The notes: a model not told the origin generated them from the sequence alone. A DNA stretch of 64,000 bases from Desulfobacter sp. (GCA_036881925.1 JBAJNJ010000004.1:216100-280099), one strand, 5' to 3'; shown: positions 1 through 64,000, counted from the first letter of the stretch. Made by a program: numbers and translations.

Positions 1-492
1 ATGGATATTACAGCCATGCCTTTTGAATCCGGAAGTTTTGATGTGGTCATCTGCTCCGAGGTCCTTGAGCATATACCGGATGACGACAAGGCCATTTCAG
101 AACTGGTCAGGATCGTAAAGCCGGGTAAAACCCTTGCTGTCAGCGTTCCCAGGTCCTGGCCGGAAAAAATCTGCTGGCAACTGTCGGACGAATACTTTAA
201 TGCCAATATGGGCCACGTGCGGATTTACAAGCAAAAAGAGATTATCCGGAAAATCCAGGAGGCAGGACCGGTTTTCTCGGGCTTCCATTTTGCCCACAGC
301 ATTCACACACCTTATTGGTGGCTGAAATGCCTGGTCGGCCCCAACCGGACCGATTCGTTCCCGGTGAACCTTTACCACAAGCTTCTGGTATGGGATTTAA
401 TGAAACGCCCCCGCCTGACCCGGTGGATCGACAAATTGTTCAATCCCCTGCTGGGCAAAAGCCTGGTTCTCTATTTTACCAAACCCCGCTGA
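1..492 (+). CDS. class I SAM-dependent methyltransferase (Methyltransf_11-like), 5' end outside the window
   Basis: The ORF runs from the window edge. 'FDVVICSEVLEHIPDD...LVRIVKPGKTLAVSVP' is the typical post-I/II/III region of type-11 methyltransferases. Confidence 0.8.
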   Translation: MDITAMPFESGSFDVVICSEVLEHIPDDDKAISELVRIVKPGKTLAVSVPRSWPEKICWQLSDEYFNANMGHVRIYKQKEIIRKIQEAGPVFSGFHFAHSIHTPYWWLKCLVGPNRTDSFPVNLYHKLLVWDLMKRPRLTRWIDKLFNPLLGKSLVLYFTKPR

Positions 493-568
493 GGGGATGG
501 CAAAAAAGCTTTAAATTCCCGGATTCGGTATTATCTTCTCCCCATATCATTAAATATGAGAGGTGACT

Positions 569-1621
569 ATGCGTATTTTTGCCCTGGTACTGATCACAGC
601 CATGCTTCCCCTGGTTTACTCCTGTGCAACCACGCCCAAAACCGTCATGCGGCAGGACCCTTTAATCGGCAAAATTATTGATACGAAAAGCCGGGAACCG
701 GTTTCCTTCACCAGCCTCATGGACAAGCTGGCGGAACAGGATGTGGTTTACCTGTCCGAGAAGCATGACAACCCCATGCACCATGCCGTTCAGCACAGGA
801 TTATAAAAGACCTTTTGGACCGGGGCAGATCTCCGGTTGTGGGGTTTGAATTTTTCTCCATGGAAGACACCCCGCTTCTGCTGAACCTGATGGACGCCAA
901 ACATGCCAAGCATACTCAGAAAACCGAAGCCGCAGTTGAAGACCGGGTAAGAAAACAACTGGGATGGGAAAACCAGTCCGACGAGATGTGGTCTTATTAT
1001 TGGGATCTGCTTGTCCTGGCCCGGGAAAATAACCTCACCGCCGCGGGCCTGGATCTTTCCTCTTCCCAGAAACGGCGGATTACGCGAAAAGGCATGGACA
1101 AACTTACATCTATTGAGAAAAAACAGATATTTTCCACCCGGCTTTCCGACCCGGCCTATGAAGCGCGCATGAAATCCATATTTAAAACCGTTCACTGCGG
1201 CATGGGCAACGACGATATGTTGTCCAGGCTCTACGATACGTGGCTGGCAAGGAACGACCGGATGGCCCTGTCCATCGTCCAGTTGTCAGATGCGCAACAC
1301 GAGCAGGTTCCGGATGGCCAAACACCGGGGCCGGTTATCGTGATCATGGGCAACGGCCATACCGAATACGGATTGGGTGTGATCGACCGGGTCCGGCACC
1401 TGAACCCTGAAATCTCCCAGGCCAACCTGACCCTCACTGAAATTTTCCGTGAACCGGAAGTTCTGGATGAATACCTGCGACCCTTGGATCTTGAAGGGTT
1501 TCCCCCCGCACCCCCGGCGGATTATCTCTGGTTTACCCAGCGGGTGTCTTACGAAGATCCCTGCCAGAAATTCAAAGAAGTGCTGAAGCGGATGAAAAAA
1601 CAGGACACAACAAAGAAATAA
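569..1621 (+). CDS. ChaN-family (haem-binding uptake / Tiki-superfamily) putative lipoprotein
   Basis: N-terminal signal ending in '...LVYSC'. 'VVYLSEKHDNPMHHAVQHRII' matches the ChaN 'GE(K/Q)HDNxxHH' signature. ATG at 569 is preferred over GTG at 563 because GAGAGG lies 5-6 nt upstream. Confidence 0.72.
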   Translation: MRIFALVLITAMLPLVYSCATTPKTVMRQDPLIGKIIDTKSREPVSFTSLMDKLAEQDVVYLSEKHDNPMHHAVQHRIIKDLLDRGRSPVVGFEFFSMEDTPLLLNLMDAKHAKHTQKTEAAVEDRVRKQLGWENQSDEMWSYYWDLLVLARENNLTAAGLDLSSSQKRRITRKGMDKLTSIEKKQIFSTRLSDPAYEARMKSIFKTVHCGMGNDDMLSRLYDTWLARNDRMALSIVQLSDAQHEQVPDGQTPGPVIVIMGNGHTEYGLGVIDRVRHLNPEISQANLTLTEIFREPEVLDEYLRPLDLEGFPPAPPADYLWFTQRVSYEDPCQKFKEVLKRMKKQDTTKK

Positions 1622-1692
1622 CGGCTTTCACCGTCATTTGCCGCAGGCAGAATGAAAATATAATGTAAGGAAATAAATTTGTACCGGGGAGT

Positions 1693-2109
1693 TTATCTTT
1701 GCTGCTCTGAAAAAATCTTCAGCTTCTGGTCTTCTTTCAGAATATGATGGCGCAGCCAGTTTTCAATGCGTTTGATCACCTCGGAGTTGAGCACATGCTT
1801 TCCGGACTCAAGGTCATGAATCATCCCGTCAATTTCCCGTGAAAAGGCCTGATGCATTTTTTTATGCAGTTCCAGCCTGGGAAACTCAATTGATGCCATG
1901 AACGCCTCTTCCTGGGAAAAATGGAACTCCCCATAGGCCTTCATCTCCTTTAAAGCATCAATACCTGTATTGGTAAAATTCTCCTGATCCGGATCCATCA
2001 TCCGGTCATGGGCCCTGTTATAAATTGAGAACCATTTTTTATGCTGTTCGTCCAGTTCCGGGTTTCCAGTGCTGAACGCATCGCTCCACTCAATGATGGG
2101 CATGTTCAA
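1693..2109 (-). CDS. bacteriohemerythrin / hemerythrin-like metal-binding protein
   Basis: 'IEWSDAFSTGNPELDEQHKKWF' plus later H/E/D ligands ('HFSQEE', 'HKKMHQAF', 'WLRHHI') are typical of the hemerythrin HHE cation-binding domain. Confidence 0.85.
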   Translation of the reverse strand: MNMPIIEWSDAFSTGNPELDEQHKKWFSIYNRAHDRMMDPDQENFTNTGIDALKEMKAYGEFHFSQEEAFMASIEFPRLELHKKMHQAFSREIDGMIHDLESGKHVLNSEVIKRIENWLRHHILKEDQKLKIFSEQQR

Positions 2110-2334
2110 TTCCTCCGTGACACAATGTTCATATCCTGTATATAATATAGGTCATGGAAACAAAATTCAATCGGTTTATGCCGTACAGACACCGGTCCGG
2201 TTGCCGGACAAATCAATGAAGACAGATGGAAGCCCGTGACCGGGATTTTATATTTTTTGCTTTACAATCCCTGTAAAGGCGGTATTTTATGACTGGTGTT
2301 TAAATTTCAATCGTCGTGACCATAAGGAGGATTT

Positions 2335-2505
2335 ATGGCGGAAAGAGTATGCCCCACGTGCAAAGGTAAAAAAATTATTGTCGGAAATTGTGAATGTAAT
2401 GCAGAATGGCGCACTACCGATGCAAATGACAACCCCAACGACTGCATCTGCGAACCCGACGAAAAATGTCCGGATTGTAACGGCACCGGTGTGATTGTCG
2501 ATTAG
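2335..2505 (+). CDS. small (56 aa) Cys-rich zinc-ribbon-like protein, below the ORF-track size cutoff
   Basis: Hand translation: MAERVCPTCKGKKIIVGNCECNAEWRTTDANDNPNDCICEPDEKCPDCNGTGVIVD*. A strong AAGGAGG RBS at 2324-2330 lies 4 nt before the ATG. The protein has 8 Cys, arranged CxxCxGxx / CxC / CxC / CxxCxGxG. Confidence 0.55.
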   Translation: MAERVCPTCKGKKIIVGNCECNAEWRTTDANDNPNDCICEPDEKCPDCNGTGVIVD

Positions 2506-2519
2506 GACTTTCCCCGGCA

Positions 2520-2978
2520 TCAGCCGATCATATAGGTGGCGGTCCCTGTGGCAATGCCCAGTCCGCTGTCATTGAAAAGATCCATTTTTGAAACAACAAT
2601 GCGGGAGCCGGCACGAATCAGCCGGCTTTTGCATTCAAACGCGTCCCCCCGGCCCGGTCTGAGATAATCCACCCGCATATCAATGGTGGCAGAAGCCACC
2701 AGTTTGGCCTGGAGTTCTTCCAAATCGGCATCCTTGTTGTGCTTGACACAGGAAATCAGAGCGCTCAGCCCCCCGGTAAGATCAATCACCGATGCCGTTA
2801 CCCCGCCGTGAAGGATACCGGCGGCAGGGTTACCGATCAATTCGGGTTTGAGGGGAAAAGAGGTCACGGCCTCGCAGGTCTCATAATCCAGCCGGTCAAT
2901 GGAAATGCCCAGCACTTTGTTAAAGGGAAGCCATTCCAGATAATAGGTTTTTATACGCTCCAGAATATGGTCGATCAC
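2520..2978 (-). CDS. PaaI-family hotdog-fold thioesterase
   Basis: 152 aa. 'NPAAGILHGGVTASVIDLTGG' is the PaaI/'uncharacterized domain 1' thioesterase signature. Confidence 0.8.
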   Translation of the reverse strand: MIDHILERIKTYYLEWLPFNKVLGISIDRLDYETCEAVTSFPLKPELIGNPAAGILHGGVTASVIDLTGGLSALISCVKHNKDADLEELQAKLVASATIDMRVDYLRPGRGDAFECKSRLIRAGSRIVVSKMDLFNDSGLGIATGTATYMIG

Positions 2979-3026
2979 GGTACCGCTCCTTTGTCCTCAC
3001 CAATTAGAGGTACGGCGCCCGAAACG

Positions 3027-3644
3027 CTATTTCTGCCTGAGCACCCCAAGGGTTTTTGTCATATCAAGCGCCTCGTACCGCCCGGTGGCCAGGGCGGTTT
3101 CATACACCTGCCGCGGGGCCTGCCCCCCGGCCTCGGGATCATAAAAGATATCATGAATCACCAGGAAGCCGCCTGGAATCAGATGGGGGGACCAGGTGAT
3201 AAAATCCGTATGAGCCGCCTCAAAAGAGTGGCCCCCGTCGATGAATACCATGGCAAGGCCGGTCTGCCACATCCGCCCGGCAACAGCCGATGAAGAGACA
3301 ATCGGCACCACGCTCTCTTCAAGGCCGGCCCGTTTCAGCGTATCCCTGAACAAGGGCAGGGTATTGATGCCGCAGGTCCTTTCATCGTAAAGTTCCGGAT
3401 CAAAATATTCCTCTCCGGGTTGCTGCTCTTCAGACCCCCGGTGATGGTCTATGGAATAAAGGATACTGGCGTTTTCCTTGCACGCCTGGCCGATAATCGC
3501 TGCAGACCTGCCGCAATAGGATCCGACTTCAAGCAGCGGTCCCATGGCGGAAGCTGCCAGGGAGATGTCAAACAGCCGCTCTGCCTCTTCATCGTCCATG
3601 AATCCCTTGATGGTATTTAAAAGCGCAAAATCAATTTTCGTCAT
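3027..3644 (-). CDS. class I SAM-dependent methyltransferase (Methyltransf_24 / O-methyltransferase-like)
   Basis: 'LLEVGSYCGRSAAIIG' is a SAM motif I, and 'VFIDGGHSFEAAHTDF' is also present. The stop-proximal part overlaps the ftsK start by 14 nt. Confidence 0.72.
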   Translation of the reverse strand: MTKIDFALLNTIKGFMDDEEAERLFDISLAASAMGPLLEVGSYCGRSAAIIGQACKENASILYSIDHHRGSEEQQPGEEYFDPELYDERTCGINTLPLFRDTLKRAGLEESVVPIVSSSAVAGRMWQTGLAMVFIDGGHSFEAAHTDFITWSPHLIPGGFLVIHDIFYDPEAGGQAPRQVYETALATGRYEALDMTKTLGVLRQK

Positions 3645-6018
3645 AGCTTTTTACCAGAATTTCCCTGGGTTTGGATCCCATCTGGGGGCCGACAATCCCC
3701 TCATGCTCCATCATTTCAATCAGACGCGCTGCCCGGTTGTATCCGATGCGCAGCCGCCGCTGGACATAAGAGATAGATGCCTGCCGGTCCTTGGTCACCA
3801 GGGCAACAGCTTCGTCGTATTTGGCATCGTATTCGGATTCGTCAAAACTCTTTTCTTCATCTGCGCCGTCTCCCATCACCACTTCTTCATTATACTCCGG
3901 GGTGCGCTGGTCTTTTAAAAACCCGGTAATCCTGCCAATTTCCTTTTCAGAGATATAGGCGCCCTGGATCCGCATCAGCTTGCCCGTGCCCGGTGGGCAG
4001 AACAGCATATCCCCGTTGCCCAGAAGACTTTCCGCTCCTCCCTGGTCAATGATGATCCGGCCGTCAATCTTGGATGACACCTGGAAGGAAATACGGGTGG
4101 GAAAATTGGCCTTGATAGTTCCGGTGAGCACGTCTGCGGACGGTCGCTGGGTCGCGATGATCAGATGGATTCCAGCCGCCCTCGCCATCTGGGCCAGGCG
4201 GGTCAGGGCATACTCCACATCCTTTGACGCCACCATCATCAGATCTCCAAGCTCATCCACGATCACCACGATATACGGCAGGGTTTCAAGGGAGGCCTCA
4301 CGGGTGCCATTTTCTGTCTCCCCGTCCCCGGAGTCTGCATCCTCTTTGGCAAGGGTTTCCCTGACCATTTCATTGTATTGCCCGATATTTCTCAGCCCGC
4401 TCATTTCCAGAAGTTCGTACCGCCGTTCCATCTCTTTGACGGCCCAGAACAACGCATTGGTGGCCTTTTTCATGTCCGTGACCACCGGGGTGATCAAATG
4501 GGGAATGTCATTGTATACGGAAAGTTCGATCCGCTTGGGATCCACCATGATCAACTTGACCTCGTCGGGTGTGGCTTTGTAAAGCAGGCTGATGATCATG
4601 GAGTTGAGCCCGACGCTCTTTCCCGTTCCCGTGGCCCCGGCAATGAGCAGATGGGGCATTTTATCCATCTTGGTTGCCACGGGCTGGCCCAGGAGATCCT
4701 TTCCAAGCCCCAGGGTCAGAAGAGAATCCGACTGCACAAACTCTTTTGAGGCGATCATCTCTCTAAGATTGACCAGTTCCCGCTCTTCATTGGGAATTTC
4801 GATTCCCACAACGTCCCTGCCCGGAATGGGCGCCACGATACGGATGGAGATGGCGGACAGCGCCAGGGCCAGATCGTCGGAAAGCCCCACGATTTTGGAC
4901 AGCTTAATCCCCGGGGCCGGGCGGTACTCAAAGGTGGTAATCACAGGGCCGGGAAGGATTTCAACCACCTCTCCCCGGACGTTGAAATCCTTGAGCTTGC
5001 CTTCTAGAATCCTGGCTTTTTCCTGGAGCAGCTCCGTGTCGACCCGGCGCCGGACCTTTGCCTTCTCGTCCAGAAACGACAATTTGGGCAGGACAAAGTC
5101 CGGTTGTTCCCGAATGTCCTGGATCACCGGATCCGCCATATATTCGGTATCATCGGTTTCAACTTCCACAATGGTCGGCGCCAGGATATCGTCCAGGGCC
5201 ACATCATCGGTTGCCGAGGCCTTTCCTCTATTTTCCGAATTGACTTTTGCCGGGCGCTGTCCTGCGGGTTCGTCCTGGATCACCACAGGAACAGGAACAC
5301 TATTTTCCGTGTCCGGCCCCTGTTCATCCAATCCATTGCCATCCCCTGCAGTTTCAGGCAGGGCCTGGAGGGCTTCCACTTTCCTGGCCCGCTCCATGCG
5401 TGCGACTTTGCGCTGTTCCCTGAAATTCGAAATCCGTTCGCTGATGTATGCAGCCGCCTCTTCCATGTCCTGCCTGACAGTCATTGCCAGGGCTGTGGAT
5501 TTCCGGCGCAGCACCAGGGCCAGGTCCTTGAGGGAAATTCCCGTGGCCAGGGTAAAACCGATCACCACAAAAAACGAGAGGATGATCACACATCCCGTGA
5601 TATTAGCGTATTTCAGCAAAAAGGCCGTCAACCCGTGGCCCACAACCCCACCGGCGGATATCATGGTGTCGGAAAAGTGGTAAGCGTCCCTAAACAGGTA
5701 AAAGATACTGCCCGTGGAAATCATGAGCATCACCCCGCCGGCAAGGGTCAGCCAGATGATGCTCCTGGCTTTTTCCTTGAGATACCAGAGGCTGAGCAGG
5801 GAAAGGATCAGAGGTATCCACAGGGCGCCGATACCGAACAGGTATACAAAGAGGCCTGCCACATGGGCACCCACAAGGCCGAACAGGTTATGAACCGTAT
5901 CCGGCACCCGGGTAAACCCGTTGCCCACGGCCGGATCAGCAGCATGGTAGGAAAAAAGGCTGACGGCCGTTAGGATAATCAGAAAAAAGAGCAGAATGCC
6001 GTATAATTCTTTTTTCAT
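3631..6018 (-). CDS. ftsK: DNA translocase FtsK
   Basis: 795 aa. N-terminal TM helices, a low-complexity linker, a motor domain with 'HLLIAGATGTGKSV' (Walker A) and 'IVVIVDELGDLMM', and a C-terminal gamma winged-helix domain ('SISYVQRRLRIGYNRAARLIEMME'). Confidence 0.95.
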   Translation of the reverse strand: MKKELYGILLFFLIILTAVSLFSYHAADPAVGNGFTRVPDTVHNLFGLVGAHVAGLFVYLFGIGALWIPLILSLLSLWYLKEKARSIIWLTLAGGVMLMISTGSIFYLFRDAYHFSDTMISAGGVVGHGLTAFLLKYANITGCVIILSFFVVIGFTLATGISLKDLALVLRRKSTALAMTVRQDMEEAAAYISERISNFREQRKVARMERARKVEALQALPETAGDGNGLDEQGPDTENSVPVPVVIQDEPAGQRPAKVNSENRGKASATDDVALDDILAPTIVEVETDDTEYMADPVIQDIREQPDFVLPKLSFLDEKAKVRRRVDTELLQEKARILEGKLKDFNVRGEVVEILPGPVITTFEYRPAPGIKLSKIVGLSDDLALALSAISIRIVAPIPGRDVVGIEIPNEERELVNLREMIASKEFVQSDSLLTLGLGKDLLGQPVATKMDKMPHLLIAGATGTGKSVGLNSMIISLLYKATPDEVKLIMVDPKRIELSVYNDIPHLITPVVTDMKKATNALFWAVKEMERRYELLEMSGLRNIGQYNEMVRETLAKEDADSGDGETENGTREASLETLPYIVVIVDELGDLMMVASKDVEYALTRLAQMARAAGIHLIIATQRPSADVLTGTIKANFPTRISFQVSSKIDGRIIIDQGGAESLLGNGDMLFCPPGTGKLMRIQGAYISEKEIGRITGFLKDQRTPEYNEEVVMGDGADEEKSFDESEYDAKYDEAVALVTKDRQASISYVQRRLRIGYNRAARLIEMMEHEGIVGPQMGSKPREILVKSYDEN

Positions 6019-7667
6019 ACTTCGATGATAATCGGTACGATCAGTGGTCTGCGGTTAATGGCAAATGCAAAGTATTGTTTGAGGGCACGCTGGAGCTTTT
6101 TCCGGATCAGCTCAACCCGGGATTCCAGTCCGGCCTCGATTTCTTCCACGATTTCAAGAATCACACACTGGGCGTCATCCACCAGGTATCCCGTGGCGGA
6201 ATCAAACACAAATCCTTTGGAAACCAGTTCCGGCCCGTACAGCACCACGCCGGTTTCCTCGTCAATGATCATGGTAACCACCACAAGGCCGCCCTCGGAC
6301 AATTCCCTGCGCTCTTTGAGCACGGACCGGCCCACATCCCCGATGCCTTTTCCGTCCACAAGAATCCGCCCGGTCTGGACCTTCCCGTCAATACGCCCAC
6401 CGCCCTCTTTGTCAAAGGCGATGACCTGGCCATCCTCGGCAACAATCACATTGTTCCGGTCCAGTCCCAGCTTTTCCGCCAGCCTGGCATGAACCACCAG
6501 GTGGCGGTATTCACCGTGGATGGGAATAAAGTATTCCGGCCGGGTCAGGTTGATCATCAGCTTCAGCTCTTCCTGGTGGGCGTGGCCCGAGGCATGGATC
6601 TGGGCGATCTTTGAATAGACCACCTCGGCTCCCCTGCGGTAAAGTTTGTTGATGATGTTGGCAATGGCCTTTTCATTGCCCGGGATATATTTGGAAGAAA
6701 GGATCACAGTATCCCCCTTCCTGATATTGATATGCTTATGAATCCCGGATGCCATCCTGGCCAGGGCGGACATGGGCTCTCCCTGGCTGCCGGTGGTGAT
6801 GATCACCACCTGGTCATCGGCCAGCTTGTTGATCTGCTTGACATCCACGATCATACCCTGGGGACACTGGATATATCCAAGGCGGATCGCCACGGCCGTG
6901 ATCTGCTCCATGCTCCTGCCGTTGAAAATCACCTTCCGGTTGTTGCGCCGGGCAATGTCAATGACCTGCTGGATACGGAAGACATTGGAGGCGAACAAGG
7001 CAACAATAACCCTGCCGGGCGACGCCGTAATTAACTTGCCCAGGTTTTTGGCCACCTCCTGCTCGGACATGGTATACCCTTCCACTTCCACGTTAGTGGA
7101 ATCGGACAACAGGGCCAGCACCCCCTTTTCACCAACCCTCGCGAAACTGGAAATATCCGTGTTTTTCATCTTGTCTGCGGAGTGGCTGATCCTGAAATCC
7201 CCGGTATGCACCACCACGCCTTCAGGCGTTTTGATGGCCAGGCCCACGCCGTCTATGGTCGAATGGCTCACCCGGATAAATTCAATTTCAAAGGGTTCTA
7301 TGGTAAGCGTCTCGCCCGGATTGACCAGGTTCAGGTCAATATAGGTGTTCAGTTCAAACTCCACCAGCTTGTTTCTGACGATTTCCAGGGTAAAAGGGGT
7401 ACCATAGACCGGCAGCCGTATCTCACGAAGCAGGTACGGCAGGGCCCCGATATGATCCTCATGGGCATGAGTGAGAATAATCCCTTCTATTTTGTCCCGG
7501 TTTTCCCGGATATAATCCATGGCCGGAATGACAATATCCACACCCAGCATATAGTCTTCGGGAAACATGAGCCCGGCGTCAATGATGAACATGGTGTCGC
7601 CGTACTCAATTACCATCATGTTCAGGCCAATTTCACCCAGGCCCCCAAGGGGTATGATCTTAAGCAT
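6015..7667 (-). CDS. rnj: ribonuclease J (metallo-beta-lactamase / beta-CASP)
   Basis: 550 aa. 'LTHAHEDHIGALPYL' is the HxHxDH motif, with beta-CASP and C-terminal domains. It overlaps the ftsK start by 4 nt. Confidence 0.93.
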   Translation of the reverse strand: MLKIIPLGGLGEIGLNMMVIEYGDTMFIIDAGLMFPEDYMLGVDIVIPAMDYIRENRDKIEGIILTHAHEDHIGALPYLLREIRLPVYGTPFTLEIVRNKLVEFELNTYIDLNLVNPGETLTIEPFEIEFIRVSHSTIDGVGLAIKTPEGVVVHTGDFRISHSADKMKNTDISSFARVGEKGVLALLSDSTNVEVEGYTMSEQEVAKNLGKLITASPGRVIVALFASNVFRIQQVIDIARRNNRKVIFNGRSMEQITAVAIRLGYIQCPQGMIVDVKQINKLADDQVVIITTGSQGEPMSALARMASGIHKHINIRKGDTVILSSKYIPGNEKAIANIINKLYRRGAEVVYSKIAQIHASGHAHQEELKLMINLTRPEYFIPIHGEYRHLVVHARLAEKLGLDRNNVIVAEDGQVIAFDKEGGGRIDGKVQTGRILVDGKGIGDVGRSVLKERRELSEGGLVVVTMIIDEETGVVLYGPELVSKGFVFDSATGYLVDDAQCVILEIVEEIEAGLESRVELIRKKLQRALKQYFAFAINRRPLIVPIIIEV

Positions 7668-7688
7668 CGATATGATCCAGACCCGATA

Positions 7689-8039
7689 TCAAGCACAGAC
7701 GGACAGGCGTTCCAAGACCGTGTCGGTCCAGTCCACCAGCCAGTCCCGCTGGGCTTTTGTGGCATAGCCCATGCAGTCGCACTTGATATTGGTTTTTATT
7801 CTCACCAGAAGTTCACAGGATAAATAGGACTCTTCCAACATCAGGGCAAACACGTGCGGCCCGCAGTCCTTATGGGCTTTCTGTTCCGGTGTCAGGCATT
7901 CCCCGTCCAGTTCAAGCCAGTAAATACCGCCAATGGGGGCGGTATCCAGGTGCTTGTCCAGATATGTTTTTAAAGCCGTATAGTCCTTGAGCGTTAATCC
8001 GTCGATTACATATTGTTTCATAAACAATCTAATTAGCAT
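7689..8039 (-). CDS. hypothetical protein (116 aa, several Cys)
   Basis: Clean ORF with coding-like composition in the rnj-EamA gap. AAGG lies about 6 nt upstream of the ATG at 8039. No family was recognised. Confidence 0.45.
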   Translation of the reverse strand: MLIRLFMKQYVIDGLTLKDYTALKTYLDKHLDTAPIGGIYWLELDGECLTPEQKAHKDCGPHVFALMLEESYLSCELLVRIKTNIKCDCMGYATKAQRDWLVDWTDTVLERLSVCA

Positions 8040-8094
8040 AGATGCCTTATGTTATGCAACCGGAACTTAGAGGGCAAAACCGTTGACACCCCTG

Positions 8095-8970
8095 TCATCC
8101 AGGCCGTTTTGCCAATGCAAGGAAATTCCCTCCGACCACCAGTGCAAGCCCGGCCACCGCCGGTACGGTCCAGACATACCCTTCGGCAAAGGATGAAATG
8201 ACCAGGGCGACCACAGGCACCACCATGATGGCGTATGCGGCTTTGTCCGCTCCCATGGTGCCCACCAGGGTCAGGTAGGTGCCGAATGCCACAATGGAAC
8301 CGAACACCGACAAAAACAACAGGGAGCCGGTATACGGCAGGGAAAAAGAGAATCCGAATTTTTTGCCCATCAAAAGAGCGAGTAACGTCAGGGCAAGGGT
8401 CCCGTAGGCCATGCCAAATGCATTGGCCTGGATGACCGGAATTTTCTCCCGGGTATTCCTGGCAGATGTGATATTTCCCAGGGAAGCCAGGAATACCGAA
8501 AAAAAACCCAGCCCGATCCCGGTCAACCCCTTGTTGCCTGCATCAAAAGAACGGATCTCCGGCATGAAAATCAGGATGATGCCTACAATCCCGGCCAGGG
8601 CTCCGACAATGGTTTTCCGGTCAACAGACGTCCCTAGAAACAGGGCATTATTGGCCATGTTGAAGAAAACGATGGACGAAAACAGGACCGCCACAAGGCC
8701 CGAGGTCAGATGAACTTCAGCCAGGTAGACCAGCCAGTAATTCATTGAAAACAACAGCAACCCCATCAGGGCCATGAACATATGATCCCTGGGAGAAAAT
8801 TTAAGGGTAAGCCCCCTGGCCCTGCAAAAAATAAAGAGCAGCCCTGCAGCCAGGCCAAACCGGTAAATCACCGACACCATAGGGTCCACCGGCCCCAGTT
8901 GAAACTTAATGGCAATCCAGGTGGCGCCCCAGATTACTACCGTGACCACATAAAGAAAAACCTGCTTCAT
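8095..8970 (-). CDS. DMT-superfamily (EamA/RhaT-type) transporter
   Basis: About 10 hydrophobic helices in two EamA-like halves. Start set at 'MKQVFLYVV' (GGGAGA upstream). Divergent from a MocR-type regulator, which is a common pairing. Confidence 0.85.
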   Translation of the reverse strand: MKQVFLYVVTVVIWGATWIAIKFQLGPVDPMVSVIYRFGLAAGLLFIFCRARGLTLKFSPRDHMFMALMGLLLFSMNYWLVYLAEVHLTSGLVAVLFSSIVFFNMANNALFLGTSVDRKTIVGALAGIVGIILIFMPEIRSFDAGNKGLTGIGLGFFSVFLASLGNITSARNTREKIPVIQANAFGMAYGTLALTLLALLMGKKFGFSFSLPYTGSLLFLSVFGSIVAFGTYLTLVGTMGADKAAYAIMVVPVVALVISSFAEGYVWTVPAVAGLALVVGGNFLALAKRPG

Positions 8971-9066
8971 TGTCCCAGTCTCCCGTAAGCACTTGCGAAA
9001 AGCCATACTATACGCTAAAACACAATAAAAAACAGTTACAAAATATAAAAATTCCCATCATAACAG

Positions 9067-10530
9067 ATGAGTGCTTCCATGGCAGATGCGACAAATTTCA
9101 GATATGTGACCCTGGCGGATGAAATCCAGGAAAACATCATGACCGGCCAGTTCAGGCCCGGAGAAAAGCTGCCCTCCCTGAGAAAGCTTCATAACCAGTT
9201 GGGACTGAGCATTTCCACGATCCACCAGGCATATATCGAACTGGAAAAAAGGGGCCGGGTCGAAGCAAGGGAAAAGTCGGGGTTTTATGTGAGGGCTCTT
9301 TTGGAAAACCCCCTGCCCACCCCCCGGAAAACCGCAAGCAGATCGCTGCCCAGCCGGGTAAAAATAAATGCCCTTGCAGAGACAATCATCTCGGATATCC
9401 AGTCCCAGAACATGCTCCAACTGGGGGCAGCACTGCCTGCAAGGGAACTGATGCCGGTCAAACAGCTCTCCAGGATTTTAAAATCCATATCTGCCGAGGA
9501 CCTGGAAACCGGTATCTCAACCTATGATCCCTGCATTGGAAATACCGAACTCAGAAATGCCCTGGCCAAACAGATGCTGGGCAATGCCTGCAAGGTATTT
9601 CCCGACGATATCATCACCACAAACGGGTGTCTTGAGGCGGTCAGCCTCTGTCTCAGGGCCGTGGCATCCCCCGGAGATACCATCCTGGTCGAGTCGCCGG
9701 CATTCCACTGTTTCCTCCAGCTTATCGAAGACCTAAACATGTATGTGCTGGAACTTCCCGGCTGCCCGGAAAAAGGCATGGATCCCGATGCATTTGAAGC
9801 GGCCGTCACTGCCAACACGGTCAGGGCCTGCCTGTTCAACACCAACTTCCAGAATCCGCTGGGGTCCGTGATGTCTTCCCGGGCAAGGGCACGGGTGTTG
9901 AAAATTGCAGATGCCAACGATCTGCCCATTATTGAGGACGATATATACGGAGATCTCTACTTTGGAGAGAAACGTCCCGCCACCTTTAAAAGCCTTGATA
10001 CCCGGGGATCTGTTCTGTATTGCTCCTCATTTTCAAAATCACTGGCTCCGGGGTTGAGGGCCGGCTGGACCATCCCGGGAAAGTTCAGGGAAAAAGTCAT
10101 CCGCCTCAAGCTCAACTCCCAGCTTTCCTCTGCCGGCATCAGCCACCGGGTAGCTGCCAGGTTCATGGAAACCGGTGCCTATGACAGACACCTGCGGCGG
10201 TTGCGGAACCAGATCAAAAACCAGGCCTCGGCACTGGCCATAGCAGTCTCGAATTATTTTCCCAAAGATACCCGGCTGACCTTTCCACAGGGGGGAATGA
10301 TCATCTGGATCGAGTTGAACAAAGCCGTCGACACCATGGCCATCTATCAGCAGGCAAGGCCCCACAGCATTTCCATACTTCCCGGCAGGCTGTGCTCCTC
10401 ATCCGACCGGTACGCGCATTGCCTCCGCCTGAACTGCGGTATTCCGTGGAGTGATGCGCTTGAACGCGGAATTGCACTTTTGGGGCGGCTGATCAAGGCG
10501 GAGTACAGGAAAAAAGGGGTGACGCCGTAA
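9067..10530 (+). CDS. MocR-type regulator: GntR winged-helix DNA-binding domain fused to a PLP-dependent aminotransferase-like domain
   Basis: N-terminus 'LADEIQENIMTGQFRPGEKLPSLRKLHNQLGLSISTIHQAYIELE' is a GntR HTH. The C-terminal ~350 aa are aminotransferase class I/II-like, including 'YCSSFSKSLAPGLRAGW' with the PLP lysine. Confidence 0.85.
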   Translation: MSASMADATNFRYVTLADEIQENIMTGQFRPGEKLPSLRKLHNQLGLSISTIHQAYIELEKRGRVEAREKSGFYVRALLENPLPTPRKTASRSLPSRVKINALAETIISDIQSQNMLQLGAALPARELMPVKQLSRILKSISAEDLETGISTYDPCIGNTELRNALAKQMLGNACKVFPDDIITTNGCLEAVSLCLRAVASPGDTILVESPAFHCFLQLIEDLNMYVLELPGCPEKGMDPDAFEAAVTANTVRACLFNTNFQNPLGSVMSSRARARVLKIADANDLPIIEDDIYGDLYFGEKRPATFKSLDTRGSVLYCSSFSKSLAPGLRAGWTIPGKFREKVIRLKLNSQLSSAGISHRVAARFMETGAYDRHLRRLRNQIKNQASALAIAVSNYFPKDTRLTFPQGGMIIWIELNKAVDTMAIYQQARPHSISILPGRLCSSSDRYAHCLRLNCGIPWSDALERGIALLGRLIKAEYRKKGVTP

Positions 10531-10643
10531 TACCGGGCCAAAGCCCGCAGATTTTTCCCACTTGATAAACCCTCCGGCCGGACCCATCTTATATCTATCT
10601 TTAATAAAACGATATTTTAGTAAACACACATGCAATTAAAAAC

Positions 10644-10672
10644 TTGACACCCCTGGAAAAGGAGCGCATATT
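10644..10672 (+). promoter_or_regulatory. candidate sigma70-type promoter for the proline dehydrogenase gene
   Basis: TTGACA (10644-10649), a 17-nt spacer, then CATATT (10667-10672), about 50 nt upstream of the preferred start. Confidence 0.35.
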
Positions 10673-10724
10673 CCTCACGATTTAAATGGTCAAACCATTT
10701 CAGAACAACACACAGGAGTCGCCC

Positions 10725-11636
10725 ATGTTAACAAAACTCATCAGCCACACCCTTCCCTACTTCCCCCAGAAGTTTATCTGGCAGTTTTCAAAGACCTATA
10801 TTGCCGGAGAAACCACCGGGGAAGCCATTGACGTCTCCAAAGCCCTGAACAGCGAAAACGCAATGGTCAGCCTTGATATTCTCGGTGAATTTATCCAAAA
10901 CATGGATCAGGCCAGGGCAAACAGGGATGCATACCTGGATTTGATCCACACGGCCGAGCAAACGGATGTCACAGGCAATTATTCGATCAAGCCCACCATG
11001 TTCGGACTGCTGCTGGATAAAGAGACTTGTTATGCCTATATCCGGGACCTGGTGAAAAAAGCGGCAGCTTACGGCAACTTTATCCGTATTGACATGGAAG
11101 ACTCTCCATGCGTGGACGACTCCATAGCAATATTCAGGCGGCTCAAGGCGGAGTTTCCCGCAAATGTTGGCCTGGTGCTCCAGGCTTACCTGAAACGGAC
11201 CCTGTCCGACCTTGACAGCATGCTGGATCTCAGGTCCGGGGATGCCCCCCTTAACTTCCGGCTCTGTAAGGGCATCTATGTGGAATCCGAACAAATCGCT
11301 TACAGGGATTATCATGAAATCAATGCCCATTACCTTGAAGATCTTGAATTCATGATAAAAAACGATGTCTACCCGGCCATTGCCACCCATGACGCCCCCC
11401 TGATCCAGGGCGCTCTTGCCTTGATCGATAAGTACAACCTGCCCAAAGACAAATACGAATTCCAGATGCTCTACGGTGTCACGCCCAAACGGCGCAAGGC
11501 ACTTTTGCGTGCAGGACACCCGTTACGGGTATACGTGCCTTTTGGAGAGCACTGGTTCGGATATTCCACACGGCGTCTGAAAGAAAACCCGGCCATGATC
11601 AGCCATATCATCAAGGCGATGCTGGGCAGGGAGTAA
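10725..11636 (+). CDS. proline dehydrogenase family protein (monofunctional, PutB-like)
   Basis: 'SLDILGE', 'IRIDMEDS', 'LVLQAYLKRT', 'RLCKGIYVE', 'IATHD' and 'YEFQMLYGV' follow the proline dehydrogenase TIM-barrel motif order. The start at M14 has AGGAG 7 nt upstream. Confidence 0.8.
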   Translation: MLTKLISHTLPYFPQKFIWQFSKTYIAGETTGEAIDVSKALNSENAMVSLDILGEFIQNMDQARANRDAYLDLIHTAEQTDVTGNYSIKPTMFGLLLDKETCYAYIRDLVKKAAAYGNFIRIDMEDSPCVDDSIAIFRRLKAEFPANVGLVLQAYLKRTLSDLDSMLDLRSGDAPLNFRLCKGIYVESEQIAYRDYHEINAHYLEDLEFMIKNDVYPAIATHDAPLIQGALALIDKYNLPKDKYEFQMLYGVTPKRRKALLRAGHPLRVYVPFGEHWFGYSTRRLKENPAMISHIIKAMLGRE

Positions 11637-11933
11637 CGGAGCAGCCGCCCGGGCTCTGACGCACTTGCCACCGGAACCGGCTATGCACCGTACTTTGACA
11701 CCCGACCAAAACTTTGCTGGACATTTTAAAAAAGGGGTGGGATAATTACGTTTGATTTCAAAAATTAGTCGAGATATCTATTTTAAGCTCTATCAAACTT
11801 TTTTCCCTTCACCCCCTTGCCAACACCGGAAAAACTGTTTAATCTTTTATACAGGACAAAGCCTTTGTTAGACGAATACAAAGGGGTTCTTAAGCTTGAT
11901 CTGTTTAAATGATTATTATGAAAGGAGCCTGTA

Positions 11934-12173
11934 ATGAGAGACAGAGCAGTTAGACGGCACCAGGAATTTAAAGTAAGACGGAAATTGAACAGACAATACA
12001 CCAGCTGCATTGAAAACCTTTCCACAGATGCAAAATATGGAATTGAAGGAAATACTGAAAAACTCAAGAAAGTATGCGCAAGCCCATATTCCGAGGAACA
12101 TGACAGAAAATTCGGGAAAAAGACCCCTCAGGAAAGACGGCATGACATCACCATGAGAGAGCAGCTGAACTAA
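11934..12173 (+). CDS. hypothetical small basic protein (79 aa)
   Basis: AAAGGAG RBS at 11921-11927, then ATG at 11934. K/R-rich. An intrinsic terminator follows directly. The gene sits in a locally AT-rich stretch and no family was recognised. Confidence 0.45.
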   Translation: MRDRAVRRHQEFKVRRKLNRQYTSCIENLSTDAKYGIEGNTEKLKKVCASPYSEEHDRKFGKKTPQERRHDITMREQLN

Positions 12174-12195
12174 GCAGCCCCTTTGAAACAATACG

Positions 12196-12224
12196 CCCGG
12201 ACAGCTCTGCTGTCCGGGTTTTTT
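12196..12224 (+). terminator. rho-independent terminator
   Basis: CCCGGACAG (12196-12204), a 5-nt loop, CTGTCCGGG (12210-12218), then TTTTTT. Confidence 0.65.
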
Positions 12225-12279
12225 ATGTCTTATTTCCGGGAACGCTCCGCAATGCAGGGCAATCCCCGCCCCTTTTCAT

Positions 12280-12468
12280 TTACAAAAATTTTTCCATTTT
12301 ATAATGCCGGGCCAGGCGCTGGCGTTCTTCCCCGGCCAGGGATTTCATATACCGGCTCCATCCCGGGCACCAGTTTGCATGCCATCGCCACATCCGCCCC
12401 AGAAGAGAGGTGGGTTGACGGTCAAATCTGGCCCTGAATCCGCAGGTACTGCAATTATGTTTTTTCAT
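12280..12468 (-). CDS. small Cys-containing hypothetical protein (62 aa)
   Basis: Start re-picked at 'MKKHNCSTCGFRARF...MWRWHANWCPGW' (GGAGA RBS upstream). It lies 62 nt downstream of the Fe-S/SCP2 gene on the same strand. Confidence 0.5.
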   Translation of the reverse strand: MKKHNCSTCGFRARFDRQPTSLLGRMWRWHANWCPGWSRYMKSLAGEERQRLARHYKMEKFL

Positions 12469-12530
12469 ATTGATCTCCGTTTGAGTAAAATCCCATATTA
12501 ATATAGATGATGATGACTCTGCTCTCAATA

Positions 12531-13859
12531 TCAGGACGGAAAGCATCTTGCAAAGGCTTTCATCAGTGCTGCACGCCCTTTGAACCTGATTTTACGTGTA
12601 AGAAGCGCCTTTAAAAGCCCTGTTTCCCCGCTTAAAAACCGTATCCATACCTGGCTGTCGGCAGTTACATGAAGGTCCGAAACGCCAGCCAGCCCGGATG
12701 TTACAGTGATGCTACCCTTTTGAATGGTGACAGTGCCGTCCAGGGTTTCGCTTCCGGTAAATGAAAAATGAAATACGGCATCCAGCCCGTCCGCCAAATG
12801 GGGCTGAAAAACAAGCGGCAGGCTTTCCAAAAACCCTTCGGCCGATACCGGCCGAAGCCCATTGGAAACATGTTTGACCTGTTTTGCAGGAAAATGTTTT
12901 TTCACATGGCGATCAGCACCGGAGTCTTTAACCGCATAAACCGTCTCCGGAAGGTCTCTGAACCGCGTCACATAGGTGTCAATATATGCCTGCCTGTCAT
13001 TAAGGAATTCTCCGATAAGGTCCTTTCCCGCCGGGCAGACCGCCATGCAGCGGTCGCATTTATTCTGTGCGCCCACTGCCAGGTGCTGCCACATGGAAAC
13101 GGTTTCCCTGTCACTGACCCTGCGCCGGTAATCATGCACATCATCGGCGGCCACCACTTGCTCCACCCAGTTCTGAAAGCCGCCCAAGCGCTCCCGGTAA
13201 TTATGGGTAAAGCAGGCCAGAAAATCAAAATCATCCCCGGATTTCACCGCTCCCGTAGGACAAACCTTAAGACAAAGACCGCAACGGATACAGGGATTAT
13301 ACGCCACAGGACGGTTATACACATCACACCGGGCTGACATCAGGACAGAACCGAAAAGCACACCAGCCCCGAACTTCGGGTGGATCACCAGGCGATTATA
13401 TCCCATCTGGCCCAACCCTGCTTCCCAGGCCATGCGTTTGTCTTCGGTAAGCCAGATTTTTCCCGGCCAGCGGGAGGCTTCCTGGGGAAATCCCGCCGGC
13501 ATGTTCACGGCCCTGATCCCTTCCCTGTTAAGACGATTGGCCACAGTTCTTCCGGTATGGCCGACATCCGCCCAGACCTGTTTGAACTCATAATCCGTAA
13601 CAGACTGGGCAAGACTCCTCAGGCTGCCGGGATTTGCCCGGAATGCCATGACAATGATACTCCGGGCACCGGGCATCACGTCCAGAAGGTCCTTTTGGCA
13701 ATGGGCAATGCTTTCCCGTCCCAATTCAATGATCCCCACATCATCTGCGCCGGCCGCCAAAACAAGCTCCCTGACCCTGGAGTTGCTCACGGATTCCGGC
13801 AAACTTTGCCCCTCCTGCTTCCTGTATGCGTTTATGTCCGGATGCTCCACAGGTGCCAT
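12531..13859 (-). CDS. 4Fe-4S dicluster protein (epoxyqueuosine-reductase/reductive-dehalogenase-like fold) fused to a C-terminal SCP2 sterol-binding domain
   Basis: Two ferredoxin motifs, 'CIRCGLCLKVCPTGA' and 'CDRCMAVCPAGKD'. The C-terminal ~100 aa ('FHFSFTGSETLDGTVTIQKGSITV...LLTRKIRFKGRAALMKAFARCF') look SCP2-like. Start at M34 has GGAGG 5 nt upstream. Confidence 0.72.
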   Translation of the reverse strand: MAPVEHPDINAYRKQEGQSLPESVSNSRVRELVLAAGADDVGIIELGRESIAHCQKDLLDVMPGARSIIVMAFRANPGSLRSLAQSVTDYEFKQVWADVGHTGRTVANRLNREGIRAVNMPAGFPQEASRWPGKIWLTEDKRMAWEAGLGQMGYNRLVIHPKFGAGVLFGSVLMSARCDVYNRPVAYNPCIRCGLCLKVCPTGAVKSGDDFDFLACFTHNYRERLGGFQNWVEQVVAADDVHDYRRRVSDRETVSMWQHLAVGAQNKCDRCMAVCPAGKDLIGEFLNDRQAYIDTYVTRFRDLPETVYAVKDSGADRHVKKHFPAKQVKHVSNGLRPVSAEGFLESLPLVFQPHLADGLDAVFHFSFTGSETLDGTVTIQKGSITVTSGLAGVSDLHVTADSQVWIRFLSGETGLLKALLTRKIRFKGRAALMKAFARCFPS

Positions 13860-13912
13860 CACTGTTCCTCCATTTATTTTGTTGATATCTGCTGACACAC
13901 ACCACACAAAAA

Positions 13913-13926
13913 ATACCGATCGGTAT
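13913..13926. promoter_or_regulatory. palindromic candidate TetR operator upstream of the Fe-S/SCP2 gene
   Basis: Perfect 14-bp palindrome ATACCGATCGGTAT, 54 nt upstream of the start at 13859. The same core recurs at 14588-14607. Confidence 0.5.
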
Positions 13927-13936
13927 ATAAAAAGAC

Positions 13937-13966
13937 AAAAAAACAGGCTGTAAACCATACAGCCTG
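13937..13966 (-). terminator. rho-independent terminator after the TetR gene
   Basis: On the minus strand: CAGGCTGTA-tggtt-TACAGCCTG followed by a 7-T tract (plus-strand A-run at 13937-13943). Confidence 0.65.
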
Positions 13967-13974
13967 CAAAACAG

Positions 13975-14568
13975 CTATATTCTAAGCTCGGTATTGACCA
14001 GATGAATAATATGGTCGATGTTCCGGCTCAGGTGGATGGTATTGCCCGTAACCTTGGCCAGCATCATCCCCCCTTCAATCAGGGACACGAAAATGGAGGC
14101 AAACTGCTCCGGCTTTATGCTCCCGGAAATCTGACCCTGGCGGATCCCCTGGCGGACAACACCGGCAACGGCGGCAACCCACTTGTCAACCGCAGCATTC
14201 ACACATGCTTTGAGACGCGGATGGACATGGTCGGAGTCCACGGCCGCGTTGAGTACGGGACAGCCTCCGGACGCGGCAATGGCGGTAAACTCATCCAGGT
14301 AGAAATTGGCAAAATAAATCAGTTTTTCACAGGCCTCTGTATCCGATCCGATGATCCGGGCAATTTTCCGGGTGATTTTTTCCATGTTGAAATCAAAGGC
14401 GGCAAGGGCGATGTCATCCTTGTCCTTGAAATTCCCGTAAATCGCCCCCTTTGTCATGTTTATGGCCCGGGTCAGACGGGACACACTGGTCCCCGCATAC
14501 CCGTATTTGTTGAAGACCGGGGCGGCCTGTTCAATGATATGCTGCCGTGTTTGTTCCGACTTGCTCAT
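13975..14568 (-). CDS. TetR/AcrR-family transcriptional regulator
   Basis: 'TRQHIIEQAAPVFNKYGYAGTSVSRLTRAINMTKGAIYGNFKDKDDI' is a canonical TetR N-terminal HTH. Confidence 0.9.
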   Translation of the reverse strand: MSKSEQTRQHIIEQAAPVFNKYGYAGTSVSRLTRAINMTKGAIYGNFKDKDDIALAAFDFNMEKITRKIARIIGSDTEACEKLIYFANFYLDEFTAIAASGGCPVLNAAVDSDHVHPRLKACVNAAVDKWVAAVAGVVRQGIRQGQISGSIKPEQFASIFVSLIEGGMMLAKVTGNTIHLSRNIDHIIHLVNTELRI

Positions 14569-14587
14569 AATTCACCTTCTTCAAGAA

Positions 14588-14607
14588 AATATACCGATCG
14601 GTATATT
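14588..14607. promoter_or_regulatory. palindromic candidate TetR operator in the tetR / neuC-like divergent region
   Basis: Perfect 20-bp palindrome AATATACCGATCGGTATATT, 20 nt upstream of the tetR start codon. Confidence 0.55.
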
Positions 14608-14743
14608 AAGTCAATTTATTTTTTACCCCTGTTTTGCATTTTCAAAAATCCGGCACAGATTATGCAAATTCCATTGCCACAAGGATTGAACCGGAAAGTT
14701 TTTCCCATACACGCCAAACAATGCATGACGCAAGAGGTTTTCC

Positions 14744-15895
14744 ATGAAAAAAATCTGTATCATCACAGACACTCTGAAAAACGATACTATTCTCTTTCCA
14801 TTGATGAAACGGCTCCGGGAGGATGATGCTGTCACCCTCACGGTCCTGTCCACCGGCCGGCACAAAACCGATGACATTGCACTCAACTTTGTCAGCCTGA
14901 AAGACGGAGACCTTCCCGCAGAAGAATCCCTGGAAATCAGCCTCATCCCGGGTGCCGCTCCCGGCCAGGCCTCCCCCGACAGGGAACAACATGCATATGC
15001 CGCTGCCTTAAAAGAAATAGCCCCGGAGATCCTGGTATTGTTCGGCAGCAGCATGGCCACATTTTCCGCTGCAGTTGCCGCATTTCTCAACAACATCCCC
15101 GTGGCCCATATCCAGGGAGGAGAGTCTGATTACGGTGTCTGGGATGATGCATATGGTTTCGGCATCACCAAAATTGCCAACCTTCATTTCACGTCCACGG
15201 AAACATACCGCCGCAGAGTGATCGGCTTTGGAGAACATCCCGACAGGGTGTTCAATGTCGGCTCCCTTGCGGTACAGGATCTTCTGGCCAGAAAAATACC
15301 TGATAAGGAAACGGTTTGCCAATCCCTGGACATGAACCCGGCAGACGAGTTTATCTTTGTTTCCATGACGCCTGACCGGTCCATCGGCTCCAGGAACAGC
15401 GCCTTGATGCAATCCGTATCAGATGCCCTTGAGAACCCAAAATACAACGCCTTTAAGCTGGTATGTGAAGATCCCGGACCCAGGGGATTCGGGCGCATCA
15501 TGAAACGCGGGCTTGACCGGCTGTCTTCCAGGTATCCGGGAAGGGTTTGTTTTCTCAGGGATGAAACGCTTTTTCCCGGCGTGATGGCGCACTGCCGGGC
15601 AATCGTCGGCAACACAGACCACTGCGTTGTTGAAGGGGCAACGCTCAGGACGCCGGCGGTCATTGTCGGCGACCGCCTCAAAGACCGGGAAAACCCCGGG
15701 CATATGGTTCCTGCCGGCATGGATCCGGCAGTGGTGTCAACCGCACTGGACCGGGCCCTTTGCCCCACATTCAAATTAGGCCTGCTGTTTCTCACCTCTC
15801 CGTTTGAAAAAGAAGACACACCGGGCCGCATTAAAGAGGTGCTTCGGGCGTACACCCTTTGTGACACCCGTGCCAAGACCCATTTCAATCGTTAA
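14744..15895 (+). CDS. UDP-N-acetylglucosamine 2-epimerase, hydrolysing type (NeuC/LegG-like)
   Basis: 'KKICIITDT...', 'VAHIQGGE' and 'THLHFTSTE'-type motifs ('IANLHFTSTETYRRRVIGFGEHPDRVFNVGSLAV'). Length 383 aa. Confidence 0.78.
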   Translation: MKKICIITDTLKNDTILFPLMKRLREDDAVTLTVLSTGRHKTDDIALNFVSLKDGDLPAEESLEISLIPGAAPGQASPDREQHAYAAALKEIAPEILVLFGSSMATFSAAVAAFLNNIPVAHIQGGESDYGVWDDAYGFGITKIANLHFTSTETYRRRVIGFGEHPDRVFNVGSLAVQDLLARKIPDKETVCQSLDMNPADEFIFVSMTPDRSIGSRNSALMQSVSDALENPKYNAFKLVCEDPGPRGFGRIMKRGLDRLSSRYPGRVCFLRDETLFPGVMAHCRAIVGNTDHCVVEGATLRTPAVIVGDRLKDRENPGHMVPAGMDPAVVSTALDRALCPTFKLGLLFLTSPFEKEDTPGRIKEVLRAYTLCDTRAKTHFNR

Positions 15896-15936
15896 TATTC
15901 AGCCTTTGATCCCTTGGGGTCATGCCTGGACAAAAC

Positions 15937-15970
15937 AAGACCGCTGCCGGTTCAACCGGCAACGGTCTTT
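15937..15970. terminator. strong hairpin between convergent genes (bidirectional terminator candidate)
   Basis: AAGACCG(C)TGCCGGT / ACCGGCA(A)CGGTCTT, about 14 bp with one mismatch. Short T-runs lie on both strands. Confidence 0.5.
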
Positions 15971-16001
15971 ATACTTACGCGCCGTGTTGATCAAATTGTG
16001 A

Positions 16002-17636
16002 TCACAGGGAAAATTTTTGCACCATCCGGTTCAATTCAGCGGCAAGGTCGTTGAGTTGCCCGGACCGCCTGCTCAGCGTTCCACCGGTTTCAGACATATG
16101 GTCGGCGGCACTGCTGACCCCTGCAATGTCCGCAGCCACTTCCCCGGAAACCTCCGAACTCTGGGCGACCCGTTCGGCAACCTCTTCAAGGCCAGTGGCC
16201 GCTTCTTTCACATTGCCGGAAATCTCGTTGGTGGCAATGGACTGTTCTTCAACGGCTTTGTCAATGGTCACAACAATACCGTTTACCTCATCAATGACAT
16301 CGGTAATCCGCTGAATCCTGGTAACAGTCTCTACCATGGTTTCCGAAATATTTTTGACGCTGGAATTGATATCAACCGTTGCCGCTCCGGTCTGATTTGC
16401 CAGTTCTTTTATTTCATTTGCCACAACACCGAATCCCTTACCGGCTTCTCCTGCCCGTGCGGCCTCAATGGTGGCATTCAATGCCAAAAGATTGGTCTGC
16501 TCGGAGATGTCGCTGATGGTCTCGGTGACCTTACGGATCTCATCAGCGGCGCTCTTGAGCTCATTGACCTTTACAGAGACATCCTTTGCCTCGGCAACAG
16601 CCGTGTCAGATATGCCATGGGCTTTTTCCGTATTCTGTGAAATCCCGTTGATCATCGACAGCATTCCTCCGGCGGAATCAGCGACAATACTCACATTGGA
16701 CGCGGCCTGTTCTACTGCGGCGGCCACAGAATTCATATTGGAACTCAACTCTTCGGCTGCCGAGGCCACGGACTGGGATTTCATGCTTACATCTTCGGTG
16801 TTGGCATTCATGTCTGAAGCGGATGTGGCAAGCTCTTCGGATGCACTGGCCAGGTTCCCGGCACTATTGCTGATATTGGAGAACAATTGGTTCAGATCCC
16901 CGGCCATGTTGTCCAGGTCCCGGGCAATGGCACCGACCTCGTCATTGGAGTCAATATTTGACGTAACCGAAAGGTCTCCCGCACCGACTTTCTGGGCAAA
17001 CGCCTTGAGACTGAGCATTTTCCGGATCAGGGAGTGAAGCAGGAGGAAATAAGCACCGGCCACAAGAAAAAGCACCACAAAACCAAGGCTTGCATAGATT
17101 TTCAGGCGGTTCAGTTCGGACTGCATATGAACCTCACCCTCGGTTTCAATTTTATTGGCGATCTCTTCAATGGTTTTAAATGCAGTAAAAGCAGGTGAAT
17201 CGTCTATTTTAACGACACCGTCGATTTCTCTGGGACTTTTTCCCTGGCTGTGCATTTCCTGGGATACAACAATGGCACGTGCATATTTTTCAGCCACCAT
17301 TTTGATATTTTCAATGGCCTCACGTTCTTCATTACTTTTTGCCAATGCGTTAAGTTCGGCAATGGCTTTCATCATGGTTGACCTGTTTTTTTCAAACCGG
17401 TCAACGAACTTTGCCTGGCCCCTGAGCACATGGTTTTTAAAGTTATGAATAAACCCGCCATAACCGAACTGGGACTCAATTGTGGATAACAACCGCTGTC
17501 GGACAACGGCTTCCTCAAGATGGGACTCCCAAACCGATGCCACGCGTTGCAGCGCTGAAAACTGAGTGATGCTGATCAATGAAATCAAAATTAAAACCAA
17601 AATACTGAGCAGAAACGTCTTTTTCTTGGCAGTCAT
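16002..17636 (-). CDS. methyl-accepting chemotaxis protein
   Basis: N-terminal TM helix, ~170 aa periplasmic helical domain, second TM helix, HAMP, and an MCP signalling domain with '[35 protein letters not shown]'. Confidence 0.9.
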   Translation of the reverse strand: MTAKKKTFLLSILVLILISLISITQFSALQRVASVWESHLEEAVVRQRLLSTIESQFGYGGFIHNFKNHVLRGQAKFVDRFEKNRSTMMKAIAELNALAKSNEEREAIENIKMVAEKYARAIVVSQEMHSQGKSPREIDGVVKIDDSPAFTAFKTIEEIANKIETEGEVHMQSELNRLKIYASLGFVVLFLVAGAYFLLLHSLIRKMLSLKAFAQKVGAGDLSVTSNIDSNDEVGAIARDLDNMAGDLNQLFSNISNSAGNLASASEELATSASDMNANTEDVSMKSQSVASAAEELSSNMNSVAAAVEQAASNVSIVADSAGGMLSMINGISQNTEKAHGISDTAVAEAKDVSVKVNELKSAADEIRKVTETISDISEQTNLLALNATIEAARAGEAGKGFGVVANEIKELANQTGAATVDINSSVKNISETMVETVTRIQRITDVIDEVNGIVVTIDKAVEEQSIATNEISGNVKEAATGLEEVAERVAQSSEVSGEVAADIAGVSSAADHMSETGGTLSRRSGQLNDLAAELNRMVQKFSL

Positions 17637-17830
17637 GTATTACCCTCCCCAAGCAGCTAAAAGTCAGAACAAGTTTTCCAATAAAGCGTTAATTTAACCA
17701 TAAACTTCACATCAGGCAATAGCCCGGAATAAAATAAATAAACCCGTTGAACTAACCGAATGAGCAATTCGTTATCCATGGGAATATTTTTTAAAATCCG
17801 TTTTAAATAAGAAAATTTTTCCGTTGATGG

Positions 17831-17864
17831 AAAAAGCCGCCGGCCGGGGAGCCCGGCCGGCGGC
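17831..17864 (-). terminator. rho-independent terminator downstream of mdh
   Basis: Perfect 13-bp GC stem (17836-17848 / 17852-17864) with a 3-nt loop, followed on the minus strand by TTTTT. Confidence 0.7.
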
Positions 17865-17886
17865 CAGAAACATAACGCACCCGGAG

Positions 17887-18825
17887 TTATCCGGGAGAAT
17901 AAAACGACCGGAGCGTATCCACGCCGTCTTTCACCGCAGCAGCGGATTCGTCAAGTGCAGCTTTCTCCTCTGTGGTCAGATCCAGTTCAATGATCCGTTC
18001 CACGCCGTTCTTTCCAAGCAGTGCAGGCACTCCCAGAAAAATATCATGATACCCGTATTCGCCCCTCAGGTAAGCGGAAACCGGCACCACCCGCTTTTCG
18101 TCTTTGACAATGGCTTCCACCATTTTTGCCGCAGATGCGCCCGGCGCATAAAAGGCAGATCCCTGCTTGAGCAGTGAAACGATTTCGCCGCCGCCGGTAC
18201 GGGTCCTGGCCACCAGGGATTCGAGAGTTTCCGCATCAATCAACTCGTCCACGGGAATTCCGGCAACCCTTGTATACCGGGAAAGGGGCACCATGCTGTC
18301 GCCATGCCCGCCAAGGACCATGGCCATGACATCCCCGGGCCACACCCCGAGTTTTTCAGCGATGAAATATTTAAACCGGGTGGCGTCAAGCACACCGGCC
18401 ATTCCCATGACGCGCTTCAGGGCAAATCCGGACTCCTGAAGCACTGTCATGGCAATGATGTCCAGGGGATTTGACACAACGATCACAATGGCGTTGGGTG
18501 CATATTCCGCAATGGCCTGGGCAGCGGTCTTTGCAATGCCCACATTGATTTTCATCAGGTCCATCCGGTCCATTCCCGGTTTCCGGGGCAGCCCTGCGGT
18601 CAGTACAACCACATCGGAATCCGCGATATCCTTATAATCATTTGTACCGGAAATATGTACGGAATACTGCCGCATGGGCGCGGCATGGAGGTAGTCCATG
18701 GCCTTGGCCTGGGGAAGCCCCTCCACCACATCCACCATGACGATGTCCGCCAGATTTTTCTCGGCAATATAGTATACGGCAGTGGCCCCCACATGGCCGG
18801 CGCCGATAATGGAAACTTTATGCAT
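17887..18825 (-). CDS. mdh: malate dehydrogenase (LDH-like MDH family)
   Basis: 'KVSIIGAGHVGAT', 'LTAGLPRKPGMDRMDL' (Arg at the substrate-specificity position), 'GVLDATRF' and 'GGHGDSMVP'. Confidence 0.9.
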   Translation of the reverse strand: MHKVSIIGAGHVGATAVYYIAEKNLADIVMVDVVEGLPQAKAMDYLHAAPMRQYSVHISGTNDYKDIADSDVVVLTAGLPRKPGMDRMDLMKINVGIAKTAAQAIAEYAPNAIVIVVSNPLDIIAMTVLQESGFALKRVMGMAGVLDATRFKYFIAEKLGVWPGDVMAMVLGGHGDSMVPLSRYTRVAGIPVDELIDAETLESLVARTRTGGGEIVSLLKQGSAFYAPGASAAKMVEAIVKDEKRVVPVSAYLRGEYGYHDIFLGVPALLGKNGVERIIELDLTTEEKAALDESAAAVKDGVDTLRSFYSPG

Positions 18826-19732
18826 GGTCGGCCTCCTCTATGGTTTGGGTTATGCTTTGGGCGGACCTTTTCAGGATGTCGATTTCATCCGGGGTCAATG
18901 AAGGCGTGACCACTTTTCTGATACCGGTGCGGCCGATGACCGCCGGCAGGGACAGGGCCACATTTTCAATACCGAACTGCCCGTCAAGCACATGGGAAAC
19001 CGACAACACCCTTCCTGTGTCCATGACAATGGCTTCAGCCAGTTCCGCCGCAACCGCTGAGGGGCCGTAATAGGCAGATGCCCGCCCGGCCATCTCGACG
19101 ATCAGCGCACCGGCCTTCCGGGTCTCTTCAAAAAGCTCCCGGACCTTTTCAGGAGAAAGGAAATTCTCAATGGACATACCGGAAACGCAGCAGTAATCCC
19201 GAAGCAGGATCATATCGTCTGTATGCCGTCCCACCACCTGGGCAGCCACATTTTCCATGGAGACCTTTAACTCCCTGGCGATTAAAAACCTCAGCCGGGT
19301 GGCATCCAAAAGCCCCCCCAGCCCAAAGATCTGCCGGGGCGGCAGGGTGGATTTTTCCGCAAACACCGTGGTCAACACATCCATGGGCTCGGAAACAATG
19401 ATCACTTTTGTATCCGGGTTGGTAATTTTCCCGGCATAGGATTCTATGATGTTTCTGTTTTTCTCAAACAACGCATCCCGTTTCATACCGGGTTGCCGGA
19501 CCGCACCTGCCGTGAGGATCACGATATCCGCATCAAGCACCTCTCCAGGGTCGTCCGTTCCATTGATGGTGGTCCGGTATCCCCGGATCGGGGCCGCCTC
19601 CATCATATCCAGGGCCTTTCCCTTGGCCATGCCTTCCTGGACGTCGTAAAGGGTTACATGGTCCACCCCTTTTTCCGCCAGGAAAAAAGCGGTATTGGCA
19701 CCCACGTTACCGCTGCCGATGATTCCAATCAT
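18818..19732 (-). CDS. divergent lactate/malate dehydrogenase family paralog
   Basis: 'IGIIGSGNVGAN', 'LTAGAVRQPGMKRDAL', 'GLLDATRL', and 'VGRHTDDM' in place of GGHGD. Start at M35 has a GGAGG RBS. The gene overlaps the mdh start by 8 nt. Confidence 0.8.
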   Translation of the reverse strand: MIGIIGSGNVGANTAFFLAEKGVDHVTLYDVQEGMAKGKALDMMEAAPIRGYRTTINGTDDPGEVLDADIVILTAGAVRQPGMKRDALFEKNRNIIESYAGKITNPDTKVIIVSEPMDVLTTVFAEKSTLPPRQIFGLGGLLDATRLRFLIARELKVSMENVAAQVVGRHTDDMILLRDYCCVSGMSIENFLSPEKVRELFEETRKAGALIVEMAGRASAYYGPSAVAAELAEAIVMDTGRVLSVSHVLDGQFGIENVALSLPAVIGRTGIRKVVTPSLTPDEIDILKRSAQSITQTIEEADHA

Positions 19733-20056
19733 GAAAGCCTCCTTCCTATATAAAGTATAGTCAACAGAACACTGTGATTTCGCGTCAAAGATAAATATAT
19801 GTATAAGGTTAATGCCTGGATAGAGCCGTGTCAAAACACTTGTCTTCTATTTATAAATCTTTTTGCATAAAAAGGGAAAAAGATTTTTGAATCAGAGCAA
19901 ACACAAGCGACCCGGGAATATTTTTAACCCGTAAGGTTTCAGACACTTGAGATACGCATGGAGGTGATTTTTTGCGTTTTCAACCGTGCTCAACCCGCTA
20001 AAACCATTTACCCCGAATTTTATATGCGTTGACCGGATTTCCTGCCGGACACAGCG

Positions 20057-20725
20057 TTAACGCACCCGGGTTTTTCTCGGTGTCACCCCTTTGCGGGGAC
20101 ATGCGTCTGCAAGCACGCAGCGGGTACAGTGAGGGCCAATAGGGCGGCACATCCCCTGGCCAAAGGCCACCAGGATGCCGTTGACCTCCTTCCAGTGCTT
20201 TCGGGGCAATTTTTTGCGCAAGGCCTTTTCGGTCTGCTCAGGGGTTTTGGTGTTTACGTATCCCCAGATGTTCATGATTCTGTGCACATGGGTATCCACA
20301 CAGATGGCATCCTTGTCAAAGGCGACAGCCATCACGAGATTGGCTGTTTTCCGGCCGACCCCGGGCAGGGTGACCAGTTCCTCTATGGTATCCGGCACTT
20401 TGCCGCCAAAGGCGCTGAGAGCTTCAGGCAAAGCAGCCAGGTAACCGGCTTTGGACTTATAAAATCCCACCGGAAAGATCAGCTCCCGGATGCGCTCCCG
20501 GGAAAGGCGGGCAAGGCTGCCCACGTCAGGGGCTTCCCTGAAAAGCCGCTCTGATGCTGCAGAGGTGACTTCATCCTTGGTTCTGGCCGATAAGATGGTG
20601 GCCACCAATACTTTAAAAGGAGACCGGGTCTGAACCGCTATCAGGTCCACAACCGGCACCTGGTAGCCGGCAACCTCCTGTTTCAGGGTTTCGATAAATC
20701 GGGTAATATTCACCGCCATGGGCAC
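20057..20725 (-). CDS. nth: endonuclease III
   Basis: HhH-GPD domain ('LPGVGRKTANLV', 'VDTHVHR') and a C-terminal Cys-x6-Cys-x2-Cys-x5-Cys [4Fe-4S] motif ('CRPIGPHCTRCVLADAC'). Confidence 0.92.
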   Translation of the reverse strand: MPMAVNITRFIETLKQEVAGYQVPVVDLIAVQTRSPFKVLVATILSARTKDEVTSAASERLFREAPDVGSLARLSRERIRELIFPVGFYKSKAGYLAALPEALSAFGGKVPDTIEELVTLPGVGRKTANLVMAVAFDKDAICVDTHVHRIMNIWGYVNTKTPEQTEKALRKKLPRKHWKEVNGILVAFGQGMCRPIGPHCTRCVLADACPRKGVTPRKTRVR

Positions 20726-20782
20726 TCCGGATATTGTCTTGTTCGTAACAGGTTTATCATTTCAGTTTCAGTGTGCCCCGGC

Positions 20783-21601
20783 TTACCCCTTCATGGGGTG
20801 ATCACCCGGATCAAGGATCTCCTGGAATCCCTCCAGGTTGAGATCAAGTGAACGATGAAAGCAGAGCATATTCAGGGATACGATCTTTCCATAGATATTT
20901 TCTTTGTTTTTTGCATAATTTTCCGGATTGAACAGGGGAGTCGGATGCCAGAAAAGCCTGTAATCCAGCTCAAGGATCTTTTCAATCAGGGCCCTGGACC
21001 GGTCGGGCTTGTCATTTTCCACATATAAAAAGGGGTGGTGGCGCCTGATCGTCTCTTCGGCCCCCTCAATAACCTCACGCTCCATACCTTCCACGTCGAT
21101 TTTGATAAGTTTGAGATGGGGCAGGTCCAACAGTTCGTCAAGGGGTGCGACCTGTGTCTTCACCCCGGATGTAAACGGCTTGACCTGGAATCCGCCGTGG
21201 TTGGCCGGCAAATCATACCGGATGTCGGGAATACGTGTATGGCCGGTACTGGAAGAGACCACCATCTGGCTGCACTCGACATTTTCAATGCTGTTGATGG
21301 CCATATTGGCGCAAAGGGATTGAAAGACCACCCGCTGGGGTTCATATGCGTAGACCCGGCCGGTCTTCCCGACCAACCCTGAAAATACAAGGGTATGCGC
21401 CCCGATATTGGCCCCGATGTCAACCACCCTGTCGCCGGATTCGCAAAGCTGGCGGAACAGGGCGGCTTCCCCTTCAGAGAACTCCCCGTAAGCGTCAAAA
21501 GACCTGCCGATATAAGTGTCGTTTTTATTATACAACATATACCCGTACCGGGCTTTGACGATGCAGTTGTAACCGCTGCCTTCCAGAATTTTTTTAAACA
21601 T
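20783..21601 (-). CDS. FkbM-family methyltransferase
   Basis: 'VVDIGANIGAHTLVFS...VYAYEP' and 'LKLIKIDVEGMEREVIEGA' are FkbM signatures. Start at 'MFKKILEG' has an AAGGAGAG RBS. Confidence 0.8.
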   Translation of the reverse strand: MFKKILEGSGYNCIVKARYGYMLYNKNDTYIGRSFDAYGEFSEGEAALFRQLCESGDRVVDIGANIGAHTLVFSGLVGKTGRVYAYEPQRVVFQSLCANMAINSIENVECSQMVVSSSTGHTRIPDIRYDLPANHGGFQVKPFTSGVKTQVAPLDELLDLPHLKLIKIDVEGMEREVIEGAEETIRRHHPFLYVENDKPDRSRALIEKILELDYRLFWHPTPLFNPENYAKNKENIYGKIVSLNMLCFHRSLDLNLEGFQEILDPGDHPMKG

Positions 21602-21934
21602 GCCGGGTCTCTCCTTTGCCGCCGATTTTACTTTCAGGCATCTCTTGCCGATCTTTAGTGTTTTAGAGGGCGCTGGGGGTAAAGTCAAGTCAGGTTTAGA
21701 CTGGTGGACGCATCTGGTTTAGGAGCCGCTGAATACAGGTTCAGTGCGGGCCGAAATAAAATCGGTCAATGTGAACCAGGTAAGATTACACACGATTTCC
21801 ATGGTTTTTGCTTGACCCCCTGTGCCATCTTTGTTTTTATATAGCAAAGCAAGAGCAGCAAATCCGTCTGCAGGATAATCAGAATGTTCTTTCTTTCTTG
21901 AAACAGACCCGAATATAACAGGCGATGTAATGTA

Positions 21935-22564
21935 ATGAATAAAGACATTTACGAACAGATAAAGAGTCGCATCCTATCCATGGTATATAAACCTGGAGAA
22001 ATACTCAACGAACAGAAACTGGCAAAGGATTTCGGCGTCAGCCGCACTCCCTTGCGCGAGGTTCTGACACGGCTGGAATGGGAAAAGCTGGTCAGGGTGC
22101 TGCCCAGGACCGGCTCCATGGTCACGGAGATCGAATTCCGGAAAATGATCAATGTATTCCAGATTCGCTTTGAAATCGAAGACCTGGCCGGTCGGCTGGC
22201 CGCTGAAAACATCACCCCGGAGCAGCTTGACCAGATCATTGCACTCAAAGAGGAATGCCAGCAGTTCACAGAGGAAATGGACCGCACCGACCTGGCGAAA
22301 ATCGACAGGAAATTAAGGCAGATCGTTTACAAAGCAGCCAACAACAACACGCTCACCGAAATCTCCGATTTTCTTCACAGCCAGACCCAGCGGCTGTGGT
22401 TCATCATGTTCGAACGGGGAAATCGAACCGAAGAGCTTAACGCCATTATCGATGAGATTGAACGGACCCATGAGACCCTGTCAGCCGGTGATCCAAGAGA
22501 GGCCGGCAGAAACCGCCGCCGGATGCTCAACGGACATGTACAGCGTATCAAAGGCAGACTCTGA
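21935..22564 (+). CDS. GntR-family transcriptional regulator (FadR/FCD subfamily)
   Basis: 'PGEILNEQKLAKDFGVSRTPLREVLTRLEWEKLV' is the HTH, followed by an all-helical FCD-like C-terminal domain. Confidence 0.88.
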   Translation: MNKDIYEQIKSRILSMVYKPGEILNEQKLAKDFGVSRTPLREVLTRLEWEKLVRVLPRTGSMVTEIEFRKMINVFQIRFEIEDLAGRLAAENITPEQLDQIIALKEECQQFTEEMDRTDLAKIDRKLRQIVYKAANNNTLTEISDFLHSQTQRLWFIMFERGNRTEELNAIIDEIERTHETLSAGDPREAGRNRRRMLNGHVQRIKGRL

Positions 22565-22786
22565 CACTGTACTGCTTTTAGGCAACAGCACCTGCGATGT
22601 GCCCCGTAAACCGGGAGTCCCCTTTTTCCCCACCTTTGTGCCCGGCACCGCTTTCCATGTCTGCCAAACCACAGCGCACATTGAAACCGGTAAATACCGG
22701 CACCATTGAGAAAAAAGACAACGCAATTCCGGGCGGACGGTACTGATATTTCGCCGATGCGCGATGGCCCAAAAAAGGAAACGGAT

Positions 22787-23461
22787 ATGAAAGAACAAAC
22801 ACCCAGTTGTGCCCGGTGCGCATTTCCGGTTTCAGACCGGCTCTGCAACATCCCTGAGGGCCACGCCCCCCCGGGATGCCCTACAGGCGAACACCCCGGG
22901 CTTTGTGAAACGGCATTAAAAGAATATGAGGCGCCCGAGATCCACACCTTTGCCAGAATGGCGTCAATCCAGGAAGGTGAAGGATACGGCCGGAAAAACC
23001 TGGGGGTCGACCACATGATTCCGATAAAGCCCCGGATCCTTGAAATTTCTGAATTTGCCGGCAAAATGGGTTATAAAAAACTTGGCCTGGCCTTTTGCAT
23101 GGGACTTTGGAAAGAAGCAAAAATCGTGGAAGATGTTTACGCCGCCAATGGGTTTTCCGTAACTTCCGTGATCTGTAAGGCAGGCCGGGCATCAAAGGAC
23201 AATCTGGAAATCATGGATGACCAGAAAGTGGAGATAGGGTCGGACGAAGCCATGTGCAACCCGATCTTTCAGGCCATGATTCTGAACCGGGAACACACAG
23301 AACTGAATATCGTCATGGGATTATGCGTGGGGCACGATTCCCTGTTTTTCAAGTACGCAGATGCGCCATGCACCGTACTTGCCGCCAAAGACCGCCTTCT
23401 GGGGCACAATCCTTTGGCTGCCGTCTACAATATTGACAGTTATTACAGGGCACTGAAATAA
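22787..23461 (+). CDS. DUF1847-family metal-binding protein
   Basis: N-terminal Cys cluster 'CARCAFPVSDRLC...PPGCP', then a conserved body ending 'VLAAKDRLLGHNPLAAVY'. This is my recollection of the DUF1847 architecture. Start at 'MKEQTPSC' has an AAGGAAA RBS. Confidence 0.65.
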   Translation: MKEQTPSCARCAFPVSDRLCNIPEGHAPPGCPTGEHPGLCETALKEYEAPEIHTFARMASIQEGEGYGRKNLGVDHMIPIKPRILEISEFAGKMGYKKLGLAFCMGLWKEAKIVEDVYAANGFSVTSVICKAGRASKDNLEIMDDQKVEIGSDEAMCNPIFQAMILNREHTELNIVMGLCVGHDSLFFKYADAPCTVLAAKDRLLGHNPLAAVYNIDSYYRALK

Positions 23462-23494
23462 GCCCCGGTCTCCCGGTGAATCAGCCTTTTGATT

Positions 23495-23806
23495 TCAGGG
23501 CTTGATTTCGCCCTGGATGGTATTTGCCCCGTGTCCCAGGTGGGTGAGCATGGCATTGGCAATCCGCATTTCAGAGGCTGCGGTGTTGTAATCGTGGCTT
23601 TGGGTCAGGCCGTTGGCAATGTGGCGGACCAGATCGGCCAAAAGTTCCCCCCAGGCCTCCCGCTCGTCAATATCGTTATCCGACGCCTGCTCCCACATGC
23701 CCAGCAGCATGGAAACCTGGATATCCTTATTGCCGATCCACACCCGGAGCATTTCCAGGGCGTTGGGATCGCCTTTTATCCCTTCGGGAATGGGTAGTTC
23801 ACTCAT
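23495..23806 (-). CDS. hypothetical protein (103 aa; possibly DUF5076-like)
   Basis: Start at 'MSELPIPEG' has an AAGGAAAG RBS. Acidic protein. The family assignment is tentative. Confidence 0.45.
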   Translation of the reverse strand: MSELPIPEGIKGDPNALEMLRVWIGNKDIQVSMLLGMWEQASDNDIDEREAWGELLADLVRHIANGLTQSHDYNTAASEMRIANAMLTHLGHGANTIQGEIKP

Positions 23807-23864
23807 AATTCTTTCCTTTTGTATCATACATTGTGTATATCGCACCTGCCCCGGAGGAACGCAA

Positions 23865-24557
23865 TCAGAACAAGGTGGTGACCAGGTAATATGCCAGGGG
23901 CAGGAAAATGGCCGGCAGCATATTTCCCACGGCGATTTTCTTTTCCCTGAGAATGTTCAGGCCGATGGCCAGGATCAACAGGCCTCCGGTGGCCGACATC
24001 TGGGCCACAACCGCCGGTATCAGAAAAGGCTTCATGATCCCGGCCGCCAATGTGATTGCCCCCTGGTAGACCAGGACCGCACCGGCAGAGAACATAACCC
24101 CGAATCCCAGGGACGCCGTAAGGATAATGGAGGTGATCCCATCCAGAAACGCCTTGGCAAACAAGGTATCATGGTTGCCGGTCAGTCCGCTTTCAAGCGA
24201 TCCCACAATGGCCATGGACCCCACACAATACAGCAGGGACGCCGTGACAAATGCGGTGGAAAGGCTTGTCTTACCGGTTGTGGGCTTTGCAAACTTTTTC
24301 TCCAGGAAATCCCCCAGCCGCTTGAGATAGGCTTCAATACCTATGAACTCGCCGATCAGGGCCCCGGCTGCCAGGCTGATAATAATGATGAGCAGGTCGC
24401 TTGATCCCAGGGCGCTTTTAATCCCGATGAGCATGATGGACAGGGCAACAGCCTGCATCACGGTCTGATTATAGCGCTCCGGGATTCCGTTTTTGAACAG
24501 CATCCCGACCAGGGCACCGGCAATGATGGCCAGGCAGTTGACAAAGGTTCCCAGCAT
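23865..24557 (-). CDS. DUF554-family membrane protein (YdfK/YqgA-like)
   Basis: 'MLGTFVNCLAIIAGALVGMLFKNGIPERY...' and a polytopic membrane profile typical of DUF554. Confidence 0.8.
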   Translation of the reverse strand: MLGTFVNCLAIIAGALVGMLFKNGIPERYNQTVMQAVALSIMLIGIKSALGSSDLLIIIISLAAGALIGEFIGIEAYLKRLGDFLEKKFAKPTTGKTSLSTAFVTASLLYCVGSMAIVGSLESGLTGNHDTLFAKAFLDGITSIILTASLGFGVMFSAGAVLVYQGAITLAAGIMKPFLIPAVVAQMSATGGLLILAIGLNILREKKIAVGNMLPAIFLPLAYYLVTTLF

Positions 24558-24599
24558 AACAGATTCACTGATTTTTAAAAGTTGGTAAAAGAGGCCGGG

Positions 24600-24632
24600 C
24601 TGCAGGCCTGTATGGATCGATCGGGCCTGCAG
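24600..24632 (-). terminator. hairpin downstream of purQ (terminator candidate)
   Basis: CTGCAGGCC (24600-24608) pairs with GGCCTGCAG (24624-24632). On the minus strand it is followed, after a short spacer, by CTCTTTT. Confidence 0.4.
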
Positions 24633-24644
24633 TGTTCCGGAATA

Positions 24645-25469
24645 TCAGAAAAATGTCTCTTTAATGTAGGCGACCCCGTTTTCAAAGAGCCGGATGCCGG
24701 TGACCACGCCTTCACCGGGGGTATTGCCCTGGCGTTTGGCCACTTCTTTTGCCCGGGGCCAGTCCGGATGATTGGTAAAGTGATTGTAGGCTTCCGGGTG
24801 GGGCATGAGGCCGAATATCCGGCCTGTGGGATCACAGATACCCGCGATATCCTCCAGCGCGCCGTTGGGGTTGGCCGGGAAAGCCCCCTGTGCCGGATTT
24901 CCCTGGGCATCTGCATACCGGAACACCACCTGGTTGTTGTCCACAAGGGTCTGGATGACATCGGGATCTGCCACCACCTTGCCTTCACCGTGGCGCACCG
25001 GGTATTCCGTCCGGTCCAGCCCACGGGTGAACACGCAGGGGCTTTGGGAATCGGCTGCCAGGCAGACCCACTGGTCCCGGAAATTACCGCAGTCGTTAAA
25101 GGTAATGGCCACGGAACGCCGGGTGTAATCATTGTCAAGGCCGGGAAGCAACCCCAGGTTGACCAGGGCCTGGAACCCGTTGCAGATACCGATGACCAAT
25201 TTACCGGAGGTCACAAAATCAAGCAGATCCCTGCCGATATTATTTTTCAGCTTCAGGGCCTGGATCACCCCCGCACCGTGGTCGTCACCCCATGAAAACC
25301 CGCCGCCAAAAGCCAGGATATGAAAGTCTTTGAGACATGTATCCCCGGCAATCAATGTATTGATATGCACTCTTTGGGCTTCGGCCCCGGCCATTTCAAA
25401 CGCCAGGGCGGTTTCATTGTCGCAATTTAAACCAAAACCGGTTAAAATCAGTGCCTTCACCTTGCTCAT
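24645..25469 (-). CDS. purQ: phosphoribosylformylglycinamidine synthase, glutamine amidotransferase subunit
   Basis: 'GICNGFQALVNLGLLPG' (catalytic Cys) and 'HGEGK...MPHPE' form the class I GATase triad. It overlaps the purL stop by 4 nt. Confidence 0.9.
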   Translation of the reverse strand: MSKVKALILTGFGLNCDNETALAFEMAGAEAQRVHINTLIAGDTCLKDFHILAFGGGFSWGDDHGAGVIQALKLKNNIGRDLLDFVTSGKLVIGICNGFQALVNLGLLPGLDNDYTRRSVAITFNDCGNFRDQWVCLAADSQSPCVFTRGLDRTEYPVRHGEGKVVADPDVIQTLVDNNQVVFRYADAQGNPAQGAFPANPNGALEDIAGICDPTGRIFGLMPHPEAYNHFTNHPDWPRAKEVAKRQGNTPGEGVVTGIRLFENGVAYIKETFF

Positions 25470-28468
25470 ATCATCTCTCCAAAGGTCTTGTTGAATGCCG
25501 CATCAAGGGATGTCACGGACAGGTCCACCAGTGGGGTGCCGCCACTGGAAACGGTCAGCCGGTCATGGGCGTCGGTAACCGAACCCACGCAGGCACAGGG
25601 CAGGCCCTTGCACAGTTTTTCAAAGGTTTCCCTGTTGTCAGGGGCAACGGTCAGGATGAACCGGCCCGCAGATTCGCTGAAAAGTACTTTGTCCGGCGAC
25701 AGTCCGCCGCGTCCCTTTACCGGGACAGCAGACAGATCAATCTCCGCTCCCAAACCGCTGGCCATGGCCGTCAATGCCAGGTGAACCCCGAGTCCGCCCC
25801 TGGCAACGGCATGGCAGGAGGCGACCAGTTCCTTGTCAATGGCCTTTTCCAGGGCTTTATAAACGATTTTGAAGCCGGAAAAATCAACCCCGGGTACGTT
25901 GAGGCCGGTCTTGCCGAACATTTCGTAATATTCCGACGCGCCCAGCTCGTCAGCGGTATCTCCCATCACATACACCAGGTCTCCGCTGATTTTGGGCTCA
26001 AGGGTGACGCATTTGGCCACATCGTCAAGCACGGACGTGGCGGAAAACTGGACGGTCTCCAAGGCGGAAACCTTGGTCCGTTCGCCAAAGGCCCCTTCCA
26101 GATGGCCGTCCACATACATGGAGTCTTTTCCGGAGAGCAACGGAATTTCATAGGCCATACAGGCATCCTTAAGCGCCCTGCAGGCCCGGACCAGCTGCGC
26201 GGCCTTGAATTTACCGTCCGGGTTGGCTATTTCGTCAAATCCGATGTTGGGCCAGCAAAAGTTGTCCAGACCGCCGATATGGTCAAATGATCCACCCACG
26301 GCAATGAGCCGCCGCACCGCTTCGTCAATGGTGCAGGTCATCATGTGATAGGCGTCGATTTTAGAGTACCAGGGCAAAAGGCTCTGGGAAAATGCCAGCC
26401 CCTTCTCGCTGGTCAGCACCGGACGGGTCACAGAGGCGTCGGACGGGATGTTGCGGTTCACGCCCACCAGGGGTTTGATTGCTGAGCCGCCCTGGACCTC
26501 ATGGTCATACTGGCGGATAATCCATTCCTTGGAACAGATATTGGGCCGTGCCAGCATGGCCTCCAGAATTCCGTTGAAATCCTGTGGAACGGAAATCACA
26601 GGTTCTGTCAGGCCCCGGGATTCCGGGGCAAGCCATTGGGCGTCAAATTCCCAGGCCGGGAACCCCTTGTCCAGCAAATCCATGTCCACATACGCGCAGG
26701 TATCGTCCTTGTACTTGATATGAAGCTTGCCCGTATCCGTATATTGGCCGATCACCGTGGATTCCACCTCGTGCAGGGCGGAGAGTTCCATGAACCGCTC
26801 CAGGTTCTCGGGCTTCACCGCGATGGTCATCCGCTCCTGGGATTCTGAAATCCAGATTTCCCACATGTCCAGCCCCTCGTACTTAAGGGGTACACGATCC
26901 AGCCAGACTTCACATCCATTGGAAAGCATGGCCGATTCCCCAACGGACGACGAAAGGCCCCCGCCGCCGTTATCCGTAATAAATGTGGTCAGTCCTTCAT
27001 CCCGGCACACCAGGAGGAAATCGTGCATCTTTTTCTGGGTATATGGATCCCCGATCTGGACATGGCCGGCCGGGGTATTTTCCGAATAACTTTCCGAAGA
27101 GGCGGTCACGCCATGGATACCGTCTTTACCGACCCGGCCGCCGCTCATGATAATCAGCTCGCCCGGCGAAGTGGTTTTCTCGTGGCTGGGCCGGCCTGCC
27201 ACGGTTTTGGGCATAATCCCCAGGGCCGTCACAAAAACCAGGCTTTTTCCCATGTAACCGGGGTCAAACAGGGTCTGCCCGAATGTGGTGGGAACCCCGC
27301 TTTTGTTTCCCCCGTCCTTGACGCCTTCAATTACCCCGTCCAGAAGACGACGCGGATGCAGGGGCGGTTTAAGGGGACCGTCATAATTCACATCCCCCAC
27401 ACAATATCCAAAGGATCCCATGAACAATTTGGAGCCAAGCCCGGTTCCCATGGGGTCCCGGTAAACACCGACAATACCGGTGATCGCCCCGCCGTAGGCT
27501 TCCATATTTGAGGGGGAATTGTGGGTTTCACCGGTGACCACGTAGTTGTTTTCATTGTCAAAAGACCCGACGCCGGCATTGTCCCAGAGTACGGAAACCA
27601 CCCAGTCCTTTTGCTCCTTTAACGCAAGGGTGGGGTCTTTGATATAGGTGGTGAACAGGGAGTTCTCTTCTACGGCCTCACCGGTATCAGCATCCGTATA
27701 CCGGAAAATCCCGTTGAATGTATTGTGGCTGCAATGGTCGCTCCTGGCCTGGGAAATATACTCCAGTTCCACGTCCGTGGGTTTGCTCAGCCCCACCTCT
27801 TTCCGGTCGGCCAGCACCCGCTCGTCCAGGAAATATTCCCGGATCACGGGGATGTCCCGGGGGTTCAGTGCCAGGTTCCGCGCGTCTGAAATCCGGGCCA
27901 GCATCTCATCCGTGTCAATATCCACGGTATCACAGCAGGGCTCATGATTCAGGATGACCTTGGCCGGCTTAACGCCCGCACCGGCAACGCTGTCCCATTC
28001 ACCCCTGTGAAAAACTTTAAACTGCTGGATAATGGCATTGGAAAGGATCTCGGCCGCGATTTTTTCCACATCCTCCCGTATAAGGGCTTTGCCTGTCAGA
28101 CAATAGCGCTTTGAGGTGTAAACCCCTTCGTCATGGGAAAAGGTTTTGCCCAGCACATCCCGGATGGCTTCCATGGCCGTGGCCCCGGCATTATCCCGGA
28201 CTCCCGGACGGAACCCGATCCAGATACACCAGTCAAAATCGATATCCAGAGGCGACAGGGCAGAGACCTGGGTCACGGGATTGGTGAAGATCTCGTTTCT
28301 GGCCCGCTCCAGACCTTCCGGATCCAGATCGGACTCAAGGGTCACGATATGGATACACCTGGCCGTATCAATTGAGATTCCAAAATAGGAATCCGCTTTT
28401 TTGATCAATGCAGAGGCCTCTGCATCCCTCAGGTCCTGTTTTAATGCAATTTCAATATTGGAAATCAT
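25466..28468 (-). CDS. purL: phosphoribosylformylglycinamidine synthase (large PurL with N-terminal PurS-like region)
   Basis: About 1000 aa. AIR-synthase-related repeats ('ETHNSPS', 'DPMGTG', 'TDNGGGGLSS'). Start chosen at 'MISNIEIAL', 1 nt after the rseP stop. Confidence 0.92.
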   Translation of the reverse strand: MISNIEIALKQDLRDAEASALIKKADSYFGISIDTARCIHIVTLESDLDPEGLERARNEIFTNPVTQVSALSPLDIDFDWCIWIGFRPGVRDNAGATAMEAIRDVLGKTFSHDEGVYTSKRYCLTGKALIREDVEKIAAEILSNAIIQQFKVFHRGEWDSVAGAGVKPAKVILNHEPCCDTVDIDTDEMLARISDARNLALNPRDIPVIREYFLDERVLADRKEVGLSKPTDVELEYISQARSDHCSHNTFNGIFRYTDADTGEAVEENSLFTTYIKDPTLALKEQKDWVVSVLWDNAGVGSFDNENNYVVTGETHNSPSNMEAYGGAITGIVGVYRDPMGTGLGSKLFMGSFGYCVGDVNYDGPLKPPLHPRRLLDGVIEGVKDGGNKSGVPTTFGQTLFDPGYMGKSLVFVTALGIMPKTVAGRPSHEKTTSPGELIIMSGGRVGKDGIHGVTASSESYSENTPAGHVQIGDPYTQKKMHDFLLVCRDEGLTTFITDNGGGGLSSSVGESAMLSNGCEVWLDRVPLKYEGLDMWEIWISESQERMTIAVKPENLERFMELSALHEVESTVIGQYTDTGKLHIKYKDDTCAYVDMDLLDKGFPAWEFDAQWLAPESRGLTEPVISVPQDFNGILEAMLARPNICSKEWIIRQYDHEVQGGSAIKPLVGVNRNIPSDASVTRPVLTSEKGLAFSQSLLPWYSKIDAYHMMTCTIDEAVRRLIAVGGSFDHIGGLDNFCWPNIGFDEIANPDGKFKAAQLVRACRALKDACMAYEIPLLSGKDSMYVDGHLEGAFGERTKVSALETVQFSATSVLDDVAKCVTLEPKISGDLVYVMGDTADELGASEYYEMFGKTGLNVPGVDFSGFKIVYKALEKAIDKELVASCHAVARGGLGVHLALTAMASGLGAEIDLSAVPVKGRGGLSPDKVLFSESAGRFILTVAPDNRETFEKLCKGLPCACVGSVTDAHDRLTVSSGGTPLVDLSVTSLDAAFNKTFGEMI

Positions 28469-28469
28469 T

Positions 28470-29546
28470 TTACCCACCATTGAAGAAAAGTTTGGCAATG
28501 TCATTGTAAATGACAAAAATCATTAATGTCACAAGCACTGCCGCGCCAAACTGGATCAGCTTTTCACGCAGCTTTTGGCTCACAGGTTTCCTGATAACGG
28601 CTTCAATGCCGAAAAAAAGCAGGTGACCACCATCCAGAACCGGAATGGGAAGAAGATTGATGATCCCCAGGTTAATGGAAAGCAGTGCGATAAATCCGAT
28701 AAAATTATCTAAACCGGCCCTGGCTGTTTCCCCTGCAACTTTTGCGATAACCAGGGGCCCGCCGAGGTTTTCTTTGGCAAAAGAAAAGTCAAGCATCTTG
28801 CCCAGGGCCTTGAAAGTGGTTTGCGTGACAATCCAGGTGTTTTCCAGTGATGTTCCCAGTGCCTGCAACAATGTCAGCCGCTTATGGACATACCCCCCCT
28901 CGGATTCGATGCCCAGAAGATACCTGGGATCCCCAAAAAGATCTTTTTGCTCGCTCAACCGGGGAGCCAACGTAAATTCCAGCATCTCTTTTCCGCGTTC
29001 TGCAACCAGAACAAGCGTGTTCCCACCGGATTTACCCACCAGCCTCTGGACATCTTCAAAAGAATCAATACGATTTCCGTTGATTTCCCGGATCACATCG
29101 CCTGCCATGATGCCTGCCGCTTCAGCAGGAGCATTTTCAGCAACTTTCCCCACGATCGGCTTCAGCGTGTAGGTGCCGGCGATCATATAGAACATGAAAT
29201 AAATCAGAATCGCCAAAAGGAAATTAAATGCCGGTCCGGCGGCAACGATAAGGCTCTTCCGAAATAAGCTTTTATGGGTAAAAGAACGGTCCATATCCTC
29301 AGGAGGGATCTCCCTGCCAGGTTCTTCCCCGACCATCTTCACATACCCGCCCAGAGGGATTGCGGAAATACAATACTCGGTTTGTCCATACTTTTTTTTG
29401 AGGATTTTAGGTCCAAATCCTAAAGAGAAGACATCAACCCCAACACCGCACAACCGTGCGACAAGGAAATGCCCCAGTTCATGGACAAAAACAAGCACAC
29501 CAATGGTTACAACAAATGCAACCGCATATTCAATGGTTTGAACCAT
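28470..29546 (-). CDS. rseP: RIP metalloprotease RseP (site-2 protease)
   Basis: 'HELGHFLVAR' is the HExxH motif. A PDZ domain is present, and 'NLLPIPVLDGGHL' is the LDG motif. Confidence 0.92.
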   Translation of the reverse strand: MVQTIEYAVAFVVTIGVLVFVHELGHFLVARLCGVGVDVFSLGFGPKILKKKYGQTEYCISAIPLGGYVKMVGEEPGREIPPEDMDRSFTHKSLFRKSLIVAAGPAFNFLLAILIYFMFYMIAGTYTLKPIVGKVAENAPAEAAGIMAGDVIREINGNRIDSFEDVQRLVGKSGGNTLVLVAERGKEMLEFTLAPRLSEQKDLFGDPRYLLGIESEGGYVHKRLTLLQALGTSLENTWIVTQTTFKALGKMLDFSFAKENLGGPLVIAKVAGETARAGLDNFIGFIALLSINLGIINLLPIPVLDGGHLLFFGIEAVIRKPVSQKLREKLIQFGAAVLVTLMIFVIYNDIAKLFFNGG

Positions 29547-29560
29547 ATGTCCTCGCTAAT

Positions 29561-30709
29561 TTATATCAGAGATTCGGCTGTTTCCCTGGCCCAGTAATCG
29601 GCATCAATAATACCTGAAAGCTCAGGATTGTCAATGCGGGTATGCCGCCCCATGACGCTGGAAATGATGCGGAAAATATCCGGGAATCCAATCTTTTCCT
29701 GCAAAAAGGCAGCAACCGCCACCTCATTTGCCGCATTCATCACCGCCGGCAAAGTTCCTTTTTGTCTGCAGGCTTCAAAGGCAAACTCAAGGGAGGGAAA
29801 TTTTTTCAGGTCAGGGGCCTCAAAGGTCAACGCGCCCAAGGCAGCGAAATCAGGAAATCCAGTGGAAAGCGGCAGCCGGGACGGCAGGGAAAACGCATAG
29901 GCAATGGCTTCCATCATATCCGGCACCCCCATCTGGGCCATCACAGCCCCGTCCCGGAATCCGACCATGGAGTGGATAATGGACTGGGGATGCACCAGCA
30001 CCTCGATCTCTTCATGGGTGAGATCAAACAGCTGGACCGCCTCCACCACTTCCAGCCCCTTGTTCATGAGCGTTGCCGAGTCAATGGTGATTTTGGGTCC
30101 CATATTCCAGGTGGGATGGGCCAGGGCATCTGTCAGGGTAATATCGCCGAACGTCTCAAGCGGCCGGGCCCTGAACGGTCCGCCCGAAGCCGTCAGAAAG
30201 ATCCGTTTAACATCCCGCCGCCGGTTTCCCCGCAAGCATTGGAAAATGGCCGAGTGTTCCGAGTCCACGGGCAGGATCTCCACCCTTTTTTCCCTGGCCT
30301 TTTCCATGACCAGATTTCCGGCCATCACCAGGGTTTCCTTGTTGGCCAGTGCGATCTGTTTGCCGGCCTCGATCGCGGCCAATGCCGGTTTAAGTCCGGC
30401 AGCCCCCACCATGGCCAGCAGCACCATGTCTGCTCCGGCATACTCTGCTGCCGCTACAAACCCTGCTTCTCCCCATAAAATTTCCGGCTTTGCACTGCCG
30501 TTCAGCAGTCTGGAAAGTTCGTCCGCCCTGTCCCGGTCCAGGACGGCGACCAGGCCCGGCTTGAATTCCCTGATCTGGTTTGCCAGCAGGCGGATGTTGT
30601 TCGCACCTGTCAATGCCTTGACCGTAAAGCGGTCGGGATGGAGCCGGACGATTTTCAAGGCGGAGGTGCCGATGGAGCCGGTGGCACCCAGAATGGAAAG
30701 GGATTTCAT
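29561..30709 (-). CDS. dxr: 1-deoxy-D-xylulose-5-phosphate reductoisomerase
   Basis: 'LSILGATGSIGTSAL', 'LANKETLV', 'PVDSEHSAIFQCL' and 'HPTWNMGPKITIDSATLMNKGLE'. Confidence 0.96.
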   Translation of the reverse strand: MKSLSILGATGSIGTSALKIVRLHPDRFTVKALTGANNIRLLANQIREFKPGLVAVLDRDRADELSRLLNGSAKPEILWGEAGFVAAAEYAGADMVLLAMVGAAGLKPALAAIEAGKQIALANKETLVMAGNLVMEKAREKRVEILPVDSEHSAIFQCLRGNRRRDVKRIFLTASGGPFRARPLETFGDITLTDALAHPTWNMGPKITIDSATLMNKGLEVVEAVQLFDLTHEEIEVLVHPQSIIHSMVGFRDGAVMAQMGVPDMMEAIAYAFSLPSRLPLSTGFPDFAALGALTFEAPDLKKFPSLEFAFEACRQKGTLPAVMNAANEVAVAAFLQEKIGFPDIFRIISSVMGRHTRIDNPELSGIIDADYWARETAESLI

Positions 30710-31521
30710 TTAACAAACACCAGAAAAACGTACAGCACAGGGATGGCCAGGAGCAGGCCGTCAATCCGGTCCAGCATGCCGCCGTGGCCCGGAAGTATCC
30801 GGCCCGAATCTTTAACCTGGGTCACCCGTTTCATGGCAGATTCGAACAGGTCCCCGATCTGGCCGGCAATCGCCATCAGCAGTGCACAGGGAATCGTCAG
30901 CAGGGCCAGGGAAAAGTCTGAGAAAAAGAGCATGCAAAAGGCAAACCCGGCGATCACAGAGGCGGCAGCCCCGCCCATGGAGCCTTCAACAGTCTTGTTA
31001 GGGCTGATATTGGGTGCCAGTTTGGTTTTCCCAAAAAACGTACCGGTGTAAAATGCCCCGGTGTCATTGGCAAAACTGACGATGAGCAGCCAGATGATCC
31101 AGAGGGTGCCGCCCTCAAGAGCATGAATAAACACCAGAAGCGCCAGGGAGACCGGGATATAGACCACGCCCAGCACCTGTTTGGAAATCAGGTCAAAAAT
31201 ATGGGGCATTGACGAAAACCGGAACAGCACAAACAGGCAGAGGGTCATGAGGTTCAGGGCCAGAACCAGAAACATGATCTGCCAGGACCCCAGGCAGGCT
31301 CCCATGATCAACACCATGGATATGGTATACGAGATAATTTTAATGGTATGGGATACCGGATCTTCGTCGTTGCCGCAGATAATGCGCAGGTATTCCCGAA
31401 TGGCAAAAATGGCCACCACTGAAACCAGGGCGGCCACAAGAAGGGTAGTACCTTTTAATATGATCCAGAGTACGAGAGGGGCAAGTATTAGAGCGGTGAG
31501 CCATCGTTGGAGGTGTTGCAT
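30706..31521 (-). CDS. cdsA: phosphatidate cytidylyltransferase
   Basis: Polytopic membrane protein with the C-terminal CDS signature 'SAMKRVTQVKDSGRILPGHGGMLDRIDG'. Confidence 0.92.
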   Translation of the reverse strand: MQHLQRWLTALILAPLVLWIILKGTTLLVAALVSVVAIFAIREYLRIICGNDEDPVSHTIKIISYTISMVLIMGACLGSWQIMFLVLALNLMTLCLFVLFRFSSMPHIFDLISKQVLGVVYIPVSLALLVFIHALEGGTLWIIWLLIVSFANDTGAFYTGTFFGKTKLAPNISPNKTVEGSMGGAAASVIAGFAFCMLFFSDFSLALLTIPCALLMAIAGQIGDLFESAMKRVTQVKDSGRILPGHGGMLDRIDGLLLAIPVLYVFLVFVK

Positions 31522-32279
31522 TTTACCTTCCCGAACCGTCGGTCCCTTTGCTGAAAATCAATTAATATTTTATGGAATTCTTCCCGTGAAAAATCAGGCC
31601 AGAGCGTCCGGGTGATGTGGAGCTCCGCATATGCGGCCTGCCACATGAGAAAGTTGCTGAGCCGGAACTCCCCGCTGGTCCGGATAATCAGGTCCGGATC
31701 AGGCATGCCCCCGGTATACAGGCAGTCAGAAAAGGTTTCTGCGGTAATATCCCCGGGCTGCAAGGTGCCGGCCTTTACCTGTTCGGCAAGGATTCTGGCG
31801 GCCCGGGTGATCTCTTCCCGGCTGCCGTAACTCAGGGCCAGGTTCAGGCGCATTCCCCGGTTATCCCGGCTCATGGCCATGGTCTGTTCCGCCTCGCGTC
31901 TGACCTCATCGGGCAGTTTCTCAACCTGCCCCAGGATATTGAGCCGGATCTGTTTGGACATGATTTCATCCCGCTCGGATACCAGAAAACGTTTGAGCAG
32001 GGCCATCAGCGCTTTGACTTCAGCTTTGGGGCGGGCCCAATTCTCTGTTGAGAAGGCATAAAGGGTCAGGATGCCGATACCCAGTTCCCCGCAGGCAGCA
32101 ACAATGTCCCGAACGGTTTGCGAGCCCTGCTCATGGCCTTTAACCCGGTTCATCAACCGCTTTTTGGCCCACCGTCCGTTGCCGTCCATGATCATGGCGA
32201 CATGGGCAGGCAGGGCATCCGGGTTACCTCCCAGGGATTCAAAATCAGACTTCAAGGATCTCCTTTTCCTTTGCCGCAT
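31488..32279 (-). CDS. uppS: isoprenyl transferase (undecaprenyl-diphosphate synthase)
   Basis: 'HVAMIMDGNGRWA', 'LTLYAFSTENW' and 'DLIIRTSGEFRLSNFLMWQAAYAEL'. The exact start is uncertain because the ORF overlaps frr. Confidence 0.92.
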   Translation of the reverse strand: MRQRKRRSLKSDFESLGGNPDALPAHVAMIMDGNGRWAKKRLMNRVKGHEQGSQTVRDIVAACGELGIGILTLYAFSTENWARPKAEVKALMALLKRFLVSERDEIMSKQIRLNILGQVEKLPDEVRREAEQTMAMSRDNRGMRLNLALSYGSREEITRAARILAEQVKAGTLQPGDITAETFSDCLYTGGMPDPDLIIRTSGEFRLSNFLMWQAAYAELHITRTLWPDFSREEFHKILIDFQQRDRRFGKVKCNTSNDGSPL

Positions 32280-32802
32280 AGATCTCGTCTAGTTTTTTAA
32301 CGTACTGGTCTGTGAGATCCTGAATCTGTTTCTGGGCTTTGAAGCTGTCGTCTTCGGAAACATCCCCGTCTTTCTGGAGTTCCTTGATCATTTCATTGGA
32401 ATCCCGGCGGATATTCCGGACCGCCACCTTGAAATCCTCACAGGTTTTGGCAACGGTTTTGGCGATTTCTTTTCTCCGCTCTTCGGTCAGGGGCGGAATG
32501 GCGATACGGATCAGCTTGCCGTCATTTGAAGGGGTCAGCCCCAGGTTGGCCTTGAGGATGGCTTTTTCCACCTCGCCGATCACACTGACGTCCCAGGGTT
32601 TTACCGTGATCAACCGGCTTTCCGGGATTGATACCGTTGCCATCTGGGGAAGTGGAGTCTGGGTGCCGTAATAATCGACCTTGACACCGTCAAGTATGGC
32701 CTGGGAAGCCCTGCCGGTACGAACCTTGGTCAGTTCGTGTTCAAAGGCTTTCTCAGACTTGCCCATCCGTTCTTTGGTTTCTTCGAGCACTTCATCAATC
32801 AT
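32245..32802 (-). CDS. frr: ribosome recycling factor
   Basis: 185 aa. 'KVRTGRASQAILDGVKVDYYG', 'IPPLTEERRKE' and 'RNIRRD'. Confidence 0.96.
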   Translation of the reverse strand: MIDEVLEETKERMGKSEKAFEHELTKVRTGRASQAILDGVKVDYYGTQTPLPQMATVSIPESRLITVKPWDVSVIGEVEKAILKANLGLTPSNDGKLIRIAIPPLTEERRKEIAKTVAKTCEDFKVAVRNIRRDSNEMIKELQKDGDVSEDDSFKAQKQIQDLTDQYVKKLDEIYAAKEKEILEV

Positions 32803-32835
32803 AACAACCCATCCTTGAAAAAGATTAACAGCCAG

Positions 32836-32885
32836 CAGCGAGAACAGCTGTCAAGCATCACTTCACAGAGCAGCTGTTCTCGCTG
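32836..32885 (-). other. perfect 15-bp inverted repeat (stem-loop) in the pyrH-frr intercistronic spacer
   Basis: CAGCGAGAACAGCTG (32836-32850) and CAGCTGTTCTCGCTG (32871-32885) with a 20-nt loop. No T-tract follows on the minus strand. Confidence 0.6.
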
Positions 32886-32904
32886 ATAACTGTTGTCCAA
32901 TCAC

Positions 32905-33627
32905 TTATTTATTGTATATCCGGGTACCGATATCTTCGCCGGTGACTGCCTTGAAGATATTGTCAGCCTGGTGAAGGTCAAATACCTGCAGGGGCAGGTC
33001 ATGTTCCATGGCCAGGGAAATGGCGGTCATGTCCATGACATGGAGCTGTTTTTCAATCACCCGCATATATGACAATTCATCAAACATCACGGCGTCGTCA
33101 TGCACCACGGGATCCTTGTCATACACCCCGTCCACCTGGGTGGCTTTGAACAGGATCTGTGCACGAACTTCGTTGGCCCGGAGCACGGCTGCCGTATCTG
33201 TCGTAAAGTAGGGGTTGCCCGTACCGGCCGCAAAAATCACCACCCTGCCCTTTTCCAGATGGCGTATGGCTTTCCTGCGGATAAAGGGTTCGGCGATCTT
33301 GTCCATGGCAATTGCGGTCTGGACCCGGGTGGGCACATCGCATTTTTCCAGAGCATCGCACAATGCCAGGCTGTTGATCACCGTGGCCAGCATGCCCATG
33401 TTGTCTGCGGATGTTCTGTCCATACCGGCGGATGAGCCGGCAACACCCCGGAAGATGTTGCCGCCGCCCACGACAATTGAAATTTCCACCCCCAGGCGAT
33501 ACACCTTGGCCACTTCTTCCGCCACATAGTGAATCATCTCCGGGGTGATGCCGAAGCCCTGATTTCCCATCAGGGCTTCGCCGCTCAGCTTGATTAGAAC
33601 CCGTTGAAACTCAGGTTTTTTATCCAA
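32905..33627 (-). CDS. pyrH: UMP kinase
   Basis: '[11 protein letters not shown]', '[10 protein letters not shown]' and '[13 protein letters not shown]'. Confidence 0.96.
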
Positions 33628-33630
33628 GAC

Positions 33631-34227
33631 TTATTCTCCTATCTGGAAACGTGCAAATCTTCTAATCTGAATATTCTCGCCGATTTTGCCGATTGTTTCT
33701 TTCAGGACATCTTCTATGGTTTTCTGGGGATCTTTGACATACTGCTGGCTCATGAGGCAGACTTCCTTGTAGAATTTTTCCACCTTGCCGTCCACGATCT
33801 TGTCAATGATGTTTTCGGGTTTACCTTCTTCCAGCATCTGGGCCCGGTAAATTTCCCGTTCTTTTTCAACCAGTGCCGGATCCACTTCATCGGCGGTCAG
33901 GCCGGCGGGATTTGCCGCGGCAATATGCATGGCAATATTTTTGGCAAACGCTTCAAAATCTTCGGTTTTTGCCACAAAGTCAGACTCGCAGTTGACTTCC
34001 AGAAGAACGCCGAGCTTGGCACCGGTGTGGATATAGGAATAGATAATCCCTTCACTGGTGGAACGGCCGGCACGCTTGGCGGCCTTGGCCAGCCCCTTCT
34101 TTCTCAGAAGCTCAATTGCTTTTTCCATGTTGCCGTCGGCTTCGGCAAGGACCCGTTTACAGTCCATAATGCCGGAGCCGGTCGCCTCACGAAGCTCCTT
34201 TACCATTGCTGCAGTAATTTCAGCCAT
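33631..34227 (-). CDS. tsf: translation elongation factor Ts (short form)
   Basis: 'ITAAMVKELREATGSGIMDCKRVLAEADGNMEKAIELLRKKG' is the UBA-like N-terminus. Confidence 0.96.
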   Translation of the reverse strand: MAEITAAMVKELREATGSGIMDCKRVLAEADGNMEKAIELLRKKGLAKAAKRAGRSTSEGIIYSYIHTGAKLGVLLEVNCESDFVAKTEDFEAFAKNIAMHIAAANPAGLTADEVDPALVEKEREIYRAQMLEEGKPENIIDKIVDGKVEKFYKEVCLMSQQYVKDPQKTIEDVLKETIGKIGENIQIRRFARFQIGE

Positions 34228-34310
34228 TTTATTCTGCTCCTTAATATACTTTCGATTATTTAAGTCTATTGCATCACTGCGCCGGCATGTTGCCGTAAAA
34301 CCGCAGTTGT

Positions 34311-35183
34311 TTATTCAGCTACGGCAGTGTCAGCCTGTTCCGGTTTCTCTTCGGGTGCGGCGGTCTTTCTTTTGATTTTCTCAACAACCGGACCGTCTGT
34401 ACCGTCGGAAACCACTTCAATACCGACTTGCTCACCAACAGGTTCATTTCCTTTTCTATCACCGTCGTCTTTGTCGGATTCCGCACGTTGTTTTTCTTCC
34501 CAGATCTGGCGGCCTTCGATAACGGCATCAGCAACCCTGGACGCGAACAGACGGATGGACCGGATGGCGTCATCATTGCCCGGGATCACGTAATCGATAT
34601 CATCGGGGTCGCAATTGGTATCAACAACCGCCACAATTGGAATACCCAGGCGTTTCGCCTCTTTCACGGCAATGGTCTCATTTTTGGAGTCAATGATGAA
34701 CAAAGCGCCGGGCAGGCGTTTCATATTGGAGATACCGCCGATGGCAAATTCAAGTTTGGCTTTGTCCTTGAGCATCTTGGCCTGCTCTTTTTTGGGATAG
34801 TTCTCAAGGGTACCGTCGTTTTCAATGGAATTGAGGAAATGATACCGGGAGATATTATTCTTGATGGTCTGGAAGTTGGTCAGCATGCCGCCCAGCCATC
34901 TGTTTTCCACGTAAAAGGTTTCAGCCCTGTTGGCCTCTTCGTAAATCGCTTCGGAAGCCTGTTTTTTGGTACCCACGAACAGAACGTCCTGGCCGTTCGC
35001 AGCAACGCTTTTGATAAAATCATGCGCATCCCTGAACAGTTTGACGGTCTGCTGAAGGTCAATGATGTAAATCCCGTTTCTGGCACCAAAGATATACTTT
35101 TTCATCTTGGGGTTCCAGCGTTTGGTCTGATGCCCGAAGTGGACACCTGCTTCCAGAAGTTCTCTGATGGTAATGTAAGCCAT
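34311..35183 (-). CDS. rpsB: 30S ribosomal protein S2 (with an acidic C-terminal extension)
   Basis: '[19 protein letters not shown]' and '[24 protein letters not shown]'. About 50 extra C-terminal residues. Confidence 0.96.
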
Positions 35184-35343
35184 TTTTTCTCCGAAATTTA
35201 ATGGTTTTTAAATTCTTCCACCCACTTCATCCCTGAAGATCGACTTTAATAAAAGCACCTGATTTCAGGTCCATGGATGTGCGTTATTTGCGTACAAAAG
35301 CAAAATCCAAATTTATATATCAAAAAAAAGGGGGGTTATCAAT

Positions 35344-36213
35344 TCATTTTTTAAGGACGGCAAGACGGTCATGCCCTGCAAGATCCTTGATAAACTGGAG
35401 ATCGGAAACCCAGTCACATCCTTCCGCAATCGCGGTTACCCCCTCTTTCTGATCAAATCCCATTTCAAGCATGAGCCGGCCGCCGGAATTAAGGCGGCTG
35501 CCGGCCTGCCGGATGATATGCCGGATGGCATCCAGCCCGTCAGCTCCACCGTCCAGAGCCAGGGTTGGTTCATAATCCCTGATTTCCGGCGCCAGGGCAT
35601 CAATGTCCGCCCCGGGAATATACGGCGGATTGGAAAGGATCAGATCAAACCCGGCGCCAGGCACCACCGCATCCAGCCACTCGCCCTGAAAAAAACGAAT
35701 CCGCGTATCTGCCAGTTCCACGGCATTTTCCCGGGCCGTTTCCAGAGGCGCAGCCGAGATATCCGAGGCAAAATAAGAATGTCCGGGACAGGCTTTTGCC
35801 ACGGAAACCACAACAGCACCCGATCCCACACCAAGCTCAATCACCCTGGCGGAACGCTCTTCCTGCGCAAGCTCATTGAGCTGCGAAATAGCTGTTTCCA
35901 CAAGAACTTCCGTATCCGGCCGGGGGATCAGCACCCCGGGCACTACTTTGAAAACCGCCTCAAAGAACCCTTTTTTTCCAGTGATGTATGCCACGGGTTC
36001 GCGGCCGACCCGGCGTTTGATCAGGGGTTTAAACTTCACCAGCTCATGAATTTCAAGGGGCCGGTCGTGCTGGAGATAAAGATCCAGACGCCGCATGCCC
36101 AGGCTTTCGGAAAGAAGAATTTCTGCCGTCAGCCGCGGGCTGTCAATCCCGTGATTTTCAAAATAGGATTCCGTCCAGTTCAGGAGGGATTTAATGGTCC
36201 AGTCGGCAGTCAC
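35344..36213 (-). CDS. prmC: peptide chain release factor N5-glutamine methyltransferase
   Basis: 'ELGVGSGAV' is the SAM motif and 'LSNPPYIP' is the catalytic NPPY. The gene lies directly downstream of prfA. Confidence 0.9.
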   Translation of the reverse strand: MTADWTIKSLLNWTESYFENHGIDSPRLTAEILLSESLGMRRLDLYLQHDRPLEIHELVKFKPLIKRRVGREPVAYITGKKGFFEAVFKVVPGVLIPRPDTEVLVETAISQLNELAQEERSARVIELGVGSGAVVVSVAKACPGHSYFASDISAAPLETARENAVELADTRIRFFQGEWLDAVVPGAGFDLILSNPPYIPGADIDALAPEIRDYEPTLALDGGADGLDAIRHIIRQAGSRLNSGGRLMLEMGFDQKEGVTAIAEGCDWVSDLQFIKDLAGHDRLAVLKK

Positions 36214-36235
36214 GGGTCAGGTCACCATACGGGGC

Positions 36236-37300
36236 TCAGCCCATCTCTTTAAGGGCTTCGGCCTGGCTGTGGGTCCGCAGTTCGTCGATGATTTCCTGGA
36301 TACCCCCTTCCATGATATTGTCCAGCCGGTAGAGTGTCAGGCCGATCCTGTGGTCGGTCATCCTGCCCTGGGGGAAATTATAGGTCCGGATCCTTCCGGA
36401 GCGGTCCCCGGTGCCCACCTGGCCTTTCCTGTCTGCAGCCCGTTTTTCCTCTTCCTCACGAATCCTTGCGTCCAGAAGACGGGATTTGAGGACATTCATG
36501 GCTTTTGCCTTATTTTTGTGCTGGGATTTTTCATCCTGGCAGGTGGCCACCACGCCTGTGGGGATGTGGGTAATCCGGACGGCGGAGTCGGTTGTATTCA
36601 CCGACTGCCCTCCCGGGCCCGAAGACCGGAACACATCAATTTTCAGATCTGCCGGGTTAATGTCGATATCCACATCCTCGGCTTCAGGCAGCACGGCAAC
36701 CGTCACGGCAGAAGTATGTACCCTGCCCTGGGTCTCGGTTTCAGGCACCCGCTGCACCCGGTGGGTTCCGCTTTCGTATTTAAAATCCGAATATGCCCCT
36801 TTGCCCCGGACCAGGGAAACCACCTCTTTAAATCCGCCGGCGGAAGAGTCGTTTTTCTCAATGATTTCGATGCTCCAGTTCCGGGATTCCGCATACCTTG
36901 AATACATGCGGAACAAATCGCCAGCAAAGATACCAGCCTCTTCCCCGCCGGTCCCGGCGCGGATTTCCAGGATCACATTTTTACCGTCCCTGGGATCTTT
37001 GGGCATCAAAAGAACATTGAGTTCCGAATTCAGGGCCTCTATCCGGGTTTCAAGATCAGGGATTTCCTCTTTCGCCATGGCCCGGATATCCGGATCATCG
37101 TCCTTGAGCAGTTCCTTTGCTTCTTCAAGCTCTTCCAGCGCACCTTCATATGTCCGGAACACCGGCACGATCTTGTTCAATTCCCCGTGTTCTTTCAGGT
37201 ATTCCTGGTATTTTTTCTGATCACTGATCACTGCCGGATCACTCAGCAGCTGCTCAATTTTAATAAACCGCTCTTCAATGCCTTTTAATTTTTCAATCAT
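36236..37300 (-). CDS. prfA: peptide chain release factor 1
   Basis: '[24 protein letters not shown]' contains the GGQ motif. The RF1-type domain order is present. Confidence 0.96.
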
Positions 37301-37322
37301 GACAACGCCCCGGGTAGAAAGT

Positions 37323-37352
37323 CAAAAAGGGGCGCTTTTAAAAAGCCCCCCT
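37323..37352 (-). terminator. terminator-like hairpin after rpmE
   Basis: Minus strand: GGGGGGCTTTT/AAAAGCGCCCC (one mismatch) followed by TTTTTG. Confidence 0.45.
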
Positions 37353-37375
37353 TTGATTGATTGCACAAGATGTAA

Positions 37376-37594
37376 TTAGACCAGCTTGCTTGCGTCAAAC
37401 CCTGCGTATTTTTTCTTGAAGCGGTCGATTCTACCGGCAGAGTCAACCAGTTTCTGTTTGCCGGTAAAAAACGGATGACACTGGGAACAGATTTCAACCT
37501 TAATTTTTTCCCTGGTGGATCCTACGTCAAAAGTTGCGCCGCATGCACAGGAAGCTATTGTCTTTGTGTAGTTCGGATGGATGTCTTTTTTCAT
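37376..37594 (-). CDS. rpmE: 50S ribosomal protein L31
   Basis: 'MKKDIHPNY...CACGATF...[13 protein letters not shown]' is the Zn-ribbon type. AAGGAG RBS upstream of M5. Confidence 0.94.
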
Positions 37595-37666
37595 GTTACA
37601 CGTCACTCCTTGGTCGGACCTTCGTTATAAAAAGCCCTTTATCTATAAAATAATAATAAAGTTTCC

Positions 37667-38914
37667 TTAAGAATTCATCAATTCAAGAAACTCTTTATTA
37701 TCCTTTGTTCCTTCCATTTTTTCAAGTAAAAACTGCATGCTGTCCACAGAATTTAAGCTGGAGAGCAGTTTTCGCAGGATCCAGACCCGGTTCAGCGTCA
37801 TGGGATCCAGCAGCAGTTCTTCCTTACGGGTGCCGGACTTGTTCATATCAATGGCAGGAAAAACACGTTTGTCCGCCAGTTTTCTATCCAGAACCAGTTC
37901 CATATTACCCGTGCCCTTGAATTCTTCAAAGATCACCTCGTCCATCCGGCTGCCGGTGTCCACCAGAGCCGTGGCGATAATGGTGAGACTGCCACCCTCT
38001 TCAATATTACGGGCCGCGCCGAAAAACCGTTTGGGCCGGTCAAGGGCATTTGAATCCACACCACCGGAAAGGATCTTGCCGGACGGCGGCATGACCGAGT
38101 TATACGCCCTGGCCAAACGGGTGATGCTGTCCAGCAGAATCACGACATCATGGCCCTGTTCAACGATCCGCTTGGCTTTCTCAATAACCATTTCAGCAAC
38201 CTGGACATGACGTTCCGATGGTTCGTCAAAGGTGGAGGAGATCACTTCCGCATCCACCGACCGTGCCATATCCGTCACTTCCTCGGGCCGTTCGTCAATC
38301 AGAACGATCATGGGGACGATATTTTTATGGGCTTTGATCATGGAGTTGGCAATATTCTGGAGCAGCATGGTCTTACCGGCCTTGGGCGGAGATACGATCA
38401 GGCCGCGCTGGCCGAAACCAATGGGCGCCATCAGGTCAATCACCCGTGTGGAGTAATTGTCCGATTCCGCCTCCAGATTCATTTTCCGGTCCGGATACAG
38501 AGGCATGAGATTGTCAAAAAGAATGGTTTCCGCAGCCATCTCGGGATTCAGGAAATTGACGGCCTCAACCTTGAGCAGGGCAAAGTATCGTTCTGAATCT
38601 TTGGGCTGGCGCACCTGGCCGGAAATGGTATCCCCTGTTCTCAGGTTGAATCTCCGGATCTGGGACGGCGATACGTAGATGTCATCAGGCCCGGGAAGAT
38701 AGTTGTATCCCGGGGCCCGTAAAAACCCAAACCCGTCCGGAAGAATCTCAAGGGTGCCTTCGCCGTAGATCTGGCCGCTTTCCTCGATATTGGCCTGGAG
38801 CAGGGCAAAGATCAATTCCTGTTTTTTAAGGCCTCCAATCCCCTGTATACTATACTTTTTAGCGAGCTTGGTCAGCTCACTGATTTTCATCTTATTGAGT
38901 TCTACAAGATTCAT
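37667..38914 (-). CDS. rho: transcription termination factor Rho
   Basis: Rho N-terminal and cold-shock-like RNA-binding domains, then '[12 protein letters not shown]' (Walker A) and '[16 protein letters not shown]'. Confidence 0.97.
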
Positions 38915-39068
38915 TCAGTCTCCTGCGTATCCATTTATTTTGTAATCATGAGTATATTAAGATTTATTGTGTTAGGGATACCTTTTTGACAATCTGGAAG
39001 CCAAAGCGACCTGCGGAAAAAAAGATAGATTTTGAAGATCTTAATACAAGGGACTAAATAGTTCATAA

Positions 39069-39692
39069 TCATTTATTTGTCAAGCGCTGTTTTACTAGTT
39101 TTTTATACAAATCCGATACTTGCCGGGAGGCCGCCTCTGTCCCGCCCCGGTTGTAGATCACATGGTCCGCCCGTTGGATTTTTTCTTCCTGGGCCATTTG
39201 CAGAGACAGCATTTTACCGGCAGCCTCGCGGCTCACATTGTCCCGGGAGGAAATTCTTTCCAAAAGCGTTGCTTCATCACTTGCCACGGTCAGGGTGACA
39301 TCAAAACAGGCGTCCATCCCCAGTTCAAACAAAAGGGGAACTTCTACGGCACAGGCGGGTTCTCTGGAATAATCGGCAGTGTCCATCTGACGGACCATTT
39401 CTTCTATTATAATCGGATGAAGAATACTTTCCAGCTGTTTTCGCATATCCGGCCGGTCTAATATCATTTTTCGCAGCTTTGCCCTGTCCAGGCCGTGGTC
39501 CTCTCCCACCACACCCGGACCAAACGCGGCCACTACCTTATTATATGCTGCCCGTCCGGGCTCAACCACCTGCCTTGCGATGTTGTCACAGTCCAGCGTA
39601 ACCAGCCCCAACCTTGCAAACTCGCGGCAAACAAGGCTTTTGCCGGACCCTGCCGATCCGGTCACACCAATTCTCAGAATATTGTCTTTCAT
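39069..39692 (-). CDS. coaE: dephospho-CoA kinase
   Basis: 'IGVTGSAGSGKS' is the P-loop. 'VEVPLLFE' is also present. Confidence 0.9.
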   Translation of the reverse strand: MKDNILRIGVTGSAGSGKSLVCREFARLGLVTLDCDNIARQVVEPGRAAYNKVVAAFGPGVVGEDHGLDRAKLRKMILDRPDMRKQLESILHPIIIEEMVRQMDTADYSREPACAVEVPLLFELGMDACFDVTLTVASDEATLLERISSRDNVSREAAGKMLSLQMAQEEKIQRADHVIYNRGGTEAASRQVSDLYKKLVKQRLTNK

Positions 39693-39840
39693 ATCGCTCC
39701 GGTTTCTGTCATGGGAGTTGTCTTTTGACTGCCCGTTGCGGGCCGTGCCATAGGGTTTGACTTATAATATGGGATTATGCTAATTTTCAACCCCGCTGCA
39801 CCCTCAACCGTTAATTTAAAGAATTAAAAGGAGCACAATC

Positions 39841-40260
39841 GTGGAAAGAACTCTATCCATCATCAAGCCCGACGGCGTTCAGAAAAATATCATCGGCGAA
39901 GTTGTCAAACGATTTGAAACCAACGGCATCAAAATCGCTGCCATGAAAATGATCCACCTGACCAAACCCCAGGCCGAAGGGTTTTACGCCGTCCACAAAG
40001 AACGCCCCTTTTTCGGCAGCCTCACAGACTTCATGACATCCGGTCCCATTGTTGTCATGGTGCTTGAAGGTGAAAATGTAATCGCCCAAAATAGGAAACT
40101 CATGGGCGCCACCAATTTTAAAGAAGCAGAAGAAGGCACCATTCGCAGGGAATTTGCCACGGATATTGAAAAAAATGTGGTTCACGGTTCAGACGCCCCT
40201 GAAACGGCCGCCTTTGAAATCAGCTATTTTTTCAACGATCTTGAGATCCAGGCCCGGTAA
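39841..40260 (+). CDS. ndk: nucleoside-diphosphate kinase
   Basis: '[12 protein letters not shown]' and '[12 protein letters not shown]' (catalytic His). GTG start with AAGGAG 7 nt upstream. Confidence 0.95.
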
Positions 40261-40311
40261 TTCAGCACCGTATACCACGTTCCAAATCCGGTTCGCCTTT
40301 GGCCGGTATCA

Positions 40312-40356
40312 CACCCCCTGCCCCCTGATGGTTTTGGGCAGGGGGTGATGTATTTT
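40312..40356 (+). terminator. rho-independent terminator after ndk
   Basis: 11-bp stem CACCCCCTGCC (40312-40322) / GGCAGGGGGTG (40337-40347), followed by a T-rich tail. Confidence 0.6.
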
Positions 40357-40378
40357 CAACCATCTGATGTCCGTCATA

Positions 40379-41245
40379 TCAACCCGGCCCATTTTTTAGG
40401 TTCATTTTTCCGGTGCGGTAGCCGTCCAAGTCCAGGGCGACAAAGTCAAACCCGATTTCTTTCAATGCACCCGAGACCTTTTCCCGGGCATTGGGAGCCA
40501 TCAGCATATCCACCTCGTCAAAAAGGGTTTCGATCCGTGCCATACTGCCGTGGCACCGGACCCTGACCTGTGTCAGCCCCAATTCATGAAGAAATGCCTC
40601 TGCCTGCTCTATTCTCTCAAGTTTCTCAAGGGTGATAGGCTCTCCAACCGGAATGCGGGTCGCCAGGCAAGATTGGGAAGGAATGTGCCAGGTGTCAAGC
40701 CCCATCTGCCTTGAACATTCCCGGATTTCTTGTTTTGAAAACCCTGCCTCAACCAGCGGGGCTTTGAACCCAAGCTCTTTTGCCGCTTCAATCCCGGGCC
40801 GGTAATCCCCAAGGTCATCCAGGTTGATGCCATGGACCAGTGTATGGATTCCGCGCTCCCGGGCCGCATCCCTGATCATGGAAAATCCCTGTTGCTTGCA
40901 GAAGTAACAACGCTTCTCATCATTCCGGACCACATCCTCGCAATTCAGGATATCTGATTCCAAGCACAAATGGTCCACGCCCATCTGTCTTACCAATGAA
41001 AGGACCCGCTGCTTTTCCCTGCGTGTAAAAAAACAGGAGATAAGGGTCACTGCAAGGATGGTGTCAACACCGCCGGCAATTGCCGCTGCCAGCACAAAGG
41101 TGGAATCCACACCACCTGAGAATGCCAGTGCAATACGTTTATACCCTTTTAACTCGGCAGTGAGCCGGTCAAATTTTTCCCTGTACTCCCGGGATATCGC
41201 CAATGCATTAAGGTTCATAAATTTCAAACTTGGTTCCTGAATCAA
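40379..41245 (-). CDS. larE: PP-loop ATP-utilising enzyme, LarE-like sacrificial sulfur transferase
   Basis: 'IALAFSGGVDSTFV' is the PP-loop, and the conserved Cys lies in 'PSQSCLATRIP'. The start is uncertain (M1 or M10). Confidence 0.78.
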   Translation of the reverse strand: MIQEPSLKFMNLNALAISREYREKFDRLTAELKGYKRIALAFSGGVDSTFVLAAAIAGGVDTILAVTLISCFFTRREKQRVLSLVRQMGVDHLCLESDILNCEDVVRNDEKRCYFCKQQGFSMIRDAARERGIHTLVHGINLDDLGDYRPGIEAAKELGFKAPLVEAGFSKQEIRECSRQMGLDTWHIPSQSCLATRIPVGEPITLEKLERIEQAEAFLHELGLTQVRVRCHGSMARIETLFDEVDMLMAPNAREKVSGALKEIGFDFVALDLDGYRTGKMNLKNGPG

Positions 41246-41498
41246 TCAGGGCATCAATCCGCTCCTGATACGCCATACGCTGCTCGCTGATCAACCAGTG
41301 GGACCAGTCTTCCACGGTTTCCCACTTGGAAATCACCAGGTACTCTTCCGGCTGGTCTGTCCGTTTCATGGTTTCCGCACTGATATATCCCGGCCATGTT
41401 ACTGCCTGGGCCACCAATTCCTTGTAAAGGTTTTCCAGAAGCTCACCCTTGCCTGCTGTGGCTTTTCGCCTGATCAATATCGTAACAGCCATGTTCAC
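41208..41498 (-). CDS. antibiotic-biosynthesis-monooxygenase (ABM) domain protein
   Basis: 96 aa ferredoxin-like ABM pattern ('GYISAETMKR...YLVISKWETVEDWSHW'). It overlaps the annotated larE start. Confidence 0.68.
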   Translation of the reverse strand: MNMAVTILIRRKATAGKGELLENLYKELVAQAVTWPGYISAETMKRTDQPEEYLVISKWETVEDWSHWLISEQRMAYQERIDALIDSGTKFEIYEP

Positions 41499-41573
41499 CT
41501 CCTGGTTGGTTTTGGTTTCAACCTTACTATCATATTATCCTCACAATGGCCAAATTTTCAATCAATATAATTC

Positions 41574-41603
41574 TTGACTTTGGCGAGCAGTTTAGTGTAT
41601 AAA
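41574..41603 (+). promoter_or_regulatory. candidate sigma70 promoter for tRNA-Gln
   Basis: TTGACT (41574-41579), an 18-nt spacer, then TATAAA (41598-41603), about 18 nt before the tRNA 5' end. Confidence 0.45.
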
Positions 41604-41621
41604 CCCCAACGTTGATTCTGC

Positions 41622-41695
41622 TGGCTGATCGTCCAATGGCAGGACTACGGACTCTGACTCCGTCAATCTAGGTTCGAATCCTAGTCAGCCAGCCA
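41622..41695 (+). tRNA. tRNA-Gln (anticodon CUG)
   Basis: The cloverleaf folds by hand. Acceptor TGGCTGA/TCAGCCA, D stem GTCC/GGAC, anticodon stem ACGGA/TCCGT with loop CT-CTG-AC, T arm CTAGG-TTCGAAT-CCTAG, discriminator G and an encoded CCA. Length 74 nt. Confidence 0.93.
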
Positions 41696-41711
41696 TCACT
41701 GAATATGAAAG

Positions 41712-41742
41712 GCTTTTGAGAATTTTTTCAAAAGCTTTTTTT
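41712..41742 (+). terminator. rho-independent terminator after tRNA-Gln
   Basis: GCTTTTGA (41712-41719) pairs with TCAAAAGC (41728-41735), followed by TTTTTTT. Confidence 0.65.
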
Positions 41743-42009
41743 GCTTTCAATCAATCTCGTTCCCACTTAACCTAGATATTTCATCAAGCTGTCCTATTGT
41801 AAAGTGTCACGCAATCTCAGGAAATCTGTCAGCCGATCTCAGATATTTAAAATTTTAAACGATACACTCTATACTCCGGATTTTTTGGCAGGCAGGAGTA
41901 TAATTTATAATTCGGATTTTCTAACGGCTTAACTGATGTGCCGCACCACGGTACTTGAAAAAGGCGGCTTTGTTGCTCGCGATCCTTTCCTGTGATGGGT
42001 TATATGATT

Positions 42010-42705
42010 TTATGTTAAAAGATTCAGAGCGTAATCAAAGGCTTTCTTAAACATTGAAAAGAGAGCATTCCCTTTATCGGTGTCCAGGCTAAGTGTTATT
42101 GATATACTAATAATTGTTGAGATTGCGATCGCTTGCCAGTCAAATTTATTTAACTCATCAAGCTTGCGAGATAAATATGAAAGCTTTTCATCTATAATTT
42201 TTATTTCTTCACTTGAGGGGTTGTAGTGAGAAATTAGTTCGATTTTAAAGCTTTTTAAAGCAGTTCGGATTCTCTCTTTCTCAATTTTATTGAAAGGCTT
42301 GTGAGAATCAGATTCTTCGAATTTAATATTTGATATCGTAGAATTCTTAATTTGGTTCCAAAGGTCTGGAGTCTCAATTTCATTAAGATACACTTTTACG
42401 TGGCTTTTTAACCAATTGGCAAAGGTTTCTAACAGCCCATCTATACCCATCCAATCATTACCAAATGTGCCATCAGGATAGTACTCAGATTTCGGGAAGT
42501 TGGGAGCAAATTGAATATATCGGCAATCAAAAGAATGAAAGTCATCCGTTTCATTCCGGGCCATAAAAAATAGTGGTGTATTTTCAAGCCTAAGAATAAA
42601 TGCTGGTTTATTATCGACTTCCTTTTCAATATGCCTGAAATGAGAAGGGTCTAATTTGTTTGCATTAATTACATCGATAAAACGGTTTTTATCTTTTTTC
42701 AGCAT
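42010..42705 (-). CDS. orphan hypothetical protein (231 aa) in the low-GC islet, with a C-terminal hydrophobic segment
   Basis: It is the only ORF of at least 60 aa in a roughly 1.4 kb AT-rich stretch. Lys/Asn/Ile-rich composition. A helical 'EKLSYLSRKLDELNKFDW' is followed by 'QAIAISTIISISITLSL'. No family was recognised. Confidence 0.6.
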   Translation of the reverse strand: MLKKDKNRFIDVINANKLDPSHFRHIEKEVDNKPAFILRLENTPLFFMARNETDDFHSFDCRYIQFAPNFPKSEYYPDGTFGNDWMGIDGLLETFANWLKSHVKVYLNEIETPDLWNQIKNSTISNIKFEESDSHKPFNKIEKERIRTALKSFKIELISHYNPSSEEIKIIDEKLSYLSRKLDELNKFDWQAIAISTIISISITLSLDTDKGNALFSMFKKAFDYALNLLT

Positions 42706-43298
42706 ATAGTGTTCCTATTGGCACAAAACATCGCGAATCGGCCGCGCGGCTTTTTCTGTCTGCAACATTAGATTTAAATGATATCCGACAAGATAAAGAT
42801 TGATCGGACACATCCAAGAATAACGATTATTGGACATTAAATTGATTTTTCGGAAAAATCAAGAATCCGGTTTATATCTTATAAAGTTGATTCCTCGTTT
42901 ATAGATTTCATCCGGTATTAAAACGATTAAAGAGGCCCTATATTCCAACGAAAAAAGGATCTGCTGTCAAATTGTTTTTTATCTACGGCCCGAATCATTT
43001 TTCCCATGTAAAAAACGCAGGAAAGATGCGCCCATCACGCATCTTTTATTGACAATCCCATGAAAAGGAATAGACTGTTTTCAGCCGCATCTTTTGGGCG
43101 GCAGGCATGGAACACCATGGGTAAAACCTGCCGGATGATCGTCCAGACGTTCACGTATCATTCAATCCGGCTGACGATGTGATTTTCTGTTTGTTTCAGA
43201 TTTTCCTTTTGCACGCATCCCAGCGCATGAAGGATCGTTTCCAAAACGCATTAACAACCATTCATAACGGGGTGAATCATTCCCGGGGAGTTGGGCAT

Positions 43299-43670
43299 AT
43301 GGGGTTCGCACTTGAGCGGCATGACCATTATCTTGAAATTGTTTTTGACGGGGTTCTCGTAAAACAAACCATTCTTGAATCGTTGAACCAGTTGCTGAAC
43401 CACCCTGAGTATTATGAAAAACACTCCCTGTGGAATATGTCTGCAAGCCGCCTGGGATTTTCCATTGGTGATGCCAAGGAAATCATAGGGGTGATGCATC
43501 TGTTCAAGCCCAGGCAGAAGCACTTTGCCAACAAGTCCGTTCTTCTTGTCTCGGGCCCGATGGGCCTGTCAATGGTGAGAATGTTTACTGAAATGGCCCA
43601 GGACCTGCCATTTGAATTCAGCGTGTTTTCAGATCATTCCAAGGCCCGGGCCCACCTGGGGGACAATTAA
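43299..43670 (+). CDS. hypothetical protein (123 aa from the preferred start; ORF opens at 43179)
   Basis: GGGGAG lies 8 nt upstream of the ATG at 43299. The alternating pattern 'HYLEIVFDGVL...' suggests a small alpha/beta domain, possibly STAS-like. This is weak. Confidence 0.45.
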   Translation: MGFALERHDHYLEIVFDGVLVKQTILESLNQLLNHPEYYEKHSLWNMSASRLGFSIGDAKEIIGVMHLFKPRQKHFANKSVLLVSGPMGLSMVRMFTEMAQDLPFEFSVFSDHSKARAHLGDN

Positions 43671-43717
43671 AGGAAGCGATTTTTTATCCCGGCCGGCCCG
43701 GAAATTTTTGAGCCGGA

Positions 43718-45127
43718 TCATTTTGTGGGCACCTCATTGTCAATATCGGCATAGGCGTCGCCATCCCCTTCGGGAGGCTGTTCCCGGAGTTCCCTGGGCA
43801 GCACGATATTCAGGAATACAGCGGTCAACCCGCCTGTTGTGATGGCTGAGCCAAAAATCTGCCGGACCAGGTCCGGGAAAATTCCCAGGATTTCCGGGCG
43901 AAAGACCACGCCCAGGCCAAGCCCCAGGGAGATTGCCATGATCAGCACCCCTCTTCTGTCGATAATGCTGGAAGCAATAATCCGGATGCCTGAGGCTGCC
44001 ACAGTGCCGAACATGATAATGGTGGCCCCGCCAAGCACGGCATTGGGAAGGATTGAAAACAGGCCGCCCACCACCGGGAACATCCCGAACAACGCCAGAA
44101 GTCCGGCAATCCAGTATCCCACATGGCGGCTGGCCACCCCTGTCATCTGGATGACCCCGTTGTTCTGGCTGAAGGTTGTGTTGGGAAAAGAGTTGAACAC
44201 GGCGGCCAGCACGGAATTCACCCCGTCTCCGAACACCCCGCCCGCGATCCGTTTCAGGTACCCATCGCCTTTGATGGGTTCCCCGGAAACCATGGCCGTG
44301 GCGGTAAGGTCTCCGATGGACTCAACCGCTGTGATCATATAGAGCAATATCATGGGAATGACATGGCCCCAGGAAATATAAAACCCGAATTTAAAGGGCA
44401 CTGGTGCGGCAAAAACAGGCAGGGCAGACATTTTTTCAAACTGCACCAGCCCCATGGCAGCGGCGGCAAGATAGCCCGTTACCAGCCCGATCACGATGGC
44501 GCCCATGCGCAGCCACCGGTTCCGGGCCCGGTTCAGGGCAATGATGGTGATGATCACCAGGGATGCCAACCCCAGATTCACGGCATTGCCGTAAAGATCG
44601 GGCCTGTTGGTCAGCAGCCACTGGCCGCCGCCGATGTCGGTGATGCCCACCCGTATCAGGGACAGGCCGATAAGGGTGACCACAATCCCGCTGACAAGGG
44701 GAGTGATAATCTGCCTGAGCAGGGGAATAAAGCGGCTGAAAATCATTTCAACCGGGGCGCAGATCAGGGCCACCCCGAAAATGGTGCCCAGGGCCTGGCC
44801 TGTTGTGCCGCCCGCACTTTTTACGGACATGCCGATCCCGATGCAAAGCCCCAGGAAGGTGAAGCTGGTGCCCTGGATGCTGAGAAGCCCGGACCCGGCA
44901 GGACCGATTTTTTTAACCTGTATAAACGTGGCAAGCCCGGAAACGAAAAGGGACATGCTGATAATGTACGTTTTTTGATCCGGGGGCAGGTCCAGAGCGC
45001 CTCCGATGATCAGGGGCGGGGTGACAATGCCGATGAAAATGGCCAGCAAATGCTGGAGTGCAGCCAAGAACGACTGCCCGGCAGATGGCTTGTCGTTCAG
45101 CCCGATGATGATGTCAGAATTTTGCAT
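43718..45127 (-). CDS. nucleobase:cation symporter-2 (NCS2) family purine/xanthine-uracil permease
   Basis: 469 aa, about 13 TM helices. 'FLAALQHLLAIFIGIVTPPLII' and the 'NTTFSQNNGVIQMTGVASR' region are typical NCS2 motifs. Confidence 0.9.
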   Translation of the reverse strand: MQNSDIIIGLNDKPSAGQSFLAALQHLLAIFIGIVTPPLIIGGALDLPPDQKTYIISMSLFVSGLATFIQVKKIGPAGSGLLSIQGTSFTFLGLCIGIGMSVKSAGGTTGQALGTIFGVALICAPVEMIFSRFIPLLRQIITPLVSGIVVTLIGLSLIRVGITDIGGGQWLLTNRPDLYGNAVNLGLASLVIITIIALNRARNRWLRMGAIVIGLVTGYLAAAAMGLVQFEKMSALPVFAAPVPFKFGFYISWGHVIPMILLYMITAVESIGDLTATAMVSGEPIKGDGYLKRIAGGVFGDGVNSVLAAVFNSFPNTTFSQNNGVIQMTGVASRHVGYWIAGLLALFGMFPVVGGLFSILPNAVLGGATIIMFGTVAASGIRIIASSIIDRRGVLIMAISLGLGLGVVFRPEILGIFPDLVRQIFGSAITTGGLTAVFLNIVLPRELREQPPEGDGDAYADIDNEVPTK

Positions 45128-45346
45128 GGTTTATCTCTCCCCGGAAAAAAATATCCCTATATACACCACCCCGGCCCGGATCGTACATACATATCCCGGG
45201 AAATCGTTCAAAAAAATGCCGGGCAACTTCCGGAAAAACCTGTGCCGGGCCGGATAAACAAGGGGCTGATTTCTGCATATTTTAAGGATATCAAAAGCAT
45301 CCCAACACTTTGATATCAAATAATTATCAGATATTTATCTATTTCC

Positions 45347-45374
45347 TTGACTCTTTGGAAAAACTCTCTATCAT
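45347..45374 (+). promoter_or_regulatory. candidate sigma70 promoter for the HU/IHF-like gene
   Basis: TTGACT (45347-45352), a 16-nt spacer, then TATCAT (45369-45374). Confidence 0.4.
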
Positions 45375-45418
45375 TACTCCAGCAATCCAAATAAAAACAA
45401 AAGGAAAAGGCTCTTATT

Positions 45419-45709
45419 TTGACCTGCACCAAAACCACACTCATTGAAAAAATTTCCGATCTGTTTGATCAAAAACCTGTTGAGGCCAAAGAAACCGTTG
45501 AAACCTTGATTGAGATCATCAAGTCGACCCTGGCATCGGGCGAAGATATTATGATTTCAGGTTTCGGAAAATTCCAGGTGATTGAAAAAGCGCCACGAAA
45601 AGGCAGAAATCCCGCCACTGGAGATTCAATGATCCTGGACAAAAGACGGGTGGTGACGTTTAAATGCGCCGGTAAACTCAAGGACCGGATGAATAACGGC
45701 CTGAATTAA
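45419..45709 (+). CDS. HU/IHF-family DNA-binding protein (IHF-alpha-like)
   Basis: 'ISGFGKFQVIEKAPRKGRNPATGDSMILDKRRVVTFKCAGKLKD' is the beta-arm with the intercalating Pro. TTG start. Confidence 0.85.
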   Translation: MTCTKTTLIEKISDLFDQKPVEAKETVETLIEIIKSTLASGEDIMISGFGKFQVIEKAPRKGRNPATGDSMILDKRRVVTFKCAGKLKDRMNNGLN

Positions 45710-45747
45710 AAGTACCCCAAAAGTATCAAAGGCTGTTCCGCCTTAAC

Positions 45748-45984
45748 ATGACTGCCGTTAAAGTTCCATATGATCAGCTCAGCAGGGAAGCCCTTTACGG
45801 GGTGATTGAAGAATTTGTGACCCGTGACGGCACGGATTACGGCGAATTTGAAGCCTCTTTACAGACAAAAGTGAACCAGGTCATGACACAATTAACCTCG
45901 GGCAAGGCTGTGATCGTGTTTGATCCGGAATCGGAAACCACGACCATTCTAAACAGTGACGACCCGGCGTTACGGACGCTCTGA
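45748..45984 (+). CDS. YheU-family (UPF0270) protein
   Basis: 'VPYDQLSREALYGVIEEFVTRDGTDYGE' matches the YheU pattern. Confidence 0.78.
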   Translation: MTAVKVPYDQLSREALYGVIEEFVTRDGTDYGEFEASLQTKVNQVMTQLTSGKAVIVFDPESETTTILNSDDPALRTL

Positions 45985-45991
45985 CCCGCCA

Positions 45992-46222
45992 GTGTCAACG
46001 CCTGTCACACCGGATCCCCGGTCTTTTATAAGGCTTGCTGCCTCCCGTATGCCCTATGGCAAATACAAAGGGGTTCGCCTGGTGGACCTTCCCGAGGCTT
46101 ACCTGGTATGGTTTTCCAGAAAAGGGTTCCCAAAGGGAACGCTCGGGAAGGATTTGCAGGCAGTCTATGATATCAAGCGCAACGGCCTGGAACACCTGTT
46201 TAATCCACAACTCCCTAAGTAA
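45992..46222 (+). CDS. DUF3820-family protein
   Basis: 'MPYGKYKGVRLVDLPEAYLVWFSRKGFPKG' is the DUF3820 core. An in-frame GTG at 45992 avoids overlapping yheU. The ORF itself opens at 45956. Confidence 0.68.
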   Translation: MSTPVTPDPRSFIRLAASRMPYGKYKGVRLVDLPEAYLVWFSRKGFPKGTLGKDLQAVYDIKRNGLEHLFNPQLPK

Positions 46223-47645
46223 TATCCCCGCATTGGCGAAATTCAAATACCGACTTGGGCACACGGGTATTTTTGGCAATGGTCCGAAACGCGGTTCTCA
46301 ATCCTTCTTCCAGCACAGGGTGATAAAAGGGCATGGACAGAATCTGGTCGGCCGTCATTCCGGCGCCGGCAGCCCAGGCAATGAGATGGGCCAGGTGTTC
46401 GCCTGACGGGGCGATTATTTCAGCCCCGAGAAGCGCTCCTTTTTCCTTGTCCCCGTATATCCGCACCTTTCCCTTGTTCTGCCCCATGATCATGGCCCTG
46501 CCCTGGCGGGAAAAGTCAGCCTCCCCGATGATCATGTCTTGTCCTTCTTGGGCCAGCTCCTTGTATGATCTGCCCACCACGGCAATATTGGGAGATGAAA
46601 AGGTGATCTTCAGCGGCATGCGCCTGGCAAAGCAGGTGGCGGATTCAGCCATGGCATTGATACCTGCAATCCGTCCCTGGTCTGCGGCTTCATGGAGGAT
46701 GGGGCGCATGCGGTTGGCATCGCCGGCGATAAAGACCGGCAGATCCCCGATCTGAAGGGTGCCCGGATCAAACGCGGGCATCCCCATGGATCCCAGGCCA
46801 ACCCCCAGGTTTTCAAGCCCCATATCTGTCAACGGCGGCTTTCTGCCGGTGGCCAGGAGTACCTGTTCGACGTCCCGGATACGCTCTTCATCCATGTCAC
46901 CGGCCTTATCCCTGCATCCCACACGCAGCATCCCATTGGCGTTGCCAAGGATTTCAGCACTTCCCTTGATGATGTCCAGTTCCTTTGAAAAAATGTCCAG
47001 GGCCAATTCCTGGAGCACCGGGTCGGAAAGCCCGCCCACACGGTTGCTCCGGGTAACGCCCGTCACCCGGATCCCAAGGCGGGCCATGGCCTGCCCCAGT
47101 TCAATCCCGATGGGGCCGAGGCCGAACACGGCCACATGCCGGGGCAGTTCCTCCAGCTCGAAAAACCGGTCCGTGTCCAGGATATAATCCGCATATGGTT
47201 GCCAGGGTTCGGGGATTGTCGGTTTTGATCCCACGGCGATGATGATGCGGCGGGCACGGATGGTTGTATCCCCGAGGTCAAGGGTGTTGGGGTCCAGGAA
47301 CCTGGCGCGTTTGGCAATGAAATGATCGTCCCAGGCCGCCATTCCCCGGACCACCCCCCCGGCGAACCGGTCCCGGAGGTGCCGGACCCGGGCCATGACA
47401 GTGCGCGGGTCCGGAGAAAGTCCTGCAGCGCCGTCAATCCCGTAAATATCAAAGACACGGCGTTTGTGAAAAGTATTGGCAATTTCAATCAGGGCTTTTG
47501 ACGGCATGCACCCGACCCGGGCACAGGTGGTGCCGAGAATACCGTCGTCAATCACCACATAGTTGTCCGTATGTTTTGCCACTTCCGCCCGGGCGGTGAG
47601 ACCCGCGGTTCCCGCACCAATAATCGCAACATCATAATGTTTCAT
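46215..47645 (-). CDS. dihydrolipoyl-dehydrogenase-family FAD-dependent pyridine nucleotide-disulfide oxidoreductase
   Basis: 'DVAIIGAGTAGL', the redox disulfide 'GTTCARVGCMPSK', a second Rossmann motif 'VAVFGLGPIGIE', and a dimerisation domain ending in an HP(V/T)L-type motif. Confidence 0.85.
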   Translation of the reverse strand: MKHYDVAIIGAGTAGLTARAEVAKHTDNYVVIDDGILGTTCARVGCMPSKALIEIANTFHKRRVFDIYGIDGAAGLSPDPRTVMARVRHLRDRFAGGVVRGMAAWDDHFIAKRARFLDPNTLDLGDTTIRARRIIIAVGSKPTIPEPWQPYADYILDTDRFFELEELPRHVAVFGLGPIGIELGQAMARLGIRVTGVTRSNRVGGLSDPVLQELALDIFSKELDIIKGSAEILGNANGMLRVGCRDKAGDMDEERIRDVEQVLLATGRKPPLTDMGLENLGVGLGSMGMPAFDPGTLQIGDLPVFIAGDANRMRPILHEAADQGRIAGINAMAESATCFARRMPLKITFSSPNIAVVGRSYKELAQEGQDMIIGEADFSRQGRAMIMGQNKGKVRIYGDKEKGALLGAEIIAPSGEHLAHLIAWAAGAGMTADQILSMPFYHPVLEEGLRTAFRTIAKNTRVPKSVFEFRQCGDIT

Positions 47646-47739
47646 TCTGCTCCCCCTTTTGCATATATAGCCATAAGATCATCACGAAACCGGCCAAGGC
47701 AAGGGGGCATCGGCAGGTAAAGCCCAACAGCAAACCAGC

Positions 47740-49377
47740 TTAGAAATCCGGATCCTTATCTGGGGGCAGCGCTGCTTTGCGGGACGGCGGCAGTGAGAGC
47801 CGGTCCGGTCCGCCCGGCGTCTCCGGCCGGTGGGACGGGGCCCCGGAGGCACGTTCCCTGCGACCATTGATCAATGCCACAAGATCACGCATCAGGGCTT
47901 TCATGGTTTCGGCCTGTGCATTCAACTCTTCGGCGGATGATGCGGATTCCTCGGCATTTGCCGCATTCTGCTGCACCACCTTGTCCATCTGGGAGACCGA
48001 GGTGTTGACCTGGGAAATACCGTCGGACTGCTCCTGGGAGGCCCTGGAAATTTCAAAGATCAGCTTGCCGACCCGGTCCGAACTTTCAGAAACATTGACA
48101 AATGCCTTGTGGGTGCCGGCAACAATTTCAGCCCCTTCAGCCACCTTTGTCATTGTTCCCTCGATGAGTTCGGCCGTGTCCCTGGCCGCTTCCGCCGACC
48201 GCATGGCCAGATTGCGGACCTCGTCGGCCACCACGGCAAATCCGGCCCCGGCCTCACCGGCCCTGGCCGCTTCCACGGCCGCATTCAGGGCCAGAAGATT
48301 GGTTTGGAATGCAATTTCATCAATGGTTTTGATGATCTTGGCGGTTTCCTCACTGGCCTGGGAAATCCCTTCCATGGATTGGGTCAGGGCCGTCATGGAC
48401 TTGTTGGCCTCACTGACCACCTGGTTGGCCTCTTTCATCAGGACATCGGCATGCCCGGCATTTTTTGCGTTTTTCTGGGTCATGGACGACATCTCTTCCA
48501 TGGACGAGGAGGTTTCCTCAATGGAGGCGGCCTGGTCCGAAGCACCTTCGGCCAGGATCTGGCTTGAAGAGGAGACCTGGTTGGCGGCACAAGAGACCTG
48601 CCCGGCCCCTTCGTTGAGATTGTCGATAATATTGCCGATGGGTTTGGTGATACCCCGCCGGACCACAATGAAAAAGATGAGAATGGTTGCCATGATGCCC
48701 ATTACAGCAATGGCCCCGGCTTTGAGAAGGTTCTGCCGCAAATGGGCGTCTGCCGGGCCAAGGTCCTGGATCACCTCAAACGCGCCATGGATTTCCCCGG
48801 CTTTCCACCCTTCCATCTTGCTGCCCGTGGGATCGGTACCGTCGGTATTTCCCCACAGGACATTGGAATTTGCCGGATCACCGTGGCAGAGCAGGCAGGT
48901 ATCTGTCAGCCGTACCGCCCGGAACACCCGGATGGTGTTGGTGGCATCGTCAATAATCACATAATCCGGGGTATTGGTCTTTTTCATGGTGTTCAATGCC
49001 TCGGCCTCAACCGCATCCGGCTCGTTCTCCGGATTCCTGGGCTGGAATTTCGGCACCCGGAATTCATACCCCAGCTTTTCCGCCTGTTCATAGGCAGCCT
49101 GCCAGGAAGCCACCACCGGCACCATGGATAGAATCTTGTCTTTTTCCCCCTGGTCTGCAAAGGCCCGCATCATTTCCGGCGTCATGATGCCCTGCTGCCA
49201 TTTTTTCTCCATCTCCCTGCGGACGGATTCCGTCAGCAGGCAGATGGTCTCGGCCTTGTCAATATCGAATTTAATCGTTCCTTTCCGGTCATCCACCCCG
49301 TAAAGCACGAATAATACGGAGCATAACGCCACCATGGTCCCGATCCCCACCAAAAGAATTTTTTTCATCAGACTCAT
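47740..49377 (-). CDS. methyl-accepting chemotaxis protein with a periplasmic c-type-haem (CxxCH) sensor domain (DUF3365/Tll0287-like)
   Basis: TM1 (aa 7-27), a periplasmic domain with '[10 protein letters not shown]' (aa 159-168), TM2, HAMP, and an MCP signalling domain '[35 protein letters not shown]'. Confidence 0.88.
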
Positions 49378-49452
49378 TTGTAGTTGTTTCCTTTTTTTGA
49401 TTGCTGTACCCGTTCATCCCATATGCCCCCGATCAATATGGAATACCCGATA

Positions 49453-51000
49453 TTACCCCCTTCTCAGCATTCCGTTGTTCCGCTCATCAAGCGCCTTTCG
49501 TATGGCCGCGGCAATGTCCGAACGGCCCACGGGTTTGAAAAGCAGTTCACATACCCCCATCTCCCCGGCATGGTCGGGATCAATGGCTTCGGAAAATCCG
49601 GTGAGCAGGATCACCGGAAGATCATTTTTCTTTTCCCAGGCCTTTTCCGTCAGCACCAGTCCGCTCATTCCCGGCATGGTCATATCGGTAATCAGCAGGT
49701 CCACATCATTGGAAATCGCCTCAAGCGCCTTATCCGGATCCGTAAAGGCGCAGACCCTGTATCCCAGGGCCCCCAGGATTTTCTCAAGCATGTCTGCGAT
49801 GGCCGGTTCGTCATCCACCACCATGACATGCTCATTCCCCCCGATGACCTCTTGCTCGGCATCATCCGGCAGCACGCATTCATCGTACCGGACCGGCAGG
49901 TAGACCCTGAAGGTAGAGCCGTCACCCACCCGGCTCTCCACCGTGACGGCCCCGCCCAGCTCCCTGACAATGCCGTTGACCACGGACAACCCCATGCCGG
50001 TGCCCTTGCCGGCGGGCTTTGTGGTGAAAAAGGGTTTGAAAATCTTGCCCTGGATATCGGGGGGGATGCCGCACCCGTCATCACTGACTGCCAGTTCCAG
50101 GTATATGCTTCCCGGTTCCAGGCCGTTGGCAGCGGTTTCCGGGCAATAGTCCCCGAGGGTGACGGTCATCACCCCGCCAGCCTCGTCCATGGCATGTTTG
50201 GCATTGGTGCACAGGTTCATCACGACCTGGTGAATGGAAGTGGGATCGGCAATCACAATGCCGCACTCCGGGGTGATCACGGACCGGATTTTAATATTCG
50301 ACGGAAATGAGGCCTTGATCAGTTTCAGGGCCTCTTTGACGATCAAATTCATGGCCACGGGCTGTATGGGCTGGCGGCTCTGGCGGCTGAACGACAGGAT
50401 CTGCCCCACAAGCCGGCCGGCCCTGTGGGCGGCATTCCTGATTTCATTGGCATCTTCTGCCACTTCCGGATCAGGGTGGTCGGACAGCAGTTCGGCAAAG
50501 GCCTGGATTGGGAAAAGGATATTGTTGAAGTCATGGGCGATCCCCCCGGCAAGCGATCCCAATGCTTCCATTTTCTGGGCCTGGCGAATCCCGTCTTCCA
50601 GTTCCCGCCATTTGGCATCCAGATCGTCCAGACGATGCTTCTCGGCCACCTGGCGTTCCACCACACTGATCAGTTCTTCCATCTCAAAGGGTTTGGGGAT
50701 ATAGTCGTTGGCCCCGGCCCGCCATGCCCGGGTGATGTCCTTTGGCTGGGCCTTTGCTGTGAACATGACGATGCGGATATTCCTGAAGGCCACCTGTTCC
50801 CGGATTTTTTCCAGAACTTCAAGGCCGTCCAGCCCGGGCATCATCCAGTCCAGGAGGATGAGGTCCGGTTCGAATCCGGCAATTTTCTCCAGGCACGCTT
50901 CACCGCTTTCCACCACAAGCAGCGTATAATCATCCTCAAGAAATCCCGAAGCAACCATGCGGTTCTGGCGGTTGTCATCAACTATCATTATTTTCGACAT
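49453..51000 (-). CDS. hybrid two-component protein: receiver - HisKA/HATPase kinase core - receiver
   Basis: N-terminal REC ('IMIVDDN...LILLDWMMPGLDG...FTAK'), H-box 'GGIAHDFNNIL', G-boxes 'DDGCGI...GTGMGLS', and a C-terminal REC ('VMVVDDE...LLITDMTMPGMSG'). It overlaps the upstream kinase gene by 23 nt. Confidence 0.88.
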   Translation of the reverse strand: MSKIMIVDDNRQNRMVASGFLEDDYTLLVVESGEACLEKIAGFEPDLILLDWMMPGLDGLEVLEKIREQVAFRNIRIVMFTAKAQPKDITRAWRAGANDYIPKPFEMEELISVVERQVAEKHRLDDLDAKWRELEDGIRQAQKMEALGSLAGGIAHDFNNILFPIQAFAELLSDHPDPEVAEDANEIRNAAHRAGRLVGQILSFSRQSRQPIQPVAMNLIVKEALKLIKASFPSNIKIRSVITPECGIVIADPTSIHQVVMNLCTNAKHAMDEAGGVMTVTLGDYCPETAANGLEPGSIYLELAVSDDGCGIPPDIQGKIFKPFFTTKPAGKGTGMGLSVVNGIVRELGGAVTVESRVGDGSTFRVYLPVRYDECVLPDDAEQEVIGGNEHVMVVDDEPAIADMLEKILGALGYRVCAFTDPDKALEAISNDVDLLITDMTMPGMSGLVLTEKAWEKKNDLPVILLTGFSEAIDPDHAGEMGVCELLFKPVGRSDIAAAIRKALDERNNGMLRRG

Positions 51001-53908
51001 TTCTCTTCTCCTTGATTCCGTTGATCAGCGGCAGGGTAAACCGGAACGTGCTTCCCTTGCCGGGCTCACTTGTCACATGAATGGTTCCGCCCATCATTTC
51101 AACCAGTTTCCGCGAAATCGTCAGTCCCAGTCCGGTTCCCTCGGCCGTGCGGGAACTGCCGCCAAGCATCTCAAAGCGGTCAAATATCCGGACAAGGTCC
51201 TGCCTGTCAATGCCGCACCCGGTATCGGATACTGCAATCTCTGCAAGATGGCCGTTGATCTGGCGGCAACTGACCCGTATCACCCCTTCATTGGTAAACT
51301 TTATGGCATTGCCGATCAGGTTGAACAGAATCTGGTCCAGAAACTTCCTGTCCGCCCTGACATTGCGAATGGCCTTTGAGCAGTCCACGGACAAGGACAA
51401 TCCTTTTTGGACGGCCAGGCTTGAAATCCGCGACCGCATCTGGTCCAGGACCTCGGACAGGTTCAGCGATACAAATGTAAAGGAAATCCTGCCGGCTTCG
51501 ATCCTGGACAGGTCAAGCAGATCATTCACAATGGCGATCAGGTGCCGGGAGGATTCCAGGCCCTGGCCGGCCATCATCTTGATTTGCTCGGGATCTGTCC
51601 TGTTTTTTTCAATCTTGTTCACAATCAACTGGAAAAACCCGTGGATGCCGTTCAGGGGCGTCCGCAATTCATGGCTCATATGGGACAAAAACTCGCTTTT
51701 GGCCCGGTTGGCCTGCTCTGCGATGTCTTTTGCCCGTTGCAGGTTGTTTTCCATGCGCTGGCGCTGGAGGATACTCCACATGGTGGACATGAATACCACC
51801 AGCCGGTTGGCGTCGTTTTTCCCGTAAGGTGCTTTTTTGTTGCCCACCCCTGCCACGGCAACCACGTTGTCCCCGTCAAACACGGGTACGCTCATGTGCC
51901 GGTAAACCGGGAAATGCCCCTCGGGCATGCCCTTTTTATTGGGCAGGTTGGGATAGTCGTTATGGATCACGGCCTCGCGCGCCTCAATGCAGTCCACCCA
52001 GACCCCGGCCTCGCTGATGGGATAATGGGAGGCTTTGATAGCGGTGCATTTGTCCATGGTGCCCCGGGACCAGGTAAACAATCTCAGGGTTTCCTGGTCC
52101 GAATTTACAAAATGCAGATACCCGATTTCGCTGTCCGTGAGGCGGACCGCCTCTTCCAGAGAAAAATCAACAATTTCCTTTTCCGTTTTATCCTTCATCA
52201 GGCTGATGACCAACAGGGATTCCAGTCGCTCTTCATTTAATTTGAGTTCAATGTTGGCATCACGAAGCTCCTTGGTCCTGTCCCGGACCTGGTCTGTCAG
52301 TGCCTGCCTGTGTTTCTCAAGAGCTTCTTCGGCCAGTTTCCGCTTGGTGATGTCCATATGGGTCACGACCATGCCCCCGCTGCCGTCTTCCAGGGGGATG
52401 ACCCACAGCAGGAACCACCGCCGTTCATCAGGGGAATCACAGGGATATTCCCAGATAAAAATATCAGCAGTCCTTTCCATGACGGCCTTAAGGCCTGCCG
52501 TCACCTTGATATCGCCTGCCCGTTCACATACCTCAAAGTAGTTGGCTCCAAGACCTGTACATGCGATATCCCCCCCGTTCTCCAGGGTAAAATTATTCCA
52601 TCGCTGGTTGGTTGCCATGATGTTGCCCGTGGCATCCAGTACGGCGATATTCAGGGGAAGGGCATTGAGCACCTCCTGCATGGCCGACTCAAAATCCTTT
52701 GCCTTTGTGATGTCGCTGATGGTCCCGATGAACCCCAAAAGCGTTCCTGCAGAATCCCTCTGGGGAACTGCCCGGCCCGCAAGCCAAGTGGTCCGGCCGT
52801 CCGGCCTGTGGAACCGGTAATCAAGCCGGAACATCCGATCCTCCCGAACGGCATCCGCCCATTCCTGCCGCAGCCGCCCCCGATCATCGGGGTGGACCGC
52901 CGATTCCCAACCCTTGCCCAATGCCTGGTAAAGCGTCATGCCCGATACTGTTTTCCAGGTCTGGTTCACCCAGACACATTGGCCGTCCGGATCGGTACGG
53001 AAAATCCCCACTGGACTCAACAGGGCCAGGGACTCGTAACGGGCAGCACTTTCACCCAGCCGGACATTCAGCGACCGGATGGAGGCATACCGCCAAAAAA
53101 ACATCATTAGGAGCGTCACAAAAAGTCCACCGCCCATGATTACAGCGACCCGCCGGGGGGTCCAGAACGGTTCGGGCAATCCGTGCCAGCGCAAATAAAT
53201 TTCCCGGTACTCCGGGGAGCCCACAAAGGTATCAATGGCATGGTTCAGCGTGTTGACCAGGTATTGGCGCTCCAGGCAGACGCCGATGGCGCGTTTGATT
53301 TCCTTCAGGGGCGGGCCCGCCACCTGTATGCGGTCTGCAACACCTGCATTTTCCGCAATCTGAAGGATCACTGGCTCAGGATACACCAGGGCATCGATAC
53401 GCCCGGACAACAGCCCCTGGAACAATGCCTGTTCCGGATCGTCAAATACCACCGCCTCTGCACCGGGATATTGACGGACAATAGCAGCACCTGCATTCCG
53501 GCGGCCCACCCCGACCCTTCCCCGATCCGGCTTTTCAGGCATGACTGCCCCAAACGCCCCTTTTCGTACAAACATGGATATGGGGTAGGTTTCCAGGGGA
53601 CGGGTAAACCGGCAGTACAGTTTCCGCTCGGGCGTAATGCCCATATTCGGCACAATATCCGTGTTGCCGCTCTCCAAGGCCTTAAATACATCGTCCCAGG
53701 TGCCTCTGGCCTCGTATTCAATCCGCAGCCCGGCAATGGCCGCCACCCGGTCCATTACCTCAATGGCAAACCCGGTGGGCTCGCCCTGGTCATTCAGGCT
53801 GTACTGGGGGGGGAAACTGGCCGGCACCACGGCACGCAGCACATCTGTTTCCGCGCCCGCAGGCATGGCCGCAGCCATCAAGAACCAGAACACCACCCAT
53901 GGTCTCAT
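50978..53908 (-). CDS. sensor histidine kinase: signal peptide - periplasmic solute-binding (SBP family 3) domain - TM - PAS - PAS - GAF - HisKA - HATPase
   Basis: 976 aa. 'LRAVVPASFPPQYSLNDQGEPTGFAIEVMD' is SBP_bac_3-like. The TM helix is 'VAVIMGGGLFVTLLMMFFW'. Two PAS-like blocks and a GAF-like block follow, then H-box 'SHMSHELRTPLNGI' and 'DTGCGI...GTGLGLTISRKLVEMMGG'. The start overlaps the kaiB stop (ATGA). Confidence 0.88.
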   Translation of the reverse strand: MRPWVVFWFLMAAAMPAGAETDVLRAVVPASFPPQYSLNDQGEPTGFAIEVMDRVAAIAGLRIEYEARGTWDDVFKALESGNTDIVPNMGITPERKLYCRFTRPLETYPISMFVRKGAFGAVMPEKPDRGRVGVGRRNAGAAIVRQYPGAEAVVFDDPEQALFQGLLSGRIDALVYPEPVILQIAENAGVADRIQVAGPPLKEIKRAIGVCLERQYLVNTLNHAIDTFVGSPEYREIYLRWHGLPEPFWTPRRVAVIMGGGLFVTLLMMFFWRYASIRSLNVRLGESAARYESLALLSPVGIFRTDPDGQCVWVNQTWKTVSGMTLYQALGKGWESAVHPDDRGRLRQEWADAVREDRMFRLDYRFHRPDGRTTWLAGRAVPQRDSAGTLLGFIGTISDITKAKDFESAMQEVLNALPLNIAVLDATGNIMATNQRWNNFTLENGGDIACTGLGANYFEVCERAGDIKVTAGLKAVMERTADIFIWEYPCDSPDERRWFLLWVIPLEDGSGGMVVTHMDITKRKLAEEALEKHRQALTDQVRDRTKELRDANIELKLNEERLESLLVISLMKDKTEKEIVDFSLEEAVRLTDSEIGYLHFVNSDQETLRLFTWSRGTMDKCTAIKASHYPISEAGVWVDCIEAREAVIHNDYPNLPNKKGMPEGHFPVYRHMSVPVFDGDNVVAVAGVGNKKAPYGKNDANRLVVFMSTMWSILQRQRMENNLQRAKDIAEQANRAKSEFLSHMSHELRTPLNGIHGFFQLIVNKIEKNRTDPEQIKMMAGQGLESSRHLIAIVNDLLDLSRIEAGRISFTFVSLNLSEVLDQMRSRISSLAVQKGLSLSVDCSKAIRNVRADRKFLDQILFNLIGNAIKFTNEGVIRVSCRQINGHLAEIAVSDTGCGIDRQDLVRIFDRFEMLGGSSRTAEGTGLGLTISRKLVEMMGGTIHVTSEPGKGSTFRFTLPLINGIKEKRNVENNDS

Positions 53909-54189
53909 CCATCCGCCTCTATTTTCAACGCCGCCAGCAGCTTGTCCGTGTCCGCCATATCACCGGCCACATAGCTCGGGGGCAATGGTGTGGCAACAAC
54001 CAGCATGGGCGTAATATACACCTCATTTTTCAGGGCGATTTCCGGATCTTTGAGTACGTCGATAATCTCCATGCAATACTTGTCTTTCAGATATTTCCGG
54101 CAGATTTTATTCAGATGCTGCTTGGCCTTGACCGAGTTGGGCTGGTTATCCGCGACGAACAACATCAACTGGTACGGTTTATCATTCAT
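53905..54189 (-). CDS. kaiB: circadian clock protein KaiB homolog
   Basis: 94 aa. 'LMLFVADNQPNSVKAK' and 'IDVLKDPEIALKNEVYITPML' align to cyanobacterial KaiB ('LKLYVAGNTPNSVRAL', '[21 protein letters not shown]'). Confidence 0.9.
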   Translation of the reverse strand: MNDKPYQLMLFVADNQPNSVKAKQHLNKICRKYLKDKYCMEIIDVLKDPEIALKNEVYITPMLVVATPLPPSYVAGDMADTDKLLAALKIEADG

Positions 54190-55780
54190 GACGTTCTCCT
54201 CCCCTGCTGACGGCCCTGGCGGCCCGGCCTTTTTTCAGGGTATTCCGGGCAGCCTTCAGGTATTCCAGCTCTCTTTCACGTTCTTCAATCTGCTGTTCAA
54301 GCTTTAATGCTTCAGCCGCTTCCTTTTCCTCCAGGACTTTGCGCGCGGTGCCGGTCAGCACCCTGCCCCCTCCGATATACACCGCCATCAGTTCAACGCC
54401 CGCATCGGTAATCAGGTACTCCCTGTATTGGTTGGAATGCTTTGATCCCCGTGACTTCAGGCAAATCAGGGTCCGGTTGATCTCACCGGTTTCCTCTGTC
54501 ATATGAAGGGAAAGCGCGGCATCGATAATCGAAGAAATTTCAATTCCCGAGCGCTCCTGAATGGAGCTCGCTTCCACGGTCTGATTCAAGAGGAGACAGG
54601 TGATCCCCCGCTCCTTGGCAAGGTTGAGCAGGCGGACCACATAATCAAATGCCGCTTTTTCAGATCCCATTCGCTTGCAAGCGGAAATCGCATCCACCAC
54701 GATATGGTCCGGTTGATATGTTTCAATTTCCTTAAAAGCCCTGAGCAGGTGTTCTTCCGCCCCCATGGCCTCGGGCAGTCCAGAGATATACCTGAAACTG
54801 CCGGATTCATAGGCGGGCTGCAAATCAATCCCCGGGGACAGCATATTGCTCATCATGGCCTGCCTGGACTCTTCAAAAGAGATATACAGCAACGTTTCCC
54901 CCTTGCCGCAGACCTCCCGGGCAAAGGTCGCGGCCATGGAAGTCTTTCCCGTACCGGTCGCCCCGGCAATGAGAACGGAAGAGGCCCTCCGGTATCCGCC
55001 CCCGAGCACATCATCCAGTTCTTCCAGTCCTGAAGAAACAAACGCTCCCAGCGGCTTGTGCCGGAGCCCCAGGGTGGATATGGGAAGAATGCGGACCCCG
55101 CCCGGTCCAATGGAATAGGGGTACTCGTTTCTCCCAAACCCCGATCCCCTGAATTTTTTCACCCGCAGCCGCCGGGTGGTGACCTGATCGATCACCCGCT
55201 GATCCAGTTGTATGGCGCAGTCCACATGGAAATCCATGAATCCGTATGCGGCAGGCACAGGGCCGTCGGGAATCTTGGCCGTCATCAGAGCAGTCATGCC
55301 GCAGGCATTAAATAGCTGATGCAGACGAAGCATTCCCTGCCGTTCCTCTTCCGGATCTTTGAACAGACTGAGCAGGACATCCAATGCATCCACAACAATC
55401 CGCACGGCCCCGATCTTTCCGGATGCTTCACTAATCGTATCCAGAAGCGCTTCGAAACCGGCCTCGCCGCTGCAAACCTTTTCAAAGGGCAACGTATTTT
55501 CCAGAAGCAACATCAGCCCCTTTTTTTCAAGGCGTTCCAGGTTCCACCCCAGAGTCAGGGCGTTCTGGCGGACCGCCGCCTTTTTCTCTTCAAAGGTGAT
55601 ATAAATACCCGGTTCCCCGTGGTCTGCACCATAACAGATAAACTGGAGCCCCATGACGGTTTTTCCGCAACCGGGCCCTCCTGATACAAGGCTGGTCCGC
55701 CCGGAAGGCAGTCCACCTTCCAGGATCTGATCCAGGCCCTCAATACCGGTTCTTGATTTGGGTAATTCAAAATTGGCCAT
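54182..55780 (-). CDS. kaiC: KaiC homolog (double RecA-like CI/CII ATPase) with a charged helical C-terminal tail
   Basis: 532 aa. 'TGIEGLDQILEGGLP'. Walker A 'GGPGCGKT' (aa 34-41) and 'GATGTGKT' (aa 273-280). Catalytic 'FEE' at aa 63-65 and 302-304. 'EISSIID' sits at the position of the cyanobacterial Ser/Thr phosphosites, and 'LKSRGSKHSNQYREYLIT' is present. Confidence 0.93.
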   Translation of the reverse strand: MANFELPKSRTGIEGLDQILEGGLPSGRTSLVSGGPGCGKTVMGLQFICYGADHGEPGIYITFEEKKAAVRQNALTLGWNLERLEKKGLMLLLENTLPFEKVCSGEAGFEALLDTISEASGKIGAVRIVVDALDVLLSLFKDPEEERQGMLRLHQLFNACGMTALMTAKIPDGPVPAAYGFMDFHVDCAIQLDQRVIDQVTTRRLRVKKFRGSGFGRNEYPYSIGPGGVRILPISTLGLRHKPLGAFVSSGLEELDDVLGGGYRRASSVLIAGATGTGKTSMAATFAREVCGKGETLLYISFEESRQAMMSNMLSPGIDLQPAYESGSFRYISGLPEAMGAEEHLLRAFKEIETYQPDHIVVDAISACKRMGSEKAAFDYVVRLLNLAKERGITCLLLNQTVEASSIQERSGIEISSIIDAALSLHMTEETGEINRTLICLKSRGSKHSNQYREYLITDAGVELMAVYIGGGRVLTGTARKVLEEKEAAEALKLEQQIEERERELEYLKAARNTLKKGRAARAVSRGGERHE

Positions 55781-56326
55781 CTGCTATCCCCATTGGTTGA
55801 TACTCGATTTACGGCACACGGCTTTTGCAGACGTTTTCGCAGGGTATTCCGGCAGCCCTGTCAAGGCAACGTCCGTGGACATACCGGTACGGATACGAAA
55901 AAAAGGGGCGACGATCGCCTGTGTAGTTGTTGTGCAGGGCAACCCGTTTTGTGAAAGGATTACACGCAAATCATCCCCTGCTCTGCTGCCGGATATTTCC
56001 TCAGGCCGGGGCTGCTGTAAAAAGGGGCAATTTAATCTGTAGCCAGCCCCCGTTCAGACGATTATCACCGACAGCCTTTTGGGTTTACGATTCACGCCGT
56101 TAGCGGCGAAACTCCAGGGAAGCGGCGCCTTGGATTCTGAGACCAACAGATATCAGGGACACAAGTACTCTCATTTCTGGCTAAATGTTGCGAATCGTTT
56201 CCCTATGATCATTGCTATGTTTATTTTCTTAATGAGTCGATTCTTTTTTTATAGGCCAAAAGCCCTGTAAAATCAATAAAAAAGTAAAAGAAGACAAGGG
56301 GGGGAAAATCTCAGGCAGACCAGGTA

Positions 56327-56785
56327 TTATTCGTCTAAAAACTTGGGAATATCCACTTTCATTGCCTTGCCCGGCAGGGCCATGAGCGAAGAGGTGCCGT
56401 GGGCGATCAGATCGCCGTCATCGTTCACCACCCGTGCTTCGGCATAGGAGATGGTTTTTCCGGGACGGATGCACTGACCCTGGGCAGTGAGGCGTCCGCC
56501 GGCCACAGACTTAAGATAGTTGAGTTTCAGGTCCACATTCACCAGGCCCGCATCTTCTGGCAGCCGGAGGAATCCAGACCAGAATGTGGCCGTGTCGATC
56601 AGGGTGGCGATCACACCGCCATGGACAATCCCGTAGGGCTGGAGATGGCAGTCGGCAAGCGCCATGGATACAACTGCCGTATCATAGCCGATGTCAGCAA
56701 GGGACATATGCATATGGTGTGGGTAGGGACTGGTGTTGACGATGGTTTTCAGGGTCCGGACAAACTCGGGATTGGGTGTTTTCAT
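56327..56785 (-). CDS. PaaI-family hotdog-fold thioesterase (second copy in the window)
   Basis: 152 aa. 'QPYGIVHGGVIATLIDTA' signature. Confidence 0.8.
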   Translation of the reverse strand: MKTPNPEFVRTLKTIVNTSPYPHHMHMSLADIGYDTAVVSMALADCHLQPYGIVHGGVIATLIDTATFWSGFLRLPEDAGLVNVDLKLNYLKSVAGGRLTAQGQCIRPGKTISYAEARVVNDDGDLIAHGTSSLMALPGKAMKVDIPKFLDE

Positions 56786-56874
56786 GGGGTTCCTTACGTC
56801 TTTTTATGCCGTTCCCGGGTGACCCGGGAACGGCGCGGTTACACATGCTTTTTACACGACTCCCCGTTGCCCCG

Positions 56875-59121
56875 TCAATCCGGATTTACAGGCTCCAGCC
56901 GGCAGGGCACAAACCGGTGCAGGGGGGTTCCCAGAGGATCCCTGTGGGTGTTCAGGGTCAGCCGGTTCACGTTGATGCCGTGGACCCGGCCCTGGTAATT
57001 GAGGCCGAACCCGTGGGGGACCAGGACCATCCCGGACCGCACATCCGGGCGGATCTCGATCTCGCCGGTTTCGCTGCCGGCTGCAGTGGTGATTTTCGCT
57101 GGTTCCCCGTCCTTGAGCCCCAATGTTTTTGCATCGTTGCCGTTCACGGCAATGGTACAGTCCCGCCGGCCGCCATTCCACTCCGGGTTCCGCATCAGGG
57201 AATTCATGTTGTACCGGGTGTGGCGGCCCGCATTGAGGACCAAGGGGAATTCCCCGGGCAGGTCAAGGTCCCGGGCTTCGTCCGCCGGGTTCAGGTCCCG
57301 GGCCTGGTCGGCCAGTTCAGGGATGAAAATCTCCATGCGGCCGGATTCGGTCTTGATATCGGCCATGGGATTTTCCGTGTCCGCACGGCCCACCCAGAGG
57401 CCCTGGGGCGTGTCCACCAGGGCCTGGAAAATCTTGTCCCCCTGGAGCATGTCCGGTTCAAACCCGGCTCTTGCCCCATGCTGCCGGAATTGTTCCGGTG
57501 CAGTCATAAGCAGCCCCCACAAGGCGGCTTTGGCTGCGGAATCCCATTCTTTGCCAAGGGTCTTGGCCAGGACAAAGGGAATTGCCTTAAATGCCCGGGG
57601 CTCCTTGGACGCCCAGGTCATCAATTCCCCGCCAAATGCCATGCGGTCGCCTTTTGCCGCCTCATACAGGGCATCCGGAATTTCAGGAATCAGCCCGAGG
57701 CGGTCGGCCAGGCCGGTATGGATCTGGGCCGCTTCCAGGCATTCCCCGGGAACCGGCACCACGGGCCGGCGCAACTGCATATACACCTCCGGGTATGTCC
57801 AGGGAAAAAAGGTGGTGTCCCAGGACTCGTAAAACGACCGGCAGGGCAATACATAATGGGCCAGCCGCGCGGTTTCGCTCATGACAATGTCGTTGACCAC
57901 CAAAAGATCCAGGTGGCTGAACGCCTTTTCATAGGCAGTGGTGTCCGGGTAGGCCCGCAAGGGGTTGCAGGCGGACACATACACGGCCCTGAGCCGGTCG
58001 GGACGGCCGGAAAGAATCTCTTCGGGCATGACCGCCGGGGGAAACGATCCGGCAGCTGCCGGGGGCATATCCGTGGCCACGGTCTTCCAGACCTTGGGGT
58101 TCCGTTCATCCGCATGAAAGCCCATGGGCATGACCATGCCCGGGATCATATTGCCCCCGGGGGTCTGGAATACCCCGCACACCGCCCCCAGGATGTGGAG
58201 CAGGTAGGAATTGAGGGTGGAGTGGCGCCCCATGTAAATTCCCAGGTCCTGGTGAAAACTCCATTGCTTGGTGGCCATGAGGCGGCAGAGTTCAAACACC
58301 TCTTCATATGCCAGGCCGCAGACCTCGATGGCCTTTCGATAGTCAAATGCCTCAAACCAGGGGCGGACCCGGTCCCAGCCATCTACATGGGCGTCCAGGT
58401 AGGCTTCGTTCTCACATCCCTTTTCCAGAATCAAGGCGATCATGGCCTTGATGAGCAGGGCATCAGTGCCCGGCCGCAGGGCCAGGTGCATGTCGGCGAT
58501 GGCAGCGGTTTCGCTGCGGCGGGGATCAATGGAGACCAGGGTGCGTTCCGGATCTTTTGAGATTTCCCTGAGCACCAGGGGCGCCCGGGGCATCTGGTGG
58601 CTTTCCATGCCGTTCCATCCCCAGGCCACCAGCATTTCCGTATTGTGCTCATCCGGCCCGCTGATGTTGTACTGCTTGCCCATGACCCGGCCGGTCACCC
58701 ACCAATGGCCGGAAAACTCCTGGCCTGCGGACGAATAATAATACTGGGACCCCATGCCCCGAAGCAGGCTCAGGCCGAACCCCGCCTCCATGTGGCCGCC
58801 CTGGGAACTGCCGCCCATATAGGCCAGGGACCTGGGGCCGTGCTCATCCACAATGGTTTTCATCTTCCCGGCGATTTCATCCAGGGCCTGGTCCCAGGAA
58901 ATCCGTTTGAATTCACCGTTCACCCGCTTGAGCGGATGGGTGATCCGGTCTGCCGGGTATTGGTGAAAGGGAAGTTTCAGCCCCTTGCGGCAGGCATAGC
59001 CTTTTGACCTGGGGTTTTCCCTGTCCGGTTTCACCCGGGTAATCCTGTCCTCTTCCACAAGCACACGCAGTCCGCAGTTCTGGGCGCACAGTACGCACCC
59101 GGTGGTTTTCCACGTTCCCAT
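56875..59121 (-). CDS. molybdopterin (bis-MGD) oxidoreductase, cytoplasmic, MopB superfamily
   Basis: N-terminal 4Fe-4S Mo/W-bisMGD-type motif 'CVLCAQNCG...YACRKG', followed by molybdopterin-binding and C-terminal dinucleotide-binding barrel regions. No twin-arginine signal. Start at 'MGTWKTTG' has a GGAGGG RBS. Confidence 0.85.
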   Translation of the reverse strand: MGTWKTTGCVLCAQNCGLRVLVEEDRITRVKPDRENPRSKGYACRKGLKLPFHQYPADRITHPLKRVNGEFKRISWDQALDEIAGKMKTIVDEHGPRSLAYMGGSSQGGHMEAGFGLSLLRGMGSQYYYSSAGQEFSGHWWVTGRVMGKQYNISGPDEHNTEMLVAWGWNGMESHQMPRAPLVLREISKDPERTLVSIDPRRSETAAIADMHLALRPGTDALLIKAMIALILEKGCENEAYLDAHVDGWDRVRPWFEAFDYRKAIEVCGLAYEEVFELCRLMATKQWSFHQDLGIYMGRHSTLNSYLLHILGAVCGVFQTPGGNMIPGMVMPMGFHADERNPKVWKTVATDMPPAAAGSFPPAVMPEEILSGRPDRLRAVYVSACNPLRAYPDTTAYEKAFSHLDLLVVNDIVMSETARLAHYVLPCRSFYESWDTTFFPWTYPEVYMQLRRPVVPVPGECLEAAQIHTGLADRLGLIPEIPDALYEAAKGDRMAFGGELMTWASKEPRAFKAIPFVLAKTLGKEWDSAAKAALWGLLMTAPEQFRQHGARAGFEPDMLQGDKIFQALVDTPQGLWVGRADTENPMADIKTESGRMEIFIPELADQARDLNPADEARDLDLPGEFPLVLNAGRHTRYNMNSLMRNPEWNGGRRDCTIAVNGNDAKTLGLKDGEPAKITTAAGSETGEIEIRPDVRSGMVLVPHGFGLNYQGRVHGINVNRLTLNTHRDPLGTPLHRFVPCRLEPVNPD

Positions 59122-59267
59122 ACTCCCTCCAGATCTTTTGGGTTCCATTTGATATGCCGCCGTTTGTCCTTTATTCCAAGGCCTTGGCAATTTCCCCAGG
59201 CGGCCCTGCCGCCGCCTGAATATTTAATGATGATCTGACAATACGGGTTGCGCAGGCAAAAGAAAAG

Positions 59268-59281
59268 TGTCATTAATGACA
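59268..59281. promoter_or_regulatory. 14-bp palindrome in the divergent Mo-enzyme / AraC regulator intergenic region (candidate operator)
   Basis: TGTCATTAATGACA is a perfect palindrome, 40 nt upstream of the regulator start. Confidence 0.3.
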
Positions 59282-59320
59282 AATATTGTGCAAAAAAAGA
59301 CTTTTTAATGGGGATAAAAT

Positions 59321-60307
59321 ATGGCGAAAATTACCTTATGGGTCGGGGACGGAAGTCTGGCATCCAGTATTACGACCCTTATGGATGCCTTTTCCATTGC
59401 CGGTCTCTGGCAAAAGGCCCTGGTACCGGACAGCAAGGGCGACTTGTTTGACACACAAATCGTGACCACGGACGGCAGGCCCGTGACCGCTTACGGCAAC
59501 ATCCGCATCAGCGCCCACAGCGCCGCTGCAGACGTTAAAGAAACCGACTGTGTGGTGGTCTCTCCCATTCTGCCCAGTATCACGCCGGTCCCGGACGACC
59601 TTCCCGGGCTGAGCCGCCGATTGCGCGCCTTAAGGGAAAACGGCACCACCCTGGCCACGGTCTGCACCGGCACCTTTGTTCTTGCGGAAATGGGGCTTCT
59701 GGACGGGAAACGGGCCACCACCAACTGGCAGTATGCCCGGATGTTCAGGAAACGCTATCCCAAGGTCAGGCTGGAGTCCTCCTACATGCTTACCGAAGAC
59801 GACAACATCATCTGCGCCGGGGCAGCCACGGCCGTGTACAACCTGGCCCTTCACCTGATCCGGCGGTTCGGCTCCCAGCACCTGGCATCGGTCTGCGCCA
59901 AGGCCCTGCTCGTGGATCCCAACCGGATCAGCCAGGCCCCTTATGCCACGGCCATGCCCCTGCGCCACCACGGCGACGACCAGGTCCTTACGGCCCAGGC
60001 CATGATTGAAAAAAAATACGCGGCCATTGACACCATTGACGACCTGGCGCGGGATGTGGGCATCAGCCCCCGGCACTTCAAACGCCGCTTTAAAAAAGCC
60101 ACGGGCGAACTGCCGCTGAAATACCTCCAGCGGGTCAGGGTGGAAGCGGCCAAGGAAATGCTGGAAACCACCCGGAAGAGTATCGACAAAATCACCTGGG
60201 CTGTGGGCTACAAGGATGTCAGTTCATTCTGCCGCCTGTTCAAGCAGCATACCCAGATTTCTCCCAGGAGTTACCGGGATAAGTTTTACATCCAGGTGCC
60301 CTGGTAA
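59321..60307 (+). CDS. GlxA-type AraC-family transcriptional regulator (DJ-1/PfpI-like N-domain plus AraC HTH)
   Basis: The N-terminal ~190 aa are GATase1/DJ-1-like ('LATVCTGTFVLAEMGLLDGKRATTNW'). C-terminal HTH: 'ARDVGISPRHFKRRFKKATG' and 'VGYKDVSSFCRLFKQHTQISPRSYR'. Confidence 0.86.
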   Translation: MAKITLWVGDGSLASSITTLMDAFSIAGLWQKALVPDSKGDLFDTQIVTTDGRPVTAYGNIRISAHSAAADVKETDCVVVSPILPSITPVPDDLPGLSRRLRALRENGTTLATVCTGTFVLAEMGLLDGKRATTNWQYARMFRKRYPKVRLESSYMLTEDDNIICAGAATAVYNLALHLIRRFGSQHLASVCAKALLVDPNRISQAPYATAMPLRHHGDDQVLTAQAMIEKKYAAIDTIDDLARDVGISPRHFKRRFKKATGELPLKYLQRVRVEAAKEMLETTRKSIDKITWAVGYKDVSSFCRLFKQHTQISPRSYRDKFYIQVPW

Positions 60308-60392
60308 ACGGCAGGCAGCCTGTCTGCGGGTGATGACCTGTCAGCGAAGAGGCGCTTGTCAGTTGGTGAGACCTGTCAGCAGGAAGTGCTTA

Positions 60393-62672
60393 TCAGCAAC
60401 GGGATCCCTGTTTTTCCCGGATCTTTGCCAATAATTGTTCCGGGTTTACCGGCAGGGAGGTGATCCGCACCCCTGTGGCATCATAGATCGCATTGGTTAT
60501 GGCCGCCATGGTCGGGTTCAGGGCCGGCTCCCCGATGCCTTTGGCCCCGTAGGGTCCGTTCGGCTCCACCGGTTCCACAAGAATGGATTCCACCCCGGGC
60601 ATGTCAAAAGCACTGGGCACGATATAATCCACAAAATCCGCATTCACCAGCCGGCCGTTTTCATAGGCCATGTCTTCCATGAGGGTCCATCCCAGGCCCT
60701 GGGCGATCCCGCCCTGGATCTGGCCTTCGGTGGCCATGGGATTGATGGCCCGGCCCACGTCGTGGGCGGCAGCCATGCGGGTGACCGTGACCTGGCCGGT
60801 GTCCGGGTCCACTTCCACTTCCGCGATCTGGCAGCCGAACGGATAAGCCGGGGAGATATTTCCCTTTTTGGTATCCGGGTCGGGCAATTGGGTGGGCGGC
60901 TTGTAAAATCCTGTACCCACCACAGGCGCCCCATGGCGGCTGATGGTGGCCAGGGAAGCGACCTCTTTGAACGCCATGCGTTGGGCCGGATTGTCAGGAT
61001 CGTAAAATTCGCCTTTTTTGCAGATGATCTTTCCCGGGTCGGCTTCCAGGTGGTCCCCTGCAATTTCTTTAAGCTGTTCCAGAGCCTTTCTGGCCGCGGC
61101 CATGACTCCGTTGCCGCCCATGAGGGTGCCCCGGGTGGCAAATGATCCCAGGCCGAATGGGGAGATATCCGTATCCACCTGGGCCACATGGACCTGTGCC
61201 ATGGGAACGCCCAGGGTTTCCGCGGCAATCTGGGCATATGTGGTGTTCTGCCCCTGGCCCATGTCCGACTCCCCGTGAAAGACCATGACCCGGCCGTCCC
61301 TGCCCACCCGGACCATGGCGGATCCGCCGTCGAATTCCCGGGCAAAGGGACGGTTCCCGGACACATGGTTGCAACAGGCAAGCCCAATGCCCCGGAAAGG
61401 CTTTTTTTCCGCTTTTTTCCGTGTCCAGTCTGCGGCCCGGGTGGCCTTTTCCACACATTCCCGCAACCCGGAACTGCCGATTTTCCACCCGTGGACACTG
61501 GTTTCCCCGGGCCCCACCCCGTTTTTCATCCGCAGTTCCGCAGGGTCGATCCTCAGGGCAGCGGCCAGTTCATCCATGGCCGACTCCAGGACAAAGGTGG
61601 ACTGGGAGTTGCCAAATCCCCGGTAACAGGCCGTGGGCACGGTATGGGTATAGGCGGTGATTCCCCTGGCCCGGACGTTTTTGAACCGGTACAGGGAATC
61701 CACCCGGTAACAGGCCGTGGACACGATCACCTGGGAATAGACCAGGCGGGCCCCTGCCCCGCCCACCACCCGGACATCCTTGGCCGTGAGAACCCCCTCT
61801 TTGGTGGCGCCCAGCTTGATATCAAAATACATGGGCACCCTGGGATTGCCGGCAAGGAAATCCTCCTGCCGGGTGTTGACCAGCCGGACCGGCAGGCCTG
61901 CCTTTTGGGACAGCACTGCCGCCACCAGATGGATATTGTTTTCCATTTTCCCGCCAAAGGCCCCGCCATATTCCGGCACCACGATCCTTAGATTTTCCGG
62001 GGCCATGCCCAGGGCCTTAGCATAGGTCATGCGCATCATATTGGGGATCTGGGTGCCGGTATGAAGGGTGACCCGGCCGGACAAATCGGTTTCGGCCAGG
62101 ACAGCCATGGGCTCCATATAGGCCTGGTATACCTGGTTGGTGTAAAACCTGTCCGCGTAAATCACATGGGACCGGTCAAATCCCTTTTGGATATCCCCGG
62201 CTTCAATGTTGAACTCGGCCGCGATATTGCCCGGGCTCTCCTCATGAACCAGGGGCGCACCCGGTTCCAGGGCCTCTAATGGAGAGACCACATGGTCAAG
62301 CACTTCGTATTCCACTTGGATCAGGTCCAGGGCCTGTTCGGCCGTGTCCGGGTCCACGGCAGCCACAGCAGCGATTTCATCCCCGTGGAACCGGGCCTTG
62401 TCTTCGGCAAAAATGGTCCAGTCCTCGGATCTGGGCCCGAACTTGATTTTCGGGGTGTCCGCGTGGGTGACCACGGCCCTGACCCCGGGGAGAGCTGCGG
62501 CTTTTCGCGTATCAATTGAGATGATCCGGGCATGGGCATGGGGGCTTCTCAACACCCGGCCGTGGAGCATGCGGGGCAACACCAGATCTGTGACAAACCG
62601 GGTATCCCCGGTGGCTTTTTCCCTGGCTGCCAGTTGGGGCACGGATTTTCCCACCACATCGAATTCACTCAT
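60393..62672 (-). CDS. xanthine dehydrogenase/aldehyde oxidase family, molybdopterin-binding large subunit
   Basis: About 759 aa from '[12 protein letters not shown]'. 'GGAFGGK', 'ACYRGFGNSQ' and 'GEPALNP'-type motifs. It overlaps the 2Fe-2S subunit stop by 8 nt. Confidence 0.88.
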   Translation of the reverse strand: MSEFDVVGKSVPQLAAREKATGDTRFVTDLVLPRMLHGRVLRSPHAHARIISIDTRKAAALPGVRAVVTHADTPKIKFGPRSEDWTIFAEDKARFHGDEIAAVAAVDPDTAEQALDLIQVEYEVLDHVVSPLEALEPGAPLVHEESPGNIAAEFNIEAGDIQKGFDRSHVIYADRFYTNQVYQAYMEPMAVLAETDLSGRVTLHTGTQIPNMMRMTYAKALGMAPENLRIVVPEYGGAFGGKMENNIHLVAAVLSQKAGLPVRLVNTRQEDFLAGNPRVPMYFDIKLGATKEGVLTAKDVRVVGGAGARLVYSQVIVSTACYRVDSLYRFKNVRARGITAYTHTVPTACYRGFGNSQSTFVLESAMDELAAALRIDPAELRMKNGVGPGETSVHGWKIGSSGLRECVEKATRAADWTRKKAEKKPFRGIGLACCNHVSGNRPFAREFDGGSAMVRVGRDGRVMVFHGESDMGQGQNTTYAQIAAETLGVPMAQVHVAQVDTDISPFGLGSFATRGTLMGGNGVMAAARKALEQLKEIAGDHLEADPGKIICKKGEFYDPDNPAQRMAFKEVASLATISRHGAPVVGTGFYKPPTQLPDPDTKKGNISPAYPFGCQIAEVEVDPDTGQVTVTRMAAAHDVGRAINPMATEGQIQGGIAQGLGWTLMEDMAYENGRLVNADFVDYIVPSAFDMPGVESILVEPVEPNGPYGAKGIGEPALNPTMAAITNAIYDATGVRITSLPVNPEQLLAKIREKQGSRC

Positions 62673-63177
62673 GATTGTCCGCCTTTCGGGTATTGCTCTT
62701 GTTATGGGAACGGCAGGCGCAGGAAGAGACGGCATCCACTATTTTATGGTATCCCGTGCACCGGCACAGGTTGCCGGCAATGGCCTGTTTGATATCTTCC
62801 GTATCCGGATCAGGATTCTCGTCCAAAAGGGCTTTGGCCGTATTGATCATGCCCGGGGTGCAGAACCCGCACTGAATCGCGCCCTTTTCCACAAATGCCT
62901 CCTGCAGGGGATGCAGGCGGCCCTCCCGCTTGTCCGCCATACCCTCAATGGTATCCACCCGGCATCCGTCCGCCTGGAGCGCCAGGATCAGGCAGGCATG
63001 CACGGGTTTCCCGTCCAGGAGCACGGTGCATGCCCCGCACTTGCCAAGGCCGCAGCCTTCTTTGGTACCGGTAAGCAACAGATCCTCCCGGAGCAGGTCC
63101 AGCAGGACCCGGTTGGGGGGTACGGTTAAATGAACTGCTTCGCCATTCACAATGAGATGAACAGGTACAGGAGTCAT
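62665..63177 (-). CDS. (2Fe-2S)-binding small subunit of the xanthine dehydrogenase family enzyme (CoxS-like)
   Basis: '[16 protein letters not shown]' is the plant-type cluster, and '[10 protein letters not shown]...CRCTGY' is the second cluster. Confidence 0.9.
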
Positions 63178-63179
63178 GG

Positions 63180-64000
63180 TCAGCCTCTTTTGGATTTCAA
63201 TCGGGTGAGTACGTGGCGGGCGCACCGCTGGGCAAATACATTCACGATGGTCCGTTTATAATGGGCGGACGCCCTGATATCGTCAATGGGCCGGGCCGCG
63301 TCCGCACAGCATTGGGCAATGTCGCCGAGCCTGCCAAGGGCCTGGTCAATGGTGCATCCCCTGACCAGGTCTTCGGCATCCCCCACCCTTACGGGTGTGG
63401 GCGCCACCCCGCCCAGGGCAATCCCTGCGCAGGCGATCTTCTGCCCTGTCTCATCAACAGCGGCCTGGAAGGCCACACCGGCAATGGAGATATCTACGGC
63501 CTTGCGGCGGCGCATTTTCATGTAACAGCCTGCAGAGTGTTCCGGCGGCAAAGGGATCTGTACCTGGGTGAGGATCCGGCCCCGGCCAAGGCAGGTCTCT
63601 CCCGGCCCTTTGAAAAACGATGTGGCCGGCAGAGTGGCCTCTCCGTCCGGCCCGGCCACGACAAACCGTGCATCCAGGGCCAGCAGGGGCGGCAATGCGT
63701 CGCCTGCCGGGGAGGCATTGCAGATGTTCCCGCCGATCGTCCCGGCATTCCGGATCTGCCATGACCCGATCAGACCCACGGCCTGGCAGAGGATATCGGC
63801 CCGTTCCCGGAGCAGGGGATGCTTGGCAAGTGTCTCGTGGGTGGCCATGGCCCCGATGCAAATCATCCCGTTTTCTTCCCGGACATCATCCAGGCCCTTA
63901 AGATTCTGGAGGCTGATGATGAGATCCGGGGCCAGGGTCTTTTTCTTCAGGCCCAGCACAAGATCGGTGCCGCCGGCAAGGAGTGTTGCCCCCTGCCCTG
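63180..64000 (-). CDS. FAD-binding medium subunit (CoxM/XdhB-like), 5' end beyond the window
   Basis: 'IRNAGTIGGNICNASPAGD' is present. Hand translation upstream of the listed GTG gives '...TLLAGGTDLVLGLKKK', which contains the conserved AGGTDL motif, so the gene continues past 64000. Confidence 0.85.
   Translation of the reverse strand, partial: GQGATLLAGGTDLVLGLKKKTLAPDLIISLQNLKGLDDVREENGMICIGAMATHETLAKHPLLRERADILCQAVGLIGSWQIRNAGTIGGNICNASPAGDALPPLLALDARFVVAGPDGEATLPATSFFKGPGETCLGRGRILTQVQIPLPPEHSAGCYMKMRRRKAVDISIAGVAFQAAVDETGQKIACAGIALGGVAPTPVRVGDAEDLVRGCTIDQALGRLGDIAQCCADAARPIDDIRASAHYKRTIVNVFAQRCARHVLTRLKSKRG

Follow-up and report, generated by a model that had tools for sequence, protein, structure and literature searches.

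A Desulfobacter kaiC-kaiB locus linked to two histidine kinases and a haem chemoreceptor

Kai systems and haem receptors described so far

The closest described counterparts of the Desulfobacter locus analyzed here are the kaiC-kaiB-PAS/HK operons of Rhodopseudomonas palustris and Rhodobacter sphaeroides (PDB 8DBA, 8FWI, 8FWJ), which have the same order of kaiC, kaiB and sensor kinase genes. Absence of KaiA, a Ser-Ser phosphosite and a C-terminal KaiC extension, helical by prediction in Desulfobacter, are also common to both, and it is these KaiC2-type proteins that the Desulfobacter KaiC matches best in sequence and in fold. KaiBC of R. sphaeroides works as an ATP/ADP-driven hourglass (PMC10076222). 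However, the Desulfobacter host is an anaerobic, non-phototrophic sulfate reducer, and its KaiC tail falls ~29 residues below the length typical of the family. Furthermore, R. sphaeroides-type loci in our survey set usually pair a single HK-REC kinase with two kaiB genes, whereas Desulfobacter combines a single kaiB with a transmembrane SBP-PAS-PAS-GAF kinase, a second kinase of REC-HK-REC type and a methyl-accepting chemotaxis protein (MCP).

The cyanobacterial KaiABC system with its SasA/CikA-RpaA output has homologous KaiC and KaiB proteins and, as is suggested for Desulfobacter, kinases as the readout. Taken together, the GAF, histidine kinase and receiver modules of the two Desulfobacter partner kinases resemble the GAF-HK-pseudoreceiver layout of CikA. 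In contrast to the cyanobacterial system, the window (the whole 64 kb stretch of DNA analyzed) is without KaiA, a KaiB-like SasA domain or an OmpR-type regulator, the gene order is reversed, the phosphosite is Ser-Ser rather than Ser-Thr, and KaiC falls short of the cyanobacterial model TIGR02655.

In Pseudomonas, genes for KaiC-like proteins lie nearly always beside a kinase or hybrid kinase gene, with no DNA-binding output in the operon, as in Desulfobacter; the neighbours are a histidine kinase along with a response regulator of the single-domain type, and KaiC binds the PAS domain of the neighbouring kinase (bioRxiv 10.1101/2022.01.26.477890). That study reported neither kaiB beside the kaiC genes nor a chemoreceptor, and the phenotype was stress resistance (bioRxiv 10.1101/2022.01.26.477890). 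Multicellular magnetotactic Desulfobacterota and magnetotactic Nitrospirota carry multiple kaiBC clusters flanked by histidine kinase genes, proposed to track daily chemical gradients (PMC10278575). As with our locus, kaiBC is found there in anaerobic or microaerophilic bacteria of sediments, belonging to the same taxonomic order, but the reports cover gene copies and kinase neighbours only and describe neither a link to an MCP nor a defined cassette with two kinases (PMC10278575). The chemoreceptor has relatives of its own among proteins with an sCache_haem (DUF3365/Tll0287) domain, including the Geobacter MCPs GSU0582 and GSU0935, which likewise combine a periplasmic Cache-type domain, CXXCH and an MCP fusion (bioRxiv 10.64898/2026.02.01.703092). 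CXXCH is strictly conserved in this family, and domains fused to signalling modules behave like NO sensors; an association with Kai is not described there (bioRxiv 10.64898/2026.02.01.703092). The kaiC-kaiB-kinase operon is already known, and the unusual feature of the present locus is its conserved link with a second kinase and a haem chemoreceptor.

Locus layout and identity of KaiC and KaiB

Five co-directional minus-strand genes at 47740-55780 run in the order kaiC, kaiB, 976-aa kinase, REC-HK-REC hybrid kinase and MCP. All five translations equal NCBI (PGAP) proteins MEH0019354-58 from a 341 kb contig of a 'Desulfobacter sp.' MAG. At its stop, kaiC shares 8 nt (ATGAATGA) with the start of kaiB; kaiB in turn shares ATGA (4 nt) at its stop with the start of the kinase gene, the two kinase genes overlap by 23 nt, and a gap of 75 nt precedes the MCP gene. 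The ORF list thereby bears out the layout given in a preliminary description of this DNA, overlaps and gap included. That description had further called the first four genes translationally coupled; the overlaps are as it stated and are compatible with coupling, of which they are no proof. Its two further claims, of an apparently anaerobic host and of signalling proteins devoid of a DNA-binding output, agree with the strictly anaerobic, non-phototrophic, sulfate-reducing Desulfobacter from which the DNA derives and with Pfam, which finds no DNA-binding domain in any of the five proteins. Custom HMMs detected no further REC, HK or KaiB-like domain in the 64 kb window, which therefore holds no SasA-like or OmpR-type regulator, and a KaiA query (sequence checked against the PDB) found no match in it, as had been claimed for KaiA, SasA and RpaA; CheA, CheW, CheY, Hpt and a terminal regulator are likewise missing from the 64 kb, which we count against the explanation favoured below, and all these absences, covering 64 kb of a several-Mb genome, carry little weight.

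The features of the two kai genes are as follows (all on the minus strand).

54182-55780 (-): kaiC, 532 aa, double-domain Ser-Ser ('KaiC2') type (Pfam, NCBIfam, PDB sequence and fold matches)
55658-55678 (-): CI Walker A, GPGCGKT
55586-55597 (-): CI catalytic Glu-Glu, TFEE
54941-54955 (-): CII Walker A, GTGKT
54869-54880 (-): CII catalytic Glu-Glu, SFEE
within 54524-54541 (-): putative phosphosites S416/S417 (alignment)
54206-54352 (-): predicted C-terminal helix, residues 477-525 (AlphaFold)
53905-54189 (-): kaiB, 94 aa (Pfam KaiB, PDB KaiB matches)

The kaiC product contains the KaiC domain PF06745 twice (Pfam, 1.5e-98), each copy with both Walker motifs (A and B) and the catalytic Glu-Glu pair; the CI (GPGCGKT/TFEE/VVDALD) and CII (GTGKT/SFEE/VVDAIS) motifs align with those of S. 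elongatus and R. sphaeroides KaiC. It passes the NCBIfam KaiC model NF006799 (492.2 bits, cut-off 408) and falls below the cyanobacterial KaiC equivalog TIGR02655 (278.9 bits, cut-off 546). The best PDB sequence match is R. sphaeroides KaiC (348 bits; S. elongatus KaiC, 264 bits), which is also the top fold match, and the alignment with 8FWI and 8DBA continues through the C-terminal tail. KaiB passes PF07689 (57.9 bits, cut-off 27; 8.5e-16) and lies below the NCBIfam cyanobacterial KaiB equivalogs (62 against 110 and 59.5 against 145); its PDB KaiB matches range from 1e-16 to 1e-12 and include R. sphaeroides KaiB. Judged by these homologies, the first two genes encode a real KaiC and a real KaiB, as the profile search and the PDB agree in indicating.

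The notion that the presumed KaiC belongs among generic ATPases of the RecA superfamily (RadA/Sms-like or DnaB-like) and came into this arrangement by chance could appeal to secondary matches to RadA (73 bits), DnaB_C and AAA families, but weak matches of this kind are expected for any RecA-fold P-loop protein. We regard it as exceedingly improbable, given that the KaiC equivalog model is passed, both domains match KaiC, every top PDB match by sequence and by fold is a KaiC, the kaiC stop is overlapped by a KaiB gene, and the kaiC-kaiB pair recurs in 75 of 80 loci. The profile, PDB sequence and fold matches rule out a RadA or other RecA-family reading.

In the alignment, S416/S417 correspond to S413/S414 of R. 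sphaeroides KaiC and to S431/T432 of S. elongatus KaiC. Two serines at the phosphosite, instead of Ser-Thr, define the subgroup (PMC5520375, PMC10076222). When 98 KaiC sequences were aligned, comprising those of related loci, that of the window and two references, 94 showed Ser-Ser at this site. A further subgroup trait compared was a C-terminal extension of ~50 aa with coiled coil and dodecamer. The tail after R480 measures 52 aa (S. elongatus KaiC, 24 aa; family median, 78 aa) and shows a deletion of ~29 aa in alignment with longer members. AlphaFold predicts a single helix over residues 477-525, with block pLDDT values of 84-92 over 481-520. Because the tail is ~29 residues short of typical family members, it is uncertain whether this KaiC would form an R. 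sphaeroides-like dodecamer. CI residues 92-116, aligned to the B-loop region of S. elongatus KaiC, are of about equal length.

Partner kinases, chemoreceptor and upstream region

The genes following kaiB and the region upstream of kaiC have the following features.

50978-53908 (-): sensor histidine kinase, 976 aa (Pfam SBP_bac_3, two PAS, GAF_2, HisKA, HATPase_c)
53180-53836 (-): kinase periplasmic SBP_bac_3 domain (Pfam)
52697-53044 (-): first of the two kinase PAS domains (Pfam)
51764-52189 (-): kinase GAF (Pfam)
51026-51703 (-): kinase HisKA-HATPase; H-box SHELRTP at 51656-51676
49453-51000 (-): soluble hybrid kinase, 515 aa (Pfam Response_reg, HisKA, HATPase_c, Response_reg)
50659-50991 (-): hybrid kinase REC1; acceptor Asp in LLDWMMP
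49891-50562 (-): hybrid kinase HisKA-HATPase; H-box AHDFNN
49486-49836 (-): hybrid kinase REC2; Asp in ITDMTMP
47740-49377 (-): methyl-accepting chemotaxis protein, 545 aa (Pfam Tll0287-like and MCPsignal)
48769-49263 (-): MCP periplasmic Tll0287-like/sCache_haem domain
48883-48897 (-): MCP CLLCH haem-c motif, residues 161-165
47977-48435 (-): MCP signalling domain
56248..56276 (-): promoter-like element; T-run, TTGATT (56276-56271), 17 nt spacer, TATAAA (56253-56248)
55907..55919 (-): terminator-like hairpin GGCGATCGTCGCC then T-run, ~130 nt upstream of the kaiC ATG (pattern scan)

The 976-aa kinase has a signal-like N-terminus ahead of SBP_bac_3 and a transmembrane segment (residues 252-273) between SBP_bac_3 and PAS. 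Its orthologs in lineages L144 and L087 are 60% identical over the full length; that of L001 (60%) is without the SBP and transmembrane parts, and that of L004 (52%) comprises GAF-HK only. The hybrid kinase keeps the HisKA phospho-acceptor His and the Asp of both receivers, and neither an Hpt nor an output domain was found in it. Its full-length matches at no less than 50% identity form only eight 90%-identity clusters, including the window's own.

In the MCP (PF11845, 101 bits; PF00015, 153 bits), the Tll0287-like domain lies between hydrophobic/transmembrane segments at about residues 3-30 and 216-244, and its CLLCH, a putative haem attachment site, aligns with the CLACH of Tll0287 (PDB 5B82). 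Pfam detected no HAMP domain in the protein, which sets it apart from the described sCache_haem receptors. Orthologs form five lineages with pairwise identities of 69-81%, all with CLLCH at residue 161.

The promoter-like element would leave a leader of ~470 nt before kaiC. This putative promoter was missed by a consensus scanner; in alignment A2 it is conserved, preceding kaiC in L001 and L002 and kaiB in the kaiC-less locus L144. The hairpin GGCGATCGTCGCC lies inside the putative leader, and the total count of the pattern scan is at chance level. The leader folds no better than shuffles (z = 0.35) and matches no Rfam family. The pattern scan, with promoter and terminator counts at chance level, found no terminator-like site in the 75 nt before the MCP gene, and the haem-c chemoreceptor is probably co-transcribed with the cassette.

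Distribution among relatives and possible function

In 75 of the 80 genomes surveyed, which represent many phyla, kaiB comes after kaiC. Where the sequence extends far enough beyond kaiB (67 loci), the next gene is of HK/PAS/REC type in at least 56. Ma et al. 2016 already named this the 'kaiC-B-PAS/HK operon', and the window matches the kaiC-kaiB-HK type, with kaiC, kaiB and a PAS-containing histidine kinase gene on the same strand. The order kaiC before kaiB, a kinase coupled to kaiB and the lack of KaiA, SasA, CikA and RpaA make up the standard layout of the KaiC2-type family. The preliminary description was accurate on these facts and mistaken in presenting them as striking: order and absences are the rule in the non-cyanobacterial Ser-Ser family, and the kaiB-coupled kinase, although present, is not unusual. 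No MCP gene lies within 10 kb at any of the 80 other KaiC loci. Another Desulfobacterales-type contig has a kaiC-kaiB-kaiC-kinase cluster and, a few kb downstream from it, a CheY-CheA pair.

The specific feature is the cassette of kaiC, kaiB, GAF kinase, REC-HK-REC kinase and CLLCH haem-c Cache chemoreceptor, which occurs in only a few Desulfobacterales lineages. Orthologs of both kinases adjoin kaiBC in L004, L141 and L139 and lie within 8 kb of it in L001, and the overlap of kaiB with the start of the kinase gene, seen in the window, recurs in L139, L141 and L144. Four of the five MCP-ortholog lineages have the gene inside the cassette, in two different orders: after the hybrid kinase in the window, L144 and L148, and directly after kaiB in L001-3, where the kinases have moved upstream onto the divergent strand. 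Genes flanking the MCP-bearing cassettes differ among lineages, and the relatives' cassettes add a small single-domain receiver. The kinase and MCP neighbours noted in the window are syntenic in relatives (L001-3, L004, L139, L141, L144, L148); the cassette lineages are fairly close, with 60-73% amino-acid identity, and part of the synteny could therefore be inherited rather than selected. The links among Kai proteins, kinases and receptor are not obligatory. The L144 lineage (seven contigs) has kaiB-kinase-hybrid-REC-MCP, but kaiC is missing from the 6.8 kb upstream and from the 10 kb downstream; the hybrid-kinase orthologs of L150 (63%) and L149 (50%) have no kai neighbour, and the 2 kb upstream of the L088 MCP ortholog contain neither kai nor kinase genes. 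Hence, for a module once called 'hard-wired' to its kinases, the link is conserved and the term goes too far.

These exceptions bear on the view that the kinase pair and chemoreceptor are the core, a self-sufficient solute and NO/redox module of SBP/GAF kinase, REC-HK-REC kinase, small receiver and haem MCP, to which KaiB, with or without KaiC, was recruited as an option in some lineages. We consider this unlikely. L144-147 do keep kaiB-kinase-hybrid-REC-MCP without a nearby kaiC, the hybrid kinase of L150 is without kai genes, and that of Ca. Magnetomorum (L149) is paired with a 1883-aa SBP-PAS kinase, with no kai gene within 10 kb. However, in four lineages, the kaiC-less one included, kaiB and the start of the kinase gene overlap; the absence of kaiC in L144 looks like secondary loss, because the promoter-like element of kaiC-containing loci has been kept; the MCP gene of L001-3 remains with kaiC-kaiB though the kinases have moved; and kinase genes follow kaiB across many phyla.

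The explanation we favour, and hold to be somewhat probable, is a KaiBC module of the KaiC2 type, independent of KaiA and arranged in the operon usual for it, which a small Desulfobacterales clade would have extended to a five-gene signalling cassette. By homology with its R. sphaeroides counterpart, KaiC would phosphorylate itself on S416/S417 with no need of KaiA, its helical C-terminal tail assisting; KaiB would bind ADP-state phospho-KaiC and speed dephosphorylation. Together they could then signal how much time has passed or what the ATP/ADP ratio is, in the manner of an hourglass driven from outside and not of a free-running clock. The overlapping genes and their conserved adjacency suggest modulation by the KaiB/KaiC state of the GAF-containing kinase, which may integrate a periplasmic solute signal (SBP) with cytoplasmic signals (PAS, GAF) and pass phosphate to the REC-HK-REC kinase in a two-tier cascade. 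The co-inherited haem-c Cache chemoreceptor would add periplasmic NO or redox sensing. With no DNA-binding protein in the operon, the net output might be taxis, a motility lifestyle switch or a regulator encoded elsewhere. Timer or hourglass behaviour, phosphotransfer and a taxis readout are what we infer from homologous proteins and neighbouring genes. That the operon is linked in a conserved way with a second kinase and a haem chemoreceptor hints that the Kai proteins may gate swimming, not transcription.

KaiBC could instead regulate stress or energy state without keeping time, with a distant transcription factor as the target reached by way of the kinases and with the chemoreceptor a mere co-expressed or co-inherited neighbour. 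Such a role is reported for Legionella and Pseudomonas, and the non-cyanobacterial KaiC homologs studied affect stress resistance, with phosphorylation that tracks culture age and not time of day; the lack of MCP genes at the 80 other loci, the L088 MCP ortholog away from kai genes and the absence of che genes from the 64 kb window fit this account too. Nevertheless, we judge it slightly less likely even than an optional recruitment of Kai proteins: the nearest solved KaiC, that of R. sphaeroides, is an ATP/ADP-driven hourglass (PMC10076222), a CheY-CheA pair accompanies the other Desulfobacterales-type kai cluster, and the MCP gene has been kept in four of five ortholog lineages through rearrangement and amid differing flanks.

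The five-gene kai locus

All five minus-strand genes of the preliminary description were recovered, in the proposed order, from the list of open reading frames:

54182-55780, minus strand, kaiC, 532 aa
53905-54189, minus strand, kaiB, 94 aa
50978-53908, minus strand, sensor kinase, 976 aa
49453-51000, minus strand, hybrid kinase, 515 aa
47740-49377, minus strand, chemoreceptor (MCP), 545 aa

The junction sequence confirmed that kaiC and kaiB overlap by 8 nt (ATGAATGA) and that kaiB and the sensor kinase gene share a 4-nt ATGA, and the coordinates gave the 23-nt overlap between the two kinase genes and the 75-nt gap between the hybrid kinase and MCP genes. No terminator-like site was found in this gap by a pattern scan; counts in the promoter and terminator scans were at chance level, and the boundaries of the operon are not settled by them. 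The five translations are identical to NCBI proteins MEH0019354-58 from a 'Desulfobacter sp.' MAG (341 kb contig), and the presence of FtsK, RNase J, Rho, Dxr and RseP among the other genes of the window indicates that the cassette lies in an ordinary chromosomal context.

The identification of KaiC held against RadA in profile comparisons, in which model NF006799 reached 492 bits (cut-off, 408) and RadA just 73 bits. The Pfam KaiC domain matches the protein twice, and the cyanobacterial equivalog TIGR02655 (NCBIfam) is not passed. Among solved structures, the closest are those of KaiC from R. sphaeroides (8DBA, 8FWI and 8DB3; 343-348 bits); S. elongatus KaiC scored 264 bits. A RecA-family alternative was rejected by the curated model scores, the PDB sequence matches and the fold matches. 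When aligned with S. elongatus KaiC (identical to PDB 1U9I) and R. sphaeroides KaiC, both halves of the protein display Walker A, the catalytic Glu-Glu and Walker B, and the phosphosite positions are occupied by S416 and S417. Ser-Ser phosphosites and a C-terminal extension mark the KaiC2 subgroup (PMC5520375, PMC10076222), and R. sphaeroides KaiC2 autophosphorylates without KaiA and, together with KaiB, forms an hourglass driven by the ATP/ADP ratio (PMC10076222). The tail following R480 comprises 52 residues in the window KaiC and 24 in S. elongatus, and the family median is 78; about 29 residues of this tail are deleted, as they are in the closest relatives. Residues 477-525 are predicted by AlphaFold to form a single helix (mean pLDDT, 84), and dodecameric R. 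sphaeroides KaiC structures occupied the top Foldseek ranks, with the alignment extending through the tail. Judged from its sequence, the window KaiC is catalytically intact and of the KaiC2 type. This placement draws on the Ser-Ser site and the tail, on the scores of the curated models and on a neighbour-joining tree with KaiC of S. elongatus and R. sphaeroides as references. The window KaiB passes the Pfam KaiB model and scores below the cyanobacterial KaiB equivalogs.

The 976-aa kinase opens with a signal-like N-terminus and a periplasmic SBP_bac_3 domain; a single transmembrane segment leads on to two PAS domains, one GAF domain and the HisKA/HATPase core. The hybrid kinase is soluble, with a REC-HisKA-HATPase-REC architecture and an acceptor Asp in both receiver domains. 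In the MCP, two transmembrane segments bracket a Tll0287-like domain that carries CLLCH (residues 161-165). The Tll0287-like family has been reclassified as haem-c Cache domains in a 2026 preprint, which ascribes NO-sensor properties to a signalling-linked member (bioRxiv 10.64898/2026.02.01.703092).

Searches for further clock parts bore out the absences reported earlier. Using S. elongatus KaiA (PDB 5N8Y) as the query against all window ORFs and the six frames, we obtained nothing above chance. A SasA-like kinase or OmpR-type regulator was likewise absent: across all stop-to-stop ORFs of the window, the KaiB, REC and HK HMMs matched just the five cassette genes and a second MCP. The latter (16002-17636, minus strand, 544 aa, HAMP and MCPsignal) is unrelated to the haem receptor. 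No Che proteins, Hpt domain or terminal regulator are encoded in the 64-kb window.

What is usual among KaiC loci

To define what is usual in the family, one genome per species was scanned with a KaiC alignment and the best 80 loci (38-55% identity) were kept and annotated with our own ORF calls and HMMs. They came from Desulfobacterota, Chloroflexota, Acidobacteriota, Nitrospirota, Bacteroidota, Verrucomicrobiota, Planctomycetota, proteobacteria, two cyanobacteria and two methanogens. kaiC is followed by kaiB on the same strand in 75 of the 80 loci. In 28 of these 75 a tandem pair of kaiB genes precedes the kinase, among them the loci of the Rhizobiales/R. sphaeroides-like group, two cyanobacteria and two methanogens. 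Sequence extends for more than 1.2 kb past kaiB in 67 loci, and at least 56 of these have a kinase, PAS or receiver gene directly 3' of kaiB; several of the others are artefacts of parsing. The same arrangement has been named the 'kaiC-B-PAS/HK operon' (Ma et al. 2016), the R. sphaeroides kinase was remarked on by Schmelling et al. (PMC5520375), a Pseudomonas KaiC binds its adjoining kinase (bioRxiv 10.1101/2022.01.26.477890), and kinase-flanked kaiBC clusters are known in magnetotactic Desulfobacterota and Nitrospirota (PMC10278575). Thus, the features singled out as unusual in the preliminary description are present, but the reversed gene order, the missing KaiA, SasA, CikA and RpaA and the coupled kinase are norms of the family, as both survey and literature show. 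The locus is real and correctly annotated, and most of its apparent peculiarities are standard for non-cyanobacterial KaiBC.

The chemoreceptor is not among these norms. No MCP lies within 10 kb in any of the 80 species-representative loci, and the MCP link is therefore clade-specific rather than a family trait. Among all KaiC loci examined, CheA was seen only in L005/L006 (Desulfobacterales-type contig), where kaiC-kaiB-kaiC-PAS-HK is followed 3-7 kb downstream, on the same strand, by genes for REC-HATPase, CheY-like and CheA proteins. Kai and chemosensory genes are thus neighbours in a second, independent setting.

The cassette in relatives and its possible output

In the neighbour-joining tree, the window KaiC falls in a small clade. 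The kinase and MCP neighbours described for the window recur beside kai genes in a synteny survey of relatives, and two further lineages came to light when metagenomes were scanned with the MCP and a database was searched with the hybrid kinase.

Gene content of relatives' loci, with KaiC identity where kaiC is present
L139/140: KaiC 64%; kaiC-kaiB-SBP..., contig end
L141-143: KaiC 62%; kaiC-kaiB-GAF-HK-REC...
L004 (Desulfamplus): KaiC 62%; REC-HD-GYP, kaiC, kaiB, GAF-HK, REC-HK-REC, REC-REC
L001-3: KaiC 68%; kaiC-kaiB-haem MCP, with PAS-GAF-HK, REC-HK-REC and a small REC on the divergent strand upstream
L087/L144-147: kaiB, SBP-PAS-GAF-HK, hybrid kinase, 150-aa REC, MCP (seven contigs, several samples)
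L148: HK, hybrid kinase, REC, MCP

Orthologs in the relatives are 73% identical for the MCP (full length), 52-62% for the REC-HK-REC kinase and 52-60% for the GAF kinase; in the L087/L144-147 lineage, the values are 60% for the SBP-PAS-GAF-HK kinase (all 975 residues), 68% for the hybrid kinase and 72% for the MCP. Five lineages carry MCP orthologs (69-81% pairwise identity), all with CLLCH. In four of the five the MCP is part of the cassette, in two gene orders and with differing flanks; the ortholog L088 has neither a kai nor a kinase gene in the 2 kb upstream. More distant Tll0287-MCPs (at most 47% identity; L089-L092, L097, L106 and L126) have no kai neighbours. The lesser of two rival explanations sees in KaiBC a regulator of stress or energy, with no functional tie to the MCP.

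According to the chief rival, the kinases and the MCP make up a module that works by itself, and the Kai proteins are optional modulators. The hybrid-kinase orthologs L150 and L149 lie without Kai neighbours, and in the L144 lineage kaiC is missing from the 6.8 kb upstream and the 10 kb downstream. In L144-L147 and L087 the kaiB stop overlaps the SBP-GAF kinase start; the route that we propose would run via KaiB, whose gene stays joined to the kinase gene even without kaiC. A promoter-like element, conserved in three lineages, bears on the same lineage:

56248-56276, minus strand, promoter-like element: T-run, TTGATT, 17 nt, TATAAA

It lies ahead of kaiC in both the window and L001/2 (about 9760-9800 in L001) and is kept upstream of the kaiC-less L144 cassette (about 6440-6480), which suggests that kaiC was secondarily lost in this lineage. 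Its position, about 470 nt before the kaiC ATG, implies a long leader. Folding of the putative 465-nt leader was no better than that of shuffles (z = 0.35), and Rfam at gathering thresholds returned only tRNA-Gln in the window, leaving the leader without a match.

What is new is that a few lineages of Desulfobacterales associate KaiBC with a cascade of two kinases and a haem-c chemoreceptor; the association is narrow, and conserved though non-obligatory. As a tentative reading, to which we give a rather low probability, a KaiBC hourglass or energy gauge in a small group of marine or sediment Desulfobacterales would be wired directly, via KaiB, into the two-kinase cascade and the periplasmic haem-c (NO/redox) chemoreceptor, with time of day or energy state gating taxis or motility lifestyle. 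Sequence supplies only the parts of this mechanism, and its remaining steps are drawn from the work on R. sphaeroides and Pseudomonas. KaiC phosphorylation would be reset by KaiB in line with the ATP/ADP ratio and would modulate the GAF kinase, which might additionally sense a periplasmic solute; phosphate would pass to the hybrid kinase and, in relatives, also to the small receiver, and the co-inherited MCP would link the module to NO or redox taxis. A REC-HD-GYP response regulator, absent from the window, lies beside the kai cassette in L001 (5900-6910, minus strand) and L004 (613-1644, plus strand); it is likely a c-di-GMP phosphodiesterase and a candidate output towards motility or biofilm control.

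Outside cyanobacteria, the partner kinases of KaiBC are known just as conserved neighbours and from one Pseudomonas interaction study, and in the open-access literature we found no paper linking KaiC to chemotaxis, an MCP or a chemoreceptor. With the cassette, a candidate pathway is laid out compactly and with unusual explicitness: a defined extracellular input through the SBP domain, a haem-c Cache MCP as gas or redox receptor and two kinases, with no transcription factor. Its hosts inhabit sediments and mats in which oxygen, sulfide and NO swing strongly each day. If the link is true, it would be the first indication of Kai proteins steering taxis and would imply a behavioural, post-translational rather than transcriptional Kai output in an obligate anaerobe without photosynthesis. 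Four or five soluble proteins would then be open to in vitro work, and the natural kaiC-less variant provides a ready comparison for the role of KaiB alone. If it is false, what remains is an ordinary kaiC-kaiB-kinase operon like many others.

Surroundings of the window cassette

A pyridine nucleotide-disulphide oxidoreductase gene (46215-47645, minus strand) begins 94 nt past the MCP stop on the same strand and may be co-transcribed with the MCP gene; the pattern scan, with counts at chance level, gave no terminator-like site in the interval. The gene is absent after the MCP in L001-3 and L144. A xanthine/uracil permease gene lies further downstream (43718-45127), and the upstream region (56875-63959) encodes a molybdopterin oxidoreductase, an AraC-type regulator and xanthine-dehydrogenase-family subunits (MoCoBD, FAD_binding_5). 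Together these form a purine or aldehyde oxidation context that the relatives lack. Within the region 41622-44000, the GC content of the window reaches its minimum (0.42 vs about 0.53) in a stretch that follows tRNA-Gln (41622-41695). This stretch, which contains an ORF without a Pfam match (42010-42705), may be a small insertion adjoining the tRNA.
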